From the sequence record PQ400055.1: DNA of 64,000 nucleotides; one strand, 5' to 3'. Source of the stretch: a phage. The position numbers and the translations under genes are program-made. This document shows positions 1 through 64,000 of this stretch, one piece after another. Every line of letters begins with the position of its first letter. Position 1 is the first letter of the stretch. The notes beneath the pieces are model-generated. The model saw nothing but the letters and a program-made list of their open reading frames with translations. It searched no databases and was not told the DNA's origin.

Positions 1-1
1 A

Positions 2-649
2 CAGGACATGGAACAGATTGTAGGTGATCGCGAATCAGGTTTGACCGCTGGCGTTATTAAACTATCAAGTGATATCTATGGCGATGATGGTTCAGAAGAT
101 CCATTTACTCAGAAAGGCGTGATTAAAATCGTCAAAGAGCTACAAACATCTAACGGAAACAAAGTAGATGATGTACCTGATGACGGTTTCCATTATCTGC
201 GTAAGCGCGGAGAATGGGTGCAAGTTGCATATGCTGCTGGAGCATTTAAAAATACCGCAGATATTACGGTTGAACTGGACGAACAGGATGTTTATAAACA
301 GATTCCGCTTAACGACATGGCGGAAGAAGTTAATGCGCGTCAAATGGTGAAAAGTGAATCTGTTATTACCGTTCAGGACAAAGGTTTATTCCGTTGTGTA
401 TTCCGTTGTGCTGTACAAGCTCAACATAATGCAACATTCATTGTTGCGATTTTCAAAAATGGACAGATGGTACATGAAGCGAAAAATGGTCATTACGGCA
501 CAGACGAATTGATCAGCTATTCTACCAGTGCTTTCCTAAATATTGAAAAGGGCGATCAGATTAACATCCGTATTAAGGGTGTATCTGCCGAAGCAGTAGC
601 ACAGCCAGTACAAATTAAAGAGTTCCTCTTTGGGATTTCTCCGGTATAA
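2..649 (+). CDS. wac: fibritin (whisker/neck protein) C-terminal part; gene starts upstream of window
   Basis: Frame open to window edge. Foldon-like motif DGFHYLRKRGEWVQV resembles T4 fibritin foldon ([23 protein letters not shown], from memory), followed by about 135 aa extra C-terminal domain. Lies directly upstream of gp13 as in T4. Confidence 0.6.
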   Translation, partial: QDMEQIVGDRESGLTAGVIKLSSDIYGDDGSEDPFTQKGVIKIVKELQTSNGNKVDDVPDDGFHYLRKRGEWVQVAYAAGAFKNTADITVELDEQDVYKQIPLNDMAEEVNARQMVKSESVITVQDKGLFRCVFRCAVQAQHNATFIVAIFKNGQMVHEAKNGHYGTDELISYSTSAFLNIEKGDQINIRIKGVSAEAVAQPVQIKEFLFGISPV

Positions 650-656
650 GAAATTA

Positions 657-680
657 AAGGGGCGTTAAGCCCCTTTTTCG
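657..680 (+). terminator. rho-independent terminator-like hairpin after wac
   Basis: AGGGGCGTTAAGCCCCT stem-loop followed by TTTTT. Confidence 0.6.
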
Positions 681-695
681 TTTATAGGTGATATT

Positions 696-1628
696 ATGTC
701 AGGATATGTAACCAATAACCCAAGAGAATTAAAAGACGCTATTCTGCGTCGTTTAGGCGCACCAGTAATTAACGTAGAAGTAACAGAAGACCAGATTTAC
801 GATTGTATTCAGAGAGCACTAGAACTCTATGGGGAATATCATTTCGATGGTGTGAATAAAGGATATAAAGTATTTCGTGTTAGTGCAGAACAAGCGCAAC
901 ACGGGGTATTTGATTTAAGCGATTCTGGTGTATTTGCAGTAACTAAAATAATTCGAACAAACGTAGGTAGCGCGGCTACGATGGATGGTACTGCCGTTTA
1001 TCCGTGGTTCACCGACTTTCTGTTGGGTTTAGCGGGTGTAAATGGCGGTTTAGGATCTGGCTGTAGTAAATTTTATGGTCCAAATGCAATGGGTGGTGAT
1101 CTAGGATATTTCGAACAGCTTATGAGCTATCGAGCCACTATGCAAAATATGCTCAATCCGCTGCCAGATTATTGGTATAACAGCGCAAACGGACAACTTA
1201 AGATAACAGGAAACTTCCGAGAAGGTGATCTCATTGTTGTTGAATTATATGTTAAAAGCTATGTAGACGTTCCTGATATGATCGGCGCGGTTGCTGGTTA
1301 TGCTCATGCTGGAGGATGTTCTACCGCTGGCGGGATTAGCGCCGTTTATGATAATCCAACTGCTGGTTTAAGCGGGATTGTTGCTGGCATGGGACCGATC
1401 AGTGAGAACAAGCAGGGCGCATATAATAACCGTTGGGTTAAAGACATGGCAACCGCTTTCACTAAGGAGGTGTGGGGGTCTATCATGGCTAAACATCAAG
1501 GTCTGCAATTACCCGGCGGTGTCACTGTTGATGGTATCCGAATCATTGAAGAAGCACGCGCCGACATTGAGAAATTGCGACAAGAACTAGAATTATTAGA
1601 TCCTCCGTTCGGCATCCTCATGATTTGA
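696..1628 (+). CDS. 13: neck protein gp13
   Basis: 310 aa; N-terminus [44 protein letters not shown] matches T4 gp13 from memory; conserved position. Confidence 0.9.
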
Positions 1629-1664
1629 TTTATTGGGGGAGTATTCCCCCATTTGGAGTAACAT

Positions 1665-2405
1665 ATGTTTAACAACACTCTTTTTGCTCGCATTGAATCG
1701 CAAAAGGATTATGAGAATACACGACAAACAGAGATTCTTAATCCTTATGTGAACTTTCACAAATATACAAATACTCAGACGTTAGCCGACGTTATGGTCG
1801 CCGAAGCTATTCAGATGCGAGGTGTAGAATTATATTACATCCCTCGTGAATTTGTCAAGCCAGATATGATCTTTGGTGAGGATGTTCAAAGCAAATTTAC
1901 TAAAGCATGGAAATTTGCGGCGTATATTAACTCATTTGATGGGTATGAAGGAGCGGGTAATTTCTTCTCTAGTTTCGGGTATCAAGCTAATGATGAATTA
2001 ACTTTTACGGTTAACCCCAACCTATTCAAACATCAAGTAGATGATCAAGAGCCAAAATCAGGTGACTTAATTTATATTCCGATGAGTAATGATTTATTTG
2101 AAATTAATTACGTTGAGCCATATCAGCCGTTTTTTCAGGCTGGCAAAAATGCCATGCGTAAAATTATTGCAGAGAAATTCGTGTATAGCGGTGAGGAATT
2201 GCGACCAGAATTACAACGCAATGAGGGAATTAATGTTGATGAGTTTGCGGATCTGGATCTTGCACCGATCACTAATCTGGACGGGTTAACAGATATCAAC
2301 CTAGATCAGTACAAAGAAGATAAGCAATTCAGAAGCGAAGGACAAGATTTTATTGATCCGTTTGATCCTATTAATGGCAAGGGTTCACCTTTCGCCGATT
2401 TTTGA
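1665..2405 (+). CDS. 14: neck protein gp14
   Basis: 246 aa ORF immediately after gp13; T4 gene order and size. Confidence 0.85.
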
Positions 2406-2431
2406 TAAATACTCATAAACAAGGGGGTCAA

Positions 2432-3265
2432 ATGTTCGGTTGGCACTATAATTCGTCAATTAGACGGTATATTGTATTGCTGGGTAATTTATTCTCCGGC
2501 GTACAAATTAAAAGGGTGCGTAGTGACGGTGAGCGGTTTATTAAAGTTCCTATCACCTACGCAAAGAAAGAAAAATTCATGATGAGTCTGGACAAATATA
2601 ACAATATCTCAAGTGAGGAAGACGTAGCAAAGGTAGAAACTATTTTACCGCGTATGTGTCTTTCTTTGATTGATATGACATACGCCCAGAACTTTAAAAC
2701 CAATATTGCAAATAAGACAGTACCAAAATATACGGCTGATGGAATCAGGAGCGTAACACAATATAATCCTGTACCATATAAGTTTACTTTCGAGTTAGGG
2801 ATTTATACGCGTAACGAAGATGATATGTTTCAAATAATTGAACAGATTCTTCCTTACTTCCAGCCTCATTTTAACTGTAAGATTAAAGAACTACACGGTA
2901 ATGATGTATGGATTGATCGAGATATTCAGGTCACAATTAGTTCTATTACTCCAGATGAACAGGTAGGCGAAGATAAGTTTTCTCGTCGTCGTCTTGAGTG
3001 GACCATTATGTTTGAGTTCATCGGGTTTATCTATCCTCCAGCCACCGACGTTAAGGGGGAAATTAGAACGATTTATCTTGATTTTCATGCTAATTCTCGT
3101 GAATTAAATCCTAGCGGTAATTTTGAATCTGTGGATCATGAAGTTGTTAAACGTGATGTTGAGCAAGAAGAATGGGACGGAACTATCAAAGAATCATATT
3201 CTAGTGATATTCCAATACCAGTTGCACCGACTCCACCGGGTCCACGTATTGTAAGAGAATTTTAA
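2432..3265 (+). CDS. 15: tail sheath stabilizer/completion protein gp15
   Basis: Start placed at MFGWHYNSS (T4 gp15 begins MFGYFYNSS); RBS AAGGGGG upstream; strong similarity through ILPYFQPHFN and DFHANTR motifs. Six-frame ORF 2402..3265 is N-extended. Confidence 0.88.
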   Translation: MFGWHYNSSIRRYIVLLGNLFSGVQIKRVRSDGERFIKVPITYAKKEKFMMSLDKYNNISSEEDVAKVETILPRMCLSLIDMTYAQNFKTNIANKTVPKYTADGIRSVTQYNPVPYKFTFELGIYTRNEDDMFQIIEQILPYFQPHFNCKIKELHGNDVWIDRDIQVTISSITPDEQVGEDKFSRRRLEWTIMFEFIGFIYPPATDVKGEIRTIYLDFHANSRELNPSGNFESVDHEVVKRDVEQEEWDGTIKESYSSDIPIPVAPTPPGPRIVREF

Positions 3266-3278
3266 GAGGTAATTTATT

Positions 3279-6887
<3,609 letters not shown>

Positions 6888-6918
6888 CGATAATGCATAA
6901 AAAGATGAGGAAATTCTA

Positions 6919-8922
6919 ATGACTCTATTATCACCGGGTTTCGAAACGAAAGAAACTACTCTCTCCACTACCATTGTGCAATCTGCGACTGGTCGCGCTG
7001 CACTGGTAGGTAAATTCCAATGGGGTCCAGCTTTCCAGATTATTCAAGTAACTAATGAAGTTGAATTAGTTAATAAATTTGGTCAGCCGGATAATAACAC
7101 CGCAGACTATTTCATGAGCGGGGCTAACTTCCTCCAGTATGGCAATGACCTGCGTGTTGTTCGTGTATTGAATAAAGAAAAAGCGAAAAACGCAACTGCC
7201 CTAGCTGGTAACATCGAGTTTGAAATCACAAACGAAGGTTCAAACTATGAAGTAGGCGATACCATCAAGATTAAACATAACCGTCAAGATATTGAAACGG
7301 CTGGTAAAGTAACTAAAGTTGATGGTGATGGTAAAGTTAAGGGCGTATTTATCCCAACTGGTAAAATTATCGCTCACGCTAAAGCAATCGGTGTATATCC
7401 AGAACTTGATGGCGGTTGGACGGCAGAGTTCACTTCTTCGTCAGGTAACGGTAGTGCGGCGCTGTCAGTAACTAAAATTGTTACTGATTCCGGTCTTCTG
7501 TTAACGGATCTGGAAACTTCCCGCGCCAATATCACAAATCAGACTTTCTTGACTAAACTCCAGAAGTATGATATGCCAGCGGTAAGCGCGATCTATGCTG
7601 GTGAGATTGGCAACTCGCTGGAAGTTGAAATTCTGGCACGTAGCGCGTTCAGTGGCGCGGTAGCACCTGAATTAACTATATATCCGTTCGGCGGAACTCG
7701 TGCCGCAGCACGCAACCTGATTCCATATGCACCGCAGAATGATAATCAATATGCATTTATTGTTCGTCGCGATGGTGTTGTGGTAGAATCCTATGTACTG
7801 TCTACTCTGAAAGGGGATAAAGACGTATACGGCAATTCTATCTACATGGACGACTTCTTTGCTCGTGGTTCTAGCCAGTACATCTATGCAACCGCTCAAG
7901 GGTGGGTAGATGGTTTCAGTGGTATTATCTCTCTTGCTGGTGGTGTTTCTGCTAACGAAGCAACGACTGCTGGTGTTGGTGCTGATCCGTTCATCGGTGC
8001 GATGATGCAAGGTTGGGATCTGTTTGCTGAACGAGAATCTATTCACGTAAACCTGTTGATCGCTGGTGCATGTGCTGGCGAAGGCGATGCGTTCTCTACC
8101 GTACAGAAACATGCTGTTTCCATCGGCGATGAGCGTCAGGATTGCTTAGTAATGGTTTCTCCGCCGCGTAGCACTGTTGTTAATATTCCGGTGACTACCG
8201 CAATTGATAACCTGATTGCATGGCGCGAAGGTTCAGGAAACTATAATGAAAACAACATGAACATTAATACCACTTACGCGGTTATTGATGGTAACTACAA
8301 ATATCAGTATGACAAATACAACGACGTAAACCGTTGGGTTCCGTTGGCTGCTGATATTGCTGGTTTGTGCGCTCGCACTGATGCTGTATCCCAGCCGTGG
8401 ATGAGTCCGGCAGGTTATAACCGTGGACAGATCATGAACGTGGTTAAACTGGCAATTGAGCCTCGCAAGGCGCACCGCGATCGTCTGTATCAGGCCGCAA
8501 TTAACCCGGTAATCGGTGCTGGTGGTGAAGGGTTTATCCTGATGGGTGATAAAACCGCTACGACTGTTCCTAGCCCGTTTGACCGCATTAACGTTCGTCG
8601 TCTGTTTAACATGCTGAAAAAGAATATCGGCGATTCAAGCAAATACAAACTGTTTGAAAACAATGATAACTTTACTCGCGCTTCCTTCCGTATGGAGGTT
8701 TCGCAATATCTCAGCACGATTCGCTCTCTGGGTGGCATTTATGACTTCCGAGTACAATGCGACACCACGAATAACACGCCGGATGTAATTGATCGTAACG
8801 AATTTGTTGCTAGTATGTTCATCAAACCAGCAAAATCGATCAACTATATCATGCTCAATTTCACTGCTGTTGCAACTGGTTCTGATTTTGACGAAATTAT
8901 CGGTCCAGCTAACCAGGCATAA
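6919..8922 (+). CDS. 18: tail sheath protein gp18
   Basis: 667 aa (T4 gp18 about 659 aa); position between terL and tail tube. Confidence 0.9.
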   Translation: MTLLSPGFETKETTLSTTIVQSATGRAALVGKFQWGPAFQIIQVTNEVELVNKFGQPDNNTADYFMSGANFLQYGNDLRVVRVLNKEKAKNATALAGNIEFEITNEGSNYEVGDTIKIKHNRQDIETAGKVTKVDGDGKVKGVFIPTGKIIAHAKAIGVYPELDGGWTAEFTSSSGNGSAALSVTKIVTDSGLLLTDLETSRANITNQTFLTKLQKYDMPAVSAIYAGEIGNSLEVEILARSAFSGAVAPELTIYPFGGTRAAARNLIPYAPQNDNQYAFIVRRDGVVVESYVLSTLKGDKDVYGNSIYMDDFFARGSSQYIYATAQGWVDGFSGIISLAGGVSANEATTAGVGADPFIGAMMQGWDLFAERESIHVNLLIAGACAGEGDAFSTVQKHAVSIGDERQDCLVMVSPPRSTVVNIPVTTAIDNLIAWREGSGNYNENNMNINTTYAVIDGNYKYQYDKYNDVNRWVPLAADIAGLCARTDAVSQPWMSPAGYNRGQIMNVVKLAIEPRKAHRDRLYQAAINPVIGAGGEGFILMGDKTATTVPSPFDRINVRRLFNMLKKNIGDSSKYKLFENNDNFTRASFRMEVSQYLSTIRSLGGIYDFRVQCDTTNNTPDVIDRNEFVASMFIKPAKSINYIMLNFTAVATGSDFDEIIGPANQA

Positions 8923-8955
8923 TCAGTAAATTAGCATAGATTAAAAGTTAAATCA

Positions 8956-8976
8956 AGCGGGGAGAAAATCCCCGCT
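8956..8976 (+). terminator. stem-loop after gp18 (weak terminator/RNA hairpin)
   Basis: AGCGGGGAGAAAATCCCCGCT hairpin; downstream T-run weak. Confidence 0.4.
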
Positions 8977-8995
8977 CTATTAAGGAATATCAATT

Positions 8996-9490
8996 ATGGC
9001 ACTCGATTTGAATGATATTACACGCGGTTTCGAGTCTGGCGATTTTGCTCGTCCTAACCTGTTTGAAGTTGAGATCCCGTATCTGGGGCAAAACTTTAAG
9101 CTGATGTGTAAGGCTGCGACTGTCCCGGCTGCTACCGTAGAAAAAATTGCTATAGGCTATCAAAACCGTAAAATTAACATCGCTGGCGACCGTGTATACG
9201 ACGACTGGACCATCACTGTATTCAACGATGACGCACACAAGATCCGTGATGCTATCGTTGCATGGAGCGATCAGACACACGGAACTGGTTCGGCGATCAC
9301 GGGTGCAACTCCTGCACAATATAAGAAACAAGCTATTGTTCGTCAACTTAACCGTAACACCGAATCAACTAGCGAAAAAACATTGTACGGTATTTTCCCG
9401 ACCAACGTTGGTGAAGTAACCCTCGATTGGGAACAAAACAACGAAGTTGAAACGTTTGAAGTTACTTTTGCTATCGATTGGGTAGAATAA
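8996..9490 (+). CDS. 19: tail tube protein gp19
   Basis: 164 aa (T4 gp19 163 aa); conserved position. Confidence 0.9.
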   Translation: MALDLNDITRGFESGDFARPNLFEVEIPYLGQNFKLMCKAATVPAATVEKIAIGYQNRKINIAGDRVYDDWTITVFNDDAHKIRDAIVAWSDQTHGTGSAITGATPAQYKKQAIVRQLNRNTESTSEKTLYGIFPTNVGEVTLDWEQNNEVETFEVTFAIDWVE

Positions 9491-9502
9491 ATATATTATC
9501 AT

Positions 9503-9521
9503 GCGGGGAGAAGTTCCCCGC
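9503..9521 (+). terminator. stem-loop after gp19 (weak terminator/RNA hairpin)
   Basis: GCGGGGAGAAGTTCCCCGC hairpin, same family as hairpin after gp18. Confidence 0.4.
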
Positions 9522-9548
9522 CTAATTTCTCCCAATTCGAGGTGAATA

Positions 9549-11114
9549 ATGTTTAGTAGATTAAAAATGCTTGCGCGTTGGGCTGATTTTGACAACGACA
9601 AATACGAAGAACAAATTAAAGATAAAGCAGAGTCTATCGCCGCACCTAAAAACAATGATGGTGCTACGGAAGTAGAAATTAATGATAATTTACCTGCTAG
9701 CGCGTGGAACTCTCTTACCCAGCAATTTTACAGCACCGACCAGAAAATCAGCACAACTAAGCAATTAGTTAACACATATCGCGGTTTGATGAATAACCAT
9801 GAAGTCGAAAACGCTGTACAAAATATCGTTAACGATGCGATTGTATTTGAAGAAGGTCATGAAGTTGTTTCATTAAATCTTGAGGCGACTGGCTTTAGTG
9901 AATCTGTAAAAGAGCGCATTCATGAAGAATTTAAAGATCTTTTAAACACTATCCAGTTTGATAGGCGCGGTCAGGATATGTTCCGTCGCTGGTATGTCGA
10001 TTCGCGTATTTTCTTCCATAAAATCATCGGCAAAAATCCAAAAGATGGTATCGTAGAATTACGCCAGCTTGACCCACGTAATCTTGAATATGTTCGCGAG
10101 ATCATTACAGAAGACACACCGGAAGGTAAAATTTATAAAGCAACGAAAGAATATTTCATTTACACTGTAGGCAATAGCTCTTATTGCGCAGGTGGTCAAG
10201 TATTCTCTCCTAATAGTCGCGTTAAAATCCCGCGTAGTGCTATTACATACGCTCACAGCGGCTTGATGGATTGCGATGATAAATATATCATTGGTTATTT
10301 GCATCGGGCTGTTAAGCCAGCAAACCAGCTTAAATTGTTGGAAGACGCAATGGTCGTTTATCGTATCACGCGTGCACCGGAACGCCGAGTGTTCTTTATT
10401 GATACCGGAAACATGAACAACCGCAAGGCTGCACAGCACATGAACTCAGTGGCACAGTCTTTTAAAAACCGCGTTGTTTATGATGCATCGACTGGTAAAC
10501 TTAAAAACCAGCAAGCAAATCTATCAATGACAGAGGACTACTGGTTACAGCGTCGAGATGGTAAAGCAATCACCGACGTTACTACTTTACCCGGTGCATC
10601 CGGTATGAGTGATATCGATGATATTCGCTACTTTAACCGTAAATTGTATGAAGCGTTGCGTGTACCATTGTCACGCAGTAATCTCTCCGATGCTAATATG
10701 GTGATCGGTGGTGACGGTTCAGAAATTACTCGCGATGAGTTGGAATTTTCGAAATTCATTAGAACTCTGCAATCACAGTTTTCGGAAGTATTGCGCGATC
10801 CTCTGAAATATAATCTGATTCTCAAAAATGTAATTACGGAAGACGATTGGGATCGTGAAATAAATAATATCAAGGTGGTTTTCCATCGGGACTCTTATTA
10901 TACAGAAGTTAAAGACGCGGAAATTTTAGAACGTCGAATCGGTCTAATCGAACGTATTACACCTTACATTGGTAAATATTTCTCTAACCAGACAGTGATG
11001 CGTGACATTCTGAAATATACCGATGACCAGATGGACACCGAGAAGAAACAGATCGAAGAAGAAGCGAACGATCCGCGCTTTAAACAAACTCCCGATGAAA
11101 TAGAGGATTTTTAA
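9549..11114 (+). CDS. 20: portal vertex protein gp20
   Basis: 521 aa (T4 gp20 524 aa); gene order. Confidence 0.9.
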   Translation: MFSRLKMLARWADFDNDKYEEQIKDKAESIAAPKNNDGATEVEINDNLPASAWNSLTQQFYSTDQKISTTKQLVNTYRGLMNNHEVENAVQNIVNDAIVFEEGHEVVSLNLEATGFSESVKERIHEEFKDLLNTIQFDRRGQDMFRRWYVDSRIFFHKIIGKNPKDGIVELRQLDPRNLEYVREIITEDTPEGKIYKATKEYFIYTVGNSSYCAGGQVFSPNSRVKIPRSAITYAHSGLMDCDDKYIIGYLHRAVKPANQLKLLEDAMVVYRITRAPERRVFFIDTGNMNNRKAAQHMNSVAQSFKNRVVYDASTGKLKNQQANLSMTEDYWLQRRDGKAITDVTTLPGASGMSDIDDIRYFNRKLYEALRVPLSRSNLSDANMVIGGDGSEITRDELEFSKFIRTLQSQFSEVLRDPLKYNLILKNVITEDDWDREINNIKVVFHRDSYYTEVKDAEILERRIGLIERITPYIGKYFSNQTVMRDILKYTDDQMDTEKKQIEEEANDPRFKQTPDEIEDF

Positions 11115-11351
11115 ATGAAACAATTTATCGAAGCAATTAAAACTCGCGATCTAACGCTGATCGAAAAAGAATTTGATAAGATCATGGAGGCTAAAAAAGC
11201 CCAGATCATCGAATCTCAGCGTGTCGAAATCGCATCCAGTATCATGATCGAAGGTGAAGAAGAAAAAGACCGCGATGATGAAGATATGGAAGATGAGGAC
11301 GAAGACGAAGATCACAAAGACGATAAAAAAGACAAAGAAGACGACGAATAA
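11115..11351 (+). CDS. 67: prohead core protein gp67
   Basis: 78 aa with highly acidic C-terminal tail; position after gp20. Confidence 0.75.
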   Translation: MKQFIEAIKTRDLTLIEKEFDKIMEAKKAQIIESQRVEIASSIMIEGEEEKDRDDEDMEDEDEDEDHKDDKKDKEDDE

Positions 11352-11363
11352 TAGGAAGCCAAC

Positions 11364-11771
11364 ATGATTAAAGATTTTACTCCTAAAGCTGACTTAGAAA
11401 CTTTTCTGCCGGAAGCACAGGAAAAATTGGACATGTTGGCTATGTTTGAGTCAGAAGAACTATTGAAAATCGTTGAAGGTATCTCCGAGGATGAGCCGGA
11501 ACTGGCGGTAGCAATGCTGTCTATCATCGACGGAATTACTGTAAATGAAGCAATGGTTAAACATGTAAACGCACGCGGGGAAGTTGCACGTAAGAAAGAT
11601 CGCAAAACCCGTGAGCGCAATGCTTACATGACTACTGGCCTAAGCAAAGCTAAACGCCGTCAAATTGCCCGTCGTGCTGCAAAAACCAAACGTGCAAATC
11701 CATCTATCGAACGTCATGCGGAACGTAAGCGCAAAAAAGCAATGCGTAAACGTAAGGCGTTAGGATTATAA
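11364..11771 (+). CDS. 68: prohead core protein gp68
   Basis: 135 aa, basic C-terminus; position between gp67 and gp21. Confidence 0.75.
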   Translation: MIKDFTPKADLETFLPEAQEKLDMLAMFESEELLKIVEGISEDEPELAVAMLSIIDGITVNEAMVKHVNARGEVARKKDRKTRERNAYMTTGLSKAKRRQIARRAAKTKRANPSIERHAERKRKKAMRKRKALGL

Positions 11772-11782
11772 CAGGAAACAAC

Positions 11783-12478
11783 ATGGAAAAGAACGAATTA
11801 CTGATCGAACAATGGGGCGTTCCTTGTACTCGCGGTAGTTCGTCATTGCTTGAATCATTTGATGATAAGGCTACAGGAAATCTCTATATTCAAGGGATTT
11901 TCCTGCAAGCCGAAACGGTAAACCGCAATAAACGCTGGTATCCTCGCAGTGTTCTCGAAAATGCGGTTACTAAATACATACATGAACAAGTTGAGACACA
12001 TCAAGCTCTAGGCGAACTTAATCACCCAGCAAGAGCAATGCCAGATCCATCTAATGCTTGCATCATAATTGAAAAATTATGGTGGGAAGGTAATAACGTG
12101 ATGGGTAAAGCCCGTGTTATTGAAGGGGATAAAGGCGCAGGTGATAAACTTGCTGCACTGATTCGCGCTGGCTGGATTCCTGGCGTTTCCTCCCGTGGGT
12201 TGGGTCGGTTGAAAGACTCTGGTCGCGGATACAATATTGTACAGGAAGGTTTTGTGTTGACGGTTGGTGTTGATGTTGTATGGGGTCCAAGCGCACCAGA
12301 TGCGTGGGTAACTCCTGTGGTTGAGTCAACGGATAGCGATTCTAGCGCGTCAGACGCACCAGAAATCGATAAAACCGAAAAAGTGACTAACCCTACAGCC
12401 TCACAACAAAACATCGTAGAATCGAATAATAGCGCGTTTATGGCGCTCGCAGAAGCGTTATCTAAACGCTATAAATAA
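11783..12478 (+). CDS. 21: prohead core protease gp21
   Basis: 231 aa; conserved position before scaffold gp22. Confidence 0.85.
   Translation: MEKNELLIEQWGVPCTRGSSSLLESFDDKATGNLYIQGIFLQAETVNRNKRWYPRSVLENAVTKYIHEQVETHQALGELNHPARAMPDPSNACIIIEKLWWEGNNVMGKARVIEGDKGAGDKLAALIRAGWIPGVSSRGLGRLKDSGRGYNIVQEGFVLTVGVDVVWGPSAPDAWVTPVVESTDSDSSASDAPEIDKTEKVTNPTASQQNIVESNNSAFMALAEALSKRYK
12470..12477 (+). promoter_or_regulatory. late promoter motif TATAAATA upstream of gp22
   Basis: Exact TATAAATA about 33 nt upstream of gp22 ATG. Confidence 0.55.
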
Positions 12479-12509
12479 TAACGTCGTTATCAACAAGAAG
12501 GTTATAACC

Positions 12510-13304
12510 ATGCTTAAAGAAATGCTGCTCGAAGAAGCAAAACAGATCACCGTAGACGTTGCTCTCGATGACCTGTTTGAATCCGTCGAACTGTCGCCGG
12601 AAGTAAAAGAAAATTTTGGTACTATCTACGCTCAGGCGGTAAAAGCTAATGCTGTTGCTCTGGCAGAAAGCCACATTGAAAAAATCGCCGCTAAAGCCGA
12701 TGAACTGGTAGAATCAAAGGTCGAAGAAGCACGCACCGAGATTGAAACCAAACTGTACGAAGATGCAGATAAATTCCTGAATCACTTAGGCGCTAAATGG
12801 CTGGCAGAAAATAAAGAAGCCGTCACCCGTAATATTAAAGCGGATCTGTGCGAATCCCTGATTGGTTCTCTGAAAGATGTTTTCGTTACTCACAATGTTG
12901 TAGTACCGGAAGAATCTGTAGACGTTGTTGCTGAACTTGACGAAGCACTCAAAGAAGAAAAAGAAAAAACCTCTGAACTCTTTGATGCCAAACTGCAACT
13001 TGAAAGCGAAATTCGCGGCATGAAGCGCGAACAAGCGATCAATGAAAGCACTCGTGATCTTTCCGATACTCAGAAAGAAAAAGTAACCGCGCTGATTGAA
13101 GGTCTGGAATATAGCGAAACTTTCGATAAGAAATTAACTGCAATTGTCGAAATGGTTGCTAAGAAAGAAGACAAACCAGCGAAGATTGAAGAATCACTAA
13201 ATACTGATGCTGACAAGCTGAATGTTATTGCAGAAGCTGTCGAAGAATCAGAGAAAAAAGCAAATGTAGATTCCGGCGTATCTCGCTACCTGAATTTCAT
13301 CTAA
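12510..13304 (+). CDS. 22: prohead core scaffold protein gp22
   Basis: 264 aa, highly acidic, coiled-coil-like composition; position before gp23. Confidence 0.85.
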   Translation: MLKEMLLEEAKQITVDVALDDLFESVELSPEVKENFGTIYAQAVKANAVALAESHIEKIAAKADELVESKVEEARTEIETKLYEDADKFLNHLGAKWLAENKEAVTRNIKADLCESLIGSLKDVFVTHNVVVPEESVDVVAELDEALKEEKEKTSELFDAKLQLESEIRGMKREQAINESTRDLSDTQKEKVTALIEGLEYSETFDKKLTAIVEMVAKKEDKPAKIEESLNTDADKLNVIAEAVEESEKKANVDSGVSRYLNFI

Positions 13305-13321
13305 TGCAATTCAAATCTACT

Positions 13322-13329
13322 AATAAATA
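13322..13329 (+). promoter_or_regulatory. late-promoter-like motif (TAATAAATA) upstream of gp23
   Basis: Near-consensus (AATAAATA) about 34 nt upstream of gp23 ATG. Confidence 0.4.
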
Positions 13330-13362
13330 CTTTAGGTTAACAACAAACAAGGTTTAAAGAAC

Positions 13363-14949
13363 ATGAAAACTACCAAAGAACTGATGGAAAAATGGTCCCC
13401 GCTGCTGGAGAACGAAAAACTGCCGGAAATCGCAACTGCGTCTAAGCAGAAACTGGTTGCTAAAATTCTGGAATCTCAGGAAGCGGATTTTGCTGTAGAC
13501 CCGATCTATAAGGATGAAAAAGTTGTTGAAGCATTTGGTGGCTTTATCACCGAAGCAGAAGTTGCTGGCGACCACGGTTACGATGCATCCAAAATCGCCG
13601 CAGGTCAGACCACTGGTGCAATCACTAACGTAGGTCCGGCTGTTATCGGTATGGTTCGCCGTGCTATCCCTAACCTGATCGCATTTGATATTTGTGGTGT
13701 TCAGCCGATGAGCACTCCGACTAGCCAGATCTTTGCAATCCGTTCTGTATACGGTGGCGATCCGCTGAAATCCGGTGCTCGCGAAGCATTCCATCCGATG
13801 TATGCACCTGATGCGTTCCATAGCTCTCTTGCTGCTAAAGAGGCAACTGTAGGTTCACCAACTGGTACTGCATTCGCTAAACTAACTCTTTCCCAGGCTA
13901 TCGCTGCTGGTGATATCGTATATCACACCTTCGCAGAAACTGGTATTGCTTATCTGCAAAACGTAACTGGTGATTCTGTAACACCACAGAAAGTAGGTAG
14001 CGAATCCGAAGATGAAGTAGTAATGAAGCTGATTGAAGAAGGTAAATTGGCTGAAATCGCTTTCGGTATGGCTACTTCCATTGCCGAAATTCAGGAAGGC
14101 TTTAACGGTTCCAGCAATAACCCGTGGGCTGAAATGTCAATGCGTATTGACAAACAGGTTGTTGAAGCGAAATCTCGCCAACTGAAAGCCCGTTACTCTA
14201 TCGAAGTTGCGCAGGATCTGCGTGCTGTACACGGTATGGATGCTGACGCTGAACTGAATGCTATCCTGGCTAACGAAGTTCTGCTGGAAATCAACCGTGA
14301 AATCGTTGACGTGATCAACTTTACCGCTCAGGTTGGTAAGACTGGTATGACTCAGACCGTTGGTTCTAAAGCTGGTGTATTTGACCTGCAAGACCCGATC
14401 GATACTCGCGGTGCTCGTTGGGCTGGTGAATCCTTCAAATCTCTGATCTACCAGATCGACAAAGAAGCTGCTGAAATCGCTCGTCAGACTGGTCGCGGTG
14501 CTGGTAACTTTGTTATCGCTTCCCGTAACGTTGTAAACATTCTGGCTTCTGCTGATCAGGGTATCAGTCTTGCTATGCAGGGTGCTGCAAAAGGTCTGAA
14601 TACCGACACCACTAAAGCTGTTTTCGCTGGTGTTCTGGCTGGTAAGTACAAAGTGTTCATCGACCAGTATGCTCGTCAAGACTACTTCACCGTAGGTTAC
14701 AAAGGCGACAACGAAATGGATGCTGGTATCTACTATGCTCCGTATGTTGCTCTGACTCCGCTGCGTGCAACTGACCCGCAGTCTTTCCACCCGGTTCTGG
14801 GCTTCAAGACTCGCTATGGCATCGGTATTAACCCGTTTGCAGACAGCAAATCCCAGGCACCGTCCGCTCGCATCACCTCCGGTATGTTGAGCAAAGACAG
14901 CGTAGGTAAAAACGCATACTTCCGTCGTGTATGGGTTAAAGGTTGCTAA
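13363..14949 (+). CDS. 23: major capsid protein gp23
   Basis: 528 aa; N-terminal propeptide-like region and overall match to T4 gp23 from memory; codon usage typical of a highly expressed gene. Confidence 0.92.
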   Translation: MKTTKELMEKWSPLLENEKLPEIATASKQKLVAKILESQEADFAVDPIYKDEKVVEAFGGFITEAEVAGDHGYDASKIAAGQTTGAITNVGPAVIGMVRRAIPNLIAFDICGVQPMSTPTSQIFAIRSVYGGDPLKSGAREAFHPMYAPDAFHSSLAAKEATVGSPTGTAFAKLTLSQAIAAGDIVYHTFAETGIAYLQNVTGDSVTPQKVGSESEDEVVMKLIEEGKLAEIAFGMATSIAEIQEGFNGSSNNPWAEMSMRIDKQVVEAKSRQLKARYSIEVAQDLRAVHGMDADAELNAILANEVLLEINREIVDVINFTAQVGKTGMTQTVGSKAGVFDLQDPIDTRGARWAGESFKSLIYQIDKEAAEIARQTGRGAGNFVIASRNVVNILASADQGISLAMQGAAKGLNTDTTKAVFAGVLAGKYKVFIDQYARQDYFTVGYKGDNEMDAGIYYAPYVALTPLRATDPQSFHPVLGFKTRYGIGINPFADSKSQAPSARITSGMLSKDSVGKNAYFRRVWVKGC

Positions 14950-14973
14950 TATAAGCCATTCCTGAAAACTCCT

Positions 14974-14992
14974 GTCGGGTGCAATGCCCGAC
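14974..14992 (+). terminator. hairpin after gp23
   Basis: GTCGGGTGCAATGCCCGAC stem-loop. Confidence 0.45.
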
Positions 14993-15030
14993 TTATCATA
15001 AACCTTATGACAGTGTAAAGTGTTAATTCC

Positions 15031-15063
15031 AAAGGGAAGACTCGAAAGGGTCTTCCCTTTTTG
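15031..15063 (+). terminator. strong rho-independent terminator after gp23
   Basis: AAGGGAAGACTCGAAAGGGTCTTCCCTT followed by TTTTT. Confidence 0.8.
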
Positions 15064-15078
15064 CGTATCATACCCAGT

Positions 15079-15086
15079 TATAAATA
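15079..15086 (+). promoter_or_regulatory. late promoter motif TATAAATA
   Basis: Exact TATAAATA immediately downstream of the gp23 terminator. Confidence 0.5.
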
Positions 15087-15351
15087 AGGTTGCAAGCCTA
15101 TATTCTATTGGGAGCGAAAATAGATACACACAACAAACAATTCCACCAATTTTCGTAGTAACTGCATGGCAAAGGGACCAATGAATGAAATGAGCGTTCA
15201 TGCTGATGTTGGGTCGGATAGATTTGATAGATATACAAGATCTGGTGTATGACGGACCTTGTTATGGCATTCCAGCGTGACGCTAGCGGTAATTTTTGGT
15301 TTTGGTACGCTGTTCCCGAATTAACCCAAAATTCTCCATAAGGAGGAATGC

Positions 15352-15504
15352 ATGAGTAAGAAAGAAAACAGCTATGTTATGACTCGTAAGGAATACAACG
15401 AATTGATGTTAGCATTAGCTTATGCAATTATTCGTTCTGATCATGCAATTAATCTGGTAAACAAAGTTAACCGTAGCGTTGATAATGTTTCTAGGAAGAA
15501 GTAA
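15352..15504 (+). CDS. small hypothetical protein (50 aa)
   Basis: ATG preceded by AGGAGG with 5-nt spacer; MSKKENSYVMTRKEYNELMLALAYAIIRSDHAINLVNKVNRSVDNVSRKK. Below six-frame track cutoff. Confidence 0.45.
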   Translation: MSKKENSYVMTRKEYNELMLALAYAIIRSDHAINLVNKVNRSVDNVSRKK

Positions 15505-15543
15505 GTTTATTTTTGGAATCCTTTGGATTCCTTTTTCTTTTTG

Positions 15544-15551
15544 TATAAATA
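15544..15551 (+). promoter_or_regulatory. late promoter motif TATAAATA upstream of gp24
   Basis: Exact TATAAATA 38 nt upstream of proposed gp24 ATG. Confidence 0.55.
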
Positions 15552-15588
15552 TGATATATCCATTAAGGCAAATACAGGATTCATAAAC

Positions 15589-16830
15589 ATGACTCATATT
15601 TTTACTGAACTGTTGCGGGAATCTACTTCCTCAGTAGCTAACCAGACAGCGCGACCGCAACTATTATCATTAACTCGCGCGGTAAACAACCTGATTTTCT
15701 CTGATCTGGTAGCAATCCAGCCAACGGATCAACCAGTATCTGCATTGTACGGCCTACGTTATCTTAATCGTGATGGTCAGATGACTTTCCGAACTGCTGC
15801 GACCTACGGTGGCGCGGCTGGTGATCGCACAGAGATTGAAGAGTTTTCAAAAGAAAAATCTTATGACGAAGGCGCACTATTCAAATCAGGCGATGTTGTA
15901 TACGAAGTTGTGACCGCTGGTACAGTCGGTGAAGATGCCGAAACTCCAGAAGCTGCAATCTTTAAAGGCGTAATGACAAACAAAATTCGTTTCTACAGCG
16001 ATTGTGCATCGGTAGAATACTTTGAAGATAAAAACACCGAAATTTCGTCTACCTCTATGCAGTTTGATAAATGGCAGGTTAATGTAGGTTCTCGTAAACT
16101 GAAAACCTCATTCACGACCGAATTGATGCAGGATCTTGAGGCAAGCCAAATCAACTCTGAAAACTCTGTAATTGATCTTCTGGCTACTGTTGCTTCCGAA
16201 GAGATCAACAAAGATATTATTCAGAAGTTGATCACTGTATCATCTCGCTATAAAATTAAAGGGATCACCCCTGATGGCGTACTTTCTCTCGTTAGCGTTC
16301 AGGATGCACCAACACAAGCGCGTGAACTTTACCGCTACGCGTGCGAAATGAGCAATCAAATGTTGCGTACTTCCTCCTTTGCTGGTACATACGTTTTGGC
16401 TTCTTCTCGCGTGGTTGGCCTCCTGCAATCTACCGGGTGGATGGAAGAAACCGACAATGCTCTAAGCGAAGGTCGTCTACGTTGCGGTCTGGAAGTGTAC
16501 GCAGACACGACAACACCTTTCGATTATATGCTCGTTGGTTGTAAGCACATGATCGGTGATATGGAGAGTGTAGGTTCTCTGTTCTACTCCCCATATACAG
16601 AAGCCGACGGCGCTGGAGCGTATAAGAGCGTAATTGACCCTAATAGCTTCCAGCATCATGTAGCTATTATGAATCGTTATTCACTATCTGTCAACCCATA
16701 CACATCAAAAGTTGATCAGGAAGAACACCAGGTCATCAAGGGTGACGATTGGGGTAAAATGGCTGGACGTTCAGAAATGTCCTACATTTTAGGAATCGAA
16801 CTGCCACCGCTTGAGATTGACAACGCTTAA
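15589..16830 (+). CDS. 24: capsid vertex protein gp24
   Basis: Start placed at MTHIFTELLRES (T4 gp24 begins MAKINELLRES.., from memory); gp23-like fold motifs; six-frame ORF 15523..16830 is N-extended. Confidence 0.88.
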   Translation: MTHIFTELLRESTSSVANQTARPQLLSLTRAVNNLIFSDLVAIQPTDQPVSALYGLRYLNRDGQMTFRTAATYGGAAGDRTEIEEFSKEKSYDEGALFKSGDVVYEVVTAGTVGEDAETPEAAIFKGVMTNKIRFYSDCASVEYFEDKNTEISSTSMQFDKWQVNVGSRKLKTSFTTELMQDLEASQINSENSVIDLLATVASEEINKDIIQKLITVSSRYKIKGITPDGVLSLVSVQDAPTQARELYRYACEMSNQMLRTSSFAGTYVLASSRVVGLLQSTGWMEETDNALSEGRLRCGLEVYADTTTPFDYMLVGCKHMIGDMESVGSLFYSPYTEADGAGAYKSVIDPNSFQHHVAIMNRYSLSVNPYTSKVDQEEHQVIKGDDWGKMAGRSEMSYILGIELPPLEIDNA

Positions 16831-17418
16831 CTAAATATCTAACCAAGACAAGTCAGATCCGCCCAAGATTTTTTCGACGGCGGATCTATTTTCTTGATGA
16901 TATAAGTTAAAACATGGTATCCCATGTCTACGGGCAACATAAACAGCAATTCTAGTTCCTCCAGAAACGATTCCATTAACTTCTTTCGCCCAGAATATCA
17001 CACAATCTACAGGATCATCAAGTGTCTCACCTAAGACTTGAGCAACATTTCTCGAAAACAGATTTTGCATGTATAACGGTATAGAACGAGGATTATCATA
17101 AACGTGTTCTAATTCATCCATCGCCAGATTTTTTTGTTCTAAGGTTTGCCATGCAATCACATCATGACCGTTATGCTTGTGGTCATAAAACTTCCAATTT
17201 GGAATGAAAATTTTTCTATAATCTGGATCGTAATACTTCATGAAAGCATTGTCCATACCGTAAGCCCCTCCAGAATGCGCTACAACGCGATTTTCTGACA
17301 ATACCCTCCCAATGGTACTAGCCATTATCAAAATGTCGCTAGGCGCTTTTCTAGAGCCGATTAAAGCACATCTACGAAGTGGTTTTACTCCAAATAGATC
17401 TTGTAACTGGTCAAACAT
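16831..17418 (-). CDS. SLOG-fold protein, DprA/Smf-like (or LOG-like) Rossmann domain
   Basis: Motifs IGSRKAP and VVAHSGGAYGMDNAF resemble the DprA core (GTRKPS..VVSGLARGIDAAAH). 195 aa. Confidence 0.5.
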   Translation of the reverse strand: MFDQLQDLFGVKPLRRCALIGSRKAPSDILIMASTIGRVLSENRVVAHSGGAYGMDNAFMKYYDPDYRKIFIPNWKFYDHKHNGHDVIAWQTLEQKNLAMDELEHVYDNPRSIPLYMQNLFSRNVAQVLGETLDDPVDCVIFWAKEVNGIVSGGTRIAVYVARRHGIPCFNLYHQENRSAVEKILGGSDLSWLDI

Positions 17419-17559
17419 AATATTTCCTCCATAGAAAGCAATATCATACTACAAGTTAATAACAAATACAAGTATCCGCGTAGCGGAAGCGAGCACAGCG
17501 AGCATTAAAAACACTTCCAGTAATTGATTAATAAATGTTCGAAACAAATTTTTATTATT

Positions 17560-17745
17560 CTATAAGATAAGTCTTCGTTTTGATCATAATTTAAACATAC
17601 ATGTAAAACTACACAAAAGGATATCGCTTCGCGAACTCCTACGGAGTATAACATTTGTGTTACAATATGTAGTGATTAATAATTAACCAAAGATACATTT
17701 TCTATGTTCTAAAGATCTTTCTTCGTTTTGATCATAATTTAATCA
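17560..17745. repeat. two copies of a direct repeat (CTTCGTTTTGATCATAATTTAA) about 150 bp apart in a 410-bp noncoding region
   Basis: Identical 21-mers at about 17573 and about 17722, each followed by ..CATGTAAA..; no ORF. Confidence 0.5.
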
Positions 17746-17796
17746 AACAGTATTAATATTGTGCACATGTAAACTAAAATTATGTTAATAACAGAT

Positions 17797-17823
17797 ACAA
17801 AAAAGCCGCCCAGAAGGACGGCT
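17797..17823 (-). terminator. rho-independent terminator (minus strand)
   Basis: AGCCGCC..GGACGGCT hairpin with T-run on minus strand, just past the 3' end of gene 17832..18269. Confidence 0.6.
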
Positions 17824-17831
17824 AATGTTAA

Positions 17832-18269
17832 TTATTTGTTGATAACGATCTGATTTCGGCGAATGGTAACATTACTCTTAGAGATGATCAGATCATCCGG
17901 CACTACGTTAGTTTTGTATGGTTGGAATCGAACAAGCATCTGATTGCGTTTAGACCCTTCCTTAATCTTGATTTCCATCTGGATATTGTTGCCTACGTGA
18001 GCAACCGCAATTTCACCTTTATTCTCATAGACCCACTTGCTGGTAACGTCTCCAGCAAAAGCCTTAATAACTTGCAATGCTTCGTCGTATGCGGTAGAGC
18101 TGTGAACTTTCAGAAGGCCAGCCGTAGCAAGACGGGAGCAGGCGATCGCCGGAGATTGCCAAACATCAACATTAATTTGCTCAATCAGAGTAACACCGCC
18201 CTGATCAACTGCTTTGAATGCTTCGAACATTGCCTTTTTCATTGCTACGTGGTTTTTACGGAATTTCAT
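17832..18269 (-). CDS. hypothetical protein
   Basis: 145 aa ORF; no recognisable motif. Confidence 0.5.
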   Translation of the reverse strand: MKFRKNHVAMKKAMFEAFKAVDQGGVTLIEQINVDVWQSPAIACSRLATAGLLKVHSSTAYDEALQVIKAFAGDVTSKWVYENKGEIAVAHVGNNIQMEIKIKEGSKRNQMLVRFQPYKTNVVPDDLIISKSNVTIRRNQIVINK

Positions 18270-18315
18270 AATTAGTCACCTCTATTGATTAGTTATTCAG
18301 AATATTAATTACAAA

Positions 18316-18591
18316 TCAGGACATTGCCCGTTTGAATGCGTCCATTATAACAGTGTTATTTGGCTTGTCAACACGTTTTTGAACTTTATTTTTAAATTTT
18401 TTGTTGATGTGGTGTTTACGATAAACAACCTTTTCACGATTGGCGTAAGACTCTCGTGCATCTTTTACCATCAACCATGCCTTAGCCGCATCTTGTCCGC
18501 TGATCCCGCCAATCTTCTTAGCAATATCAACAAAATTAAGACCGTGGTCTTCGCGTAGCATGTAAACCATTAACGCTGTTTTCTTGTCCAT
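18316..18591 (-). CDS. hypothetical protein, possible HTH
   Basis: 91 aa; FVDIAKKIGGISGQDAAKAW resembles a helix-turn-helix. Confidence 0.45.
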   Translation of the reverse strand: MDKKTALMVYMLREDHGLNFVDIAKKIGGISGQDAAKAWLMVKDARESYANREKVVYRKHHINKKFKNKVQKRVDKPNNTVIMDAFKRAMS

Positions 18592-18788
18592 TACTTCGCC
18601 TCATTGACGATTAACAGGATAGTGATCAGTACCGGAAACTGGATCATGACAGTACCAAAAAACCGGATAAACGCATTTTCTGACTTCCACACATGACATG
18701 CGACTAGCTGATAGACCATTGTTGCAACCAAAGCCAGAAAATACATCTCGATTGGTGCTTCTTTGATCAATCGTACAATCTCATTCAT
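18591..18788 (-). CDS. small membrane protein
   Basis: 65 aa, two hydrophobic segments; start overlaps the downstream gene's end. Confidence 0.4.
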   Translation of the reverse strand: MNEIVRLIKEAPIEMYFLALVATMVYQLVACHVWKSENAFIRFFGTVMIQFPVLITILLIVNEAK

Positions 18789-18943
18789 ACTTCACCTCAT
18801 ACATTCATAAACACAACAACGAATAGGACAGTAACAGTTATTAAAGCCATTTTCAACCCCATATTCATAATATTTTCCTCATAAGGTAACGCCCTGTTGA
18901 TGTGTGCCATTATAAGCCACTAAATCACACTGTCAAGCACTAA

Positions 18944-18972
18944 AAACAAAAAAGCCACCCCGAAGGATGGCT
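18944..18972 (-). terminator. rho-independent terminator (minus strand) after hoc
   Basis: AGCCACCCCGAAGGATGGCT hairpin with T-run on minus strand. Confidence 0.55.
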
Positions 18973-18983
18973 GATAGATTTCA

Positions 18984-20198
18984 TTAAGCAGGATGCGTTT
19001 CACGAATGCGTAGAACTCGCTCTAACGTCTCTCGGTCCAGTTTATGTAACTTTTTGGACTGATACATGAAACCATTGCGAGATTCCATGCAAGTGCAATC
19101 ACTATATTTTTCTTCCGCTGCCGCGATTGTCTCCAGATCTTTGGCGTACTTGCTGGTTGAATAAACTTCTCGGTTACGCCACTCTAACCCAGCCTCATTG
19201 AATTTAACAATCTCGTCAAATACCCACCATCCAATGTAGATAAATGAAGTTTTGCGCCACGGGATCGGGTGTACGTAACGAAACATTTTAACAACTTCCA
19301 TTGAACATTTTCTACTTGTACTTGTTGCAACTTCTACTGTTTCATCTTCGATCTGTTGATATAGTTTAGCAACACACCAGAATTTGGCTGTGTCATCGTA
19401 AGTAGCACTCTCTTTGAACAGATGACCGTCTGGCATGATAGAAAATCCTTCCTGTGCTTCGCCGACCTCACTACCGATCAGAGTCGGTGGCATTTGCCCT
19501 TCGCGCTGCAAATACCAGTTATATTTGATCGTCAAATTAGGCATACCGCTAGAATCGCCTACAATGTTCTCTGACACAACATAATTAAGTGATATCTCAT
19601 TACCTAGTGCCACGGTCTTTGATTCCACCACATCCTGATCTACGTTCATTGTTGCCAGCATGATTTTAGTCGATGTGCTAGCGGCTGAATCTTCCGACTC
19701 ACCCCACACTTTTACAGTATACACGCCGTTTTTATCTGCTGTAAATTCTTGGATCGTAATATCCTTTTTTGTGTCTATAACTTCTTCGCCCTTACTCCAA
19801 CTATAATGTAGTTCATAGTTGTCTGATGGAGTCTTCCCACCCGAAAATTTTACTGTTGCATGTAATTCTACGTTTGTTTGTGATGATACGTAGAAATGCT
19901 GCGGTTCGGTGATATTTACGATTAATTCAGCTTCTTCCATGAGGAAAACTTCAGATTCTACTGATGTCATCGTATCGGTATCCTGTACCGTTACTTTATA
20001 GCTACCCGCATTTTCACTTGTTGCGTCTGCTACAGTTAGCGTAGCTGTGCTATTTTCATGCGGTTGGTCGTCTTTTGTCCATGTATATGTCAAATTGCTG
20101 GGTAATGGTTCGTCACCCGCTACAGTCGCCGTTAAGGTGAAACCATCTCCAGCAAGAAAACATCTTTTGTCAGATTTAATTGATACTGTGAAAGTCAT
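18984..20198 (-). CDS. hoc: Hoc, highly immunogenic outer capsid protein
   Basis: 404 aa; N-terminus MTFTVSIK (T4 Hoc MTFTVDIT); Ig-like repeats; C-terminal YVHPIPWR..IGWWVFDEI..ESRNGFMY matches T4 Hoc capsid-binding domain from memory. Confidence 0.88.
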   Translation of the reverse strand: MTFTVSIKSDKRCFLAGDGFTLTATVAGDEPLPSNLTYTWTKDDQPHENSTATLTVADATSENAGSYKVTVQDTDTMTSVESEVFLMEEAELIVNITEPQHFYVSSQTNVELHATVKFSGGKTPSDNYELHYSWSKGEEVIDTKKDITIQEFTADKNGVYTVKVWGESEDSAASTSTKIMLATMNVDQDVVESKTVALGNEISLNYVVSENIVGDSSGMPNLTIKYNWYLQREGQMPPTLIGSEVGEAQEGFSIMPDGHLFKESATYDDTAKFWCVAKLYQQIEDETVEVATSTSRKCSMEVVKMFRYVHPIPWRKTSFIYIGWWVFDEIVKFNEAGLEWRNREVYSTSKYAKDLETIAAAEEKYSDCTCMESRNGFMYQSKKLHKLDRETLERVLRIRETHPA

Positions 20199-20367
20199 AT
20201 AAAGCCACTCCCATAGAAAATCCGAATTTAATTAATTGAAATAGTTGATTGCCATCAACCAGATAACCATTGCGAGATTCCAATACATGAGTATTAGAAT
20301 AGTGATGCAACGAGGCCGAAATAGTATCGATCTCGTCTGGGTATTTGTTCTGTTTGATGTAATACAT
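20176..20367 (-). CDS. small ORF resembling a Hoc C-terminal module
   Basis: 63 aa; YYIKQNKYPDEID..LESRNGYLVDG resembles Hoc C-terminus (KDYPEVDVQESRNGYI in T4); shares 17-mer ACCATTGCGAGATTCCA with hoc 3' end. Confidence 0.4.
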   Translation of the reverse strand: MYYIKQNKYPDEIDTISASLHHYSNTHVLESRNGYLVDGNQLFQLIKFGFSMGVALYDFHSIN

Positions 20368-20463
20368 TGATTTTGTTAGACATGTAGTATCCTCTTTTTA
20401 ATTGCATAACGGAACTACAATTAAAATTATAACAAATATTTCACAACTTTTATCACCCAAAAA

Positions 20464-21189
20464 TTACTTGAGTGTGTGGAATTGGCTGTGTTTAGTCTCT
20501 CGCACCTTGACAGACCCATCGCGTTTGATATAATAGATCAGCGACTTGAGGGTGTCGTGTACATACGCGTGCGGGAAACGTTCTGGATACTTCTTCCAAT
20601 CTGGAGTATTAACGATCCAGTCGAAAATCCACCACGGACAGGAGTAGTAACCACGACCGCCACCGATCAAGCAAATGGTCGGACGGAAGCCGGTAAGATC
20701 GCAAAATGAATCAGTGTCATGTGCTGGGGAACGATGTTCTGCTTCGTCAGATAAAATGTTGGCTACCGGAGATTCCACTTTAACTTCCGGTGCTTCTTCA
20801 ACATCTGACTTAACTTCTTCGACCACTGGTTCAACTGCCGGAGATTCTTCTTTTGTTTCTTCAATGACGATCTCAGGTTCTTTCATTGCTTCAACCAGAG
20901 ACGGATCAACTTCGTCGAATACCACTTTATCATCTGCGGTGTCTGCTGCCAGAATAAGATCGTTAATACTGGTTCCTTCTGCCGGAGTTTCTTCTTCCAT
21001 TTCGGAAGCCAGTTTAGTTAATTCTGTTTCTACGAACTCGATCATGTTCTCTAGCGAGAGCGTCTTTTTGACCTTTATATCAAATTGTTTTGCGTAGTCC
21101 GCTAATTCTGTTTTAGCGGCTTTCTGTGATTCTTTGTCGTCGGACGCCGCAATAGCGCGGAGTTCTTCGAAATATTCTTTATCAAACAT
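20464..21189 (-). CDS. hypothetical protein, Inh-like by position
   Basis: 241 aa with acidic central region and Cys/Trp-rich C-terminus; sits between hoc and uvsW where T4 has inh/segE. Not recognised by sequence. Confidence 0.4.
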   Translation of the reverse strand: MFDKEYFEELRAIAASDDKESQKAAKTELADYAKQFDIKVKKTLSLENMIEFVETELTKLASEMEEETPAEGTSINDLILAADTADDKVVFDEVDPSLVEAMKEPEIVIEETKEESPAVEPVVEEVKSDVEEAPEVKVESPVANILSDEAEHRSPAHDTDSFCDLTGFRPTICLIGGGRGYYSCPWWIFDWIVNTPDWKKYPERFPHAYVHDTLKSLIYYIKRDGSVKVRETKHSQFHTLK

Positions 21190-21215
21190 GTTATTCTCCT
21201 GATTGGGGGTGTTTG

Positions 21216-21223
21216 TATAAATA
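21216..21223 (+). promoter_or_regulatory. late promoter motif TATAAATA upstream of uvsW
   Basis: Exact TATAAATA about 22 nt upstream of uvsW ATG. Confidence 0.5.
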
Positions 21224-21244
21224 TTTGTATACTGTATTTATTGA

Positions 21245-22762
21245 GTGAGGCTATTCGCTATGCAAGATATTAAAATTCACTTTCTGAACTACTCCCATGT
21301 TCAAATTGAATGTAGCGATTCAATTTTATTAGAAATGAGAGATTATTTTAGTTTTGAAGTCGAGGGAGCGCGGTTTCAAAAAAGATTTAAGTATGGTGGA
21401 TGGGATGGGCGTATTCGTCTTTTAGATTACAACGGAAAGCTGCCAATCGGCCTAACTAAAACCGTGGGAATCTTCGCTAAAAATATGGGCTATAGTGTAT
21501 GGGTAGATCCTCGCTTATTCGAAAAAGAACAAGTTACAGAAGAAGAAATTACAAAATGGTGTAATGACTTAGAATTATATTCCGGTGCTAACAGGATCAC
21601 CCCGCATTGGTATCAATCAAAGGCCGTCTTTGAAGGTATTCATCATAAACGCCGTATGTTAGTTTTGCCTACGTCCGCTGGTAAATCTGCGATTGCTTGT
21701 ATGTTGTCTCGTTGGTACTTAGAGAACTACGAAGGGAAAGTGTTGATCATCGTTCCTACCACGTCGCTAGTGCTGCAAATGCGTGATGACTTTGTTGATT
21801 ATCGCCAGTTTCCTTATGAAGCAATTCATACTATCATGAGCGGTACTAGTAAACACGTAGGTGATCGCCTGATCGTTGTTAGTACGTGGCAATCTGCATG
21901 TAAACAACCTCGTGAGTGGTTCCAACAATTCGGGATGGTTATTGTTGACGAATGTCATAAAGCCACTGCTAAAAACCTGCTAAACATCGTTACTGATATG
22001 GATCATTGCCAATTTAAGATCGGCATGACTGGTTCCCCTCGTGACGGGAAAGCTAACATGATGCAGTATGTCGGGCTTTTCGGTGATATTTCTAAGATCG
22101 TGAGTATTGACCGCCTGATGGAAGAAGGCCAGGTGACAAAACTGAAAATTAACTGTCTTTTCCTTCGTTATACCGATGAGGAATGTAGCGCGGTTAAGGG
22201 GCGAGAATATGCGGAAGAGATCAAGTATATTACGTCTAACCCACGACGAAATAAGTTTGCTTGTAATTTGGCGCTAAAACTCGCTAAGAAGGGCGAAAAC
22301 GTATTCCTGATGTTCCGCAATACTAAGCACGGAAAACTTATGTATGACGCGTTACAGAAGGTACACGACAAGGTTTATTATATTGACGGTGGAGTTAAGA
22401 CAGAAGAACGTGATGAATTTAAGAAAATGGCGGAGGGTGACACCGGGATCATTTGTGTTGCGTCTTATGGTGTGTTCTCTACTGGTGTTTCAATTAAGAA
22501 TTTGCACCATGTTATTTTCGGTCATCCAGTGAAGGAATCAACTATCGTTCGTCAGAGTATCGGTCGTGCATTGCGCAAACATGGTTCTAAGGATATTGCA
22601 ACGGTCTGGGATCTTATAGATCATCTGGCGGTGAAGACAAAGAGCAAGAATGCTAAGAAACAGTTTAGTCACCTTAATTATGCTCTTAAACATGCCCTTG
22701 AAAGAATAAAAATTTACAACACCGACCGATTTGAATATGTCACGAAAACCATCGAGATTTAA
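21245..22762 (+). CDS. uvsW: UvsW DNA/RNA helicase
   Basis: 505 aa; Walker A LPTSAGKS, DECH box, strong match to T4 UvsW from memory. Confidence 0.92.
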   Translation: MRLFAMQDIKIHFLNYSHVQIECSDSILLEMRDYFSFEVEGARFQKRFKYGGWDGRIRLLDYNGKLPIGLTKTVGIFAKNMGYSVWVDPRLFEKEQVTEEEITKWCNDLELYSGANRITPHWYQSKAVFEGIHHKRRMLVLPTSAGKSAIACMLSRWYLENYEGKVLIIVPTTSLVLQMRDDFVDYRQFPYEAIHTIMSGTSKHVGDRLIVVSTWQSACKQPREWFQQFGMVIVDECHKATAKNLLNIVTDMDHCQFKIGMTGSPRDGKANMMQYVGLFGDISKIVSIDRLMEEGQVTKLKINCLFLRYTDEECSAVKGREYAEEIKYITSNPRRNKFACNLALKLAKKGENVFLMFRNTKHGKLMYDALQKVHDKVYYIDGGVKTEERDEFKKMAEGDTGIICVASYGVFSTGVSIKNLHHVIFGHPVKESTIVRQSIGRALRKHGSKDIATVWDLIDHLAVKTKSKNAKKQFSHLNYALKHALERIKIYNTDRFEYVTKTIEI

Positions 22763-22767
22763 TAAAT

Positions 22768-22785
22768 AGGGGCTTTAATGCCCCT
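22768..22785 (+). terminator. hairpin after uvsW (weak)
   Basis: AGGGGCTTTAATGCCCCT followed by TTATT. Confidence 0.35.
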
Positions 22786-22805
22786 TTATTCTACGGAGAT
22801 TAAAA

Positions 22806-23042
22806 ATGATTAGCTTTAAACGTTTTTTGGTTGAGGCCGCTATTGACGGTTTCATGCGTAAGATTTATTCTTGTAATACTATCGAGGGATTAAATGAACT
22901 TGAGGCATATTATGAGAAGCGCAAGAAAGAAACAGAATTGAAACCTGCTGATGATATTTCGATCCGTGATGCCATCGCTGGACGCCGTAAGCAACTGGAA
23001 GCGGACAACGAGCCGGAAGAGGAGCCGGAAGAGGATTTTTAA
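22806..23042 (+). CDS. uvsW.1: UvsW.1-like small acidic protein
   Basis: 78 aa directly after uvsW, as in T4. Confidence 0.7.
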   Translation: MISFKRFLVEAAIDGFMRKIYSCNTIEGLNELEAYYEKRKKETELKPADDISIRDAIAGRRKQLEADNEPEEEPEEDF

Positions 23043-23045
23043 GAT

Positions 23046-23071
23046 ATAAAAAAGCCCCATCAATGATGGGG
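23046..23071 (-). terminator. hairpin terminator, functional orientation minus
   Basis: GCCCCATCAATGATGGGGC flanked by A-run upstream on plus (T-run on minus). Confidence 0.5.
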
Positions 23072-23105
23072 CAAAATAAACCAATTAAAATCGGTTATCA
23101 ACAAA

Positions 23106-23282
23106 TTACATTAACAGCATTGTTTGCTCTACGAGTTGTTCTTGTTCTTCGCCGTTCGCATCTTCACTAATCGAACGTTCTGTTACTAGCTGTAAGCAGT
23201 AGCCAGTGTGAACAACGCCGTTTTCTGTCTGGACGGATAACGCATCCTCGACAGGTTGTTTACAACAAATACAGATTTTCAT
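23106..23282 (-). CDS. small Cys-rich protein (58 aa)
   Basis: MKICICCKQPVEDALSVQTENGVVHTGYCLQLV..; between uvsW.1 and uvsY where T4 has uvsY.-1/-2. Below six-frame track cutoff. Confidence 0.4.
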   Translation of the reverse strand: MKICICCKQPVEDALSVQTENGVVHTGYCLQLVTERSISEDANGEEQEQLVEQTMLLM

Positions 23283-23303
23283 AAAAATTCCTCCTGCATG
23301 TAT

Positions 23304-23711
23304 TTAGCGACCAGATTCCAGCATACGCAATTCTATAGCATTCTTGATCGCAAAGCCACGAGATTTAACGATATCAAGTGCGCGACCAGAAAAATCCATT
23401 ACCATCTGGTAATATGCAATTTTCGTATCAAGCGGTAAGATCTCGTCGTCTGCTGCCATGACAACTTTCAATTCTGATTTCTCATATTCAGCACGACACC
23501 AGTCATCACTACGGTTAGTGTAAAAATCAAGACGATTTTTCATAGCCTTTTTCTTTTTAGCCTCAAGAGCAATCGTCTCTCTTTTCGCCTCGCTGTAAAT
23601 CCTTAACCACTTTGAGTATACTACCGGATTATTCAGCGCCTCCCATTGCAACTTAGTCGCATCGATCTTCATGTCAGCTTCTAATTGTTCTTTCAAATCG
23701 TTTAGGTCCAT
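23304..23711 (-). CDS. uvsY: UvsY recombination mediator
   Basis: 135 aa; motifs KLQWEALNN, RLDFYTNR, IVKSRGFAIK match T4 UvsY from memory. Confidence 0.9.
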   Translation of the reverse strand: MDLNDLKEQLEADMKIDATKLQWEALNNPVVYSKWLRIYSEAKRETIALEAKKKKAMKNRLDFYTNRSDDWCRAEYEKSELKVVMAADDEILPLDTKIAYYQMVMDFSGRALDIVKSRGFAIKNAIELRMLESGR

Positions 23712-23758
23712 AATATCCCCTTATTCACACTAAGACCTATATCATATCACACACAAAA

Positions 23759-24157
23759 TCACTTTGCAAGTCTTATGCGTAGTTGTTCAAGATCATCTGG
23801 GTTATCTATTACTGAAAAGTAGATTGATACTATGATTGAGTTATCGTCGTACTGCGGAGTTACTTCTACTGTCAGGTTTCGGACCCGTGGTTCATAGTTT
23901 CGGATCGCCTCATTGATGTTTTTTGATAAGGTATCCACCGTCAGTGGGTTCATGTTCTCAAACAAAGATTTATTGAGATCGCATCCAAACAGTGGATCAA
24001 ATGGACGAGATCCCTTGCGAGTAGTCACGATCAGTAGAATAGAATCCTTAACCGCTTTAATCCCTATGTTCTTTTTAACGTCGTTATTCCACGATCTGGA
24101 TATATTGAGATCCAAATCAGTATACATCTGATTAATAGTTGCCATGTTATACCTCAA
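23759..24157 (-). CDS. 25: baseplate wedge protein gp25
   Basis: TTRKGSRPFDP.FGCDL, FENM.PLT.DT, RNYEPR, SVIDNPDD match T4 gp25 from memory; real start may be the Met at 24145. Confidence 0.9.
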   Translation of the reverse strand: MRYNMATINQMYTDLDLNISRSWNNDVKKNIGIKAVKDSILLIVTTRKGSRPFDPLFGCDLNKSLFENMNPLTVDTLSKNINEAIRNYEPRVRNLTVEVTPQYDDNSIIVSIYFSVIDNPDDLEQLRIRLAK

Positions 24158-24783
24158 AGAATTTTAAGGAAACTGGATAGACCTGATAATGAATATACAC
24201 CAGATTCCCCGCATTCGCACTTGATCGGTACTGCCAGCGTGATTTGATTTCTTGTTAGCTCGTCGATCACTTCTTCCACTTTATCCGTGGTAAGCATATC
24301 CAGCACGCGGTCAAAGTCCTGTGCGTTCAGGTCGTCTATATTGAATTGCTGATCGCCGATCACGATATATTCGATACATGCAATTACCATCTGCATAATA
24401 TCAACATCTTCTGTAAACTTAGGTTGACGAAACTTGATTTTTACTTGTCCTAAGTCTAGAATATATGGTTCAACTTCTGGTATCTGTGTGCGTGAAACAT
24501 CAAGAGAGTATACTTTCTCTTTATTGCATACACCACACACCCAAGTAGCATCAATTTTCATCTTATTGAGGCTGTGACACCATAAGAGAAGAAAAATATA
24601 TTCTGCTTCGCATTTCTCTAGCTCTAATGCATTGATCCCCGTACATTCATGTATGATCTCTATAACAACCTCTGACAGCTTGCCAGTCTCTTTTGCTGCT
24701 ACCAGTTTTTGAAATTCGCCGAAGGTGAAAGCACGGGCGTGTATCAACTTTTCGCCTAATTGGATCTTGAAAAAGTATTGCAT
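24154..24783 (-). CDS. 26: baseplate hub subunit gp26
   Basis: 209 aa (T4 gp26 208 aa); position upstream of gp25. Confidence 0.8.
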   Translation of the reverse strand: MQYFFKIQLGEKLIHARAFTFGEFQKLVAAKETGKLSEVVIEIIHECTGINALELEKCEAEYIFLLLWCHSLNKMKIDATWVCGVCNKEKVYSLDVSRTQIPEVEPYILDLGQVKIKFRQPKFTEDVDIMQMVIACIEYIVIGDQQFNIDDLNAQDFDRVLDMLTTDKVEEVIDELTRNQITLAVPIKCECGESGVYSLSGLSSFLKIL

Positions 24784-24825
24784 AATAAAACACCCTTTAT
24801 AAACACATAGAATTATTTAGTATTT

Positions 24826-24833
24826 TATAAATA
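24826..24833 (+). promoter_or_regulatory. late promoter motif TATAAATA upstream of gp51
   Basis: Exact TATAAATA about 21 nt upstream of gp51 ATG in the divergent 26/51 intergenic region. Confidence 0.5.
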
Positions 24834-24853
24834 CCCGAAAGGGGGATTATACC

Positions 24854-25624
24854 ATGAATATTATCCGAATAAAACTACCGGAAGGTGTGCAGAGATTTAA
24901 ACCATTCACGGTAAAAGATTATAGAGATTTCCTTCTGGTGTCAACTGAAATTAAGATGAATCCAGAAGAAGAACAAACGATTCTTGATGAGCTATTAGAA
25001 GAAATATATCCAGACGTAGATCCGGCATTTCGTGAATATATTTTCCTGAATGTCTTTACTAGTTCAATTGGTAAAACTAAGATACCGCTTTGTTTTACTT
25101 GCCCGACTTGCAACAAAGAAAGAAGAATGTTGCTTAACTTACAGGTTGAAGCACTAAAACCAATCGTTCTAGAGGCCGCAGGGCTTAAAATAACTTTCCG
25201 GTATGTTAAACCATCAACCGACTATGCAAAAACGTTTCTGGATGCGATAGAGCGTGTATCTGATGGTATTAATGACTATCTATGGACTGAATTGCCGGAA
25301 GAAGTTAGAGAACAGGTTATCGATTCAATCTCATTTTCTGAATTTGAAGAAGTTGTTAAGCAGATGCACACAATCAAGATCGAACAAAAGATATCTTGTT
25401 GTGAGAGTCATGACCTGAAATACATAGGTCTTCTTCCATTATTCAAATTGTTGTTGAATCCAGATGAGTTATTCATCTTTTATCGAATAAACCATCTATT
25501 GGCAAAATCAAATTATTCTATCAGTGATCTTATGGACATGTTGCCCGTCGAGAGAAACATTGCACTGACACTGGTCGAGAAAGACGTAAAAGAGGCAAAC
25601 AATGCAAAGAACGGGGTTTCCTAA
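24854..25624 (+). CDS. 51: baseplate hub assembly catalyst gp51
   Basis: 256 aa (T4 gp51 249 aa); gene order 26/51/27. Confidence 0.8.
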   Translation: MNIIRIKLPEGVQRFKPFTVKDYRDFLLVSTEIKMNPEEEQTILDELLEEIYPDVDPAFREYIFLNVFTSSIGKTKIPLCFTCPTCNKERRMLLNLQVEALKPIVLEAAGLKITFRYVKPSTDYAKTFLDAIERVSDGINDYLWTELPEEVREQVIDSISFSEFEEVVKQMHTIKIEQKISCCESHDLKYIGLLPLFKLLLNPDELFIFYRINHLLAKSNYSISDLMDMLPVERNIALTLVEKDVKEANNAKNGVS

Positions 25625-26711
25625 TGTCTCAATAAAACTTTATCAGGATTATGAGGCATTTCTAAATCATCGCTTTATAGAATTGGGTGCTACCTTTGTT
25701 ACAATGACTCTGCGTGATTCGATTCGTGGGGTGAACGAAGGATTGTTGCAATTCTATGATAATAAGGCGATGCATACAAAATTAAACGGGAGAGAGATCA
25801 TTCAGATTTCGCTATCCACTGCTAATACAGATGAAGTGTTTAACCGAATCTATGGGATCTCTCATAGTAATGTAACAATTGACCAAAAATCCGACAACAT
25901 TTTAACATTCCAGTTAAAGAGCTATCACGAATCATTAAACCTTAAATTTTCTCGCTCATTGACAAATAACGCGGTTAATAACGTAACTAGCATGATTGAT
26001 GCCATCTATAAGGAAGTTCCTTTATGGAAACCTACTATAAAGGGTGATAACGTTGTTATTCCTCGTTGTCCGTGGGTTAGTACCATAAATGACTATATGG
26101 ATTTTGTGAGGGCATACGGGCAAAGCGTAGAAACCGAGTCTTTCGTGTATTGCTGGGAAGATTTTGATGGTATAACGATCGCTGGACACGATACAATATT
26201 AAAAAATGAGCCAATACCAGCTATAATCTTTGAGCCTAGACTCATGGGGCAGTTTATTGATATGTCGCCTAATCTGATGGTTTTTAATTTCGAGTGGCAG
26301 ACTAAGAGCAATGCTAAAGTTAAAAATTCATTTAGCAATGTGACATACACAACTATTGATTTTGTTACTAAGCAGTATAATAAAATTATTGTTGGTAATG
26401 GGGATAACATTGCACACTTTGCTCATGGTGGCGCTTATGGCGATTTAACTTATAAGAATGCGTTTTTGGAAGGTTCTAAACTTGCCACAATAGAACAATA
26501 TGATTCATATGCTACCGCCGTGTGTCACGGTAATTTTTCGTTGCGCCCCGGTATGGTTATTCGATTCTTTGATGAGAAGCAACAAGCACGCAATGATTTT
26601 ATTGTTGACGAAGTGGTGCATGAAATTAGCCGAGAGCAATCATTAACTCACCTGTATATGATCGGTAACAGCGAAGAATTACAGGAAGTCAAATTTGAAG
26701 GTAAGATATAA
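25602..26711 (+). CDS. 27: baseplate hub subunit gp27
   Basis: N-terminus MQRTGFPNVSIKLYQDYEAF..MTLRDS..NEGLLQFYD matches T4 gp27 from memory. Confidence 0.88.
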   Translation: MQRTGFPNVSIKLYQDYEAFLNHRFIELGATFVTMTLRDSIRGVNEGLLQFYDNKAMHTKLNGREIIQISLSTANTDEVFNRIYGISHSNVTIDQKSDNILTFQLKSYHESLNLKFSRSLTNNAVNNVTSMIDAIYKEVPLWKPTIKGDNVVIPRCPWVSTINDYMDFVRAYGQSVETESFVYCWEDFDGITIAGHDTILKNEPIPAIIFEPRLMGQFIDMSPNLMVFNFEWQTKSNAKVKNSFSNVTYTTIDFVTKQYNKIIVGNGDNIAHFAHGGAYGDLTYKNAFLEGSKLATIEQYDSYATAVCHGNFSLRPGMVIRFFDEKQQARNDFIVDEVVHEISREQSLTHLYMIGNSEELQEVKFEGKI

Positions 26712-27229
26712 TGACAGAAACTAAACCTATGTTAAAATTTGTTGTTCCTGTAAAAAAATTAGAGATAAACGGGAAACATATCAAGATCCCAAAAATGGGG
26801 ATTAAGCAACATCGATTATTAAAAGATGTTCGTAGCTGTGATGAAACATTAAAGATTCTTCTTGATTCAATCTGTCCTGGGTTAAACGCTGCCGAGTCTG
26901 AATTGGTTATGCTTAACCTTTGTGCGTTTAATGGTAAGTGTCTGGAAGAAAAAGATGGTCTTAAGCTGTCTGATGTGTATATTTGTACAGAGACTGAATT
27001 TACTTTAAATGGTAAAGTCTTTAAATTTAAAAATCCAATGTATACTTCTGACCCCATTATCGATGACGCTGATTTCTTGAGTCATCATTATCACGATCCT
27101 AGCGTAGACTTCCATGATTTCCCAGCTTTTATTATGGATTGGGCTACAGGATTAAGAAAAACTATTGCACTGGATACACCGGAAGGTACTATCTATGGTG
27201 GAATTAACATATTGGATCGCCTATCATGA
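26711..27229 (+). CDS. 28: baseplate hub distal subunit gp28
   Basis: 172 aa (T4 gp28 177 aa); position. Confidence 0.75.
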   Translation: MTETKPMLKFVVPVKKLEINGKHIKIPKMGIKQHRLLKDVRSCDETLKILLDSICPGLNAAESELVMLNLCAFNGKCLEEKDGLKLSDVYICTETEFTLNGKVFKFKNPMYTSDPIIDDADFLSHHYHDPSVDFHDFPAFIMDWATGLRKTIALDTPEGTIYGGINILDRLS

Positions 27230-28959
27230 ATGACGCATTAACATCATTTCGCGGGATGCGCAAGGAAGCGGAAGAAAACCCGATTGATAAACTTAACAAA
27301 TTAGAGAAACTTGATTCTATTGATAATTTGCAAGCCGCTACCGAATTGGTGGCGGAGACAGTAGAACAAAAATCTAATGAAGTTGTTGGTGCGGTAGAGG
27401 ATAACACCGCAGCCAATGAATTGACGGCAGAAAATACACAATCTACCGCTGGCAATACCCAAAAAACTTATGAAGAATTGCAAAAACTCAATAATTTCTC
27501 TTCTCAGATGAATGAGAAATTACGTGGTTTTGGTGTTATGATGGAACGTAGATTTGGTGTTGTCAGTAAAATGGCTAGCGGTATTGGTGCGATTGAAGAA
27601 GCACTGAAAAAACCGGAACAACCGCAAACAATGCCATCACCTCAGCCAGTTTTGCCTACTGTACCGGAACAGCCTAATAATGACAACTATCAAGGTCTTC
27701 CAAAGAAAAAACCAGATGTTGATGACCGAAAGAAAAAGAACGCCACAGATAAGCGTAATGCCGATTCTATGGAAAATCTTCTTAAAGTTGTTCGTGGAGG
27801 ATTTAAAGAAACCATAGGTATCTCTAATAAGGTCTTAGGGATGTTATTTAAGATCACTTTGACCGCTATGGCAGAAGCCGCAAAATGGGGTGCTATTTTG
27901 ATGGGTATTGTTTTTGTCATTGATACCCTGATGGTTCATTTCAGATATTGGAGTGATTTATTCGAAACAAAATTCAGTGAATTTATGGATAAGGCCGGAG
28001 ATTGGGCTGGTCCTATTAGCGATATTTTAACTACTGTTCGTCAGGTTCGAGATTATTGGTCTAAAGGAGAATATAAAGAATTAATTAAATCGCTGGTTAT
28101 GGGTATTGGTGATGCATTCTATAAAACCTTTATCCAACTTGATCGAATTATCACTACTGGTATTGCTAAAATTCTTCGCATGATCCCTGGTATGGGTGAT
28201 TATGCCGATAATTTAGAATACGGTGCTTTAAAGTCTGCTGTTGCTAAAGGCTATAAGCCAAATGAAAGAGAACTCGAATTAATGGATAAGGTCGAGTCTG
28301 AACACGAAGAAGACAAATATGGAGAGCGCACAGGATGGACAGGAAAAGCCCGTGATATTGGCGAGGCCATAGGCGAATCTATTAAAGATAAATTTAATGA
28401 AGGTCTTGTTAGTCTGGGCTGGAGAGATCAAAAGGATGTTGACGCAGAGAAACGACAAGAAGAATTAAAACGCGGGGAATACAAGTCTGTTTCTGCTGAA
28501 CAACGATCTGCTAGTCGTAAACTTAAAATTAAAAGCGAGGGAGCGATCAATAATATTAATGAAGTTATGGAGAATTTGAGCGGTGACTATGACAAAGAAA
28601 GAATGGAAGAGTTGAAAAAGGATATTGATGTTTACCGTGAGCAAGTTCAAGATCCTACATTAGTTGAAAGTGATCGTTCTCAGTTAGAGCGTCTTATTGA
28701 AAAATTTGATGAGATGTATGCTGATAAAACTAATGGTGTGGTTCCAACTAACCCTGTTCCTGCAACTGAAACGGAAACAGCAAAACAAGCGGAACGTACT
28801 GAACAAATGCAGAAACAAGCTGCAATCCAGCAACAAACGACAAATCAGACCTCAAACGTAAATAATACACAAATTGTAACAAACAATAGAACTATTAAAC
28901 AGGGTGCACCAACAACTAGAATTGATGCCCCTGGTACAATTAATATGGGGAACTTTTAA
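27226..28959 (+). CDS. 29: baseplate hub/tail length determinator gp29
   Basis: 577 aa (T4 gp29 590 aa); position between gp28 and gp48. Confidence 0.8.
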   Translation: MNDALTSFRGMRKEAEENPIDKLNKLEKLDSIDNLQAATELVAETVEQKSNEVVGAVEDNTAANELTAENTQSTAGNTQKTYEELQKLNNFSSQMNEKLRGFGVMMERRFGVVSKMASGIGAIEEALKKPEQPQTMPSPQPVLPTVPEQPNNDNYQGLPKKKPDVDDRKKKNATDKRNADSMENLLKVVRGGFKETIGISNKVLGMLFKITLTAMAEAAKWGAILMGIVFVIDTLMVHFRYWSDLFETKFSEFMDKAGDWAGPISDILTTVRQVRDYWSKGEYKELIKSLVMGIGDAFYKTFIQLDRIITTGIAKILRMIPGMGDYADNLEYGALKSAVAKGYKPNERELELMDKVESEHEEDKYGERTGWTGKARDIGEAIGESIKDKFNEGLVSLGWRDQKDVDAEKRQEELKRGEYKSVSAEQRSASRKLKIKSEGAINNINEVMENLSGDYDKERMEELKKDIDVYREQVQDPTLVESDRSQLERLIEKFDEMYADKTNGVVPTNPVPATETETAKQAERTEQMQKQAAIQQQTTNQTSNVNNTQIVTNNRTIKQGAPTTRIDAPGTINMGNF

Positions 28960-30017
28960 TGAAAATTAGTGTTATCAATGATGCCGTTGATAGCTTTAAA
29001 GCGGGGGTTAAAACCTCCGCTGGTTTTACCTCAAAAAATAAAGGGAAAACATTAACCGCTCAATTCCCCGCTGAACGTGCTAGCGGTAATGATGCTAGCG
29101 GTTATTATATCAACGACTTATATAATAATGGTCTGTTATTCACTGCATACGATTATACATCTCGTACTACCGGATCGTTGCGTGATTTCAGGAAAAAGAA
29201 AAATGTTGCTAGTGGTTTTGGTGGTAGCGTTAATATCGCTGGTTTTGATTTAAATTTGGGTGGGAGAAATGCTGCATTTGACCGAGAGGCAATTGCTAAT
29301 ATTCTTCTTCCTCGTAGTCAATCTGACGTTGACGCTGCTAGCCATAAGTTTAATGATGTTGGTGAATCTGTCATTTCTCGCGGCGGTGGTACTTTAGGCG
29401 GTGCTCTTTCTAATATGGCATCTACTGCCGTTTTTGGTGGTATCGAAAGTATTACTGGTGGATACCTTGCCGATCACGGTGAACAGATTTATAATACTGC
29501 GCGAAGCATGTATGCTGGTGCTGACGCACGAACTAAAAACTACGTATGGCATCTAACCCCACGTAGTATTGAAGACCTTCGCAATATTCTGATCATATAC
29601 GAAACGTTTTTAGAATTGTCTTATGGTTCTAGTGGTATTTCCAGCACCGCAAAAGAATTAAAAGCGGAAGTTGATGCGTGGTATAAAAATACACTATTGA
29701 GAAAATCCACTCCAGAGGAAGCGAAGAGAAATGATACTCTGTTTGAAGGGATCACCGATTTTCTATCAAACGCAATTACTGTATCTAACCCGACAATATG
29801 GATGATCTCTAACTTCGGCAAGCGTACATCGTTTGAAGGGCGTAGCGATGCATTTGGTCCCGCTCAGATCTCAAGTGTACGTCTGGACAAGTCGCCTGAT
29901 GGTAAGTTTAATGGCCTTGCTATTTCTCCTAACTTGCCGAGTACCTTTGTTCTGGAAGTATCATTTAGAGAGATCTTGACACTTTCCCGTGGTACTATAT
30001 TTGGGAGTGCGGCATAA
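28959..30017 (+). CDS. 48: baseplate tail tube cap gp48
   Basis: 352 aa; position. Confidence 0.8.
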   Translation: MKISVINDAVDSFKAGVKTSAGFTSKNKGKTLTAQFPAERASGNDASGYYINDLYNNGLLFTAYDYTSRTTGSLRDFRKKKNVASGFGGSVNIAGFDLNLGGRNAAFDREAIANILLPRSQSDVDAASHKFNDVGESVISRGGGTLGGALSNMASTAVFGGIESITGGYLADHGEQIYNTARSMYAGADARTKNYVWHLTPRSIEDLRNILIIYETFLELSYGSSGISSTAKELKAEVDAWYKNTLLRKSTPEEAKRNDTLFEGITDFLSNAITVSNPTIWMISNFGKRTSFEGRSDAFGPAQISSVRLDKSPDGKFNGLAISPNLPSTFVLEVSFREILTLSRGTIFGSAA

Positions 30018-30949
30018 TGTTTGATTTAAATGACTTTAACGAACAAGCCGCTAACCTTGACTTTCAGCGATCTAACTTATTCAGCGTGGCATTTGCCACC
30101 ACTCCAAGTAATAAGACACAAGCGATCCTAGAAAGTATGGGCGGTGCGGTATATGATATTATACCAAATGCATTAAATGACTATTTCGGGATTACTCGTG
30201 GTGATTATACTGACGCATTAACAAATCTTGCTGTGCAGGGTGTTAGGCGTGCTGTTGATTCATCTGGTGTCAAAAAGTATCTTTTAGGTGCAATGTCATC
30301 CCGCGTAGTTCAATCTCTTCTGGGGCAATTTGATGTTGGTACATATGCGCTTGATTGGTTCAATATGGCATATAAGACAAGCGGTCTTCTGGTGTATGCT
30401 GTTAAGGTTCCAGAAAACAGATTGAATTATGAAATGGACCGTAACCACAATGCGCCAAACATTCGAATTACCGGACGTGATTTTGATCCGCTTGTATTGA
30501 GCTTTAGAATGGACTCTAGCGCATCAAACTATAGAGCAATGCAGGATTGGGTTAACTCAGTAGAAGACCCAGTTACAGGGCTTCGTGCGCTTCCTGTTGA
30601 CGTTGAAGCAGATATTCAGGTTAACTTACATAACCGAATGGGAGTTCCTCACACGATCATGATGTTTAATGGTTGTGTTCCTGTTGGTGTGAGTGCACCG
30701 GAATTAACCTATGAAAACAACAACGAAATTACAACATTCGATGTTACTTTTGCGTATAGGACTATGCAAACTGGTGCTGTAGGAGAGCAAGCCGCGCGAG
30801 AATGGATTGAGGATAAGGCAATAAACGCAATAACAAACACTTTCGGCAATAATTTACTTGATAGTGGGTTATCTGCTGCTGGTAATGCTTTATCGCGTCT
30901 AAATGGCGTTGGTGGACGTGTGGTGAATACTGTCACTAACTGGTTCTGA
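30017..30949 (+). CDS. 54: baseplate tail tube initiator gp54
   Basis: MFDLNDFNEQAANLDFQRSNLFS..ITGRDFDPLVLSFRMDS..NYRAMQDWVNSV.DPVTGLRALP matches T4 gp54 from memory. Confidence 0.9.
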   Translation: MFDLNDFNEQAANLDFQRSNLFSVAFATTPSNKTQAILESMGGAVYDIIPNALNDYFGITRGDYTDALTNLAVQGVRRAVDSSGVKKYLLGAMSSRVVQSLLGQFDVGTYALDWFNMAYKTSGLLVYAVKVPENRLNYEMDRNHNAPNIRITGRDFDPLVLSFRMDSSASNYRAMQDWVNSVEDPVTGLRALPVDVEADIQVNLHNRMGVPHTIMMFNGCVPVGVSAPELTYENNNEITTFDVTFAYRTMQTGAVGEQAAREWIEDKAINAITNTFGNNLLDSGLSAAGNALSRLNGVGGRVVNTVTNWF

Positions 30950-30957
30950 TAAACGAA

Positions 30958-30985
30958 AGGCGGGGATTATCCCCGCCTTTTTATT
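30958..30985 (+). terminator. strong rho-independent terminator between convergent gp54 and lipoprotein gene
   Basis: AAGGCGGGGATTATCCCCGCCTT followed by TTTATTTT. Confidence 0.8.
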
Positions 30986-31466
30986 TTGCTAAATCATTGC
31001 AATATTTTAGTGCCTTAGTTTGAAATTCTGCGCTGTTAAGTTCTTCATAACGGTCATAATCACCGTTTAATGCTGCCTTTCTTGCTTCTTGTTCTATCTG
31101 CATGTCAGACATGATAATACAGCGATCCCGCGCTTTCATCTTCTCAAGTTGTATAGACTCTTCTTTCTGCTTGCGCAATTCTTCTTGACGCTTCTTTTCT
31201 TCTTGTGCTTTCTCTTCCCGCGCTTCTTTGATTGCATCCTTGAACATCTGCGTTTGTGGTGCTAAACCAACTTTAACGCGATCCACGTCTCGACGTTCCA
31301 TTTTAGAAATAAAGCATGATTCGATCTGATCATCACTTGCATATGCTGCTTTACATTCACGAAGCAAGAAAACCGGATCTGATTTAGCATTCATCATAGC
31401 TTCCATGTTGGCACAACCAGTAAGCATGAATGCAGCCGCAAGACCAATCAGTTTAATCATTTTCAT
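30981..31466 (-). CDS. lipoprotein (signal peptide with lipobox LTGC), charged coiled-coil-like
   Basis: MKMIKLIGLAAAFMLTGC.. then Lys/Glu-rich region; 161 aa. Confidence 0.6.
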   Translation of the reverse strand: MKMIKLIGLAAAFMLTGCANMEAMMNAKSDPVFLLRECKAAYASDDQIESCFISKMERRDVDRVKVGLAPQTQMFKDAIKEAREEKAQEEKKRQEELRKQKEESIQLEKMKARDRCIIMSDMQIEQEARKAALNGDYDRYEELNSAEFQTKALKYCNDLAK

Positions 31467-32287
31467 TTAGTCACCTCACCGAAAATTGTAAATTGTCTAC
31501 GATTCTCATCGCCGAAAGATTCTACTACGTCGTTTACCTTGACGCAAGTCCCTCGCGGTAAAATTACTTCACATTCGCAAGGGTTCCATGCAATTGACCC
31601 AACAACAAAACCTTTATGATCTTTTACGTCAATTACCCATGATACATTACAAGAATGTTGCATCTTTCCGGTCATTGATTCATATCGATTCTCACAATAA
31701 AGGCTAGTGCTGTTTGATAGCCATCCTCCAAAGATGATCGGTGTCATGCTGGTAGATACAAAGTTTTTAAAGGTAAACTCCTTATCTTCAATGATACGCT
31801 CTATTGTCTGAATGTCAAGATGTTGACCTCGATAAAGAGTACCGTTTAACTTTTCGGTTTTATCCATGACACAATCCATCAAATCAACAATCTCTGATAT
31901 CTCATCGGTCATGTCTTCTTCCCCTAAGAGAGCACCATTTACCCATTCGTATTGTTCAGACACATAATCACAGATTGCATTATATTCTGCTGGGGTTATG
32001 TTGTTATGTTTGTAATGTTTGAATACATTATCTCCAAAGTCTTCGGAGTGTACTTCATACATCACATTAATGATTTTCTTGACAAATCCATAATCTTGTG
32101 TCTCGCGCTCAAGGAAGCGGATAACCTTCACATAATCATCAAAGTTAATCTGATCGCTGATCATCTCAGTGATCATGTAACCATTAATCCCCTCAATGTC
32201 ATATGTTTCGATGTAATTATCCATACGTTCCATCATTGATTCGCGTGATTCTTCTGAAAGACGAAAATCCTGTAATTTCTTGAACAT
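31463..32287 (-). CDS. ADP-ribosyltransferase, short Alt-like paralog
   Basis: R-S-E triad elements LYRGQ, FVSTS, NPCECEVILPRG parallel to those in the adjacent alt; 274 aa. Confidence 0.7.
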   Translation of the reverse strand: MFKKLQDFRLSEESRESMMERMDNYIETYDIEGINGYMITEMISDQINFDDYVKVIRFLERETQDYGFVKKIINVMYEVHSEDFGDNVFKHYKHNNITPAEYNAICDYVSEQYEWVNGALLGEEDMTDEISEIVDLMDCVMDKTEKLNGTLYRGQHLDIQTIERIIEDKEFTFKNFVSTSMTPIIFGGWLSNSTSLYCENRYESMTGKMQHSCNVSWVIDVKDHKGFVVGSIAWNPCECEVILPRGTCVKVNDVVESFGDENRRQFTIFGEVTK

Positions 32288-32311
32288 TTTAAACCTCCCA
32301 TATAACAGAAA

Positions 32312-32339
32312 ACGGGGCTAGTATAAAACTAGTCCCCGT
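32312..32339 (-). terminator. hairpin terminator (minus) after alt
   Basis: CGGGGCTAGT..ACTAGTCCCCG long stem with T-run on minus strand. Confidence 0.55.
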
Positions 32340-32365
32340 TTGAGTCAACCATTATTTCTTAAAAA

Positions 32366-34417
32366 TTACATTTTAAATTTATCTGGCATTGCGTCTACAG
32401 ATACCAGATCAGCGATAAGCTGACGTAGAGTTGCCTTATCTGCTTTCTTACGTTCGGTTTTAGCTTCGCTAATGAAGCTGGAGAAAGACAGGTCAGAAGC
32501 AGGTTTAATAACACCTTCACGGATGAATGCATCACCGTCCGCGATCATCTCGCCAGATTCTTGTAATGCTGCCAGTTCATTTTTGTTCATAATATGTGCC
32601 TCAATGTAATAAGTTTCTTGTGAATCCGTCGATGCCGTAGCACGAGTTACCGTATCAAAGGATAACACAACACCGCGAGGAAGTAAAATCTCGCATTCTT
32701 TGTAAGCAAATGCTTTGTTACCTACTGGCAATACAGGGATGTTTTCCGCGCCAGCAATGGAGAAAGCAACATTAGCGCCACCTTCACCGCGAGAGCCAGC
32801 CATAGAATCAACACCAGCAACGGCACTAGCCACGTTTGCATTCCAGCCGCCAAAAATGTTAGGTGCAAGGGAAGTGCTCACATAGTTTTTAAAGTAAAAC
32901 GCTTTTTGCTTACGTGCAGTTTCCCACATTTGCGACCGGAAGTCCATACCACGATACAGAATAGTACCCGGATCAAGTTTAACGCCATAGTTGGAGAAGG
33001 CATTATCCAGTGCATCGCACATCTTGACCAATTCTTCTGGATCTGCGATGCCTTCAAACTCTTCCAGCTTACGGTCGGTTAGGAAGTTGTTCATATTGAT
33101 GTATGCTGCATCGGCATATTCGCTCAACACAAAACCTTCCGCGCCCGGCAGATCAAGATCAATATCTGCCATCATTTCACCCATGTTGCTAGCAATTGCT
33201 TCAAACATACCGGAAGCAACATTACGTAGGGCATCTGTTTTAATCTGGGTGATATGACTACGCAGCATTTCAGCTTTTACATCTGCTGGCATAGACTGGT
33301 CTACTCGATCCATTGCCAGGGCGGTGATCTTGTTTTCGAATACTTCCTCGCTCATGATTTCTTTTAAGCGTTTGACCGAGGCTGCGATAACTTCCGCAGA
33401 CAATGGATCATATTGATCCTGAACTTTTACCAGTTCGCTTACTGCGTATTTTGCATCGGCTTCGCTTTCAAAAATAGTACGCATGAAACCATAGCGAGTG
33501 ATAATATCACTTGTCCAGTCATTCAGAGAACGGGCGGTTGAACGTTCTAAGGCTTGACGGTCAATCAGAGTATTAAACTGTTTCTTAGGTTCTGCTTCGG
33601 TGATATCTTCTTCCGGTTTAAGATTAATTTTTTCTGGATGATTCACGTAGTCGCTGTTATATGTCGCTTGAGTTTTCAGCATTTCTTCTTTAGTCAAACG
33701 AGATTTAGCCGCTACGCGTTGTTCTGCTTCCGCGTTTCGTTCTTCTTCTGACACAAGACTAGCCGCATATGCCTCATCTTTAGTCAGAGATTCACCAGTA
33801 GCCTTAGATACCCAGCGATCACCTAAATCACTTTCTACTTTAGTGAACAAGGATTCATCAAGTTTAATACCTTTAATCTTATCAATCGCCATCCCGCGAC
33901 GCTTGACAACAACTAAAGCGATCTTTTTGCTGGTCATTACTTCCTGCTGGAATACTTCAAACTTCGGTGTACGACGCACCAAACGCTCTATAACGCGCTT
34001 AACCAGTTCGGTCTTACCTTTCATGCGGGATACGTTAAAACGGAACATAACAGCGTCTAATTGCGCTTTACGGGCTGTTTCCATAACCACATCAAAAGCA
34101 CTTGACATAACTGCAATCGGGTTATCGCCTAGACCATTTTTAAGCTGTACAATACGACCGCTTTTGTTCATTTCGCACAGTACAACATGTGCGGTCTTGT
34201 CACCCATACGAATGATTTTAGGTGTTTTGTTGGTGAAGTTACAAAGACGGACAATCACATCTTTATCGCGTGTCTGTACTGCAAAAAGCTGTTTAGGATT
34301 CTGCTTAGGCTTTAAGCACTGTACCGGAGCAATACTGCCAAAGTTTTCTTCCTCTTCCGTCAACAGCCATTTCTCGAAAGATTCAATCATTAGATCGTCG
34401 ATTTCTAAGTTAAACAT
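32366..34417 (-). CDS. alt: Alt ADP-ribosyltransferase (packaged, modifies host RNA polymerase in T4)
   Basis: 683 aa (T4 Alt 682 aa); C-terminal ART motifs ILYRGM, YVSTS, YKECEILLPRG. Confidence 0.85.
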   Translation of the reverse strand: MFNLEIDDLMIESFEKWLLTEEEENFGSIAPVQCLKPKQNPKQLFAVQTRDKDVIVRLCNFTNKTPKIIRMGDKTAHVVLCEMNKSGRIVQLKNGLGDNPIAVMSSAFDVVMETARKAQLDAVMFRFNVSRMKGKTELVKRVIERLVRRTPKFEVFQQEVMTSKKIALVVVKRRGMAIDKIKGIKLDESLFTKVESDLGDRWVSKATGESLTKDEAYAASLVSEEERNAEAEQRVAAKSRLTKEEMLKTQATYNSDYVNHPEKINLKPEEDITEAEPKKQFNTLIDRQALERSTARSLNDWTSDIITRYGFMRTIFESEADAKYAVSELVKVQDQYDPLSAEVIAASVKRLKEIMSEEVFENKITALAMDRVDQSMPADVKAEMLRSHITQIKTDALRNVASGMFEAIASNMGEMMADIDLDLPGAEGFVLSEYADAAYINMNNFLTDRKLEEFEGIADPEELVKMCDALDNAFSNYGVKLDPGTILYRGMDFRSQMWETARKQKAFYFKNYVSTSLAPNIFGGWNANVASAVAGVDSMAGSRGEGGANVAFSIAGAENIPVLPVGNKAFAYKECEILLPRGVVLSFDTVTRATASTDSQETYYIEAHIMNKNELAALQESGEMIADGDAFIREGVIKPASDLSFSSFISEAKTERKKADKATLRQLIADLVSVDAMPDKFKM

Positions 34418-34458
34418 TTTATATCCTCTAGTTGATAACCTATAAACCTATATTTATG

Positions 34459-34480
34459 AAAAAGGGGCTTAACGCCCCCA
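34459..34480 (-). terminator. rho-independent terminator (minus)
   Basis: GGGGCGTTAAGCCCC followed by TTTTT on minus strand. Confidence 0.6.
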
Positions 34481-34484
34481 TTTA

Positions 34485-34697
34485 TTATAATGCACCATCG
34501 AGCAATTGCTCTAAGGTGTATCCTGAATAGTCTTTTTCAATCAGGATATATTTTCCTACTCGTTTAATACAACCACGCATTTCAACGTATTCTGCGTAGT
34601 TGATGGTGCGAGTTGTTCCATCTTCCAGTAATGCAGTACCGATTTCGTTAATGCGGTCATAAGTTACGTCGGTAATGATGATTTCGATGTTAGCCAT
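34485..34697 (-). CDS. small hypothetical early protein
   Basis: 70 aa ORF directly downstream of a PeSL-like cassette. Confidence 0.5.
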   Translation of the reverse strand: MANIEIIITDVTYDRINEIGTALLEDGTTRTINYAEYVEMRGCIKRVGKYILIEKDYSGYTLEQLLDGAL

Positions 34698-34768
34698 TTG
34701 ATACTCCTTAGTAGTTCGTTTCGGTATGGGTGTATTATGATATACACCATCTGTTATGTCAACAACTT
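34698..34768 (-). promoter_or_regulatory. PeSL-like early promoter cassette (TTGACA, 17 bp, CATAAT, then RBS)
   Basis: Minus-strand reading gives TTGACA -35 and CATAAT -10, then AGGAG RBS before ATG. Confidence 0.6.
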
Positions 34769-34948
34769 TTAGAACATTTTTGAAATTAATTCTGCTTTGA
34801 TTTCGCAGAGAACATCTAAAGATTTCTCGTCACCCGCTTTTGCTGCTTCTGCTTGCATTTTTGAAATGGCTTCAATGTCAGTGCAATTATAAGCCGCTTG
34901 AACTTTAGCGATTGCGATGATTGCCGATTCGATGGTTAAGTGTTTCAT
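34769..34948 (-). CDS. small hypothetical early protein (59 aa)
   Basis: Start placed at MKHLTIESAI.. after RBS AGGAGA; six-frame ORF to 35014 runs into promoter cassette. Confidence 0.5.
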   Translation of the reverse strand: MKHLTIESAIIAIAKVQAAYNCTDIEAISKMQAEAAKAGDEKSLDVLCEIKAELISKMF

Positions 34949-35020
34949 GTTTGATTCTCCTAGTTCGTTTCGGTATGTGTGTATTATAGGGGATCGATGA
35001 TCCCCTGTCAACAACTTTTT
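34949..35020 (-). promoter_or_regulatory. PeSL-like early promoter cassette
   Basis: TTGACAGGGGATCATCGATCCCCTATAAT on minus strand (palindromic spacer), then AGGAGA RBS. Confidence 0.7.
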
Positions 35021-35023
35021 TAG

Positions 35024-35539
35024 TTATTTTTTTAATTGCTCATCTTGCAATAGTGCAATCACATGCTGGCGATGTTCTTCCGATTGAGGCACACCGAAAA
35101 AGTTTGTTTTGTAGAAATACTCTAATCGGTCTTCTCGTGTGCTCTCTTCCATCATGATCGCGGGTAGTCCGAGATTTCGGAAACGTCGCTTTTCTGCTGG
35201 CGTAAAATCACTGTAATACAACATAGAATCATCATTACAAGCAATGCTAAACTCATCCTTCATAAAGGAGAATATTGCGTTTAAACGCTGTTTACCGTCC
35301 ACGATTTCGATCTCATAGCGAGAGCCATCATCAATCTTAGCCATTGCGATAGCACCAACCGGAAAATCATTAATCAGGTTTTCGATAAACATACGTTTGT
35401 TTTCGGTGTCCCATACCAAAGGACGCTGATAATCTGGGTTCATGTTGATATAGCCATCTTCTAACCACGCCTCATAAACAGAGATGACAAAGTTTTTAGT
35501 ATTGGTATAGTAACGGCGTTTAGGCGTTAAACGGTTCAT
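35024..35539 (-). CDS. DUF262/ParB-like nuclease-domain protein
   Basis: Motifs NPDYQRPLVW and IVDGKQRL resemble DUF262 (YQR..W; DGQQR) motifs. 171 aa. Confidence 0.5.
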   Translation of the reverse strand: MNRLTPKRRYYTNTKNFVISVYEAWLEDGYINMNPDYQRPLVWDTENKRMFIENLINDFPVGAIAMAKIDDGSRYEIEIVDGKQRLNAIFSFMKDEFSIACNDDSMLYYSDFTPAEKRRFRNLGLPAIMMEESTREDRLEYFYKTNFFGVPQSEEHRQHVIALLQDEQLKK

Positions 35540-35715
35540 AGTGTGCTTACCTTTTCAATATATGCGTCCGCATACTGGCGAATGCTCATTTCTTCTCGTA
35601 CTGCTGCTACAAATTCTTTCATGGATTCAAACCATTTGTAGGTGTCGCGATACATGACCAACTCTTCCCAAGTAAGATCGCAAATCTCTTTACCATGTAG
35701 TTGTGGTGTTATCAT
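35536..35715 (-). CDS. small hypothetical protein (59 aa)
   Basis: MITPQLHGKEICDLTWEEL..; RBS AGGAGA; stop overlaps next start (ATGA). Below six-frame track cutoff. Confidence 0.4.
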   Translation of the reverse strand: MITPQLHGKEICDLTWEELVMYRDTYKWFESMKEFVAAVREEMSIRQYADAYIEKVSTL

Positions 35716-36050
35716 AATATAGTTCTCCTGAATGGATCATCACGTAAATCAATATCTTTTAAGAACTCATCCCATGAATAGCGGATATTGTTCTTAATTC
35801 TCCAGATAAGCGCAGGGATTGAACGTTCTCCCATCTGGAAGTATGGATCATATGATCCGTATGCCCAATATGCTACTACAATTCCACAATCAGCGCAATA
35901 GTATTCTATTTCACTTGCTGGCGACCAAAGTCCATCAATATGATCGGTGATCTTGCTTTCGATGTTATGGCTATGACAATCAGGGCAACGGATGCAATGA
36001 CCTTGTTTATCGTAATTTGACGTTAGCGAATACTTAAACAATCTCATCAT
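35712..36050 (-). CDS. zinc-finger protein (C4)
   Basis: CIRCPDC..CADCG motifs; 112 aa; 4-nt overlap with both neighbours. Confidence 0.5.
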   Translation of the reverse strand: MMRLFKYSLTSNYDKQGHCIRCPDCHSHNIESKITDHIDGLWSPASEIEYYCADCGIVVAYWAYGSYDPYFQMGERSIPALIWRIKNNIRYSWDEFLKDIDLRDDPFRRTIL

Positions 36051-36763
36051 AGATCCTTATTTGCTTCAAATACTGCCTTTGCGAATCCTCGCGGGGTCAG
36101 TGACCTGATAGTCTTTGTTTTCGTTCCTTTCCCGCCTAGCTTAGAATGCTGTTTACTGTACCCTTTATTAATCTGCAACGGTTTCTTTTCTGGCATTATA
36201 AAGCCTTGTCCGGTCCATAAGCAAGTCTTTTTCGGGTACATATCACGGGCGGCGATATACTCAGGAAAAGTAGGATGTTTATCATCTTCCGGCAAATAAC
36301 CGCCATATTCCCACGGGTGGAACATGTAATCAGGCTTACGCCACATGCTAGAGATAACGCTTACAGGATTCTCTATCATGTAGGGAACTCCTAGCCATTC
36401 ACCCAAATAAGCGGTTATTTTAGCTGCCCTTACATCATGAACTTGAATCAATGGTCCTTGTTCTCGTTTCTTTCGTTCAAAGTGTGCAGCGCCACTAACA
36501 GCTAAATTGGTGCACGGTGGGAATGCAAAGATAATATCCGGTTTCCCCCATTCAAGGTCCATTGCTCTTTCTAGCCAGTTCAAATCAATCCATGTGTTTA
36601 CATAGGTAATGTTTGGGTGTTCAAATCTGGTATTATACTTTTTGTATGTGCCGTGGTCGCCATCGTCAGCATTAAAGCAGATCACCTTATGACCTGCTTT
36701 AGCCCATTCTAGCCCCATTATCCCCGATCCGTCAAAGTTACAGAATATTAATTTTTGTTTCAT
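36047..36763 (-). CDS. compact C5-cytosine methyltransferase-like protein
   Basis: Motif I-like FDGSGIMG, motif IV DIIFAFPPC, motif VI MIENPVSV, C-terminal IRSLTPRGFA (RxLTPRE-like). Only 238 aa, no obvious target-recognition domain. Confidence 0.45.
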   Translation of the reverse strand: MKQKLIFCNFDGSGIMGLEWAKAGHKVICFNADDGDHGTYKKYNTRFEHPNITYVNTWIDLNWLERAMDLEWGKPDIIFAFPPCTNLAVSGAAHFERKKREQGPLIQVHDVRAAKITAYLGEWLGVPYMIENPVSVISSMWRKPDYMFHPWEYGGYLPEDDKHPTFPEYIAARDMYPKKTCLWTGQGFIMPEKKPLQINKGYSKQHSKLGGKGTKTKTIRSLTPRGFAKAVFEANKDL

Positions 36764-37005
36764 ATACGCCCCTTTAATCCAACACAGATTTTAGAAGGTT
36801 CTTTGCCGTGCCACATTAAGTAAAGTCCGTTAATGCGGCCTTGTTTTGTATATGATTCTTTTCTGATCTTCTTATAGTGTCGTGTTTCCTCAACTGATTG
36901 TTTAGAATACCAATCATAAAGGAAGAGGCACAAAGGCCAACCATTAGCGGCCTTAATGCAGTTATTAAGAAATTCCTTATTGCGTTTAATTAATTTTCTT
37001 TTCAC
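36760..37005 (-). CDS. hypothetical protein
   Basis: 81 aa; 4-nt overlaps imply translational coupling in an operon. Confidence 0.45.
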   Translation of the reverse strand: MKRKLIKRNKEFLNNCIKAANGWPLCLFLYDWYSKQSVEETRHYKKIRKESYTKQGRINGLYLMWHGKEPSKICVGLKGRI

Positions 37006-37253
37006 GCTGCCCCCATTGGTTTGATAGTAACAGAATCTAAAAGACCTTTGTTAGCCAGTTCGCGGCAAGTTTTCAGATCCGCAACTTCCCAGCCAGCCGC
37101 AATCAGGTTATCAATGAGGCTGTTAGCAACTTCTTCGCTCATGAAAGAGCACTGTTTGCCGATGGTGTAGCGTACACGCTGTAATTTCAGTTTACGGAAG
37201 CCTTTAACGTTCAGGTCTTTAGCGATTTTCTTTGCGGTTTCGATGTTAGCCAT
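37002..37253 (-). CDS. hypothetical protein
   Basis: 83 aa; first gene after a PeSL-like promoter. Confidence 0.5.
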   Translation of the reverse strand: MANIETAKKIAKDLNVKGFRKLKLQRVRYTIGKQCSFMSEEVANSLIDNLIAAGWEVADLKTCRELANKGLLDSVTIKPMGAA

Positions 37254-37330
37254 TGTTTGATTCTCCTAAGTGGTATCTCGTCTTGATGGTTGTATTGTAG
37301 GGGAGTTATCCTCCCCTGTCAATACTTTTT
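37254..37330 (-). promoter_or_regulatory. PeSL-like early promoter cassette
   Basis: TTGACAGGGGAGGATAACTCCCCTACAAT on minus strand, then AGGAGA. Confidence 0.65.
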
Positions 37331-37336
37331 ATAAAA

Positions 37337-37504
37337 TTATTTGTTAATTTCTGGTGCGTTGCTAGGATAGTAACCTTCTTTAACACCCAGATATTTTGCA
37401 ACCATTCCTACAATCTTCTGTGCTACTACAATGTCAAATTTCAGATAATCTTCGCCGTGGGTTTCAATGATATATGCTTCACATGCTGCTTTAGTCTCGA
37501 ACAT
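37337..37504 (-). CDS. small protein (55 aa), copy 1 of a duplicated gene
   Basis: MFETKAACEAYIIETHGEDYLKFDIVVAQKIVGMVAKYLGVKEGYYPSNAPEINK; near-identical paralog at 40622..40789. Confidence 0.55.
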   Translation of the reverse strand: MFETKAACEAYIIETHGEDYLKFDIVVAQKIVGMVAKYLGVKEGYYPSNAPEINK

Positions 37505-37580
37505 TTTGATTCTCCTATTTCGTTTCGGTATGTGTGTATTATAGGGGATCTCCCGATCCCCGTCAACAACTTTTTTAAAA
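37505..37580 (-). promoter_or_regulatory. PeSL-like early promoter cassette
   Basis: TTGACGGGGATCGGGAGATCCCCTATAAT on minus strand, then AGGAGA. Confidence 0.65.
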
Positions 37581-37862
37581 TTATTCGTGATTAGTTTCGA
37601 TGTTGTACATTTTGCACCAGTTCAGCCAATCGCCCAGATCTTGATAGTTGATGCTTTTATCTGCTGCCATCGTTTTTGTCTTGATACCCATATGTGCGTT
37701 ATGAGTAAGCATTTTTACAGTGAACTCAATTTTATCGCCTTTAGCTTTAACATCAACCAGTTTGGTCCACTGGCTACCAGCGCCGCGAATGTTCATACCA
37801 ACGATGTTTCCGATGTATGCTTCTTTGTTTTTCAGGATTTCGGTTGCTTTGATGAATTTCAT
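37581..37862 (-). CDS. hypothetical early protein
   Basis: 93 aa ORF downstream of a PeSL-like cassette. Confidence 0.5.
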   Translation of the reverse strand: MKFIKATEILKNKEAYIGNIVGMNIRGAGSQWTKLVDVKAKGDKIEFTVKMLTHNAHMGIKTKTMAADKSINYQDLGDWLNWCKMYNIETNHE

Positions 37863-37932
37863 TTTTGATTCTCCAGTTCGTTTCGGTATGTGTGTATTAT
37901 GCTATGTTCTTACTTTGGTGTCAACAACTTTT
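37863..37932 (-). promoter_or_regulatory. PeSL-like early promoter cassette
   Basis: TTGACA..17 bp..CATAAT on minus strand, then GGAGA. Confidence 0.6.
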
Positions 37933-38202
37933 TTAGATATTTTCAGAAATAAATTTTAAAACTTGACGTAAATGTTTCTCATCTTTGATAGTCGCCGGAA
38001 GTTCTTCTTTTACTTCCTGTGCAAGATAGATATTTCCGTTCCAAGTGAAAGATCCGTCTTCGTTTACGCGATAGCTGAACATCCACTCGCAATCATTTTC
38101 GATTTCATATACACACAGAAGGGTGTAATCGTTAAAGCTATTGATTTCAAGGTCGAAGCCGTGACGTTTTGCAAAGTTGGTAGTGGTTTTAGTCAGTGCC
38201 AT
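37933..38202 (-). CDS. hypothetical early protein
   Basis: 89 aa ORF. Confidence 0.5.
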   Translation of the reverse strand: MALTKTTTNFAKRHGFDLEINSFNDYTLLCVYEIENDCEWMFSYRVNEDGSFTWNGNIYLAQEVKEELPATIKDEKHLRQVLKFISENI

Positions 38203-38280
38203 TGTTTGATTCTCCTAAGTGGTATCTCGTTTCGATGGGTGTATTATGCTATAGGCGTGATCTGGTGTCAACAACTTTTT
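38203..38280 (-). promoter_or_regulatory. PeSL-like early promoter cassette
   Basis: TTGACA..CATAAT on minus strand, then AGGAGA. Confidence 0.6.
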
Positions 38281-38295
38281 TAATTTTTTGGAAAT

Positions 38296-38322
38296 AAAAA
38301 AGCCGACACTAAGGTCGGCTAA
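38296..38322 (-). terminator. rho-independent terminator (minus)
   Basis: AGCCGACCTTAGTGTCGGCT hairpin with T-run on minus strand. Confidence 0.6.
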
Positions 38323-38327
38323 TAAAA

Positions 38328-38636
38328 TCATTTAGACAAGTAATCATTCTGTGCAATACGGTCGGCGTATGCTGGTGTTATGTCAATCGCCAGCACTTTA
38401 ACGCGTGCTTTCTTGCGACCTGGGTTTTCTCGTAACCAGTGCTCATGACCGTGAACATTTTTATACTTTGATGCTTCTTCAAATGTACGGATCGGGCCTG
38501 GATAATCTGCGTAAAGGATCTCTAGGTCTTCGGTGATGTAAAAATATACATCATAATTACTGTTCTCTAGTTTAAGCAGAGACTTTCGGAACATTGGGAG
38601 ATTTTCGCGGGTAAATTCAAAGATATTATCTTTCAT
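38328..38636 (-). CDS. HxHW-motif small protein family, member A
   Basis: ..YDVYFYITEDLEILYADY..HGHEHWL..KVLAIDI; 102 aa. Confidence 0.55.
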   Translation of the reverse strand: MKDNIFEFTRENLPMFRKSLLKLENSNYDVYFYITEDLEILYADYPGPIRTFEEASKYKNVHGHEHWLRENPGRKKARVKVLAIDITPAYADRIAQNDYLSK

Positions 38637-38690
38637 AGTATTATCCTCAATAGTTTGATGAAAAGGGGTGGGGGCTTAACGCCCCGTATA

Positions 38691-38978
38691 TTAAAACAGT
38701 CCTTCCTGTACACCGTAGTAGAGTTCATCGCTGATAATTTCATTAATGCGACGGTGTGCATATTCCTGATTTGCGAAGTTATCAGCAAGTTCTACTTTAG
38801 TTTCTCCGTCATGAGTCCATTTAGTGATAACTTTACCATCTGCAAATTTGAAGTTGAACTCTTTAGCTACTGCATCGCGTACCAGACGTGCGAACTTGTT
38901 ATTACGGATTGCATTATCGGTTTCGTGTGCAGCGTGAGCGAATTTGTTAACTTTCAGAGTGATAGTAATGTATGCCAT
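38691..38978 (-). CDS. hypothetical protein, paralog of 41985..42296
   Basis: Shared ..R.AVAKEFN.K.. core with the 42 kb paralog. Confidence 0.5.
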   Translation of the reverse strand: MAYITITLKVNKFAHAAHETDNAIRNNKFARLVRDAVAKEFNFKFADGKVITKWTHDGETKVELADNFANQEYAHRRINEIISDELYYGVQEGLF

Positions 38979-39058
38979 AATTTGATTCTCCTAGTTAGAA
39001 AGTGTATCTCGTTTCGATGGGTGTATTATGCTATACACCCGATCTTATGTCAACACTT
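38979..39058 (-). promoter_or_regulatory. PeSL-like early promoter cassette
   Basis: TTGACA..CATAAT on minus strand, then AGGAGA. Confidence 0.6.
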
Positions 39059-39059
39059 T

Positions 39060-39353
39060 TTATAAAATAATTTTTTGATATTTTTCTATGATGTTTGTGT
39101 AATCCACATCAACCGCTATCACCGTTGCTTCGAATCCACCGTTTAGCCAATGGCTATGATCATGATCGTGAAAGAAACCAAGACCAGTACGAAGACCTTC
39201 TTTATATTCGGCGCGTACATTTAGATCATCATCGATAAACAGATAAAACCATGAATTTTTACTAGGATTGATGATACAACCTTTCAGATTAGGGAGAATA
39301 TCACGACTAAGAATAAACTTATCACCTACTTTGAACATAATATTAGTCCTCAT
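39060..39353 (-). CDS. HxHW-motif small protein family, member B
   Basis: ..WFYLFIDDDLNV..HDHSHWLNGG..TVIAVDV; likely start at MFKVGDK (39338). Confidence 0.55.
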   Translation of the reverse strand: MRTNIMFKVGDKFILSRDILPNLKGCIINPSKNSWFYLFIDDDLNVRAEYKEGLRTGLGFFHDHDHSHWLNGGFEATVIAVDVDYTNIIEKYQKIIL

Positions 39354-39663
39354 TTATAAGGTCAAACCAATTGTTTTTCGCATAATGCTTAATGCGTGCT
39401 TGATCTGCTTCCGCTGGTGATAGATTCCATGCAACCACTACAACTTCTGACGCATCGTCATCCGTTTCTGATACCCAATGATTGTGATTCATACAGTTAT
39501 TTGCGATCGAGTGAGCAAATGATTTCATCACTGGAGACGTATAATCATAGTAACGGATTTTCAGATTTTCATCAACGTACAAATAGATCGTATAAGGTTT
39601 ATATTCAGTAACCAGTAACAGACAGTTACGCAATTCTGGGAAAATCTTTTTAGTTAATTTCAT
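39343..39663 (-). CDS. HxHW-motif small protein family, member C
   Basis: ..YTIYLYVDENLKIRYYDY..HNHWVSETD..VVVVAW; start set at MKLTKK with GAGGA RBS; six-frame ORF to 39744 is N-extended. Confidence 0.5.
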   Translation of the reverse strand: MKLTKKIFPELRNCLLLVTEYKPYTIYLYVDENLKIRYYDYTSPVMKSFAHSIANNCMNHNHWVSETDDDASEVVVVAWNLSPAEADQARIKHYAKNNWFDLINED

Positions 39664-39664
39664 T

Positions 39665-39904
39665 TTATAATCCTCGGTCGCGGCTATAGTACACGGTACG
39701 CCATACAATTTCATGTTTCGTGTCGCTCCAGCACACGATCTCATTTACTCTTAAATCTTTGTTATCAACAAAAGATGAACATTGTGACGCTTCTTTCATC
39801 ATTTTATCTGCTGTTTTCTCATCAAATACAGCACAGATTTCTTTATACACTCGATAATCTTTGAATTGACTCTGAATACCCATAATTAACACCATTCCAA
39901 CCAA
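39665..39904 (-). CDS. small protein, tandem paralog pair member 1
   Basis: SQFKDYRVYKEICAVFDEKTADKMMKEASQCSSF parallels the neighbour's SKFKEYKAYQQILRVYTPEFAEKMMEDASKCPSF. Confidence 0.5.
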   Translation of the reverse strand: MVGMVLIMGIQSQFKDYRVYKEICAVFDEKTADKMMKEASQCSSFVDNKDLRVNEIVCWSDTKHEIVWRTVYYSRDRGL

Positions 39905-40106
39905 TTGTTTTTGAGAAAACGTTTATCCACTGTTGAGTGTAACATGTTTCTTTCCATGATACAATACGAGTAGAATAATGGTTTTTGTTTCCAGAAAAGG
40001 ACGGGCATTTTGATGCATCTTCCATCATCTTTTCGGCGAACTCTGGTGTGTATACTCGCAGGATCTGTTGATATGCTTTGTATTCTTTAAATTTGCTCAT
40101 AATCAT
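39843..40106 (-). CDS. small protein, tandem paralog pair member 2
   Basis: See neighbour; 87 aa. Confidence 0.5.
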   Translation of the reverse strand: MIMSKFKEYKAYQQILRVYTPEFAEKMMEDASKCPSFSGNKNHYSTRIVSWKETCYTQQWINVFSKTIGWNGVNYGYSESIQRLSSV

Positions 40107-40365
40107 TCACTACCTTATCAGCTTCTTTTGTTGTTTTTACATCAACTGCGATAACTCGTAAAGGTTCGTCATGGTTCCACCAGTGGTCATGAATATCAGC
40201 TTGTGATTTATCACCAAAGGAATCACGAATATCATTTTTACATTTATAGCTAATGTGACCTTCATAGTCAACATAAAGGTAATTATCGAAAATCGGCGTT
40301 TTTAAGATCATACCGAAAAATCTTTCTTTGTGTGTCTTATCCAGCGTTGCAGTAATTCGCATCAT
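40087..40365 (-). CDS. HxHW-motif small protein family, member D
   Basis: ..NYLYVDYEGHISY..IHDHWWNHDE..RVIAVDV. Confidence 0.55.
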   Translation of the reverse strand: MMRITATLDKTHKERFFGMILKTPIFDNYLYVDYEGHISYKCKNDIRDSFGDKSQADIHDHWWNHDEPLRVIAVDVKTTKEADKVVNDYEQI

Positions 40366-40377
40366 AATATATTCCTC

Positions 40378-40557
40378 TTAGAAAGGGATGGTCATTTCTT
40401 GAGCTTGTACGTTCTCGTTAGGATTAAACTTCATCCAGCCGATATTGTCTACCAGCATATGCACATTTTTATCATATCCTACGTGGGTAGTCAATACTGT
40501 ATGTGCTTTACCTTCAATGATGAGTTCCATGTACTTCTGAACTTCGATAGCTTTCAT
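40378..40557 (-). CDS. small hypothetical protein (59 aa)
   Basis: MKAIEVQKYMELIIEGKAHTVLTTHVGYDKNVHMLVDNIGWMKFNPNENVQAQEMTIPF; directly downstream of a PeSL-like cassette. Below six-frame track cutoff. Confidence 0.45.
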   Translation of the reverse strand: MKAIEVQKYMELIIEGKAHTVLTTHVGYDKNVHMLVDNIGWMKFNPNENVQAQEMTIPF

Positions 40558-40620
40558 TTTGATTCTCCGTTTGTTGTCTTGATGGGAGTATCTTACTACT
40601 CCCTTTAATCATTGTCAACT
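40558..40620 (-). promoter_or_regulatory. PeSL-like early promoter cassette
   Basis: TTGACA, spacer with GGGAGTAGTAAGATACTCCC stem, TAAGAT -10, GGAGA RBS on minus strand. Confidence 0.55.
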
Positions 40621-40621
40621 A

Positions 40622-40789
40622 TTATTTGTTAATTTCCGGTGCGTTGCTCGGATAGTAACCTTCTTTAACACCCAGATATTTTGCAACCATTCCGGTGATC
40701 TTCTGTGCTACTACGATATCGAATTTCAGGTAGTCTTCACCGTGGTTTGCTACAATGTATGCTTCGCATTCTGCTTTAGTCTGGAACAT
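40622..40789 (-). CDS. small protein (55 aa), copy 2 of a duplicated gene
   Basis: MFQTKAECEAYIVANHGEDYLKFDIVVAQKITGMVAKYLGVKEGYYPSNAPEINK; paralog of 37337..37504. Confidence 0.55.
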   Translation of the reverse strand: MFQTKAECEAYIVANHGEDYLKFDIVVAQKITGMVAKYLGVKEGYYPSNAPEINK

Positions 40790-40858
40790 TTTTGATTCTC
40801 CTATCTCGTTGGTATGTGTGCATTATAGGGGATCACCGATCCCCTGTCAACAACTTTA
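40790..40858 (-). promoter_or_regulatory. PeSL-like early promoter cassette
   Basis: TTGACAGGGGATCGGTGATCCCCTATAAT on minus strand, then AGGAGA. Confidence 0.65.
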
Positions 40859-41149
40859 TAATGCTTTATATGCGTATTTCATAAATTTGTCTGCCACTTC
40901 ATTGGCATGTTCAGATTCTACGCCTGATTCGAGAACAATAGCTAGGTCGGTTTCGTCATTCCCGCCGTACCAATGATTTGATGTTCGATTTTTTTCAATT
41001 GGAAATTGGTCACTTTTATCTGTGCGACAAAATACATCTAAATGCTCGTCGATGTAAAAGATCCAATCTTCATAAAGAATAACGGTATTAGCCAGATTTT
41101 TATTGCCTTCAACGAAAGGTTCGGCTACAAACAAATTAGTATGTTCCAT
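40856..41149 (-). CDS. HxHW-motif small protein family, member E (divergent)
   Basis: Start set at MEHTNLF with GAGGA RBS; ..ILYEDWIFYIDEHLDV..SNHWYGGND..LAIVLES. Confidence 0.45.
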   Translation of the reverse strand: MEHTNLFVAEPFVEGNKNLANTVILYEDWIFYIDEHLDVFCRTDKSDQFPIEKNRTSNHWYGGNDETDLAIVLESGVESEHANEVADKFMKYAYKAL

Positions 41150-41165
41150 AGTATTTTCCTCAAAA

Positions 41166-41357
41166 TTATACAGCTTCGTAAACTTCCCAATGTCCAACAC
41201 CAGCACGCTTAACGAAAAGGTTTTCTTTTATGTTATTCATAAACGTCTGGATGGATTTAATGCGGTTTGAAGGTTTCCATTCTTCGTTGGTATTGCGTCG
41301 ATACATCATAACATTACCAGTTCGCTTATATTCAGCAACCATTTTAAGACCACACAT
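41166..41357 (-). CDS. small hypothetical protein
   Basis: 63 aa ORF with GAGGA RBS, downstream of a promoter-like cassette. Confidence 0.45.
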   Translation of the reverse strand: MCGLKMVAEYKRTGNVMMYRRNTNEEWKPSNRIKSIQTFMNNIKENLFVKRAGVGHWEVYEAV

Positions 41358-41430
41358 AATATTATCCTCAATTTGTGGGAGAGTATTACCCTCCCGATTA
41401 TTGTTATACTACATTACGCAAAATGGCGTG
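41358..41430 (-). promoter_or_regulatory. PeSL-like promoter cassette (divergent copy)
   Basis: TTGACA, 17 bp, TAGTAT, then GGGAGGGTAATACTCTCCC stem-loop and GAGGA RBS on minus strand; -35 lies in the 3' end of the upstream gene. Confidence 0.5.
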
Positions 41431-41716
41431 TCAATGCTTCTTTTGCTGTTCCGCTAAGATTCTCGATCTCTCCTGGCATAACATCAACCGCAAGAACTTC
41501 TACAACATCCTCTGATCCTAACCAGTGAGTATGACCTTTGTAGAACTTGATATCCCATTTATCGCTATCGCTAGCCCACCACACATCACCGTCGATAAAG
41601 TTGATGTAAAGCACACTACGCCACATTGAATTAATTACTTTCAATACTGCGCCTTTCATCTCTTCCACGGTGTGGTCTTCCATTTTGAAGACCTCACCTA
41701 CCTGAACTTTTGCCAT
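41414..41716 (-). CDS. HxHW-motif small protein family, member F
   Basis: ..VLYINFIDGDVWW..GHTHWLGSED..EVLAVDV. Confidence 0.55.
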   Translation of the reverse strand: MAKVQVGEVFKMEDHTVEEMKGAVLKVINSMWRSVLYINFIDGDVWWASDSDKWDIKFYKGHTHWLGSEDVVEVLAVDVMPGEIENLSGTAKEALTRHFA

Positions 41717-41733
41717 TTAGTCACCTCTCTTTA

Positions 41734-41913
41734 TTACATAACAATCACGCCAGCCGTTGAAAGTTGATGTTTCAACTGAGCATTTTCTGCTACCGTCAAA
41801 TCAATGATTTCTTGTGACGCTGCAATCATATAGCCATTGGTGATATTGTTTTGCATCAGTTCAATGGTTTCTTCGTTGTAGCGGATTTTAGCGATGATTT
41901 CGTTGAAGTTCAT
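41734..41913 (-). CDS. small hypothetical early protein (59 aa)
   Basis: Start placed at MNFNEIIAKI after AGGAGA; six-frame ORF to 41979 runs into promoter cassette. Confidence 0.5.
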   Translation of the reverse strand: MNFNEIIAKIRYNEETIELMQNNITNGYMIAASQEIIDLTVAENAQLKHQLSTAGVIVM

Positions 41914-41984
41914 AATTGATTCTCCTAGTTCGTTTCGGTATGTGTGTAGTATAGGGGATCGGTGATCCCCTGTCAACAACTTTT
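41914..41984 (-). promoter_or_regulatory. PeSL-like early promoter cassette
   Basis: TTGACAGGGGATCACCGATCCCCTATACT on minus strand, then AGGAGA. Confidence 0.65.
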
Positions 41985-42296
41985 TTAAAGTTTTTCCATG
42001 ATAACGGTCATAATTACATCTTCTGCGCGAGCGGTCAGATTATCAGCGTCAGCATGTGGGCGGCTGGTTGTTACAGAGATAACACCGTTGCGCACTGGTT
42101 TGATGTTGATATCAAGATGATCCGCGAAACGTTCGCCAGTTACAGAATGAATTTTGGTGTTAAATTCTTTTGCCAGTGCCTTGCGAACTTCACGAATCAG
42201 GGTAGCGTTTTTCAGTTGGTTCTCCGCGCTCATGGTCTTCTGGGTGTTCATGGTTCCGTCGAAGTCAATCATTGGCAGCGTTACGATGTATTTCAT
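41985..42296 (-). CDS. hypothetical protein, paralog of 38691..38978
   Basis: Start placed at MKYIVTLP; six-frame ORF to 42356 is N-extended into the cassette. Confidence 0.5.
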   Translation of the reverse strand: MKYIVTLPMIDFDGTMNTQKTMSAENQLKNATLIREVRKALAKEFNTKIHSVTGERFADHLDINIKPVRNGVISVTTSRPHADADNLTARAEDVIMTVIMEKL

Positions 42297-42380
42297 TTTT
42301 GATTCTCCGTTTAAGAAAGTGTGTTTCGTTTTGATGTGTGTAGTATAGGGGATCACCGATCCCCTGTCAACAACTTTTTG
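42297..42380 (-). promoter_or_regulatory. PeSL-like early promoter cassette
   Basis: TTGACAGGGGATCGGTGATCCCCTATACT on minus strand, then GGAGA. Confidence 0.65.
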
Positions 42381-42382
42381 AA

Positions 42383-42859
42383 TTATTTTTCTTGATGCTC
42401 GCGATCGTACTTTTCGAAATAAAATTCTACTGGCTGGTCGTGGATTGACAGCAAGCCAAAGCGTTTAGCCGCTCGCAACCCCATATTGCGCTGAATGTAC
42501 TTCTGGAAGTTCTCGCGTATACACTTACGCCAGTATTCTAAGCCCATACAGCTTTTATAAAGATTGCATTGCACACACGCCGGATTCATGTTATCAAGTA
42601 TATCATGTTCCGGTTTATGCATTCCTACAACCTTATACTTCCACGATCCATCATCATTACGGGCAATTCGTCCATTTTCATCATAGACTACCTTTGAGCG
42701 TCGCAATACTGGTTTGATGTGGTCCGCGTGCCAGCGATCCCCTAGTTCCTCGCCACAATAGGCACAACGTCCACCGTATTTCATTTTCAGGATCTGGCGT
42801 TGCTCTTTCTTTGACAATTTTTTAGGTTTAGGGGCTTTCGCCCCTTCATTATCACACAT
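42383..42859 (-). CDS. HNH endonuclease (free-standing, homing-endonuclease-like)
   Basis: CAYCG..WHADHIKP..N..CVQCN: HNH zinc-finger nuclease motif. 158 aa. Confidence 0.7.
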   Translation of the reverse strand: MCDNEGAKAPKPKKLSKKEQRQILKMKYGGRCAYCGEELGDRWHADHIKPVLRRSKVVYDENGRIARNDDGSWKYKVVGMHKPEHDILDNMNPACVQCNLYKSCMGLEYWRKCIRENFQKYIQRNMGLRAAKRFGLLSIHDQPVEFYFEKYDREHQEK

Positions 42860-44354
42860 CGAATACCTCTTTTACTGTATTTGCAGTGGTCTTGTCGTAG
42901 CGAATACGTTTGATGATTGGGAGAAATAAAGAGAACTCCGGTTCATCTTCTTTACGTGATTTGCTGCGGATATACCCGTTGCATGTCATCTCAATAACTT
43001 TTCCAATCAGGTTATGACGGTCAGCCCATAACATTTCTCGGTCGAGTTCATTTCGACGATCGAACGGAATTACACGTTCAGTACCATCATCACCTTTTTC
43101 GGTTGTAGTGTCGGTTAATCCCGATCCGGTGTTAGTCATCATTCGTCCGCACGAACTACGGACAGTAAAACCGCCTACCTTATTGGGGTCTTTACTATGC
43201 GGATATACATCAACAATTTCCGCGTCGAAGTCAATCACTTCTTTAAATTTAACCTGATCTTTACTACGGCGATCTTCAAATACACCATGTAAATTTTTAA
43301 GGATAATACCTTCTAAGCCCATGTTGACATAACGATGATATACTTCGCGAGCTTCATCGATATTGTTAACTACAGTGTTTTCGATGATCTGAACACGAGG
43401 ATCGTTAAGTTCTTCAACAATCTGTTTTAGTTCTTCGAATCGATCTTTATATTGCTTCGTTGCTTTCTCGTTTCCGTAATACACATCACGGTCGATAACA
43501 TCCCAGACAGTGTAAACAATACATTGGGCTTCTTCTTTTGGAATAGTTCCTTTAAGTGATTTGTTGAGGATACCATTTCCGGTCTGACGATCTGCAACAA
43601 CGGATTCTTTCACTGCTTCCGCTACTGGCGTTAATGGCATTTCCTCTTCTTCAAATATCCATGACAGAGTACCATCATAAACGCTTTCAACGAAGTTCTG
43701 CGCTGGTGTTTGCGAAAGGGTAGGCATATATACCAATTCACCATCTAGAACAATTCCACGGCCTCGTAGACGCTCTAAAACCGCAAACAAATCATCAAGT
43801 CCTTGATAGGTATTACCTGAGCGGGTATAGATTGCTAATGTTTCCCCGTCAATATCAGCCATACCACGAGCGCCATCGCTTTTAAGTTGTGCATACGCCG
43901 GATACTTGATATTAGCAATAGTCTTATCAGAACATGACGATGCAAGGTGACACGGTTGCTGGGGGATCAGTTTCTTCCATACCTTGTTTGCAGTGGTAGC
44001 GGAACAACCACATTCCAGATCACGATTCAGGACCATCATTGCAACTTTAGCATCATCTTCTGACAAGCAAGTCAGAGTATCGGTAACTAGCTGTAATGCT
44101 GCGTTACCAGTTACTTGACGCGTGGCAAGTTTATTTTTAAAGACCTGTAATGCACCGGATAAAGACAATACAGACGAATAGCGAGATGGTTCATCGTATT
44201 TCTTTACGCCAAACGTAACCTGTTTGCAATATGCCAGATAAAAGCATTCTTTCAGTGTTTCATTGCTTGCAGATTCTTTCAGGATCTTTTCTTTCAGCGA
44301 TGTTTTGTCGGTCGCTGCAAGCTGGTTAATGATATTAAGAATTGACATTTTCAC
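42852..44354 (-). CDS. 30: ATP-dependent DNA ligase gp30
   Basis: 500 aa; FPAYAQLKSDGAR (KxDG adenylation motif), DGELVY, EGIILKN, and C-terminal motifs match T4 DNA ligase from memory. Confidence 0.9.
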   Translation of the reverse strand: MKMSILNIINQLAATDKTSLKEKILKESASNETLKECFYLAYCKQVTFGVKKYDEPSRYSSVLSLSGALQVFKNKLATRQVTGNAALQLVTDTLTCLSEDDAKVAMMVLNRDLECGCSATTANKVWKKLIPQQPCHLASSCSDKTIANIKYPAYAQLKSDGARGMADIDGETLAIYTRSGNTYQGLDDLFAVLERLRGRGIVLDGELVYMPTLSQTPAQNFVESVYDGTLSWIFEEEEMPLTPVAEAVKESVVADRQTGNGILNKSLKGTIPKEEAQCIVYTVWDVIDRDVYYGNEKATKQYKDRFEELKQIVEELNDPRVQIIENTVVNNIDEAREVYHRYVNMGLEGIILKNLHGVFEDRRSKDQVKFKEVIDFDAEIVDVYPHSKDPNKVGGFTVRSSCGRMMTNTGSGLTDTTTEKGDDGTERVIPFDRRNELDREMLWADRHNLIGKVIEMTCNGYIRSKSRKEDEPEFSLFLPIIKRIRYDKTTANTVKEVFDV

Positions 44355-44814
44355 CTCGTTTTGTTAAACGTTCACGAATATCATTGAGGATACTACAAAA
44401 TTCCGATTCAGTCAATATAGTCTTTAACGGATCAGTTCCACCTATGCTATGACGTAATTTCTTATTTCCGGTAGAGAGTAATGCTTTACAAAATTCTGGG
44501 TTATTCCGTGCCATCGTAACAAATGCCAGATGTACCAGTCTGTAATAATGCTCACTCATTCGATGAATCGGGCGACCCTGAAAATATAACATGTGATTCT
44601 CAATCTTTTCAGTTCTTCCGGTTCTTTTTGCTTTGCCACCGTGCATCAAAAAGATTTCTCTTTGTCTCTGAGGGTTCTTAAATCTTAGCCCCTGTAAAAA
44701 TCCTTCTGTGCTGTTAATATCGCAACCAAATAGACGGAATGGTCTTTTATTGAAATTACTCAATTCACCCGATGGATAAGGTCCACCCGCATAGATATCA
44801 ATTTCAGAAGTCAT
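44335..44814 (-). CDS. NADAR/YbiA-like (DUF1768) domain protein
   Basis: LSNFNKRPF..TEGFLQGLRF parallels E. coli YbiA FSNFAAWP..SEHYFQAQKF (from memory). 159 aa. Confidence 0.5.
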   Translation of the reverse strand: MTSEIDIYAGGPYPSGELSNFNKRPFRLFGCDINSTEGFLQGLRFKNPQRQREIFLMHGGKAKRTGRTEKIENHMLYFQGRPIHRMSEHYYRLVHLAFVTMARNNPEFCKALLSTGNKKLRHSIGGTDPLKTILTESEFCSILNDIRERLTKRGENVNS

Positions 44815-44989
44815 TGAAACTAATCTCGCTAATCAGAGAGAACGGATCATAATCGTCATTAGGAATATCGATAGTAATCGAATGAGGGTTTACCCATACA
44901 CCAAACTGGTCTTCTTCGGTGAATACTTCGGTATGGATTTCGTGGATGTTTACATTCATAGTTTTCATAATAAATTCCTTAATAATCAA
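44804..44989 (-). CDS. small hypothetical protein
   Basis: 61 aa ORF overlapping next gene start. Confidence 0.4.
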   Translation of the reverse strand: MIIKEFIMKTMNVNIHEIHTEVFTEEDQFGVWVNPHSITIDIPNDDYDPFSLISEISFNDF

Positions 44990-45009
44990 TAACTTACAAA
45001 ATCATATAG

Positions 45010-45038
45010 CCAAAATATAGGCGGGATTATTTCCCGCC
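45010..45038 (-). terminator. rho-independent terminator (minus) after gp31
   Basis: GGCGGGAAATAATCCCGCC hairpin with T-rich tail on minus strand. Confidence 0.55.
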
Positions 45039-45049
45039 GTTTAAAATCA

Positions 45050-45373
45050 TTAACCGTAAACTACCACAATATTCTGTTTGTGCGTTACAGTCCATTTCAG
45101 GTCGATCTCTTCTTCCTTCTTAACGCCGTTAATAACGTCTGGATGAGGAACTTTATTCATCTTGCCATGTGGCAGTAGAACAGTTTTACCCAGCAATTCT
45201 TTATCTACCGTCTCGCCAATATCAATAATCTTACCTACCAGCGGAATCTCGCCCATAGTGCGCTTTTGCTCAATAATGATCCCCATAGAGCTTTTTACTT
45301 CTGTCCCTGCGCTTTCTGCTTTAGCTTCAATGATCACATAGTCACCAAGTGCTTTAGGAGTTTTAACGGTCAT
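45050..45373 (-). CDS. 31: co-chaperonin gp31 (GroES-like)
   Basis: 107 aa (T4 gp31 111 aa); GroES-like size and position between ligase and cd. Confidence 0.8.
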   Translation of the reverse strand: MTVKTPKALGDYVIIEAKAESAGTEVKSSMGIIIEQKRTMGEIPLVGKIIDIGETVDKELLGKTVLLPHGKMNKVPHPDVINGVKKEEEIDLKWTVTHKQNIVVVYG

Positions 45374-45414
45374 AATTTTATTACCTCTTCAAATCAATAC
45401 AGTTTAATGATGAA

Positions 45415-45735
45415 TTATTTATAAATTTCGACGATCTGCGCTGGAGTCAGCCCGTCTACATTAATCAGACTATCAAGCCCAAAACTACGGAAACCTTCAA
45501 CTGCAATTTCATATACTGGCAAAGATGTTTCTGATTCTTTACGCGGTTTTTCAACATTCGGAACTAACCACGTTTCGTATGTTTCAAACGGCATCAGTGC
45601 CGGATCTCGCGTGGCGATCATCTCACGGACAGTACCATCTTTCTTAGTAAACTGAAAAGAGTGAGTACCGACCGAAAACATTTTCTTTAGTGCTTCACGA
45701 AGTGCGATATTATCAACTTGTTCAGTCATTATCAA
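45415..45735 (-). CDS. hypothetical protein
   Basis: 106 aa ORF. Confidence 0.5.
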   Translation of the reverse strand: MIMTEQVDNIALREALKKMFSVGTHSFQFTKKDGTVREMIATRDPALMPFETYETWLVPNVEKPRKESETSLPVYEIAVEGFRSFGLDSLINVDGLTPAQIVEIYK

Positions 45736-46228
45736 TACCCTTCAAATCAGTCAATAATGCTTTTGGAATACGCGTGATTGTAATATCTGCATTATTCAGA
45801 ATATCAGCCCAATCACGCCCACCATTTCGATCATATGTGTCGCAATAGTATAGATGTTTAATACCACTGTTTGCAATTGCTTTAGCGCAATCTGGACACG
45901 GTGAAGCAGTACACCACATACTAGCGCCTTCAATCGATACCCCGCTACGGGCAGCAAACAAAATAGCATTTAATTCAGCGTGGATCTCGTTTTTCTGTGA
46001 CCATGCACTATGCTCTGGTCGTTTTTCTGGGATCATTTTGCCGTCATCATCCAGCCAACCGTTTTTATGTGCATGACAGCTACAATTTACTTGCCCTGCT
46101 GGAGTTCCGTTAAATCCAGTAGAAATGATTCGCCCGTCTTTTTCGATCAGTGCGCCTACCTTCCACGAAACACATTTAGAGTTCTTTGCGATCAGATAGG
46201 CGATCTGCATGTAAGTTTGTGACAACAT
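45722..46228 (-). CDS. cd: dCMP deaminase
   Basis: Zinc-binding deaminase motifs HAELNA and PCPDC; 168 aa. Confidence 0.85.
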   Translation of the reverse strand: MLSQTYMQIAYLIAKNSKCVSWKVGALIEKDGRIISTGFNGTPAGQVNCSCHAHKNGWLDDDGKMIPEKRPEHSAWSQKNEIHAELNAILFAARSGVSIEGASMWCTASPCPDCAKAIANSGIKHLYYCDTYDRNGGRDWADILNNADITITRIPKALLTDLKGIDND

Positions 46229-46249
46229 AATATAATCCTCACATATTAA

Positions 46250-46453
46250 TTAACCGTATACGCGAAAGTATTCTACTGATCCGTCGCTATACTGTTTTAC
46301 ATTGAATGTATTCACACCATGATTATTTCTCATGATGACATATACACTGCGACGTTCATCGCTAAACGGCATAACTGGCGCTGGTTCAATATCAACACTA
46401 AAACCACGTTTAGCAAGTGCTTCGCCTAATTGCTTGAGTTTATCGGTAAACAT
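46250..46453 (-). CDS. small hypothetical protein
   Basis: 67 aa ORF. Confidence 0.4.
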   Translation of the reverse strand: MFTDKLKQLGEALAKRGFSVDIEPAPVMPFSDERRSVYVIMRNNHGVNTFNVKQYSDGSVEYFRVYG

Positions 46454-47352
46454 TAAAATTCTCCGTAGTTAACCTGAAAACATTCTACACCAATTGAGCG
46501 GTACATGTCAACCACTTGATCACGGTCATCTACCGCCAAAACAACATGATAACGCGGTGCAATTTCAGAGAAGAAGATCTCTTTCTTCACTTCATGATCA
46601 GGACGACGATCATTAGTTTCACGTTGAAAGTGATCACTAGGTTCAATACCCTGTTCACGCAACCATTGCAGAGTATCTTCTTCGCAAACATCTTCACGTC
46701 CTGAGCATGTAATGATACGATAACCATTATCACGATACAGTTTAAGCATTTCGATCACTTGCGGACGCGGTTTATCTTCTTTGACCTTTGTCCAGTCAAA
46801 CGGATGACGACCGCCCTTATCCGCTAATGTCCCATCAATATCAAAGATCACTGCCTTTGGCAGCATGGTATTCGGTTTGTATACTTCTTGACCCATATAT
46901 TCCTGCATCAGATAAAATTGGTTGCGCAAATGAGAAAGTGGAATTGCTTTCTCGCCGCGATAGAAATTACGTTTCTTTAGTGTCTCAAATGATTCATTGA
47001 ACACTTGTTCAGTATACACCGCGTTAAATTCTTTTGCAAGTTCTTTGTAGAATACACGATGTTTTTCTTTCAGGTTGGTATCGGAGATAATGATACTCAA
47101 TCCGCGTGATAGAGTCTCACGAGCAATCATTCTCTGAATAGACTCTACCAGTTTTTCTTTTTCCTTAGTATACTTGTATTTCAAATGTGAGTCAACACCA
47201 AACAACATAAGACGAAGATCATCGCGATTCACATTACGATAATTACTAAACCGTTTACACGTTTCCATAGCCCATGTAGTTTTACCGGACCCAGAACAAC
47301 CAACGGTTAAAATCACTTCACATTTCGGCATTATTTCTCCTTCGGTTTGCAC
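46453..47352 (-). CDS. pseT: polynucleotide 5'-kinase/3'-phosphatase
   Basis: Walker A GCSGSGKTTWA, HAD phosphatase DIDGTLA, C-terminal IGVECFQV..GEF match T4 Pnk from memory. Confidence 0.9.
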   Translation of the reverse strand: MQTEGEIMPKCEVILTVGCSGSGKTTWAMETCKRFSNYRNVNRDDLRLMLFGVDSHLKYKYTKEKEKLVESIQRMIARETLSRGLSIIISDTNLKEKHRVFYKELAKEFNAVYTEQVFNESFETLKKRNFYRGEKAIPLSHLRNQFYLMQEYMGQEVYKPNTMLPKAVIFDIDGTLADKGGRHPFDWTKVKEDKPRPQVIEMLKLYRDNGYRIITCSGREDVCEEDTLQWLREQGIEPSDHFQRETNDRRPDHEVKKEIFFSEIAPRYHVVLAVDDRDQVVDMYRSIGVECFQVNYGEF

Positions 47353-47783
47353 CGTTCCTCATTAAGTTCTTTTCGATAATAACACATGATCAACTTACTT
47401 TCAAGTGTATATCTCTTAATATCCGCAAGCCAGACTCTAAATTTTTGGGAGTCCTCCCACGACATAGAAACTCTAGGTTTACCGTCTATTGTATCCACTT
47501 TCAGGTCAATGTCAACTTTTTCTATTGGTGCTGGTAGTGAAGGATGTAATTTCGGTTCCTGTGAATAATGGTCCAGTGTACACGAAGAAAGCGCAAATAC
47601 AATAGGCACAGCGAAGACATGGATTATGGCGGTCTGAAAATTCTTATGTGCTTTCTTAAACATCCAGTGTATCACGAAAATTGAAAACACCATCAGGATA
47701 ATAATGCTTGCACCTATCCCCAGATAATCAACCAGATTAAAATTGCTTATCTGCTCTTGCGTAGGCAATATTTCTATGCTCAT
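47331..47783 (-). CDS. o-spanin-like lipoprotein (T4 PseT.2 position)
   Basis: Internal Met at 47663 gives signal peptide MFKKAHKNFQTAIIHVFAVPIVFALSSC with lipobox; start ambiguous between 47783 and 47663. Confidence 0.55.
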   Translation of the reverse strand: MSIEILPTQEQISNFNLVDYLGIGASIIILMVFSIFVIHWMFKKAHKNFQTAIIHVFAVPIVFALSSCTLDHYSQEPKLHPSLPAPIEKVDIDLKVDTIDGKPRVSMSWEDSQKFRVWLADIKRYTLESKLIMCYYRKELNEERCKPKEK

Positions 47784-48103
47784 TTAGTAGCCTCCTTTAA
47801 TTCTTCGGTAAACTCCTTAAATGAGTCATTAAGCTGTTTCTCTACCAACTTGGGTTTTTGTGCTACTACATAGCCTCGTGTAGCGTCTTTCATTGCTTTG
47901 TTTTGTTCTTCTGCAAACTTAGTTCTTATTCCGTACATCTCCTTTTGTAGTGAGTCTACAATCTTCATCTTTTCATCTGTCTTTTTCTTATACTCTGTAA
48001 ATTCCTGATTCAGTCGATCTACCTCCTTTTTATTTTCCCACCACATATTACCACCTACCCCTAGCAAGACAGAGATGATAACAATGTATATCAGCTTTGA
48101 CAT
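47780..48103 (-). CDS. i-spanin-like membrane-anchored protein (T4 PseT.3 position)
   Basis: N-terminal TM helix then charged coiled-coil-like periplasmic part; 4-nt overlap with downstream lipoprotein gene. Confidence 0.6.
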   Translation of the reverse strand: MSKLIYIVIISVLLGVGGNMWWENKKEVDRLNQEFTEYKKKTDEKMKIVDSLQKEMYGIRTKFAEEQNKAMKDATRGYVVAQKPKLVEKQLNDSFKEFTEELKEATK

Positions 48104-48119
48104 ATTACCCCCAACGACA

Positions 48120-48142
48120 AAAGGCGGGAACTAGCCCCGCTT
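48120..48142 (-). terminator. hairpin terminator (minus) after rnlA
   Basis: GCGGGGCTAGTTCCCGC with T-run on minus strand. Confidence 0.5.
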
Positions 48143-48146
48143 ATTA

Positions 48147-49316
48147 TTACCAATCAATCTTATCAGCCGGAATCAGTTTCTTATAATTCCGTAGATAGTA
48201 AGTTTTCATTGAATCCAGAATACGGTCATAATCAAGACCATCAAATGCAATCATCAGACACATGAAAATATATGCTTGTGCATCACCGTGTTTACGTGAT
48301 TCGATAGTCGCATTTGATGCATATGTCTTTCTGTCTTCTCCCGCGTGTGCGTTATAAAATTCTGTTGCTGTCGTGAAGGCATTGCGAAGAATAGACCTGA
48401 ATGCTTCCTCGAATAGCTCGATTCGTTCCAGTGCTTCCGGTTCGCCTTCATATGCAGCACGCAAATCATCGGTTTCGCTTTCTACGACATAGTAGATCAG
48501 GTTATTAGGAAACATCGATGTGTTTTTAATGTTATGTACACCAATATACCATTCACTCTTCACTTTGAACATTTGACCGTCTTTAGTGCGTGCAACAATT
48601 CCTTCGATACCTTCTGCGATCCGAACTTCATCAAGAATATTGCTAAAACGCGCTGAATCAACCTGTAACGCATTTACCAGATGAGAACGTAGGATTGCGT
48701 CAGCAAATAGCATTTGATGCGGTACGTACTCTCCTGTGACGTTATGGCGTACATTCAGAAGTGTTAGCGACGGTTCAGAATATTCTACAACAATTCGGTT
48801 GCTGGGCGCTGTATATTCAAAGTTGAAAGTATAATCAGACCCAATATCAGCAATCTTAGCGCGTAGATCCGCATACTTCTCTGAATACAGAAGACCGTTT
48901 GCTCTCTCTGCTTGGCTTGAGTACAAGGCCGTTTTAGACTTCAACTGAACATAGCCGTTATCAATGTATGTGCTTACTAGACTACCGTCCATTTTGTCCA
49001 TGACCATTTCCACATCTTCCGGCTTAAAGCGAGCGCGATCATTCTCACCCAAATTAAAAAACTTCTCCATAGGACGAGATGCGATGCGGACCGGACGACC
49101 TTTATCGTCAATTTCAAACATGATCCCGCGACACTCTAACGCATCTGGTTTATTCCACATTTCCGGTTTGCTCAAGTACAGATAGCTAAAAATGCGCATA
49201 CGGGTTTGCATCGCCGTAATTTCATCTTTGTAATAGAACGTATCAGATCCGTCACATAGTGCCATCAGATTTTTGAACAATGCTAAAACTTTTTTGTTGT
49301 TTTCTTTTGTTGACAT
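48147..49316 (-). CDS. rnlA: RNA ligase 1
   Basis: LFKNLMALC, ALECRGIMFE, RIASRPMEKFFNL, KMDGSL (KxDG) match T4 Rnl1 from memory. 389 aa. Confidence 0.9.
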   Translation of the reverse strand: MSTKENNKKVLALFKNLMALCDGSDTFYYKDEITAMQTRMRIFSYLYLSKPEMWNKPDALECRGIMFEIDDKGRPVRIASRPMEKFFNLGENDRARFKPEDVEMVMDKMDGSLVSTYIDNGYVQLKSKTALYSSQAERANGLLYSEKYADLRAKIADIGSDYTFNFEYTAPSNRIVVEYSEPSLTLLNVRHNVTGEYVPHQMLFADAILRSHLVNALQVDSARFSNILDEVRIAEGIEGIVARTKDGQMFKVKSEWYIGVHNIKNTSMFPNNLIYYVVESETDDLRAAYEGEPEALERIELFEEAFRSILRNAFTTATEFYNAHAGEDRKTYASNATIESRKHGDAQAYIFMCLMIAFDGLDYDRILDSMKTYYLRNYKKLIPADKIDW

Positions 49317-49713
49317 AATTTGTGTTCCATTCTGGTTTAAATTTGGTGATCAAAACAGGTTCTTCGATATCGGCAGTGCTTATAATATCTTTACCCGTTG
49401 GATTCTCAATATATAACTCAAAGCACTGGCGGTAATAGAATGTTACTGTCTTCCCTTCCTCTAGCGCCTTATGAATATTCTTACTCTTGCGAGTATCCGC
49501 TGTTGGTGTTTGTCTGTTAATGCTAGTCCGGTAATAATTGATCCGCTTTCTGAGATTGACAGTCTGACCAATGTATACCAGTTCATCATCAACCACAATA
49601 GCATAAAGAACATTTAAACGGTTCTTCTGAGGCGGCAGAATCACATCACCATCTTTACACTCTAAACATGAATATTTAACGAATCCATAGTTTTCTATTA
49701 GCTCATTAATCAT
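49252..49713 (-). CDS. denA: endonuclease II (GIY-YIG family)
   Basis: YAIVVDDELVYIGQTVNLRKRINYYRTSINRQ nearly identical to T4 DenA YAIAINDELVYIGKTKNLRKRINYYRTAINRK (from memory); 3' end overlaps rnlA start. Confidence 0.85.
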   Translation of the reverse strand: MINELIENYGFVKYSCLECKDGDVILPPQKNRLNVLYAIVVDDELVYIGQTVNLRKRINYYRTSINRQTPTADTRKSKNIHKALEEGKTVTFYYRQCFELYIENPTGKDIISTADIEEPVLITKFKPEWNTNYVNKRKQQKSFSIVQKSDGTM

Positions 49714-49732
49714 TATCCTTTCCTCACGTCAC

Positions 49733-49756
49733 AACAAAGGCGGGATTTCTCCCGCC
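49733..49756 (-). terminator. hairpin terminator (minus)
   Basis: GGCGGGAGAAATCCCGCC with TTTGTTGT on minus strand. Confidence 0.5.
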
Positions 49757-49763
49757 CACCTTA

Positions 49764-50162
49764 TTAACTTTCCAGAATATCGCGAGCTTCGTTACGCTCC
49801 TTGATGATTTTCAGGACAAATTCCAGTTTTTCTTTGTTCAGCGTTCCATTTTCCATTGCTTCTTTGACGGTAAACACTCCGCCACCTTGCCCGTATACAG
49901 TGACAGTGATTTCACCTAACATCGTGGTATGAAAACCGCCAATTTTCGGTGATTCGAAAGAAACAATTACCTCGCGGACAGTATTACCGTCGTTGATTTC
50001 TGAGAGGGTAATGTCGTTTTTGTAGGCGGTTGCTTTAACCATACGGATCAGCATAGTCTGATCTGGGGAGATGGTCATTTTGTCCATTGCATGTTGCAAT
50101 GCAGCGTAACCGAAAACTTTAACGAAGTCCAGAACGTCTTTGCGAGTTTGAAATTTAATCAT
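49764..50162 (-). CDS. hypothetical early protein
   Basis: 132 aa ORF downstream of a PeSL-like cassette. Confidence 0.5.
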   Translation of the reverse strand: MIKFQTRKDVLDFVKVFGYAALQHAMDKMTISPDQTMLIRMVKATAYKNDITLSEINDGNTVREVIVSFESPKIGGFHTTMLGEITVTVYGQGGGVFTVKEAMENGTLNKEKLEFVLKIIKERNEARDILES

Positions 50163-50232
50163 CTTGATACTCCTTAGTTGTTTTGGTATGGGAGTATCTT
50201 ACTACTCCCGTGATATGCTGTCAACTGCTTTT
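50163..50232 (-). promoter_or_regulatory. PeSL-like early promoter cassette
   Basis: TTGACA, GGGAGTAGTAAGATACTCCC stem, TAAGAT -10, AGGAG RBS on minus strand. Confidence 0.55.
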
Positions 50233-50382
50233 TTATGCAACCGCAAACATCAACATTTGAACATTCTTGGCTGTCTGGCTTTCAAAGTTCTGACATTCTT
50301 TGATAATGTCCTCTACTTTCTCGCCGGAGATCTCCGCGTAAGTTTCGATTGCCATTTTCAGTACCGCGTCAAAGTTGTTCAT
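50233..50382 (-). CDS. small hypothetical protein (49 aa)
   Basis: MNNFDAVLKMAIETYAEISGEKVEDIIKECQNFESQTAKNVQMLMFAVA. Below six-frame track cutoff. Confidence 0.4.
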   Translation of the reverse strand: MNNFDAVLKMAIETYAEISGEKVEDIIKECQNFESQTAKNVQMLMFAVA

Positions 50383-50385
50383 TTG

Positions 50386-50458
50386 ATTCTCCTTAAAGTG
50401 TATTTCGTTTCGATGGGGGTATATTACTACCCCCGTTTCATGCTGTCAACTACTTTTT
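50386..50458 (-). promoter_or_regulatory. PeSL-like early promoter cassette
   Basis: TTGACA, 17 bp with GGGGGTAGTAATATACCCCC stem, TAATAT, AGGAGA on minus strand. Confidence 0.55.
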
Positions 50459-50669
50459 TAATGACAAGTTCGAATTTTGCTACCTTGCGTCCTCGTTTAT
50501 TGAAAGCAACCCACGGACGGTTTTCAATGTAGAACAATTCTTCACCAATAATGAATACTGGCTGATTGTAAAGGCGACCCATCAGGTCACGCTGGCGAAT
50601 GGTAGTAGATTCGTATACTTCGCCCACTACAAAGTGTTTGTTGATAGAGTCGGTGCAAGTAAATTTCAT
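50427..50669 (-). CDS. small hypothetical protein (80 aa)
   Basis: Start placed at MKFTCTDS; six-frame ORF to 50729 is N-extended into the cassette. Confidence 0.45.
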   Translation of the reverse strand: MKFTCTDSINKHFVVGEVYESTTIRQRDLMGRLYNQPVFIIGEELFYIENRPWVAFNKRGRKVAKFELVIKKVVDSMKRG

Positions 50670-50740
50670 TTTGATTCTCCTTTGTTTTCTTGATGGGAGT
50701 ATCTTACTACCCCCGTTATTCAGTGTCAACTACTTTTTAC
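50670..50740 (-). promoter_or_regulatory. PeSL-like early promoter cassette
   Basis: TTGACA..GGGGGTAGTAAGATACTCCC..AGGAGA on minus strand. Confidence 0.55.
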
Positions 50741-50955
50741 TTGTTGTATTCATTCCACCATTGGGCGAGCTTATCAATTATTTTTGTGTTTCTATCCAAC
50801 TTCTCCCACCGTTTTCTAGGGTTTATCAACCGGAATAGGTAAGGTGTACTTGTTAAGTGAACTCGGTCAATGTAGTGATTGATGTACTGCTTTTCGATTC
50901 TAAGTTTCATCTTTTTACGATGAAAATATGCAATGACTTGTTCTTCTGTTTCCAT
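50737..50955 (-). CDS. small hypothetical protein
   Basis: 72 aa ORF. Confidence 0.45.
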   Translation of the reverse strand: METEEQVIAYFHRKKMKLRIEKQYINHYIDRVHLTSTPYLFRLINPRKRWEKLDRNTKIIDKLAQWWNEYNK

Positions 50956-51012
50956 ATGTTCCTCCGTTTCGATGTGCGTATTATGCTATGGCAAGATCAG
51001 ATTGTCAACACC
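50956..51012 (-). promoter_or_regulatory. PeSL-like early promoter cassette (short)
   Basis: TTGACA..17 bp..CATAAT on minus strand, then GGAGG. Confidence 0.55.
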
Positions 51013-51018
51013 CAATAA

Positions 51019-51047
51019 CAAAAAAAGTCGCCACTATGGGCGACTTT
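51019..51047 (-). terminator. rho-independent terminator (minus)
   Basis: AGTCGCCCATAGTGGCGACT hairpin with TTTTTT on minus strand, immediately followed by the next promoter cassette. Confidence 0.65.
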
Positions 51048-51056
51048 GAACAAACA

Positions 51057-51533
51057 TTAATCATGACCGTGATTTGCAATATCCGCTCGCGTCTTATCTT
51101 TGTGATTTCCTACGTCAAAGACACGATAACCATTTTCACGCAAAACTTTAATCACTTCTGGGTTATCCTCAAAGACTCCGACAACTTCATCTTTATCAAA
51201 GGATTTAATTACCTCTAATTTGATGTGATAGTCTTTACGGGAATCGGTACGGCCTCTCATAAAGATTTTATCAAAACACACCCCGTTAGAAATTAACCAA
51301 TCAATTGTTTCCATGTAAGCATGTGAACTTCGTCCGGTGAGGATGTAAATCAAATGCCCGTTGTCGGAAAGAGAATTAATAACACGAATTACATCGTCAA
51401 TGGGGGAATCTCCCCCACATGCCTTGTTATATTCGATCCACGACTCGACTTTATCAAGATTTTCGGTTGGCATCTTTGCTAGTCGATGCGTTGGATCTGT
51501 GATCGTAAAATCTAAATCGACAAAATATATCAT
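51057..51533 (-). CDS. HAD-superfamily phosphatase-like protein
   Basis: N-terminal VDLDFTITD (DxD-like), later YILTGR; 158 aa; sits between nrdB and denA, where T4 has no gene. Confidence 0.4.
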   Translation of the reverse strand: MIYFVDLDFTITDPTHRLAKMPTENLDKVESWIEYNKACGGDSPIDDVIRVINSLSDNGHLIYILTGRSSHAYMETIDWLISNGVCFDKIFMRGRTDSRKDYHIKLEVIKSFDKDEVVGVFEDNPEVIKVLRENGYRVFDVGNHKDKTRADIANHGHD

Positions 51534-52699
51534 AGATATTTCCCGAATCGGTTGTAGTCGTCGTCTGTTAAATCGGTATTAACCTGAGATACCAGATACA
51601 TAATCTCTACTTCCTGCGCTGCATTCTGTACTTCGTCAGAGTTCAACCATTTACGCATCCACGGTAACGGATGACGACGAACACTAAACGGGCTTTTCAG
51701 TCCGGCAGCACGCATACGGGAATCTGCCAGGTATTCTACATAGGTTTTCAGAATTTCCGGTGACAGGTTAGGAATTGCCCCCATTGCGAATAGGTGGTCT
51801 ACCCATTCTTTTTCTTGCTCGACAACATCCAGAAAGATTTTCGTTGCTTCGCCTTCAAGTTCTTCCGCAATCTGTTTCCACTCATCACCATCAACCCCCG
51901 TTTGCCATTGACGAATAATGTATTGTGTGCCTTTTAAGTGAAGTTGTTCATCACGCGCAATAAATTTCATGATCTTCGCGTTACCTTCCAGTAAACCACG
52001 TTCGGCAAAGCTGAAAGTACATGCAAAGGACACATAAAAACGGATTGCCTCCAGTGCATTAACGCAATGCATACACAGATAGAGTGATTCCATCAGATTG
52101 CGTTTAGTTTCTTCCACGTACGAAATGCTATCAGAATATGCATCAAGGTCAAATTCATTTTCAGAAGAACGACTAAAACTTTCTTTAGCGTCCTCGTATT
52201 CACGGATTTTCACCAGAACATCATCATAATATTTCCCGATAGATTCCGCTCGCTTCATGATAGCAGGGTTATCGATGATCTGGTCGAACTCACTAGCCGG
52301 ATCAATGAAACAGTTACGCATAATGTGTGTATAGCTTCGGCTATGAATCGTTTCGCTGAATGTCCATGTTTGCAACCATGTATCGAGAGTTGGATCAGAT
52401 ACAATTGGACCAAATGCTGCGGACGGTGCGCGACCTTGAATAGAATCAAGTAATGTCTGATACTTCAAGTTTTCAGTAAAGAAACGCTTTTCAACGTCAC
52501 CCATATTAAGATATTGAATGCGGTCGGTTGCAAGTGAAATTTCTTCGGGGCGCCAAAAAAATGACAGAGATTTTTCAATTAATTCTTCAAATACTTGATG
52601 ACGCTGAATGTCATAACGAGCGATACCTAAACCGCTGCCCAGAAACATCGGTTCATTCATAATATCAACGTGTTCACGATTAAATACCGTATTTCCCAT
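51530..52699 (-). CDS. nrdB: ribonucleotide reductase small subunit
   Basis: 389 aa (T4 NrdB 388 aa); ferritin-like diiron motifs; uninterrupted ORF (no intron). Confidence 0.88.
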   Translation of the reverse strand: MGNTVFNREHVDIMNEPMFLGSGLGIARYDIQRHQVFEELIEKSLSFFWRPEEISLATDRIQYLNMGDVEKRFFTENLKYQTLLDSIQGRAPSAAFGPIVSDPTLDTWLQTWTFSETIHSRSYTHIMRNCFIDPASEFDQIIDNPAIMKRAESIGKYYDDVLVKIREYEDAKESFSRSSENEFDLDAYSDSISYVEETKRNLMESLYLCMHCVNALEAIRFYVSFACTFSFAERGLLEGNAKIMKFIARDEQLHLKGTQYIIRQWQTGVDGDEWKQIAEELEGEATKIFLDVVEQEKEWVDHLFAMGAIPNLSPEILKTYVEYLADSRMRAAGLKSPFSVRRHPLPWMRKWLNSDEVQNAAQEVEIMYLVSQVNTDLTDDDYNRFGKYL

Positions 52700-53347
52700 T
52701 CACATATTCCTCATTTTACAGTTATCAAAGTGCCATCGTAGAGAATTGCCTTTATTGGTAATTTTACCGCAATGCGGACAAGGATCTGCCATTGTTGCTT
52801 CCTTTGTCCTTTGTGCAATCAGCTTTCTCATTTCCTCACTATGTGGTATTCCTTTAGTTGGCGATGGTTTCCCAAACATAGGATTTTTACTGCCCATTCT
52901 AGCTTTTGAAATGTTTAACGCGTGCTCCTTTGTTTTTGGCTTACGCATTTTAGCTTTTGTCTCTTCTGATTTCAACACACCTTTCGAAGATTCGCTAATC
53001 TTTCTTCGCGTTTCTTCTTTCATAGGTTTGCCCTTTCTTTGTTCAGAGATAAGTACCCTAGCTTGTTCATATACCCTAGACGAAACAATATAATCTCTTT
53101 TATTGGTCTTCGCATTTTTTGCTAAACACATCATACCAAATGCTTGTGCCATAGGTCCACCATGAATTTTTGCTAGCAGATGATGAATCACGAAATGTTC
53201 TTTTGCTGTCAACTCAATCAGGTTATCAACTTCATCACCGCCACCCATAGATCGCGGTAAAATATGATGTGTTTCCTTATACCCTTCAACGGTTCCTCTC
53301 GTCTTTGCTTTTTCTATGATTGCGTCATGTAGTTTTTGTAAGTTCAT
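52700..53347 (-). CDS. HNH homing endonuclease, MobE-like
   Basis: HNH motif THHILPRSMGGGDEVDNLIELTAKEHFVIHH plus NUMOD3-like repeats and C-terminal CxxC; between nrdA and nrdB, as mobE is in T4. Confidence 0.7.
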   Translation of the reverse strand: MNLQKLHDAIIEKAKTRGTVEGYKETHHILPRSMGGGDEVDNLIELTAKEHFVIHHLLAKIHGGPMAQAFGMMCLAKNAKTNKRDYIVSSRVYEQARVLISEQRKGKPMKEETRRKISESSKGVLKSEETKAKMRKPKTKEHALNISKARMGSKNPMFGKPSPTKGIPHSEEMRKLIAQRTKEATMADPCPHCGKITNKGNSLRWHFDNCKMRNM

Positions 53348-53416
53348 GAATTAATCCTCTTTTCTGTATACCATTATTTATCAGGTATCCAGAAGAAGGA
53401 TTAATTCACCTCACTA

Positions 53417-53584
53417 TCACTTTTTAACACAAAAGAACTTAGTATTTCTGTTAACTTCGCTATCCCGCTGCAATTCCTGCACAGCTTCAAAACAATTTTG
53501 ATGTGATGAAAACTCTACGCTGGTAACAGTTCCTTTATTATATACGCCTACGCTAACGGAAAGCAATAACCATATTGTAGCCAT
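53417..53584 (-). CDS. small hydrophobic N-terminus protein (55 aa), tandem paralog 2
   Basis: MATIWLLLSVSVGVYNKGTVTSVEFSSHQNCFEAVQELQRD..; start overlaps upstream stop (TAATG). Below six-frame track cutoff. Confidence 0.45.
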   Translation of the reverse strand: MATIWLLLSVSVGVYNKGTVTSVEFSSHQNCFEAVQELQRDSEVNRNTKFFCVKK

Positions 53585-53757
53585 TAGTTCACCTTCTGCT
53601 TTTCAACACAGTACAGATTCATAAAGCGTTTATTGTCTTCGCGGATAACCTCGCGAGCTTTAACGCAATCCTGCTTTGTTGCAAACTCAATGCTTGACAT
53701 ATTTCCGTAATTATACATTGAATTGCTGATTGCAATCAATAACCATACAGTAGCCAT
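53584..53757 (-). CDS. small hydrophobic N-terminus protein (57 aa), tandem paralog 1
   Basis: MATVWLLIAISNSMYNYGNMSSIEFATKQDCVKAREVIRED..; TAATG overlap with upstream gene. Below six-frame track cutoff. Confidence 0.45.
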   Translation of the reverse strand: MATVWLLIAISNSMYNYGNMSSIEFATKQDCVKAREVIREDNKRFMNLYCVEKQKVN

Positions 53758-53924
53758 TATCCTACAACCTCAAAGCATTTATCATCAGGAAGAATAGCCC
53801 ATTCTACGCCATATTCATCCTCAACGTAGTAGCAAGCCCAATCATGTCGAGCATCATATACATCACCGACAACAAAGCTATCAGCTAGCTCAAAATCTAC
53901 AGCAACACATTTTAATTTGGTCAT
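53757..53924 (-). CDS. small hypothetical protein (55 aa)
   Basis: Start placed at MTKLKCVAVDF; six-frame ORF to 53987 is N-extended into the cassette. Confidence 0.45.
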   Translation of the reverse strand: MTKLKCVAVDFELADSFVVGDVYDARHDWACYYVEDEYGVEWAILPDDKCFEVVG

Positions 53925-53990
53925 AATAAAATCCTCACTTGTTTTTGATGGTTGTATTATAGCGGGGATTTCTCCCCGCGTCAACACTTA
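53925..53990 (-). promoter_or_regulatory. PeSL-like early promoter cassette
   Basis: TTGACGCGGGGAGAAATCCCCGCTATAAT on minus strand, directly after nrdA stop. Confidence 0.6.
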
Positions 53991-53992
53991 TT

Positions 53993-56236
53993 TTACAGCT
54001 TGCAAGATGAGCACTCGCTAGCGTCTTCCGTACCATCTGCACCGTCGCGAACGTTCGCATAATACAGGGTTTTCAGACCGTAATGTTGAGCGAACAACAT
54101 ATCATCTAACACATCAGCAATATCGACTTTACCAGTCTTATAAGTGCTTGGATCGTAGGATGTGTTGGAACTAATCGCCTGATCTACAAACTTCTGCATG
54201 ATCGCTGCCAGTGTCAGATAAGGCTTGTTACCTTTCTTGATCAGTGTCCAAAGCAGGTCAATAACATCAGCATTATTCTCTACGTTCGGAATAACCTGAT
54301 TAAATTGCCCTTCTTTCGATCCTTTAACCGATACAATCCCGCGAGGCGGTTCAATACCGTTTGTGCTGTTAGATACCTGAGAAGATGACTCACAAGGCAT
54401 CAGCGCCGAAAGCGTACTGTTACGAATGCCATATTTTTTCAGGTCTTCGCGCAGTTCTTCCCAATCCATCTCATACACCGGATCAACCAGTTCATCTACT
54501 GTCTTTTTGTACCAGTCGATAGGAAGTTCACCGCGACCATAGCGTGTTTCGTGCATCAGTTCGCAAGCACCCTTCTCTTTAGCCAGTCGCACACTAGCCT
54601 TAATCAGAGCATATTGCAAGCGTTCAAACGTTTTATGCGTAAACTCGTTAGCGTCTTCATATGTGAAGAAATTATCTGCTAGATATGATGCAAAGTTAGT
54701 AACACCAACACCCAGAGAGCGACGTTTTTTGGCTGTCAGAGCTTGTTCTACAGGATAATCCTGATAATCTAACAGGTTGTCAAGTGCACGCACCATAACC
54801 ATAGCAATGCGTTCTACTTCTTCCATATTTTCGATATCGAAATTACCTAAAACATATGCTGCCAAAGTGCATAGGCTGATCTCTGAATCATCACGACCCA
54901 TCGGTTTTGTTGGCAGAGCAATTTCACAACACAGGTTAGATTGTTTAATCGGTGCTACATTACGAATAAACGCCCCGTGATTGTTCATGTTGTCTGTGAA
55001 CGTTGGGTAGATTCGACCAGTGTTAAAACGTTCAATTGCCACCGCTAAAAACAGGTCTTCGGCTTTAACACGAGTTTTACGAACACTCGGATCTTTTTCC
55101 AGTTTTTCGTAAAGCTGGCGGAAACCTTCCTCATCTCGGAAGTATAGATCCCACAACAAGCCACCTGCAACATCTGGACTAAACAGAGTAATGTAATCCC
55201 GTTTAAGGAATCGCTCTACCATCAGGTTATTAATCTGTACGCCGTAGTCAAGATGGCGAATGCGGTTATCTTCCACGCCCTTATTGTTCTTTAACACAAT
55301 CAGACTTTCAAACTCTAAATGCCACATTGGGTAATAGAGAGTCGCCGCCCCGCCACGAATACCGCCTTGTGAGCATGACTTAACGGCAGTCTGAAAATGT
55401 TTCCAGAATGGGATAACGCCAGTATGACGAACTTCACCATACCCGATCTTAGACCCTTCCGCGCGAATCATGCCAGCGTTGATACCGATACCAGCACGCT
55501 TGCTAATATACTTGATGATTGCATTTGCTGTTTCGTTGATGCCCTGCAATGAGTCATCACTTTCAATCACCACACACGAACTAAATTGTCGTGTTGGAGT
55601 ACGCACACCAGCCATAATCGGAGTAGGCAGAGAGATTTGCTTATTCGCAACAGCATTATAAAAATCAATCACATGTTCAAGTCGATTTTCTGTCTCTTCT
55701 TGATGCAAACACATACCGATCAGCATATACGCAAATTGCGGTGTTTCGATGATTTTCTTAGTGCTGCGATCCTGAACAAGATATTTCTCTTTTAACTGCA
55801 TCGCACCAGCATAGGTCATTTTAAAATCAAGTTTATGGTCGATGAATTTCTCCAGATATTCCACTTCTTCACGGGAATATTTTTGCAGAATTTCGCGATC
55901 ATATTTTCCGGTTGCAATATTACGCTCAATATGGCTATAAAAATCAATAGGTTGGAATTGACCGTATACTGATTTACGAAGCGCGAACATTGCAAGGTTA
56001 CTTGCTACATATTGATAATCGGGTGTTTCTACCGTGATGTTATCTGCGGCGACCTTAATCAATACTTTCTGGATATCATTGGTAGACATACCTTCTGTCA
56101 GAAGTGGTTCAACCATATCAAACAATTCATATGGATCAACGTTATGACCTTCGGCTGCCGCTTCCAGAATTTTCATTACTTTTTCTTTTTCAAACGGAAC
56201 AGTCAGACCGGAAGACTTAACAACATTTTTAATCAT
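53993..56236 (-). CDS. nrdA: ribonucleotide reductase large subunit
   Basis: 747 aa (T4 NrdA 754 aa); ATP-cone N-terminus, class I RNR motifs, C-terminal Cys pair; no intein. Confidence 0.9.
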   Translation of the reverse strand: MIKNVVKSSGLTVPFEKEKVMKILEAAAEGHNVDPYELFDMVEPLLTEGMSTNDIQKVLIKVAADNITVETPDYQYVASNLAMFALRKSVYGQFQPIDFYSHIERNIATGKYDREILQKYSREEVEYLEKFIDHKLDFKMTYAGAMQLKEKYLVQDRSTKKIIETPQFAYMLIGMCLHQEETENRLEHVIDFYNAVANKQISLPTPIMAGVRTPTRQFSSCVVIESDDSLQGINETANAIIKYISKRAGIGINAGMIRAEGSKIGYGEVRHTGVIPFWKHFQTAVKSCSQGGIRGGAATLYYPMWHLEFESLIVLKNNKGVEDNRIRHLDYGVQINNLMVERFLKRDYITLFSPDVAGGLLWDLYFRDEEGFRQLYEKLEKDPSVRKTRVKAEDLFLAVAIERFNTGRIYPTFTDNMNNHGAFIRNVAPIKQSNLCCEIALPTKPMGRDDSEISLCTLAAYVLGNFDIENMEEVERIAMVMVRALDNLLDYQDYPVEQALTAKKRRSLGVGVTNFASYLADNFFTYEDANEFTHKTFERLQYALIKASVRLAKEKGACELMHETRYGRGELPIDWYKKTVDELVDPVYEMDWEELREDLKKYGIRNSTLSALMPCESSSQVSNSTNGIEPPRGIVSVKGSKEGQFNQVIPNVENNADVIDLLWTLIKKGNKPYLTLAAIMQKFVDQAISSNTSYDPSTYKTGKVDIADVLDDMLFAQHYGLKTLYYANVRDGADGTEDASECSSCKL

Positions 56237-56282
56237 ATTACCTCACTTCATATTTTAGCAGGAACAAGTTTATCCTCCATAT

Positions 56283-56298
56283 TGGGGGCTTTCGCCCC
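56283..56298. other. GC-rich hairpin GGGGGCTTTCGCCCCC between td and nrdA
   Basis: Perfect 6-bp GC stem; on the coding (minus) strand not followed by a T-run, so possibly an RNA processing or stability element rather than a terminator. Confidence 0.35.
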
Positions 56299-56304
56299 CT
56301 TTGT

Positions 56305-57537
56305 TTATACTGCCATTTGAGCGGTGATCGCTGGATGGCTTTGATAGTTGTGAATTTTAAAGTCTTTCGGAGTCTTTGTCAATACCTCATCTAAAGATTT
56401 AAATTCCGGCAACTCAATTGTTGGTTTATCAAACGGAACACGGCTTAACTGTTCCATGACTTGATCAAAATGGTTTTTGTAAATGTGAGTATCTCCACCA
56501 GAGAAAATCAGTTCTCCTACCTCAAGATCACACATTTTCGCTATGATGTGAGTTAACAGCGCATAGCTGGCGACGTTAAAGGGCAAGCCCAAAAAGCTGT
56601 CTACGCTTCGCTGAAACCACATGCAAGACAATTTACCTTCATTGACATAGAACTGCACGAAAGGATGACATACACCCAATACAGCATTATGTGTTCCTTG
56701 TACGTTCCATGCATCAATAATGATCCGGCGATCCGTTGGATTGTTTTTAATTTGTTCAATCACGTTTTGTAACTGGTCTTCCCAAATCTTCTGGCGATAG
56801 ACATATTCTTCATCGTCTTTAGTGCTCGATGTGTCTACGTCCATACTAGCAAAGATCGTGGTATCTGGTGCTAAAATATCCCCACCCAGATAATCACTAT
56901 CAAGCAGATAACCGAAATAACCATCATCTACCCATTCCTGGAATCCCCACAAGCAATATGCATCATTAACAAAATTAGATTGAGTCTTCCAGTGGTCTGC
57001 TACTAAGAATAGATTATACTCAGAATCAAACTCTTCATAACGCATACCACGCCAGATAGCACATAAACGGTCTTCTGTTTCATTGGTTGGCGTAAAGTCT
57101 TCTACCCACGGGTGCTTAAATGTATGTGCATATTTGCTCTTAACGCGCTTAATTTTGATTTCACCGTGTGGATGAATCGGTTTGCGTCGCCATGCCATAC
57201 CATACATATTGCCGACATTATAACCATTGAATCGCAAAGGATTCTTTTCTTTCATATCAAGACAGTTGCCGCGCCAAATGTCGAAGGCTTCTTCGTCAAA
57301 CTTACCGCGTGTAATTTCCTGTAAGCGACGGCGGTCAAGTGATCCCTCCATAAACCATAGCAATTCGCCAATTACAGAGGCTGTAGCCATCTTTTTAGTG
57401 GTCAGTAATGGGAAACCCTTGCTTAAATCAATTCGCATCTCTGCGCCGAATTTAGATAGCGTACCTACCCCAGTTCGGTCTTCACGAGGCCATCCATTAT
57501 CAAGAACATCACGCAATAGTTTCAAATATTCTTTCAT
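56305..57537 (-). CDS. td: thymidylate synthase with about 120-aa internal insertion
   Basis: Core closely resembles E. coli ThyA (VCHPFVQFYV..KLSCMWFQRS.D.FLGLPFNVASYALL..CDLEVGE..GGDTHIYKNH); 410 aa vs 286 in T4 (from memory); insertion between WRRKP and EDQLQNVIEQI; no intron. Confidence 0.8.
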   Translation of the reverse strand: MKEYLKLLRDVLDNGWPREDRTGVGTLSKFGAEMRIDLSKGFPLLTTKKMATASVIGELLWFMEGSLDRRRLQEITRGKFDEEAFDIWRGNCLDMKEKNPLRFNGYNVGNMYGMAWRRKPIHPHGEIKIKRVKSKYAHTFKHPWVEDFTPTNETEDRLCAIWRGMRYEEFDSEYNLFLVADHWKTQSNFVNDAYCLWGFQEWVDDGYFGYLLDSDYLGGDILAPDTTIFASMDVDTSSTKDDEEYVYRQKIWEDQLQNVIEQIKNNPTDRRIIIDAWNVQGTHNAVLGVCHPFVQFYVNEGKLSCMWFQRSVDSFLGLPFNVASYALLTHIIAKMCDLEVGELIFSGGDTHIYKNHFDQVMEQLSRVPFDKPTIELPEFKSLDEVLTKTPKDFKIHNYQSHPAITAQMAV

Positions 57538-57778
57538 CCCACATCACCTTTTTCTTATTGATTGCTTTCTTACGCAGTTTTGCTACTGTCTCGTCAATAT
57601 CGATAAAGACAACGCCACGGTCGAATATAGTAGCAGGTCTTGATATATCGCTATTTTCTTGCACAGGAAGCCATGATGCGCTCGCTTCATCATAGAGATA
57701 TTGTAAACCGTAATAATCTACGGCTACTGCGTAGTTTTCACTGGTAGCCGTCCATAATTGAATAATACCGACTTTCAT
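57509..57778 (-). CDS. hypothetical protein (89 aa from Met at 57778)
   Basis: MKVGIIQLW.. start forms TAATG overlap with the upstream mini-ORF; six-frame ORF to 57805 is N-extended; 3' end overlaps td start. Confidence 0.45.
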   Translation of the reverse strand: MKVGIIQLWTATSENYAVAVDYYGLQYLYDEASASWLPVQENSDISRPATIFDRGVVFIDIDETVAKLRKKAINKKKVMWDERIFETIA

Positions 57779-57870
57779 TATTGTTCCCGTCCGCAATGTA
57801 AACACCGACTACCAGCAAACATCAAAGATTCACCACAATGTTTGCACTCATAATCTGTCAGAATTTTCAT
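57778..57870 (-). CDS. zinc-ribbon mini-protein (30 aa)
   Basis: MKILTDYECKHCGESLMFAGSRCLHCGREQ; begins 1 nt after frd stop. Below six-frame track cutoff. Confidence 0.35.
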   Translation of the reverse strand: MKILTDYECKHCGESLMFAGSRCLHCGREQ

Positions 57871-57871
57871 G

Positions 57872-58441
57872 TTACGCCTTCTTACGTTCTAAAATTTGTT
57901 CGCTGATCAGGTAATCATCAAGGAAGTAATTATGTTCTTCTTTTGTTGCAAAGTCAAAATATAATTCCTGAATCATTTCCTTAGAGATACCAACATCATA
58001 TTCAAATGGATCGTTGACCCCTGAACGTTGAACATACGTTAACACAATACGGTCCGCAAAGTCAACCGCTTTTTCAATCAGGGAAGGTCCGCCGATAACA
58101 CTTACCAAACCTTGCGTTTTCTCCAGGACTTTTAACAGATCCTTTAATTCAATTCCAGTATACACATTAGGCTGGTCGCCGTTTTTGGCTTTCGGTGTCG
58201 GCTTGCTGGCATCGGTACTAATAACCACATTAAGACGACCTTCCAGTGCTTTAGGCAGACTTTCAAAGGTATTACGTCCCATTACAACCGCCGCAAGATC
58301 AACATCTCCCATAGTGCGCATTTTAAAGTTTTCCATGTCCTTTTTGATTGGACGTCCCCACGGTAAACCGCCTTTAAAACCAAAAGCCCAATTTTCATCT
58401 GACATTTTAGTGTCACCAATCGCAAATACACATTGAATCAT
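57872..58441 (-). CDS. frd: dihydrofolate reductase
   Basis: 189 aa (T4 Frd 193 aa); DHFR-like N-terminus; position upstream of td. Confidence 0.85.
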   Translation of the reverse strand: MIQCVFAIGDTKMSDENWAFGFKGGLPWGRPIKKDMENFKMRTMGDVDLAAVVMGRNTFESLPKALEGRLNVVISTDASKPTPKAKNGDQPNVYTGIELKDLLKVLEKTQGLVSVIGGPSLIEKAVDFADRIVLTYVQRSGVNDPFEYDVGISKEMIQELYFDFATKEEHNYFLDDYLISEQILERKKA

Positions 58442-58456
58442 AATATAAATCTCCCA

Positions 58457-58786
58457 TCAAATCAGTTTGAAATAGTTTTCGTTTACATTTTCTTCTGTGA
58501 TTGCTGTCTTAAATTCTTGACCGTTATCAGGTGTGATGAAATAACGGTCAGAATAATCACGAAAACGTTTTAAGTGAGATACCCCAACATTAACACCATT
58601 TTCCCAAAAACGAAAGGTAATCATTTTTGGTTCATATCGATAGTCGCTGGTTAACACAGTACCATCGCCGCGACGGGCTTCATAAACCGTAATACATTCA
58701 CGGTTAGCGGCTTTAAGGCATTCTTCAATAGTGCCGCACGAGATAATACTTACTTTTTCATCTACGATTTGTTCTACAGTCCACAT
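58457..58786 (-). CDS. hypothetical protein
   Basis: Start placed at MWTVEQIV; six-frame ORF to 58819 is N-extended. Confidence 0.45.
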   Translation of the reverse strand: MWTVEQIVDEKVSIISCGTIEECLKAANRECITVYEARRGDGTVLTSDYRYEPKMITFRFWENGVNVGVSHLKRFRDYSDRYFITPDNGQEFKTAITEENVNENYFKLI

Positions 58787-58852
58787 AATATAATCCTCTC
58801 TTTGTTTCGATATGTGCATTATACACTATTGCGTTACGCTGTCAACTCTTTT
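58787..58852 (-). promoter_or_regulatory. PeSL-like early promoter cassette
   Basis: TTGACA..17 bp..TATAAT on minus strand. Confidence 0.55.
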
Positions 58853-59643
58853 TCAAAAGATTTTACGATATACATTAAATTTCTAATTTCGGACGGTGGG
58901 ATTGTCTCTGTCCACCCGTCCGGCATAACTTTTTGCGATACGTGGTGTGTTTTATTACTAAGTTTTTGTCGAACAATACCCTCTAATTTTAGGGGTATGT
59001 TTCCATCTTTAGTTGTTAGCGTATGGAATATAAAGTGACGAACGGAAGACACGCTGGATTGCTGTTTCATCCTTTCCTCGGCTTTTTTGTTGGTGATTCC
59101 GAACTTATACCCGACAATACAGCCCCAATTATCAACCAGTTTTTGTATATAAAAGGTTCCTGGTTTTCTTTTATCATAACCTCCTTTTTGAGTGGGGCAT
59201 TTCGGACACTGCATATCATCTAAAGATGCGACATATTTGCCATGAACGCAGCAATCCATACTTAGATTCTTTTCTCTTGCATTAATATACCCATTAATAA
59301 ATCCATTGGATTTTACTTTTTCATTATGAGAACAAAATTCATCAATTCGTATATTTGCTGATATAACATTTTTTCTTCTCATTCGTTCCATCCAACATTC
59401 TTGACAACCACCTCCCCCATTTTTAAGTATATCGATAGTGGTTAATTTTTGCTTGTGGTTTGGATTTAATCCACAAGCAATTTTAATTTTAGATCGTACG
59501 CCAGACCACTCATAGAATCCCAAATATATCATATCTCCGCTTTTTATTTTTGGTGAATTTAATGCTTCATTTTCAATCTCAATTGGAGATTTTGAATTAT
59601 AGTAATGGATATATTCTATATCTTTAGCAAATCTGGTGTTCAT
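58834..59643 (-). CDS. Cys-rich hypothetical protein with weak GIY-YIG-like segment
   Basis: Start placed at MNTRFAKD; CQEC and CPKC pairs; GTFYIQKL..VGYKFGITN..R is only a weak GIY-YIG resemblance. Confidence 0.4.
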   Translation of the reverse strand: MNTRFAKDIEYIHYYNSKSPIEIENEALNSPKIKSGDMIYLGFYEWSGVRSKIKIACGLNPNHKQKLTTIDILKNGGGGCQECWMERMRRKNVISANIRIDEFCSHNEKVKSNGFINGYINAREKNLSMDCCVHGKYVASLDDMQCPKCPTQKGGYDKRKPGTFYIQKLVDNWGCIVGYKFGITNKKAEERMKQQSSVSSVRHFIFHTLTTKDGNIPLKLEGIVRQKLSNKTHHVSQKVMPDGWTETIPPSEIRNLMYIVKSFEKELTA

Positions 59644-59705
59644 TTTGTCCTCCGTTGTTTCGATGTGTGTATTATACATTACCACATCAGCATGTCAACA
59701 CCTTT
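59644..59705 (-). promoter_or_regulatory. PeSL-like early promoter cassette
   Basis: TTGACA..17 bp..TATAAT on minus strand, then GGAGGA. Confidence 0.55.
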
Positions 59706-59723
59706 TTCATAAAATTTTAGGCA

Positions 59724-59751
59724 ATAAAAAAGCCTCCCCGAAGGGGAGGCT
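59724..59751 (-). terminator. rho-independent terminator (minus) after gene 32
   Basis: AGCCTCCCCTTCGGGGAGGCT hairpin with T-run on minus strand. Confidence 0.7.
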
Positions 59752-59761
59752 ATAAAATTCA

Positions 59762-60736
59762 TTACATCGCTAACAGAGAGTCAAGATCATCCAGATCAGA
59801 AGCGGAGGAAGTACCGCCACCCAGGTCCAGAGATGCCATCAGGTCATCAGCGGAAGAATCTAACGCCGTGCTAGCTGCGTTAATACCAACTACAGTGCTA
59901 GCTGCGGTCATACCAGAATCGAATGCATTCATCTGTGCGTCAAAATCGTCAAGCTGGCTGTTAATCGCTGCCGCAGCACTGGAAGCCGCAGCACCAGCTA
60001 CCATAGAAACGCCCATAGTTTTCTTAAATTTGGTTTCCAGTTCATCGAACGGTTTAAACTGGCTAGGCGCTACAATCTCACTCAGATCAACCATGTTTTC
60101 CATCAGATATTTCTGATATGCTTCGTCTTCAATTTTCGGAAGCTGTGATTGCTGCATGAAACGAGAATCATCATAGTTCTGGTGTTTATCAACCTTCTTA
60201 GCTTTCAGGAGGAAGTTAGCACCGGAGAACACACAAGTTACATCTACCGGAACTTCGCCCATGTCGGTATTCACGTTCACCATTGCAACGATCTTATCAT
60301 AAATTTTCTGACCGAAGCGGAATTTGAATACCTTACCTTCATTTTCTGGTGCTTGAGGATCTTTCAGTACCAGAATATTTGCGTAGTAAGACGCTTTACG
60401 CTTAATCAGTTGCCATTCGGTTTTATCGGTATTGTACAGGTCTTTTTCGTTAATATATTTGCACACAGGGCAAGAATCAAAATCACCGTGGGTGCTTGAG
60501 CAGTTTTCCCAATACCATTTACCATTAACTTTGAAGGAATGGTTTACCAGTTTCACAATCGGCAGACCGTCTTCTGTCTTAGACGGCAGGAAGCGAATCA
60601 GGGCTTCACCGTTACCTGCTGCATCAGTCTTAATCTTCCACTCTTTCGGATCTTCTTTGGAGAAACCGTTGCCACCTTTCAGTGCGGCCAGTTGAGCTTG
60701 CAGTTTGGAAGAATCTTGGCGTTTAAACATATTCAC
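59762..60736 (-). CDS. 32: single-stranded DNA-binding protein gp32
   Basis: MFKR.., [37 protein letters not shown] match T4 gp32 from memory; acidic C-terminus. Confidence 0.9.
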
Positions 60737-60790
60737 TATTCCTTCTTTTGATTAATTTACTAGACTATTATACAGATTTAAATTTACTTG

Positions 60791-61471
60791 TCAACTATTT
60801 GTTTCGGCTTTTAATTGAGATATTTCTTTACACTCTTTAACTACTTTAACAAATAATGCTCTTGCTTTTGCGGCGTCAATAACAAGTAGTTTCTTGTACG
60901 CCTTCATTTTAACACTATAAGTTTGCCAAATCAAGTCTTTGGCTACCTTGTCGTGTTCGTCGATTATATTTAGAAAGCTATCTAACAACATAAACGACTC
61001 AAACGATATAATCCGATTTTGCAGTAGTTTAAAGATACCGCTAGTTTCGGTTGCGGGATTATATGTAATTAGCTCTTTAAGAGTAACCCCGCGTTTCTCT
61101 GAGAAGTATACAAGACTTTTAATGTCATCGTCAAATCGTGTTGCCGCATCAGTGATTTTACCGATGTACTCCATGTAAAACCCGTATGCGTCAACATCGG
61201 TGATTTCACCTACCCATGCATCGGTATTAGCTACCAGATTGCTTAGGAATAGGAAGTATAATTCTCTTAGATTGTACTTTTCCGCTAATTTTGCGAAATA
61301 ATACTTATCTCTGCGTTTATTGAATGCGGCATCAGACAACCGCATCCTCCAATTGTATTTTACGCAATCATAACGCCCGTTCATATGAGCTTTCATCATG
61401 CAATATAACATATACACAGATTTAGCATTAATTCGCATATCTGGATCTGGAGGAAGACGGTTTCTGATCAT
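60791..61471 (-). CDS. 59: helicase loader gp59
   Basis: KSVYMLYCMMKAHMNGRYDCVKYNW, NLVANTDAW, IFKLLQNRIISFESFMLLDSFLNIIDEHD match T4 gp59 from memory. Confidence 0.9.
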   Translation of the reverse strand: MIRNRLPPDPDMRINAKSVYMLYCMMKAHMNGRYDCVKYNWRMRLSDAAFNKRRDKYYFAKLAEKYNLRELYFLFLSNLVANTDAWVGEITDVDAYGFYMEYIGKITDAATRFDDDIKSLVYFSEKRGVTLKELITYNPATETSGIFKLLQNRIISFESFMLLDSFLNIIDEHDKVAKDLIWQTYSVKMKAYKKLLVIDAAKARALFVKVVKECKEISQLKAETNS

Positions 61472-61480
61472 ACATACCCC

Positions 61481-61750
61481 TTAAATATCGAGAGTGTTGG
61501 TCGGTTCGTCGATCACTCCCTTCCTGAGCGTTCTATTTACTATACATTCTTGTGTGATCTTGTCAATAATGGACACCGGAATATACTTCTGATAGTGACC
61601 ATATTCGATAGAGTTTTCCTCTACAAACTGCGTTGTCGCTTCAAGATAAGTCAATCCCTCTTCAACAACCAGTTTTTCGATTGCAAGACCGTTTGCTGTT
61701 TTATTCGCGGCTTTTACCGCATGTTCATTAAGCATTGAACACCCGATCAT
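61481..61750 (-). CDS. 33: late transcription co-activator gp33
   Basis: LTYLEATTQFVEENSIE and C-terminal NTLDI resemble T4 gp33 from memory; position after gp59. Confidence 0.65.
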   Translation of the reverse strand: MIGCSMLNEHAVKAANKTANGLAIEKLVVEEGLTYLEATTQFVEENSIEYGHYQKYIPVSIIDKITQECIVNRTLRKGVIDEPTNTLDI

Positions 61751-62003
61751 AGAGTTCTACTGCTTCATCGCGTTCTGCTTCGAAGGTTTCGCGCTGTTGC
61801 TGGTGATACAGTTTAAACAGAATGCCCCACATTTTACCATCTACGCCTAATTCTTCTTTAGCACGCTGTTTGATCTCTTTGATCTTATCGCCATATGCTT
61901 CTTGAATGGTTTTCTGATCGCTGGCTTCTTTAATCAGTTGTGCCAGGGTATTTCCGTGTACATTTTCATCGAATACTACTTTTTCTTTTTTCTGTTCAGT
62001 CAT
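61728..62003 (-). CDS. dsbA: small DNA-binding protein, DsbA-like by position
   Basis: 91 aa (T4 DsbA 89 aa); position between gp33 and rnh; sequence not recalled. Confidence 0.45.
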   Translation of the reverse strand: MTEQKKEKVVFDENVHGNTLAQLIKEASDQKTIQEAYGDKIKEIKQRAKEELGVDGKMWGILFKLYHQQQRETFEAERDEAVELYDRVFNA

Positions 62004-62008
62004 AATAT

Positions 62009-62605
62009 TTAACCCTCTTTCGTCATTAATTGAAAACCACGTTCAGCTTTTGAAATTTCGCTAGGACTTAAATCGTCACCCACATATTCTAGCATCATTT
62101 CTCGGATAATGTCAAGTGCTTTTTCATCACCTGATTTTAACTCGAACTCAAGTTCATAGTGAGCATCTCCCATGACTTCGCCGACTTTGCAATAATAGAA
62201 AGTGTCTTTGCACATTTCCACTATAGCACCCTCAAGGTCAAGTGTCAATGACTTGCGGTATGTCATTACTTGCAATAAAGGAACGATAAGGTCGGAGTTT
62301 ACGCCTAGACTATCAACATAATGATAGAAATCATCCATTGTTGAAAAAGTGATTTCTTCTCGGTTGAAGAGTCCAGATTCACGATCACCTATTTTGACCA
62401 TGATCAATGATCTATTAACGTCAAGTCTAGCATAAATTCCTTTTCGACGCAGTGCATGATCTTCGGTATCATAATAAAATTCGTGTTTTAGTGTGTTAGC
62501 ATGATCTACGATATTGTACCCGTCATACATTGCTACCCACAAATCACAGATTGTTTCGACGCCAATTTGTGAGTGTGCATAGTATTTTAATTCAAGTTCT
62601 TTCAT
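62009..62605 (-). CDS. CYTH-domain protein (triphosphate tunnel metalloenzyme; class IV adenylate-cyclase/triphosphatase-like)
   Basis: N-terminal ExExK (KELELKYY), YYDTEDHALRRKGIYARL (YxD..R.R), C-terminal ELEFELK; 198 aa; not present at this locus in T4. Confidence 0.55.
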   Translation of the reverse strand: MKELELKYYAHSQIGVETICDLWVAMYDGYNIVDHANTLKHEFYYDTEDHALRRKGIYARLDVNRSLIMVKIGDRESGLFNREEITFSTMDDFYHYVDSLGVNSDLIVPLLQVMTYRKSLTLDLEGAIVEMCKDTFYYCKVGEVMGDAHYELEFELKSGDEKALDIIREMMLEYVGDDLSPSEISKAERGFQLMTKEG

Positions 62606-62615
62606 ATGTCAACCC

Positions 62616-63563
62616 TTAGAACTCACCAATTTTCTGCAACATTTTAACTAACGCATTTGTTACAAAATAGTTATAAATTTTACCGCGTGGTGCTGGTTTA
62701 GATTTTTCCCATGCTAACAAAATTTCATATTCGATGTTATCAGGAATAAATTCAAAATCAATAAGTTCGCGGTTTTCGTCAAAGCGTCGTGCTTCTTCCT
62801 CTGTCATCAAAGACTTTGGATCTTCGGCATCGAAAATTTGCTCTAACCATTTGGTTGCAATTGGTTTAGCTCGTTCTCCTTCCAGTCGTGAGATAATGAA
62901 ATCACTACGGCACTTGATAGAAGCTACACCGTCTTTTGCGTCACCCTTAACACATTTTACCATAAGGTCTTTGTAAGGGCTACCATATTTGCATTTCTTC
63001 CACGCTTTCTGTACTGGCGACCACTGTTTCACGTTTTTGTATTTGTGCAACTGTGTGTAGTCACCATCGCCGGAGTTGATTAGCACCTGGCGACCTTCTA
63101 CAGAAAACTTTTTAGTTAATACAGCGATTATATCATCCGCTTCAACTTTGTCAACCTTAATAACGTGATAAGGCATGTTCTCTTTAAACTCTTCGGTGAT
63201 CTTATTGATCGCAGCAAAGATCATCTCCCAATCACGCGGATCTGCGTCTCGTTTTTCCTTACGGTTGCGTTTATAGTAAGGTGCGATATCACGTCGCCAG
63301 TAACCTTTGCTTGAATCAAAGGCAAGTACCGTAATTGGGTATTGCTCTTTGAATTTTGTCATATTATAACGCATGGTGTCAAGGATAAGATGACGGATCA
63401 TACCTTCATTAATAGGATCTTCCGGTTTAAAGGTATGTGAGATAGTAGCAATCATAAGCTGCGACATATCAATCAAATGCACACCTTCCGGCAGTTTATC
63501 TTCTGGATCATCGAAGAAATCATTAAGTGTAGCGGTCGTTTTTGTAAATGGGTTATACGTCAT
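62616..63563 (-). CDS. rnh: RNase H (5'-3' exonuclease/flap endonuclease)
   Basis: KGYWRRD, YYKRNR, MPY, EADDIIAVL, SGDGDYTQLHKYKNVKQWSP, PRGKIYNYFV match T4 RNase H from memory. Confidence 0.9.
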   Translation of the reverse strand: MTYNPFTKTTATLNDFFDDPEDKLPEGVHLIDMSQLMIATISHTFKPEDPINEGMIRHLILDTMRYNMTKFKEQYPITVLAFDSSKGYWRRDIAPYYKRNRKEKRDADPRDWEMIFAAINKITEEFKENMPYHVIKVDKVEADDIIAVLTKKFSVEGRQVLINSGDGDYTQLHKYKNVKQWSPVQKAWKKCKYGSPYKDLMVKCVKGDAKDGVASIKCRSDFIISRLEGERAKPIATKWLEQIFDAEDPKSLMTEEEARRFDENRELIDFEFIPDNIEYEILLAWEKSKPAPRGKIYNYFVTNALVKMLQKIGEF

Positions 63564-63565
63564 AA

Positions 63566-63751
63566 TTAAGTTCTCTCCACTCTCACAACAACATATTCGC
63601 CAAACGAGTTAGATACTTCACGGTCATACCCGTACTTCTCCATAACTCGCAGAATTGCATTGTTTAATTCGGCACGGAAATAATTGTAATCCTTATCAGG
63701 GATTCTGTCAACTACCCATTTTGCACCTTCTGACAAATCAACTTTAACCAT
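63566..63751 (-). CDS. small hypothetical protein
   Basis: 61 aa ORF directly upstream of rnh. Confidence 0.45.
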   Translation of the reverse strand: MVKVDLSEGAKWVVDRIPDKDYNYFRAELNNAILRVMEKYGYDREVSNSFGEYVVVRVERT

Positions 63752-63757
63752 AATATA

Positions 63758-64000
63758 TCATCCTCTTTTTGGAAAATTTAAATAAGCATACTCGCCAACT
63801 ATTTCATGTGCTGCACGGTCATAAGCCTTAGCCGCCTCAACTTCTGTCTCAAAGTATCCTAGATGTATATTCTTTCGATTGATAACAATATACGCCTTCC
63901 ACGGCTTTTTCTTGCTTGGTGATAATGACACACCTTTATATTTGCTATGGCAAGCCTTTTTCTTTGAGACGTTAAACTGATTTTGCTGTTCGGTTGCTTC
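63758..64000 (-). CDS. AP2-domain protein, likely HNH homing endonuclease C-terminal part; gene continues beyond window
   Basis: Minus-strand translation ..YKGVSLSPSKKKPWKAYIVINRKNIHLGYFETEVEAAKAYDRAAHEIVGEYAYLNFPKRG* is a textbook AP2 DNA-binding domain. Confidence 0.6.
   Translation of the reverse strand, partial: EATEQQNQFNVSKKKACHSKYKGVSLSPSKKKPWKAYIVINRKNIHLGYFETEVEAAKAYDRAAHEIVGEYAYLNFPKRG

Follow-up and report, generated by a model that had tools for sequence, protein, structure and literature searches.

A DprA-like single-domain SLOG protein beside the capsid genes of a Krischvirus phage: family, genomic context and possible ligands

The gene at positions 16831–17418 of a 64-kb stretch of phage DNA (64,000 nucleotides of record PQ400055.1, hereafter the window) encodes a protein that is, judged from its predicted structure, a DprA-like single-domain Rossmannoid of the SLOG (Smf/DprA-LOG) superfamily. 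Its family, PHROG 768, is carried by phages and is a sister of the DprA Rossmann domain rather than DprA proper, because the curated thresholds for DprA are missed. Our best guess for its role is an early accessory protein for single-stranded DNA (ssDNA), or for a nucleotide, in damage tolerance or counter-defence.

RefSeq and PHROGs already contain the gene under a DprA-like name, and for the 64-kb window itself our work re-derives existing annotation. What we add is the sub-threshold status of the protein relative to true DprA, an audit of its motifs, the linkage to rnlB in other T4-like genera, the spectrum of fusions and the separation from the family of the anti-Avs3 protein ORF83.

The gene and its genomic context

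In the ORF listing the gene lies on the minus strand (16831–17418, stop codon included), starts with ATG and encodes 195 amino acids. Direct reading of the sequence reveals a Shine-Dalgarno element, GGAGG, on the same strand at 17426–17430, 7 nt 5' of the ATG (17418–17416). The source phage is a Krischvirus, a T4-like phage of the RB49/JSE type. A 2.8-kb region is 98.5–99.5% identical to the 25 records listed, of 59 that match. The protein is 100% identical to its counterpart in Krischvirus RB49, and JSE carries the same gene at the same locus (YP_002922241.1, PHROG 768, RefSeq name 'DprA-like') with no structural difference. The ORF is a real gene, and nothing else in the window matches the family HMM.

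The first-pass annotation had placed the gene directly after the capsid gene block and antisense to the late module, and this is indeed where it sits. Both gp23 (13363–14949 in the ORF listing) and the gene 24 ORF (15523–16830) are on the plus strand. The SLOG gene is on the opposite strand, convergent with gp24, and abuts the end of gp24 at 16830 with zero gap. The gene 24 ORF is a mechanical one with a TTG start at 15523. In related records gene 24 encodes 413 aa and, going by the JSE coordinates, its start would fall 66 nt further in, at about 15589 of the window. Between genes 23 and 24 there are two small conserved ORFs (e.g., 15352–15504, PHROG 16600); T4 has segD there. Upstream of the SLOG gene is a 145-aa ORF (ORF145; 17832–18269, minus strand; PHROG 15652, a family without an assigned function). 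With gp24 and ORF145 as neighbours, the SLOG gene has no adjoining toxin gene (PRTase or RecQ-like).

T4 had also been said to carry rnlB at the equivalent position, and rightly so. In T4, gene 24 is directly followed by rnlB, 24.2, 24.3, hoc and inh on the opposite strand, and the syntenic region contains no SLOG gene. The SLOG gene of Karamvirus Pet-CM3-4 and of Slopekvirus KpCCP1 is located directly downstream of rnlB, its start overlapping the rnlB stop; in Karamvirus this places it between rnlB and gene 24. In Cronobacter phage Pet-CM3-4 (NC_055726), where the SLOG gene (4010–4555) is unannotated in RefSeq, the overlap reads TAATG, which suggests that Rnl2 and the SLOG protein may be translationally coupled in this phage. 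Nine of 54 dereplicated IMG/VR loci have capsid-gene (T4-like) neighbours. Rnl2 is encoded immediately upstream of the SLOG gene in six of the 54, and three genes off in one more. Krischvirus is the exception: the spacer and ORF145, not rnlB, are found upstream of the SLOG gene.

ORF145 occupies the stretch where Karamvirus and Slopekvirus have rnlB, and we met it only in Krischvirus-type sequences. A degraded rnlB in the spacer can be rejected, as two Rnl2 proteins used as tblastn queries gave no hit in the 64-kb window (the best E value, 0.29, was elsewhere). In Klebsiella phage KpCCP1 the rnlB-SLOG pair is followed, 1.3 kb downstream on the same strand, by a nicotinamide phosphoribosyltransferase gene (5886–7319).

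A sister family of the DprA Rossmann domain

The first-pass annotation had read a DprA signature in IGSRKAP and VVAHSGGAYGMDNAF, and had proposed a DprA/Smf-like SLOG fold in a minimal 195-aa domain without the flanking domains of DprA. Our searches bear out all of these points. The translation includes ALIGSRKAP and VVAHSGGAYGMDNAF. PHROG 768, named 'DprA-like DNA recombination-mediator protein', covers residues 15–187 on profile positions 4–181 of 191 (E=1.2e-60). Pfam DprA (PF02481) matches residues 15–60 only (E=8e-5), with a sub-threshold 22.3 bits against a cut-off of 29.6, and TIGR00732 is also sub-threshold for this protein, at 14.4 bits against 191.15. Among 32 family members, 28 match Pfam DprA and none matches Pfam LOG (PF03641), YpsA (PF06908; E<=0.01) or YAcAr (PF10686). 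A family profile matches the DprA chains in the PDB with E=3e-4 when built from 32 sequences and E=9e-6 when built from 129. The E-values of PHROG 768, Pfam DprA and the PDB-chain profile mean that the motif similarity is not due to chance.

The structural model tells the same story. AlphaFold2, with an alignment of 32 homologues, predicts a single compact domain with a pLDDT of 93.9 and a pTM of 0.89; neither the ORF nor the model contains an N-terminal SAM domain or a C-terminal winged-helix/DML1 domain. The best Foldseek match in the PDB is the Rossmann domain of Helicobacter pylori DprA (HpDprA; 5mll/4ljk, E ~2e-5, TM ~0.5, 194–221 aligned columns). Lower-ranked matches belong exclusively to the SLOG superfamily: DprA of R. 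palustris and S. pneumoniae, Moco carrier protein (MCP), LOG, ShosA and the SLOG domain of ThsA. No unrelated fold appears, and the best 50 matches include no YpsA structure.

Hence DprA/Smf (PF02481; HpDprA 4LJK/4LJR/5MLL, SpDprA 3UQZ) is the closest match in both structure and profile. The two share the order of G-S-R after strand 1, SGGAxGxD, a proline after strand 3, the x-x-R-N helix and a G-G-T or S-G-S loop preceding the last helix-strand. They differ in that the SLOG protein is about 15 residues longer between the RN motif and the G-G-T loop (motif spacing, by eye), falls below the DprA thresholds, does not possess the SAM and winged-helix domains, has invariant residues of its own (Q127 and N171), is phage-borne and has no known link to RecA.

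LOG and the ThsA SLOG domain have the same superfamily fold (Foldseek E 1e-3 to 1e-2). In contrast to these, the phage protein has an alanine in place of the catalytic glutamate, no SIR2 or other effector fusion and no match to Pfam LOG.

The antitoxins ShosA and PsyrA share the DprA-type Rossmann domain (ShosA 8ZVA, Foldseek E=1.4e-3), with a weak HMM match over GSR...SGGAxGxD. They are cellular proteins of 300–400 aa with a SAM domain and an adjacent toxin, whereas the SLOG protein is a lone phage domain without a toxin neighbour. The PADLOC models for PsyrA and ShosA match 32 and 25 of 32 close members, respectively. These matches are weak (E 1e-4 to 1e-7), cover the shared N-terminal ~45 residues only and are no better than the generic DprA match. 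For the SLOG protein itself, the ShosA and PsyrA models give E values of 4e-5 and 3.5e-4, again over ~45 N-terminal residues and not full-length.

Conserved residues of the pocket

An exhaustive HMM search yielded 4,319 cluster representatives (E<=1e-3), most of which are stand-alone proteins of 160–210 aa. We assessed conservation in an alignment of 129 diverse representatives with a mean column identity of 22%. Invariant or nearly invariant are G21, S22, R23, P26, S49, G50, A52, G54, D56, P73, R123, N124, Q127, G130, G153, G154, T155, A158, A162 and N171. The GSR and SGGAxGxD motifs thus have counterparts throughout the 129 relatives; G21 and R123 are found in all 129, R23 in 127 and N124 in 124.

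Wang et al. (2014) described G-S/T/A-R and F/L/Y-x-x-R-N/D as the ssDNA-binding signatures of DprA; the substitutions R52E and R143E reduce ssDNA affinity about 315-fold and 173-fold (PMC3950713). Both signatures are present here. The first is G21-S22-R23, which aligns to IGTRR of HpDprA, and the second is L120-F121-S122-R123-N124, inside a predicted helix (115–129). Judged from motif order and the overall fold match, and not from a residue-level alignment, R123 and N124 would correspond to R143 and N144 of HpDprA (motif F140-N144). Profile alignments to DprA (HMM, hhalign) span the N-terminal third only; against E. coli Smf, hhalign aligned residues 16–78 alone, and MAFFT --add against DprA misaligned the RN motif.

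The invariant residues G21-S22-R23, S49-G50-G-A52-x-G54-x-D56, R123-N124-x-x-Q127, G153-G154-T155 and N171 appear to occupy the positions of the DprA nucleotide-pocket motifs. Two of them, Q127 and N171, are specific to the family, with nothing equivalent in DprA in a comparison by eye with E. coli Smf. No conserved basic residue in the PHROG 768 alignment is equivalent to K137 of HpDprA. The LOG motif PGGxGTxxE is replaced by SGGTRIA, with Ala158 (123/129) at the position of the catalytic glutamate.

The spacer upstream of the gene

A 410-bp noncoding region with direct repeats had been described as following the gene. The repeats are there and the region is noncoding, but it measures 413 bp (17419–17831) and, read along the coding strand, is located 5' of the gene (upstream) and not after it.

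At its far end the scanner lists a strong intrinsic terminator on the minus strand (17804–17823; an 8-bp stem, then TTTTTT), which ends the ORF145 unit and is also annotated in phage TB34. Because this terminator follows ORF145, the SLOG gene would need a promoter of its own, and going by the sequence this is probably an early one. A putative sigma-70-like promoter, TTGTAT-17 nt-TATGAT, is visible by eye on the minus strand at 17443–17471, below the threshold of the consensus scanner. The promoter-like block is kept as TTGTTT...TATGAT in an 87%-identical relative (L009). A G+C-rich hairpin listed by the scanner (TCCGC-TAC-GCGGA, 17475–17487, minus strand; weak, terminator-like) reads TCGGC-GTA-GCCGA in the same relative, so that the stem is kept through two-sided (compensatory) changes.

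The direct repeat consists of two 38-nt copies (17564–17601 and 17712–17749) that are 87% identical and 148 nt apart. Each contains the exact 23-nt core TTAAATTATGATCAAAACGAAGA (minus strand), at 17572–17594 and 17720–17742. The core occurs at these two sites only within the 64-kb window, and zero occurrences are expected in shuffles. The 23-nt boxes may be tandem promoters or protein-binding sites.

Two further candidates in the spacer were rejected. A structured RNA finds no support: the best Rfam match is MicX with 20.6 bits against a cut-off of 75, and the fold z-score of -1.7 is not unusual. A 49-aa ORF (17505–17654, minus strand) has no Shine-Dalgarno sequence and is unannotated in JSE and TB34, and we take it as noncoding. 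The spacer also contains a GCGAAGC mini-hairpin motif at 17632–17626.

Distribution, fusions and neighbours of the family

PHROG 768 occurs in 1,355 of 50,697 phage records (~2.7%) and in 23 of 72,556 plasmids. Carriers include T4-like, PB1-like, N4-like, phi92-like and T5-like phages. A narrow pattern search of bacterial genomes returned three loci, mostly MAGs.

Longer relatives reveal what the domain is fused to. NADAR was found five times (some of these proteins also match the T4 gp30.3 model) and DUF4326 twice, with single cases of RecJ (DHH-DHHA1-OB) and of an AlkB-like 2OG oxygenase. Two Macro fusions are on sphingomonad plasmids. Two giant metagenomic proteins of ~1,480 aa (P0040 and P0042) combine the PHROG 768 SLOG domain with YAcAr, LDcluster4 and NADAR.

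The phage studied here encodes NADAR separately: a 165-aa homologue of T4 gp30.3/AdfN is located at 44338–44832 on the minus strand (Pfam Phage_30_3 PF08010, E=7e-38). In T4, AdfN (gp30.3) has been proven to act against DarTG1 (PMC11825919). NADAR is described as reversing guanine-base ADP-ribosylation, and the DarG-type Macro domain as likewise reversing base ADP-ribosylation on DNA.

Outside the T4-like phages the neighbours vary but are often genes of early DNA metabolism, and they include a helicase, an ATP-dependent DNA ligase, a dCMP deaminase and a GapR-like DNA binder. An obligate operon partner can be rejected for these phages, since the four neighbours on either side recur only patchily across the 54 dereplicated IMG/VR loci (GapR-like 6, SF1 helicase 4, PTH2-like 4, ClpP 3). 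Linkage to uvsX, uvsY or recA was not seen in any of these 54 viral loci. One plasmid homologue lies ~5.7 kb from a plasmid-borne recA.

The anti-Avs3 protein ORF83 belongs to a sibling family

Among phage 'Smf/DprA' proteins, ORF83 of phage DruSM1 alone is known to have a knockout phenotype. Its deletion, like that of the DNA ligase ORF55, cuts infectivity on Avs type III strains (DruSM1 preprint). AlphaFold 3 predicts AMP binding for ORF83, an AlphaFold interaction with RecA is of low likelihood, and the residues of the RecA and dimer interfaces are missing.

The matching numbering of R89, N90, T112 and D114 indicates that ORF83 corresponds to gp80 of Escherichia phage Seurat (46156–46545, 130 aa). 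Because gp80 is a YAcAr (PF10686) SLOG protein, ORF83 is, by this numbering, a member of the YAcAr family. We rejected membership of PHROG 768: the family HMM finds nothing in Seurat, and hhalign against gp80 gives a probability of 4%.

ORF83 and gp80 are nevertheless stand-alone phage SLOG proteins whose motifs follow the plan of PHROG 768 (GGR; GDADGVD; RN; GG-x-GT). Relatives fused to DUF4326 exist in either family, and both domain types occur in P0040 and P0042. With 130 aa and fold searches that place it nearer to LOG than to DprA, ORF83 represents a sibling family of PHROG 768.

What the pocket may bind

The best explanation, to which we lean tentatively and by analogy, is that the SLOG pocket grips a nucleotide unit of ssDNA, as DprA and ShosA do. 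The gene, which faces the late capsid genes from the other strand, would probably be expressed early, from its own promoter behind the terminator. Its product would be an accessory ssDNA-binding factor that helps the phage to cope with or mend DNA that is damaged or chemically modified, such as ssDNA cut by nucleases or ADP-ribosylated on its bases. Separately encoded enzymes would be its partners: here the NADAR protein, and in relatives Rnl2, DNA ligase or helicases. We do not picture it as a canonical competence-type RecA loader.

We favour ssDNA for the following reasons. First, the closest relatives in structure and profile bind ssDNA. Second, both ssDNA motifs of DprA are invariant or nearly so and the catalytic residue of LOG is missing. 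Third, the fusion partners act on single-stranded nucleic acid (RecJ, NADAR, AlkB-like, Macro); RecJ and AlkB are ssDNA-acting enzymes. Fourth, the neighbours are DNA-metabolism genes, and the related antitoxin ShosA binds ssDNA. The layout of the gene, with its upstream terminator, its kept promoter-like block and its strong Shine-Dalgarno sequence, also supports this reading, including early expression.

Some observations count against ssDNA. The motifs alone cannot distinguish ssDNA from a small ligand, because LOG and the ThsA SLOG domain bind free nucleotides at the same place. A tight polar pocket (R23, D56, R123, N124, Q127, T155, N171) is at least as typical of an enzyme or a specific small-molecule sensor. 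There is no equivalent of K137, and the net charge of the protein is -2 (family median +2). Furthermore, the phage already carries UvsY, UvsW and other recombination genes.

One could also argue that the ligand of the pocket is a soluble nucleotide (AMP, ADPr, a cADPR isomer or a PRPP-derived nucleotide), which the protein would either sequester or hydrolyse at an N-glycosidic bond. The effect would be to blunt NAD+- or nucleotide-based immunity, be it Thoeris-like, DarT-like or dependent on PRTase toxins. From fusions to Macro, NADAR and DUF4326, Iyer, Burroughs and Aravind (2022) predicted a role of viral SLOG domains in the processing or sensing of ADP-ribose derivatives (PMC9503650). We recover the same fusions for PHROG 768, together with the giant proteins that add YAcAr, LDcluster4 and NADAR, and to this extent their argument also weakens the case for ssDNA. 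The invariant polar pocket resembles an active site, the sibling protein ORF83 is needed against Avs type III and is predicted to bind AMP, and in Slopekvirus the nicotinamide phosphoribosyltransferase gene is close by. Against this, a near-invariant alanine replaces the catalytic glutamate of LOG, Pfam LOG, YpsA and YAcAr find no match, and the nearest structure and profile are those of DprA and not of LOG or ThsA. The fusions to RecJ and AlkB-like domains and the nearby helicase and ligase genes are better suited to nucleic acid, and no catalytic activity has been reported for any viral SLOG protein. In our view a soluble nucleotide is less likely than ssDNA, but it is a serious rival.

A broader proposal is that PHROG 768 is a widespread counter-defence family. 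Its pocket would recognise ssDNA that is ADP-ribosylated or damaged in some other way, or else an immune signal of nucleotide nature, and AdfN-type NADAR, Macro or DUF4326 enzymes, fused in some phages and separate here, would work alongside it against DarT-like, Avs-nuclease or ShosTA/PsyrTA defences. Taken as a whole this seems doubtful to us, though well worth considering. The fusions and the ORF83 phenotype against Avs type III do suggest a role in repairing or evading host-inflicted damage to DNA or nucleotides, and a known ligand could add a new anti-defence family.

It is unlikely that the protein is a canonical recombination mediator, which would dimerise on ssDNA and load host RecA or phage UvsX for recombination-dependent replication or repair. 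This function is implied by the PHROG and RefSeq name, by the DprA-type ssDNA motifs and by the plasmid homologue close to recA, and Iyer and Aravind (2021) saw in phage DprA/Smf a possible additional ssDNA binder for recombination (PMC7824862). However, the name is an inherited homology label, and the phage owns a mediator, UvsY, encoded beside uvsW. Linkage to uvsX, uvsY or recA is missing from the 54 viral loci, the SAM and C-terminal domains are missing from the protein, and Q127 and N171 are absent from DprA. The sibling ORF83, with its improbable RecA interaction and its missing RecA and dimer interface residues, points in the same direction. As PHROG 768 is labelled 'recombination mediator' throughout, identification of its ligand would either correct this very common annotation or bear it out.

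Finally, the protein could be an orphan mimic that replaces an unstable DprA-like antitoxin (ShosA or PsyrA) and so restrains toxin damage during infection, given the PADLOC matches, the orphan antitoxin-like enzymes of T4-like phages (e.g., AdfN against DarTG1) and the ability of ShosA, which binds ssDNA and RecA, to neutralise ShosT without contact, but those matches are confined to 45 N-terminal residues and the SAM domain on which ShosA stability depends is absent here, which makes this reading very improbable (PMC12961424 for ShosA).

The PHROG 768 SLOG domain is also found in polyvalent-type giant phage proteins, including L035 (2,505 aa) and L079 (3,056 aa), where it occurs with YAcAr, LDcluster4, NADAR, DUF4326 or DUF7831 modules.

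What the first reader, a model, noticed from the sequence alone, without database searches (positions are those of the whole stretch)
34698..42380. About 19 copies of a promoter/stem-loop/RBS cassette front the small early genes (PeSL-like)
Upstream of nearly every minus-strand small gene is a roughly 70-bp element reading (on the minus strand) AAAAGTTGTTGACA, a 17-bp spacer that is often a perfect palindrome (GGGGATC..GATCCCC), TATAAT, ACACACATACCGAAACGA, AGGAGAATCAAA, ATG. It combines a sigma70-consensus promoter, a potential operator or RNA hairpin, and a uniform 5' UTR with SD. Copies also occur at 50163..51012, 53925..53990, 58787..58852 and 59644..59705. This matches my recollection of the promoter-early stem-loop cassettes described for RB49-group T4-like phages, proposed to mediate modular gene shuffling; I have not verified that here. 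Variants carry a different stem (GGGAGTAGTAAGATACTCCC).
Basis: partly seen in the sequence, partly recalled or inferred. Interest (0 to 1): 0.5.

Follow-up and report, generated by a model that had tools for sequence, protein, structure and literature searches.

The report
Known PeSL promoter cassettes in Krischvirus
The repeated 70-90 bp promoter/hairpin/ribosome-site cassettes are real, but they are the already published "PeSL" early-promoter cassettes of RB49-type T4-like coliphages, sitting in the same variable genome region where they were first described.

Summary
The window is a Krischvirus (RB49-like T4-type coliphage): 99% identical to phage kaaroe and 93% to Phi1. The repeat is real. 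There are 18 clear copies plus one degenerate copy, all on the gene strand. Eleven lie in 34698-42380, not 19, and they front 11 of the 25 genes there, not nearly every one. Each copy has an A-tract, TTGACA, a 16-17 nt spacer, T/CATAAT, an invariant CAT at the expected start site, a short A-rich unstructured leader and usually GGAGAATCAAA before the ATG. Thirteen carry a stable hairpin: seven in the spacer and six across the -10 box. Three have a canonical terminator just upstream instead, and three have neither. The span equals Phi1 ORF185-ORF212, the region where Arbiol et al. (2010) defined PeSLs. Two copies are orthologues of elements tested there for promoter or terminator activity. Phage Brandy lacks two cassette-flanked genes and has chimeric cassettes at the junctions, which supports recombinational shuffling. 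The only possibly new point is that the conserved GGAGAAUCAAA block matches 10 of 11 positions of the RegB/S1 cleavage consensus. This suggests, but does not show, a built-in mRNA shut-off site.

The parts
42294..42384 (-). Cassette, class A (spacer hairpin GGGGATCggtGATCCCC, -10 TATACT, long leader). It fronts the 103-aa ORF (Phi1 ORF210 orthologue) and is the orthologue of the PeSL whose stem-loop was tested as a terminator.
   Evidence: (-12.8 kcal/mol, z -3.0)
41911..41990 (-). Cassette, class A (GGGGATCaccGATCCCC, whose loop is the exact inversion of the one at 42370). It fronts a 4-gene unit (ORF209-206 orthologues).
   Evidence: -12.8, z -4.6
40787..40864 (-). Cassette, class A with perfect TTGACA-17-TATAAT. 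It fronts a 55-aa ORF and is the orthologue of Phi1 PeSL206/205 (promoter activity measured, about 13,000 Miller units).
40555..40632 (-). Cassette, class B2 (hairpin GGGAGTAgtaagaTACTCCC across the -10 TAAGAT). The upstream stop codon is 3 nt before the -35. It fronts a 6-gene unit.
   Evidence: -12.2, z -3.9
38976..39067 (-). Cassette, class B1 (hairpin GGGTGTATagcataATACACCC across the -10 CATAAT), with a long leader.
   Evidence: -13.8, z -4.7
38200..38285 (-). Cassette with no internal hairpin. A canonical terminator lies just upstream.
   Evidence: (-0.2)
38296..38320 (-). Intrinsic terminator (AGCCGACcttagtGTCGGCT + T6) immediately upstream of cassette 38271.
37860..37938 (-). Cassette with no hairpin and no upstream terminator. 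It fronts a 93-aa ORF (ORF193 orthologue).
   Evidence: (0 kcal)
37502..37580 (-). Cassette, class A shifted one base (TTGACG GGGATCgggaGATCCC). It fronts a 55-aa ORF (ORF191). RB49 and G2494 carry the extra ORF192 immediately upstream.
   Evidence: (-13.9)
37251..37336 (-). Cassette, class A with a different stem (GGGGAGgataaCTCCCC). It fronts a 6-gene unit that includes the Dcm-like methyltransferase.
   Evidence: -13.6, z -4.1
34946..35025 (-). Cassette, class A with perfect consensus hexamers. It fronts a 59-aa ORF.
   Evidence: -12.8, z -3.7
34695..34776 (-). Cassette, class B1 with a weakened stem (GGTGTAT/ATACACC). It fronts a 70-aa ORF, the last unit before the terminator at 34463-34479 and the alt gene.
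   Evidence: -8.1
50953..51022 (-). Cassette with no internal hairpin and a short leader (SD GGAGG). The canonical terminator at 51020-51047 abuts it upstream.
50667..50743 (-). Cassette, class B2 with one G.U pair (GGGGGTA/TACTCCC).
   Evidence: -11.0
50380..50463 (-). Cassette, class B2 (GGGGGTA/TACCCCC, a compensatory variant). The upstream ORF's last 10 codons read through its A-tract, -35 and spacer.
   Evidence: (-14.0)
50160..50238 (-). Cassette, class B2 (GGGAGTA/TACTCCC). It fronts a 132-aa ORF.
   Evidence: -11.9
53922..53998 (-). Cassette, class A with yet another stem (GCGGGGAgaaaTCCCCGC) and a different SD (GAGGA). It lies downstream of nrdA.
   Evidence: -15.1, z -5.6
58784..58859 (-). 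Divergent cassette (16-nt spacer, TATAAT, no stable hairpin). The upstream ORF's stop codon lies in its spacer.
59641..59712 (-). Divergent cassette (16-nt spacer) with the canonical terminator 59726-59751 upstream. With cassette 58845 it brackets a gene that is replaced in Phi1 and RB49.
18267..18385 (-). Marginal copy. It has the A-tract and TTGACA-16-TATAAT, but an unrelated 68-nt leader and no hairpin.
   Evidence: (E 0.037)

Best explanation
These are PeSLs (promoter-early stem-loops), the self-contained early-expression cassettes of RB49-type phages.

Step 1, transcription initiation. This rests on sequence here and on published experiments on orthologues. Right after infection, unmodified host sigma70 RNA polymerase binds the near-consensus TTGACA-17-T/CATAAT, helped by the A-tract at about -45 to -40. 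It starts at the A of the invariant CAT, 7 nt after the -10 box.

Step 2, translation (inferred). The transcript carries an 18-40 nt A-rich, nearly unstructured leader and a strong GGAG Shine-Dalgarno sequence, so the first gene of each unit is translated efficiently. Genes further along the unit follow by tight coupling.

Step 3, insulation. The GC-rich hairpin lies in the spacer or across the -10 box, and always ends before +1. It is therefore absent from the cassette's own mRNA and forms only in RNA arriving from the upstream unit. There it attenuates, terminates or caps that transcript, which insulates neighbouring units. This was shown by a reporter assay for one orthologue and is inferred for the rest. 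Where the hairpin is missing, an ordinary terminator often sits just upstream.

Step 4, recombination. The 70-90 bp of near-identity repeated every 0.2-2 kb is a substrate for the phage's general homologous recombination. Exchanges between copies delete, duplicate, insert or swap the flanked genes and leave one chimeric, still functional cassette. Chimeric junctions are shown here. Mini-circles are published for RB49 and Phi1.
For: - Identity of the region: 99.1% to phage kaaroe and 93% to Phi1 and GEC-3S, all Krischvirus. Gene-for-gene match to Phi1 ORF185-212.
- Published definition and experiments: promoter and terminator lacZ assays; the shuffling model.
- Orthology of 40850 and 42370 with the tested elements.
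- RB49 early-promoter consensus (T or C at -12, C-rich -3 to -1). [quoted passage not shown]
- Statistics.
- All 116 copies found in seven phage regions lie on the gene strand.
- Hairpins: 13 of 19 copies fold at -8 to -15 kcal/mol with z-scores of -1.9 to -5.6.
- Stems differ in sequence and position but keep pairing. Examples are GGGGATC/GATCCCC, GGGGAG/CTCCCC, GCGGGGA/TCCCCGC, GGGTGTAT/ATACACCC versus GGGGATAT/ATATCCCC, and GGGAGTA/TACTCCC versus GGGGGTA/TACCCCC. All 7 non-Watson-Crick pairs are G.T on the sense strand.
- Three stemless copies have canonical terminators just upstream.
- Leaders are A-rich and fold at a mean of -1.4 against -3.15 kcal/mol for shuffles.
- Recombination: Brandy lacks the ORF191 and ORF210 orthologues. 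Each junction is one cassette whose 5' part matches the upstream window copy and whose 3' part matches the downstream copy.
- Seven of 12 indel or replacement events against six relatives abut a cassette. P is 0.001 by base coverage and 0.046 by gene junctions.
- The Phi1 orthologue of 40850 carries the hairpin and -10 box of the 41976 type, which indicates conversion between copies.
Against: - The class A and B hairpins are followed by UAUAAU... or AUCGAAA..., not a U-tract. The terminator scan calls none of them on the sense strand. 'Terminator' therefore rests on one published reporter assay of one class A stem.
- Three copies have neither a hairpin nor an upstream terminator.
- Five of the 12 indels are not at cassettes (35539-35712, 36762-36989, 41716, 45396, 52687-53400). 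The cassettes are therefore one route of plasticity, not the only one, and the junction-based enrichment is only marginal.
- Copies are related by descent and conversion, so counts of copies and of covarying pairs are not independent events.
- No transcript data exist for this particular phage.
Confidence: 0.9

Rival explanations
1. The palindromes are DNA-level protein-binding sites rather than RNA hairpins. They could be an operator for a dimeric phage repressor that shuts early promoters off, or a target for a recombination protein.
For: [quoted passage not shown] Nearly all stems share a GGGG...CCCC core. Arbiol et al. themselves speculate that this core is a target for a DNA-binding protein. 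GATC is four-fold enriched in the spacers (13 against 3.3 expected), and the genus encodes Dam.
Against: - Stem sequence, loop length (3-6 nt) and position all vary while pairing is kept. Positions include the spacer in two registers, across the -10 box in two registers, and upstream of the -35.
- There are compensatory double changes, and G.T appears only on the sense strand. This points to selection on structure in sense RNA, not on a fixed recognition sequence.
- Six of 19 copies have no palindrome.
- The isolated stem-loop reduced downstream lacZ in E. coli with no phage protein present.
Confidence: 0.12
2. The hairpins do not stop RNA polymerase. They act after transcription as 3'-end caps or processing sites on read-through RNA, for example barriers to 3'-5' exonucleases or RNase III or RNase E landmarks. 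Each gene then yields a stable monocistronic-like mRNA.
For: There is no U-tract after the class A or B stems. The stems end just before the next unit's +1, so processing there would separate the units cleanly. True terminators are used at other cassettes, which shows the two designs are distinguishable.
Against: The only experiment, a class A stem placed between a strong promoter and lacZ, gave a reduction comparable to rrnB T1. That result is most simply explained by termination, although polarity or decay effects were not excluded.
Confidence: 0.25
3. The repeats are simply strong early promoters kept similar by selection for expression. Their link with indels is incidental, or depends on a dedicated integron-like site-specific recombinase rather than general homologous recombination.
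For: Five of 12 indels are not at cassettes, and enrichment by gene junction is marginal (P = 0.046). Intergenic sites are in any case the only places where indels are tolerated.
Against: - The Brandy junctions are clean chimeras with crossovers at different points inside the cassette: between the -10 box and the leader in one, and between the -35 and the hairpin loop in the other. This is what homologous exchange predicts, not a fixed site-specific cut.
- Mosaic combinations of hairpin type and leader type occur among copies.
- Mini-circles with crossovers at various positions are published.
- No integrase-like domain was found in the 10 ORFs scanned. That is only a small sample.
Confidence: 0.08

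Closest known systems
PeSLs (promoter-early stem-loops) of coliphages RB49 and Phi1 (Arbiol, Comeau, Kutateladze, Adamia, Krisch 2010, PMC2839356)
   Same: The genus, genome region and architecture are the same: an AT-rich tract holding the upstream stop codon, a sigma70-consensus -35/-10 pair, a G/C-run stem-loop mostly between the boxes or across the -10 box, and an SD plus ATG. Copies are 93-99% identical to the published orthologues. The association with ORFan indels and chimeric junctions is also the same.
   Different: Nothing substantive. This phage, which is closest to kaaroe, has its own set of flanked genes. It lacks ORF192, ORF195/196 and ORF211. It has an extra 59-aa ORF at 35536-35715 and a different gene between cassettes 59698 and 58845. 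Of the five published stem positions, only three are clearly seen in this window.
PeSL-like composite promoter/terminator motifs in T4/PST and KVP40/nt-1 (Comeau, Arbiol, Krisch 2014, PMC4122927), and the T-even internal-protein locus elements
   Same: The same idea applies: repeated early promoter plus stem-loop units flank variable genes and act as exchange points in hyperplastic regions.
   Different: Those elements are analogues, not homologues. They are built on T4-type early promoters (GTTTAC -35) with weaker, AT-richer stems. By blastn, the cassette sequence found here is confined to 59 Krischvirus records.
Lambdoid 'morons' and Botstein-Campbell linker sequences
   Same: Both are autonomously expressed gene units bracketed by their own promoter and terminator, and both involve modular exchange at conserved linkers.
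   Different: Moron flanks are not conserved repeats and are not thought to drive mobility. Here the regulatory element itself supplies the homology.
Integron gene cassettes
   Same: Both are arrays of small, mostly unknown-function genes that are gained and lost one at a time, with circular intermediates reported.
   Different: Integrons use an integrase and attC sites, with a single common promoter. Here no dedicated recombinase is known, each unit has its own promoter, and crossover points vary within the repeat.
T4 RegB/S1 cleavage sites in early-gene Shine-Dalgarno regions (Durand et al. 2006, PMC1702504)
   Same: GGAG lies in the SD of early genes and is followed by an A-rich 7-mer in single-stranded RNA. 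The cassette block GGAGAAUCAAA matches GGAGRAYARAA at 10 of 11 positions. RB49 has an active RegB whose own site is GGAUAAUAAAA.
   Different: The cassette has C at position 8, where T4 sites strongly prefer A. Cleavage has not been tested on any PeSL leader.

Membership tests
PeSL (Arbiol et al. 2010) | Near-consensus E. coli sigma70 -35 and -10 hexamers with about 17-bp spacing | tested here: met
   Seventeen of the 18 clear copies have TTGACA/TTGACG with a 16-17 nt spacer and 11-12 of 12 hexamer matches, or 10 of 12 for the TAAGAT/TAATAT class.
PeSL (Arbiol et al. 2010) | AT-rich tract upstream of the -35 that usually holds the stop codon of the upstream gene | tested here: met
   An A5-6 run lies 4 nt before the -35 in most copies. 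The upstream stop codon is 3-14 nt before the -35 in 13 copies.
PeSL (Arbiol et al. 2010) | Stable stem-loop, often polyG/polyC, in one of several positions relative to the promoter | tested here: met
   Seven copies have it in the spacer, six across the -10 box, and three have an upstream terminator hairpin. Three copies lack one.
PeSL (Arbiol et al. 2010) | Shine-Dalgarno sequence and start codon of the downstream gene at the 3' end, co-oriented with the gene | tested here: met
   All copies are followed within 24-46 nt by an SD plus ATG of an ORF of 49-269 aa. All lie on the gene strand.
PeSL (Arbiol et al. 2010) | Many copies per genome, concentrated in hyperplastic regions upstream of ORFans | tested here: met
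   Eleven copies lie in the alt-to-ligase region and four in the denA-to-nrdB region. Flanked proteins mostly have no Pfam match. The whole-genome count was not made, because only 64 kb is in hand.
PeSL (Arbiol et al. 2010) | Sequence orthology to the published Phi1/RB49 elements | tested here: met
   Side-by-side comparison of four elements with Phi1. The region shows 93-95% identity.
PeSL (Arbiol et al. 2010) | Gene gain and loss between relatives occurs by exchange between cassettes and leaves a chimeric cassette | tested here: met
   Two clean chimeric junctions in Brandy. Seven of 12 events abut cassettes. Five events do not.
PeSL (Arbiol et al. 2010) | Measured promoter activity, terminator/attenuator activity and mini-circle formation | not testable with these tools
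   Published only for the Phi1/RB49 orthologues. RB49 early 5' ends were mapped according to PMC1524935.
Canonical intrinsic (Rho-independent) terminator, considered for the hairpins | GC-rich hairpin immediately followed by a U-tract | tested here: not met
   Class A and B stems are followed by TATAAT... or ATCGAAA..., and none is called on the sense strand. The feature is met only by the separate terminators at 38296-38320, 51020-51047 and 59726-59751.
RegB/S1 endoribonuclease target site (T4 family) | GGA(G) followed by an A-rich 7-mer, consensus GGAGRAYARAA | tested here: inconclusive
   GGAGAATCAAA matches 10 of 11 positions, with C at position 8 where A is strongly preferred. The exact block is in 11 window copies and in 73 of 114 copies across seven phage regions.
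RegB/S1 endoribonuclease target site (T4 family) | Site lies in unstructured RNA, in the translation initiation region of early genes | tested here: met
   Leaders fold at about -1.4 kcal/mol. GGAG is in the SD of 15 of 18 cassette-fronted genes against 7 of 41 other genes, Fisher P = 2e-6.
RegB/S1 endoribonuclease target site (T4 family) | Phage encodes RegB, and cleavage is observed between G and A | not testable with these tools
   regB is annotated in RB49 (RB49p094) and reported active on its own GGAU SD. It is not in this window, and no cleavage data exist for PeSL leaders.

The most novel reading that the evidence does not exclude
The 3' module of the cassette may be more than a ribosome-binding site. 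The strictly conserved 11-mer GGAGAAUCAAA could be a RegB/S1 cleavage site. Each PeSL would then carry both the 'on' signal (a sigma70 promoter) and the 'off' signal (endonucleolytic removal of the SD). Any gene dropped behind a PeSL would automatically get a short, early-only burst of expression. This would matter in a genus that has no MotA/AsiA middle-mode switch. Neither the PeSL paper (0 mentions of RegB) nor the RegB papers read here make this link.
Probability: 0.35. Interest if true: 0.35.

Novelty: already known. Interest (0 to 1): 0.15.

Why it matters
As a discovery it adds little. PeSLs were defined in 2010 in this very region of sister phages, and database records such as GEC-3S already annotate these promoters.

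It has value as confirmation. A phage isolated and sequenced independently shows the same cassettes. Comparison with six relatives yields fresh, clean examples of cassette-by-cassette gene loss, which strengthens the case that short regulatory repeats drive modular gene shuffling in T4-like phages.

If the RegB reading held, PeSLs would be complete plug-and-play early-expression modules covering transcription start, insulation, translation and timed shut-off. That would interest phage engineers and help explain how orphan genes are safely trialled in these genomes.

Tried and rejected
- Rfam scan of the whole window at gathering thresholds gave 0 matches, so no described RNA family covers the hairpins or leaders.
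- GATC avoidance or special Dam logic. GATC is not depleted in the window (370 sites, O/E 1.06). The four-fold excess in spacers comes from the shared class A stem and was not pursued.
- Formal covariation count on the class B1 lineage gave only modest support. Two true compensatory pairs come from one lineage, and 6 of 500 shuffles reach the observed score. I rely on the explicit list of stem variants and do not claim statistical proof.
- Intrinsic-terminator reading of the class A and B stems was rejected on sequence grounds, because there is no U-tract. It is retained only on the published reporter result.
- Antisense-terminator idea. On the plus strand the T-run starts about 11 nt after the stem. 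One copy (37297-37319) was called by the scan, but this is not general.
- Operator reading is disfavoured because stem sequence and position vary while pairing is kept.
- Integron-like site-specific exchange is disfavoured because crossover points differ between junctions.
- Desplats et al. 2002 (RB49 5'-end mapping) could not be read. I cite it only through PMC1524935.
- Loci L003-L007 first seemed missing from the scripting folder. They were inside L002.fa, so mixed several subjects. This was redone properly.

Full report
**What the window is.** Bases 34600-42500 are 99.1% identical to Escherichia phage kaaroe and 93-98% identical to some 60 other phages. These include Phi1, GEC-3S, JSE-like phages and RB49, and every fetched relative whose taxonomy was shown is a Krischvirus, the RB49 group of T4-type coliphages. 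Comparison with the Phi1 and RB49 annotations places the finding between alt (window 32366-34417) and the HNH gene plus DNA ligase (42383-44354). This is Phi1 ORF185 to ORF212. All genes there are on the minus strand.

- TTGACA-N17-TATAAT with at most one mismatch occurs 17 times against 0.95 expected. All 17 are on the minus strand and 12 are cassette copies.
- A profile made from the copies finds 13 very strong hits (E of 1e-8 or better) and several weaker ones.
- Inspection of the weaker hits and a table of every copy give 18 clear cassettes and one degenerate copy at 18371.
- The aligned consensus is an A-run, GTTG, TTGACA, a 17-nt spacer, TATAAT, ACACACAT, (AC)CGAAACGA..., then (A)GGAGAATCAAA and ATG.
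- The 11-mer GGAGAATCAAA alone occurs 11 times against 0.03 expected.

Two statements in the finding are overstated.
- Only 11 copies lie in 34698-42380. 'About 19' is the total for the whole window.
- The cassettes front 11 of about 25 genes in that span. The other 14 follow in tightly packed operons of up to six genes. The GEC-3S record independently annotates 11 promoters for 25 CDS in the orthologous stretch.

Sixteen of the 18 copies are wholly intergenic. In two, the upstream ORF runs 12-23 nt into the cassette.

**Anatomy.** The hexamers are at or near the sigma70 consensus, with 10-12 of 12 matches. The -10 box begins with T or C, and the six bases after it are C-rich. [quoted passage not shown] An invariant CAT sits 6-8 nt after the -10 box. 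That is the expected position of -1/+1/+2.

Taking that A as the start, the leaders are 18-40 nt long and about 50% A. With the first 21 coding nucleotides they fold at only -1.4 kcal/mol on average, against -3.15 for shuffles.

**The hairpins.** Thirteen of the 19 copies contain a stable hairpin of -8 to -15 kcal/mol, with z-scores of -1.9 to -5.6. The groups are:
- Class A, seven copies, hairpin inside the spacer. Four have GGGGATC-N3-GATCCCC, one has the same stem shifted by one base, one has GGGGAG/CTCCCC and one has GCGGGGA/TCCCCGC.
- Class B, six copies, hairpin across the -10 box and the discriminator. B1 is GGGTGTAT/ATACACCC. B2 is GGGAGTA/TACTCCC or GGGGGTA/TACCCCC, in a register two bases away from B1.
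- Three stemless copies (38271, 51008, 59698) have a textbook terminator immediately upstream.
- Three copies (37924, 58845, 18371) have neither.

In both classes the 3' arm ends at or before -1. The hairpin is therefore not in the cassette's own transcript and can form only in RNA reading through from upstream, or in DNA.

**Selection on the hairpins.** I collected 116 copies from the window and six relatives, all on the gene strand, giving 74 unique core sequences.
- Stems differ in sequence and position while keeping pairing.
- They include double compensatory changes, such as GGGTGTAT/ATACACCC to GGGGATAT/ATATCCCC and GGGAGTA/TACTCCC to GGGGGTA/TACCCCC.
- All seven non-Watson-Crick pairs are G.T on the sense strand. 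These would be G.U in sense RNA but A.C in antisense RNA.
- A formal count on the B1 lineage gives modest support.

This favours selection on an RNA structure in sense transcripts. The number of independent events is small.

**What it is.** Arbiol et al. 2010 (PMC2839356) described these elements in Phi1 and RB49 and named them PeSLs. Their description covers sigma70-consensus promoters with an AT-rich upstream tract and a stem-loop often made of polyG/polyC. The stem-loop is most often between the boxes or across the -10 box. An SD and a start codon sit at the 3' end.

They counted about 50 per genome, mostly in hyperplastic regions upstream of ORFans. Their experiments used PeSL206/205 (promoter, about 13,000 Miller units), PeSL193/192, and the stem-loop of PeSL211/210 (lacZ reduction comparable to rrnB T1).

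Window copy 40850 is the orthologue of PeSL206/205. Copy 42370 is the orthologue of the PeSL upstream of ORF210. Every sequence-level defining feature of the family is met. The functional features cannot be tested with these tools. At blastn sensitivity the cassette sequence is confined to 59 Krischvirus records, with 7-11 places in each of the 30 records listed.

**Does it shuffle genes?** I compared the window with Phi1, RB49, LF73P4, G2494, Brandy and G2248. Twelve insertion, deletion or replacement events were found.

Seven events abut cassettes:
- ORF192 in RB49 and G2494, next to 37566.
- ORF195/196 in RB49 and Brandy, next to 38271.
- ORF211-type inserts next to 42370.
- Loss of ORF191 in Brandy.
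- Loss of ORF210 in Brandy.
- A replacement across the 50224-51008 cluster in G2494.
- Replacement of the gene between 59698 and 58845.

The two Brandy deletions are especially clear. Each junction is a single cassette whose upstream flank and 5' part match one window copy and whose 3' part matches the next. The crossover falls between the -10 box and the leader in one case, and between the -35 and the hairpin loop in the other.

Copies also convert one another. The Phi1 orthologue of 40850 carries the hairpin loop and -10 box of the 41976 type. The GGT and ACC loops are exact inversions of each other.

Five events are not at cassettes. They include a window-only 59-aa ORF (35536-35715) and a NUMOD3 homing-endonuclease-like gene (52700-53347). 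The enrichment is P = 0.001 by base coverage but only 0.046 when measured against gene junctions. The cassettes are an important route of plasticity, not the only one.

**Mechanism and rivals.** The best-supported account is the published one, and I give it 0.9 overall. It combines four steps:
- initiation by host sigma70 polymerase;
- an unstructured, strongly translated leader;
- a hairpin that acts on read-through RNA to insulate units;
- repeat-mediated homologous recombination.

The weakest step is 'terminator'. The class A and B stems lack a U-tract and are not called by the terminator scan, so a role as an RNA 3' cap or processing site remains open (0.25). A protein operator or recombination-protein site is possible but disfavoured by the variable stem sequence and position (0.12). 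A site-specific, integron-like mechanism is disfavoured by the variable crossover points (0.08).

**One possibly new point.** The conserved SD block GGAGAAUCAAA matches the RegB/S1 target consensus GGAGRAYARAA at 10 of 11 positions (PMC1702504).
- RB49 encodes RegB. It is reported to cleave its own GGAU SD in vivo, and that site reads GGAUAAUAAAA.
- GGAG is in the SD of 15 of 18 cassette-fronted genes but only 7 of 41 other genes on this strand, P = 2e-6.
- The internal genes mostly use GAGGA(A/T).
- The exact 11-mer is in 73 of 114 copies across seven phage regions.
- The PeSL paper does not mention RegB.

Against this, position 8 is C where T4 sites strongly prefer A. The copies are not independent, and a strong SD with an A-rich spacer is also simply good for translation. 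I rate it 0.35.

**Verdict.** The element is already known, and interest is low.

Noticed in passing
37337..37504 and 40622..40789 (minus strand): Two 55-aa ORFs are 89% identical paralogues (Phi1 ORF191 and ORF205 orthologues). Each is flanked by cassettes on both sides, so this looks like a duplicated cassette-plus-gene unit. Phage Brandy lacks the first one.
   Followed up: partly
38328..38636, 39060..39338, 39343..39714, 40087..40365, 41414..41716 (minus strand): A tandem family of 92-123 aa proteins shares an 'HW...V(I/L)AVDV'-like motif (blastp E from 1e-12 to 9e-4). Several are fronted not by a promoter but by a second repeated translation-start block, TTGAGGAnAATAyTATG. No Pfam match was obtained for the members tested.
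   Followed up: partly
about 41377..41434 and about 38660..38690 (minus strand): There are GC-rich hairpins with no strong promoter inside operons. GGGAG..CTCCC lies downstream of a weak TTGACA-17-TAGTAT. GGGGCgttaaGCCCC followed by CACCCCTTTT is annotated as a terminator in GEC-3S. The first may be a degenerate PeSL of the 'stem downstream of -10' subclass.
   Followed up: no
35536..35715 (minus strand): A 59-aa ORF (172 bp) is present in the window but absent from all six relatives compared. It is inserted between the ORF187 and ORF188 orthologues with overlapping start and stop codons and is not cassette-flanked. It has no Pfam match.
   Followed up: partly
52700..53347 (minus strand): A 215-aa ORF with a NUMOD3 motif (homing-endonuclease type) sits in a 712-bp insertion next to nrdB that is absent from Phi1 and RB49. 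It is a likely mobile endonuclease gene, unrelated to the cassettes.
   Followed up: partly
58834..59643 (minus strand): A 269-aa ORF with no Pfam match occupies the slot held by a 460-485 aa 'endonuclease' (ORF240) in Phi1 and RB49. The slot is bracketed by cassettes 59698 and 58845, so this is a cassette-flanked gene replacement.
   Followed up: partly
42342..42370, 40822..40850 versus 41948..41976: The hairpins GGGGATCggtGATCCCC and GGGGATCaccGATCCCC are exact reverse complements of each other. The Phi1 orthologue of 40850 has the ACC form together with the -10 box of the 41976 type. This points to conversion between copies, or to inversion of the palindrome.
   Followed up: partly
50427..50669 and 58834..59643 (minus strand): Cassette sequence is read as protein. 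The last 10 codons of the 80-aa ORF are the A-tract, -35 and spacer of cassette 50449. The 269-aa ORF stops inside the spacer of cassette 58845.
   Followed up: no
34682..34697 and 37238..37253 (minus strand): Two otherwise unrelated ORFs share their first 16 nt (ATGGCTAACATCGAAA, MANIE). Cassette homology therefore extends into the coding start in these two copies. This is a possible recombination scar or a favoured start context.
   Followed up: no
promoter spacers of cassettes (e.g. 34992, 34999, 40831, 40838, 42351, 42358): GATC occurs 13 times in the -35 to -10 spans against 3.3 expected, while GATC is not depleted genome-wide (O/E 1.06). The genus encodes a Dam methylase (RB49p063). Whether methylation state affects these promoters is unknown.
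   Followed up: partly
35024..35539 and 36047..36763 (minus strand): Behind cassette 37322 lies a six-gene unit. It includes a GmrSD_N/DUF262-type nuclease-domain protein (E 5e-20) and the Dcm-like cytosine methyltransferase annotated in relatives. It may be an anti-restriction or self-modification module.
   Followed up: no
whole window: GGCC is strongly under-represented (26 observed against 71 expected, O/E 0.36). AGCT, GCGC and GTAC are also low. This is consistent with restriction-site avoidance in a phage with unmodified cytosine.
   Followed up: no

What the first reader, a model, noticed from the sequence alone, without database searches (positions are those of the whole stretch)
35024..37253. 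Translationally coupled early operon: compact C5-methyltransferase-like protein, C4 zinc-finger protein and DUF262/ParB-like protein
Six consecutive minus-strand genes between two promoter cassettes overlap by 4 nt (ATGA). The 238-aa product has C5-cytosine methyltransferase motifs I, IV (FPPC), VI (ENP) and an RxLTPRE-like C-terminus but is too short for a normal target-recognition domain. The 171-aa product has DUF262 motifs (YQR..W, DGKQR) without the usual DUF1524/HNH partner. No alc-like gene sits between rnlA and the spanins, where T4 has one. Together this may mean the phage uses a cytosine chemistry other than T4-type glucosyl-hmC, or that the operon is an anti-restriction or inter-phage competition module.
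Basis: partly seen in the sequence, partly recalled or inferred. Interest (0 to 1): 0.65.

Follow-up and report, generated by a model that had tools for sequence, protein, structure and literature searches.

The report
Early accessory operon with compact Dcm methylase
This is a real, tightly packed early operon of an RB49-like coliphage that carries an already recognised small phage cytosine methylase and a nuclease-less DUF262 protein; the genes look like independently acquired accessory genes, not a new cytosine chemistry.

Summary
Six minus-strand genes (37253..35024) lie between two promoter-stem-loop cassettes and overlap by 4 nt; four junctions are ATGA and one is GTGA.

The window is a Krischvirus (99.4% identical to phage kaaroe). 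The cassettes are the published PeSL elements of RB49-type phages.

The 238-aa protein belongs to a very large family of compact phage "Dcm" proteins (PHROG 757; more than 7,000 homologues of about 230 aa; 1,522 phage records). Its predicted fold is that of a C5-cytosine methyltransferase, closest to DNMT3B. A 55%-identical T1-like relative has the same gene length and residue numbering as the Dcm reported to make 5mC in vivo and to trigger retron Ec86.

The 171-aa protein is a complete minimal DUF262/ParB-Srx domain with no nuclease. It belongs to a clade whose 150 best relatives all lack DUF1524.

Neither the Zn-ribbon protein nor the DUF262 protein sits next to the methylase in the other phages examined. 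The 59-aa gene is an indel. The operon is therefore best read as a mosaic, not a module.

Alc is absent, but unmodified cytosine in RB49 and TB34 is already published, and the window strongly avoids palindromic restriction sites.

Open points: the methylase's target site, the DUF262 function, and one published report of a hmC-modified Krischvirus (SAP).

The parts
37294..37322 (-). Upstream PeSL cassette: sigma-70-type early promoter (TTGACA, 17 nt, TACAAT) with a GGGGAG..CTCCCC stem-loop between the hexamers. It drives the operon.
   Evidence: Pattern match, 4 in the window against 0 in shuffles; 11/12 consensus match; sequence read; PeSL defined in PMC2839356.
37002..37253 (-). Gene 1, 83 aa, unknown function (PHROG 14908; homologue of RB49p190).
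   Evidence: RBS GGAGAA upstream of the ATG.
36760..37005 (-). Gene 2, 81 aa, GTG start overlapping the stop of gene 1 (GTGA), unknown function (PHROG 7065; RB49p189.1; not annotated in kaaroe).
   Evidence: pN/pS 0.15-0.25 against RB49, TB34 and GEC-3S.
36047..36763 (-). Gene 3, 238 aa, compact orphan C5-cytosine DNA methyltransferase of the phage 'Dcm' family (PHROG 757; RB49p189). Motif I F10xG12S13G14, catalytic P83-C84, E131-N132-P133, K178-K179, R220SLTPRG226. Only about 34 residues lie where a TRD would be.
   Evidence: 55% identity to JK16 gp19 with matching C82/E128/K175/K176. pN/pS 0.03-0.05.
35712..36050 (-). Gene 4, 112 aa, CxxC...CxxC zinc-ribbon protein (PHROG 2993; RB49p188, noted as 'TFIIB zinc-binding' in 2006), function unknown.
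   Evidence: Homologues occur in JenK1-like and Felixounavirus phages; none was found within +/-2.5 kb of the methylase in tonn or JK16.
35536..35715 (-). Gene 5, 59 aa ORFan. It is a 177-180-bp insertion exactly at the Zn-ribbon/DUF262 junction, is absent from RB49, GEC-3S and TB34, and keeps ATGA coupling on both sides.
   Evidence: Found in only 2 of 50,697 phage records. No family hit.
35024..35539 (-). Gene 6, 171 aa, minimal stand-alone DUF262 (GmrSD_N, ParB/Srx-fold NTPase-type domain) with invariant YQR..VW, DGKQR and NFxGVPQSxEH. It has no nuclease domain (RB49p187).
34983..35011 (-). Downstream PeSL cassette, starting 12 nt after the DUF262 stop codon. Its stem-loop is the likely terminator of the operon, and it is the promoter (12/12 consensus) of the next small gene.
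   Evidence: Terminator function of PeSL stem-loops is reported in PMC2839356.

Best explanation
The block is one PeSL-bounded early transcription unit in a hyperplastic region of an RB49-like Krischvirus. It is a mosaic of independently acquired accessory genes that are co-transcribed from a strong sigma-70 promoter and translationally coupled. It is not a dedicated cytosine-modification pathway.

The 238-aa product is a working member of the compact phage Dcm family. It is a SAM-dependent C5-cytosine DNA methyltransferase with a full catalytic core (FxGxG, PC, ENP, KK, RxLTPRG) and a vestigial target-recognition region. It most likely acts alone and writes 5mC at a rare, short site. CCWGG is the site assumed for its T1-like relative. 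At that density it would mark only about 0.2% of cytosines. Its purpose is most plausibly partial protection from host restriction, and a known side-effect is that such enzymes can trigger retron Ec86.

The 171-aa product is a complete minimal DUF262/ParB-Srx nucleotide-binding domain, a 'GmrS-like' head without the DUF1524 nuclease. It most likely acts independently of the methylase as a nucleotide-dependent DNA-binding or sensing accessory protein.

Shown: the anatomy, family memberships, folds, purifying selection, and the absence of conserved adjacency in the loci examined. Inferred: enzymatic activity of this particular protein, its target site, its biological role, and any activity of the DUF262 protein.
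For: The window is a Krischvirus, and the block is covered at 80% or more in 56 of 64 matching records. Flanking PeSLs: and PMC2839356. Coupling.

Low-density methylation fits the published data. RB49 is cut by HpaII and NheI. No modified nucleoside was detected in TB34. The window holds 24 CCWGG sites, which would be 48 5mC among about 25,800 C.

Mosaic nature. No adjacency was seen in tonn, JK16, RB43, KP15 or UPF_BP1 (tblastn), and no methylase Pfam domain lies near the short DUF262 on two metagenomic contigs. The 59-aa gene is an indel.

Against: The 238-aa protein fails Pfam's own DNA_methylase threshold. Neither it nor a 50-sequence family profile finds any solved methyltransferase by sequence.

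No activity has been measured for any Krischvirus copy, and no 5mC was reported in TB34 DNA.

CCWGG is strongly avoided in the window (O/E 0.33). That is unexpected if the phage reliably self-protects that site, so the target site may be different or protection may be incomplete.

The BASEL study found no simple link between such methylase genes and restriction resistance.

Tight translational coupling of six genes is also what a true functional module would look like.

One Krischvirus (SAP) is reported to carry fully hmC/gentiobiosyl-hmC DNA by an unknown pathway.
Confidence: 0.7

Rival explanations
1. The operon is a functional DNA-modification module. The TRD-poor methylase obtains its sequence specificity or DNA loading from the neighbouring Zn-ribbon protein and/or the ParB-like DUF262 protein, as in split methylases such as M.AquI or ParB-domain/methylase fusions (comparisons from my own knowledge).
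For: The genes are co-transcribed and stop/start coupled. Only about 34 residues sit between the last core strand and motif IX.
Against: Methylase homologues in tonn and JK16 have no Zn-ribbon or DUF262 neighbour within 2.5 kb. Short DUF262 homologues in RB43, KP15, UPF_BP1 and two metagenomic contigs have no methylase or Zn-ribbon neighbour. Zn-ribbon homologues occur in JenK1-like and Felixounavirus phages. K42 Dcm expressed alone methylated msDNA. An ORFan has been inserted between the Zn-ribbon and DUF262 genes in some strains.
Confidence: 0.07
2. The nuclease-less DUF262 protein is an anti-defence factor. It would be a decoy or dominant-negative partner that poisons host GmrSD/BrxU/SspE-type DUF262-DUF1524 enzymes, protecting DNA that the neighbouring methylase has marked with 5mC.
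For: It has clear GmrSD_N homology and fold without a nuclease. It sits in an early operon with a 5mC writer. By my recollection of earlier work, BrxU also cleaves 5mC DNA; the paper read here reports broad cytosine-modification specificity. Short homologues occur mostly in phages.
Against: The NTP-binding motifs (QR, DGKQR, NFxGVPQSxEH) are invariant across the family. That points to retained enzymatic or switch function and away from a passive decoy. Homologues are not linked to methylases elsewhere. TB34 is already immune to BrxU simply because its DNA is unmodified.
Confidence: 0.12
3. The DUF262 protein is an inter-phage competition or superinfection-exclusion device. It would be a GmrS-like sensor of modified (hmC-type) competitor DNA working with a nuclease encoded elsewhere in the phage.
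For: GmrS and GmrD can be separate proteins, and systems with extra GmrS-like genes exist (PMC12373910). Homologues of the short protein are present in other T4-like phages such as RB43 and KP15; that those phages have unmodified cytosine is my recollection, not checked here. The best PADLOC hits are sensor components of defence systems, NsnA and PD-T4-2_A.
Against: No DUF1524/HNH partner is in the operon or among the flanking genes. The 150 best relatives are all too short to carry one, and ten longer ones scanned showed only GmrSD_N. I did not search the rest of the genome for a partner nuclease.
Confidence: 0.08
4. The methylase-like protein is the first step of a post-replicative cytosine hypermodification pathway (5mC to 5hmC to glycosyl-hmC). 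This would explain the reported hmC/gentiobiosyl-hmC DNA of Krischvirus SAP.
For: SAP is reported to be fully cytosine-modified although the genus lacks dCMP hydroxymethylase and known glucosyltransferases. MTase-plus-TET pathways exist in other phages (my own knowledge).
Against: TB34 is 99.96% identical, has the same intact methylase and has canonical cytosines. RB49 is cut by 5mC-sensitive enzymes. The window shows extreme palindrome avoidance, typical of DNA exposed to type II enzymes. In this region SAP differs from TB34 only by an 80-bp PeSL duplication. SAP's modification profile groups with that of seven Tequatrovirus phages of the same collection, which suggests to me a mixed stock (inference).
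Confidence: 0.03

Closest known systems
Phage K42 (KarlJaspers-like, Drexlerviridae) Dcm, the trigger of retron Ec86 (bioRxiv 10.1101/2023.08.16.553469)
   Same: Same compact family. It is about 236 aa, and its catalytic Cys, Glu and Lys-Lys lie at equivalent positions (C82/E128/K175/K176 against C84/E131/K178/K179). The Warwickvirus orthologue JK16 gp19 is 55% identical over the full length. It is an orphan enzyme with no cognate restriction gene.
   Different: The host phage is a T4-like myovirus, not a T1-like siphovirus, and the gene sits in a six-gene coupled operon. No activity, target site or retron triggering has been measured for the Krischvirus copy. I did not have the K42 sequence itself; the link rests on identical gene length and residue numbering in a related phage.
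Canonical bacterial C5-cytosine methyltransferases (M.HhaI, M.HaeIII, E. coli Dcm; Pfam PF00145)
   Different: About 90 residues shorter. Roughly 34 residues stand in place of the 80-100-residue TRD (canonical TRD length from my own knowledge). Motif IX runs straight into the C-terminal helix with no separate motif X segment. It scores below the Pfam threshold and finds no PDB methylase by sequence.
Catalytic domain of DNMT3A/DNMT3B
   Different: Only 13-17% sequence identity. The DNMT3 enzymes are eukaryotic, work as oligomers with regulatory domains, and recognise CpG. Nothing here shows an evolutionary link or a shared oligomeric mechanism.
N-terminal DUF262 domain of GmrSD-family type IV restriction enzymes (BrxU, SspE, DndI) and the separate GmrS subunit
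   Same: Passes the Pfam GmrSD_N threshold. QR and DG(K/Q)QR motifs are present. ParB/Srx fold, with 131-135 of 171 residues aligned to BrxU, SspE and DndI.
   Different: No DUF1524/HNH nuclease in the protein or in adjacent genes. About half the size of GmrS (GmrS size from my own knowledge). It belongs to a clade of proteins of 344 aa or fewer that end with the DUF262 domain.
PeSL (promoter-early stem-loop) cassettes of RB49/phi1 (Arbiol et al. 2010, PMC2839356)
   Same: Same phage lineage and the same architecture: a strong sigma-70 promoter with a G/C stem-loop, bounding small non-essential genes in hyperplastic regions.
   Different: None of note; these are the same elements. The 59-aa gene, however, was gained inside the unit without a PeSL of its own.

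Membership tests
C5-cytosine DNA methyltransferase (PF00145 type) | Motif I, SAM-binding FxGxG | tested here: met
   F10-D-G12-S13-G14 is invariant in 50 homologues. A weak Pfam alignment covers motifs I-IV.
C5-cytosine DNA methyltransferase (PF00145 type) | Motif IV, catalytic Pro-Cys | tested here: met
   F81-P82-P83-C84 is invariant. The equivalent C82 was part of the inactivating mutant of K42 Dcm.
C5-cytosine DNA methyltransferase (PF00145 type) | Motif VI, ENV-type Glu | tested here: met
   E131-N132-P133 is invariant. It is equivalent to E128 of K42 Dcm.
C5-cytosine DNA methyltransferase (PF00145 type) | A target-recognition domain of about 80 or more residues between motifs VIII and IX | tested here: not met
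   Only residues 186-219 (about 34 aa) lie between the last core strand (180-185) and R220SLTPRG. The canonical TRD length is from my own knowledge.
C5-cytosine DNA methyltransferase (PF00145 type) | Motifs IX and X (RxLTxxE ... GNxV) | tested here: inconclusive
   R220-S-L-T-P-R-G226-F-A-K-A-V is present and nearly invariant. It reads as motif IX fused to a motif-X-like helix, with no separate motif X.
C5-cytosine DNA methyltransferase (PF00145 type) | Score above Pfam's gathering threshold | tested here: not met
   14.4 bits against a cut-off of 22, E=0.027. No PDB sequence hit with the single sequence or the family profile. A few homologues carry a precomputed PF00145 hit.
C5-cytosine DNA methyltransferase (PF00145 type) | C5-MTase fold | tested here: met
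C5-cytosine DNA methyltransferase (PF00145 type) | SAM-dependent formation of 5mC in DNA | not testable with these tools
   Reported only for K42 Dcm, which by matching gene length and residue numbers (not its sequence) is placed in the same family as 55%-identical JK16 gp19. No 5mC has been reported in TB34 or RB49 DNA.
Compact phage Dcm family (PHROG 757) | Full-length profile match and family-typical length of about 225-250 aa | tested here: met
   E=2.1e-90, residues 1-237. The 120 best of 7,310 homologues are 219-259 aa.
DUF262 / GmrSD_N (PF03235) | Score above Pfam's gathering threshold, with the QR and DGQQR-type motifs | tested here: met
   72.9 bits against 33.2. Y37-Q38-R39, D81-G82-K83-Q84-R85 and N146..G149VPQS are invariant.
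DUF262 / GmrSD_N (PF03235) | ParB/Srx-type fold | tested here: met
GmrSD-type modification-dependent restriction enzyme | DUF1524/HNH nuclease domain, fused or as an adjacent GmrD gene | tested here: not met
   The protein ends 15 residues after the last DUF262 motif. No nuclease family was found in the six operon proteins or the two downstream genes. The rest of the genome was not searched.
PeSL regulatory cassette | Sigma-70 promoter combined with a G/C stem-loop, repeated between small early genes | tested here: met
   Four exact pattern matches against 0 expected; consensus scores 11-12 of 12.
T4-type glucosyl-hmC system | Alc between rnlA and the spanins; dCMP hydroxymethylase and glucosyltransferases | tested here: not met
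   Alc is absent at the syntenic position. Absence of the hydroxymethylase and glucosyltransferases in the genus is taken from the literature; I did not search for them genome-wide.

The most novel reading that the evidence does not exclude
The mini-DUF262 proteins would be a phage-specific family of nuclease-less GmrS-like NTPases that act as anti-defence factors against DUF262-containing host systems (GmrSD/BrxU, SspE, Menshen), or as modified-DNA sensors for exclusion of competing phages. The family includes solo forms of about 165 aa and forms with an unknown N-terminal extension of about 120 aa. In Krischvirus the protein would be functionally paired with the 5mC-writing compact Dcm, whose mark would otherwise attract type IV restriction.
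Probability: 0.15. Interest if true: 0.65.

Novelty: new member of a known kind. Interest (0 to 1): 0.3.

Why it matters
The result mainly removes a false lead. The operon does not point to an unknown cytosine chemistry, and the methylase is an ordinary member of a very common phage family.

Three things remain worth knowing.
- This compact family is present in about 3% of sequenced phages (1,522 of 50,697 records). It has almost no target-recognition domain, and no target site has been directly determined for it. How such an enzyme reads DNA is an open structural question.
- Dcm-type enzymes are retron Ec86 triggers. RB49-like therapeutic phages may therefore be sensed by that system.
- The nuclease-less DUF262 clade is uncharacterised and could be an anti-defence or exclusion factor.

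The published SAP/TB34 paradox makes any cytosine-directed enzyme of this genus a reasonable first knockout.

Tried and rejected
1. Zn-ribbon as a conserved partner of the DUF262 protein. RB43 and KP15 also have a gene of about 110 aa just upstream of their short DUF262. However, it is only 19-23% identical to the Zn-ribbon protein and has no cysteines, so it is not homologous.

2. Co-localisation of the methylase with Zn-ribbon or DUF262 homologues in T1-like phages, RB43, KP15 and a P22-like phage. None was found within 2.5-3 kb by tblastn. On two metagenomic contigs only Pfam annotations of neighbouring genes were available; none was a methylase.

3. Sequence-level link to solved methyltransferases. 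None was found with the single protein or the 50-sequence profile. Only fold comparison worked.

4. NCBIfam gave no hit for any of the six proteins.

5. Inferring the methylase's target from site statistics. CCWGG, CCSGG and GGCC are all avoided, while GATC, TCGA, TGCA and GCTAGC are not. This does not identify a protected site.

6. Looking for a clue to the SAP modification in this operon. The only difference from TB34 in the 5 kb compared is an 80-bp PeSL duplication.

7. The N-terminal extension of the longer mini-DUF262 relatives has no Pfam domain.

It was repeated with eligible sequences.
Full report
**What the window is**

Region 34400-37600 is 99.4% identical to Escherichia phage kaaroe and 97-98% identical to RB49, GEC-3S, TB34 and about 50 other Krischvirus genomes. 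56 of 64 matching records cover at least 80% of it. G+C is about 40%. The locus lies just upstream of the alt (RNA polymerase ADP-ribosyltransferase) gene, in a long run of small minus-strand genes.

**Checking the observation**

The six ORFs are as described. They are 83, 81, 238, 112, 59 and 171 aa. Each downstream start overlaps the upstream stop by 4 nt. The junctions read GTGA, ATGA, ATGA, ATGA and ATGA, and each start is preceded by a Shine-Dalgarno-like purine run. The only correction is that the second gene starts with GTG.

The flanking 'promoter cassettes' are TTGACA-GGGG(stem-loop)CCCC-TAYAAT elements at 37322-37294 and 35011-34983. Four copies match a strict pattern in the window, against none in 100 shuffles. 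They score 11/12 and 12/12 against the sigma-70 consensus. These are the PeSLs (promoter-early stem-loops) described for RB49 and phi1. There they act as strong early promoters and terminators and mediate modular shuffling of non-essential genes in hyperplastic regions (PMC2839356). The unit is therefore an early transcript bounded by known mobile regulatory cassettes.

In RB49, GEC-3S and TB34 the operon has five genes. The 59-aa ORF is a 177-180-bp insertion exactly at the Zn-ribbon/DUF262 junction. It occurs in only two of 50,697 phage records, kaaroe and FL04.

**The 238-aa protein**

Pfam gives only a sub-threshold DNA_methylase hit (E=0.027, 14.4 bits against a cut-off of 22) covering motifs I-IV. 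PHROG 757 ('DNA methyltransferase') matches the full length at E=2e-90.

The family is very large. A search found 7,310 homologues, and the 120 best are all 219-259 aa. tblastn finds it in 1,522 phage records, including T1-like Drexlerviridae, Dhillonvirus, rV5-like phages, Klebsiella Webervirus and phiKO2. GenBank records already call it 'Dcm' or 'DNA methyltransferase'.

Across 50 homologues the following are invariant or nearly so:
- FxGSG (residues 10-14)
- PPC (82-84)
- ENP (131-133)
- KK(T)C (178-181)
- IRSLTPRG (219-226)

Only about 34 residues (186-219) lie between the last core strand and motif IX, and motif IX runs directly into the C-terminal helix. However, this is the norm for the family.

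A member of the family has been tested. The 711-bp Dcm of the KarlJaspers-like phage K42 was disrupted in all four retron-Ec86 escape mutants. Expressed alone, it raised 5mC in msDNA by LC-MS and activated the retron. A C82A/E128A/K175A/K176A mutant was inactive (bioRxiv 10.1101/2023.08.16.553469). JK16 gp19, from a related Warwickvirus, is also 711 bp and has C82, E128, K175 and K176 at exactly those numbers. It is 55% identical to the window protein, where the equivalents are C84, E131, K178 and K179. I did not have the K42 sequence itself, so the link is by gene length and residue numbering.

The CCWGG specificity in that paper is assumed by analogy with E. coli Dcm and supported only by msDNA site mutants. 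It was not determined directly.

Within Krischvirus the gene is under strong purifying selection: 15-20 synonymous against 2-4 non-synonymous differences, pN/pS 0.03-0.05.

**The 171-aa protein**

- Pfam GmrSD_N (DUF262): E=5e-20, above threshold.
- PHROG 1583: E=1.6e-52.
- PADLOC NsnA (the Menshen system per PMC12065111): E=3.5e-20; PD-T4-2_A: E=5e-12.
- A profile of the family finds the DUF262 domains of DndI, BrxU and SspE in the PDB.

YQR..VW, DGKQR and a C-terminal NFxGVPQSxEH are invariant. This is therefore a complete minimal DUF262 domain with its nucleotide-binding signature intact.

Short homologues (160-178 aa, 35-40% identity) occur in other T4-like phages (RB43, KP15 and other Slopekvirus phages, Pectobacterium POP12, Yersinia JC221) and in a P22-like phage. 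An exhaustive profile search found 17,093 relatives. The 150 best are all 92-344 aa. They are either solo or carry an unassigned N-terminal extension of about 110-130 aa, and all are too short to carry a DUF1524 domain. No paper I found discusses such phage-encoded solo DUF262 proteins.

**Is the operon a functional module?**

The evidence says it probably is not.
- In tonn and JK16 the methylase is flanked by unrelated genes.
- In RB43, KP15 and UPF_BP1 the short DUF262 has no methylase or Zn-ribbon within 3 kb. On two metagenomic contigs no neighbouring gene carries a methylase Pfam domain.
- The gene of about 110 aa upstream of the DUF262 in RB43 and KP15 is not a Zn-ribbon homologue.
- Zn-ribbon homologues occur in JenK1-like and Felixounavirus phages.
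- Some strains have an ORFan inserted within the unit.
- K42 Dcm works when expressed alone.

Together with the PeSL literature, this fits a mosaic of independently acquired accessory genes.

**Cytosine chemistry**

Alc is absent. The order is denA, rnlA, i-spanin, o-spanin, pseT, with 43 nt between rnlA and the first spanin. This is not new. RB49 is described as lacking the hydroxymethylase and beta-glucosyltransferase, and it is cut by HpaII and NheI (PMC4041780). TB34, with the same operon, had no detectable modified nucleoside (PMC13390438).

The window adds independent support. 25 of 64 palindromic hexamers are absent, including GAATTC (expected 20), TCCGGA (22), AAGCTT (14) and GGATCC (13). 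By contrast, only 2 of 3,654 comparably expected non-palindromic hexamers are absent. CCWGG has O/E 0.33 and GGCC 0.36. That is the signature of DNA exposed to type II restriction.

If the methylase does target CCWGG, the 24 sites in 64 kb would give about 0.2% 5mC. My inference is that this would be easily missed by HPLC. The avoidance of CCWGG argues that protection of that site is incomplete or that the real target differs.

One caveat is that the same 2026 paper reports that Krischvirus SAP, 99.96% identical to TB34, carries hmC and gentiobiosyl-hmC by an unknown route. In the 5 kb around this operon, SAP differs from TB34 only by an 80-bp tandem duplication of the PeSL downstream of the DUF262 gene. 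SAP's modification profile groups with that of seven Tequatrovirus phages from the same collection. I think a mixed stock is the more likely explanation, but this is inference.

**Verdict**

The biology is largely ordinary and already annotated. It consists of a known phage lineage with known unmodified DNA, known PeSL cassettes, and a known compact Dcm family in which activity has been reported for one member.

What is still unknown:
- the methylase's target site, and how it reads DNA with so small a recognition region;
- the role of the nuclease-less DUF262 clade.

I rate interest at 0.3 and file the finding as a new member of a known kind.

Noticed in passing
window 1-64000 (whole window): Extreme avoidance of 6-bp palindromes. 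25 of 64 are absent (GAATTC expected 20, TCCGGA 22, AAGCTT 14, GGATCC 13; all observed 0), against 2 of 3,654 non-palindromic hexamers with similar expectation. CCWGG O/E is 0.33 and GGCC 0.36, while GATC, TCGA, TGCA and GCTAGC are not avoided.
   Followed up: partly
L010 (phage SAP, OZ034687.1) about 1550-1710 versus L009 (TB34) 1540-1630; equivalent to window about 34950-35023: SAP, reported as hmC-modified, differs from TB34 (unmodified, 99.96% identical) by an 80-bp tandem duplication of the PeSL cassette immediately downstream of the DUF262 gene. It is the only difference in the 5 kb compared apart from two small gaps.
   Followed up: partly
window 35536-35715 (-): A 59-aa ORFan with no family hit, found only in kaaroe and FL04 among 50,697 phage records. 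It was inserted without a PeSL at the start codon of the DUF262 gene, re-using a near copy of that gene's RBS (AGGAGA-CTATA), and it preserves ATGA coupling on both sides.
   Followed up: yes
window 56305-57537 (-): The thymidylate-synthase-like ORF is 410 aa. The usual ThyA N- and C-terminal blocks are split by an insertion of roughly 130 residues. It keeps the ...GGDTHIYKNH... Asn typical of dUMP-specific enzymes (my own knowledge). kaaroe annotates the equivalent gene as a putative dTMP synthase.
   Followed up: no
window 34769-35014 (-) and 37441-37569 (-): The mechanical ORF list gives TTG-start ORFs whose N-termini (MLTG..RSPIIHTYRNE.GES) are just the PeSL cassette read through. For 34769-35014 the real gene is the 59-aa ATG-start ORF (34769-34948) that matches PHROG 20811; 37441-37569 looks to be the same read-through artefact.
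   Followed up: yes
window 37002-37253 (-): The 83-aa first gene of the operon has a weak PADLOC hit (E=2.6e-5) to positions 722-785 of the 938-position profile of the defence-associated reverse transcriptase UG35.
   Followed up: no
window 37337-37504 (-); L005 14973-15137: The 55-aa gene just upstream of the operon has an 89%-identical second copy about 3 kb away in kaaroe. RB49's ORFan192, the subject of the PeSL mini-circle work, is missing between the p191 and p193 homologues here. Both fit PeSL-mediated shuffling.
   Followed up: no
relatives P0127, P0146-P0275 (not in the window): Many close relatives of the mini-DUF262 are 250-300 aa, with a conserved-length N-terminal extension of about 110-130 aa that has no Pfam domain. 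It may hold the key to the family's function.
   Followed up: partly
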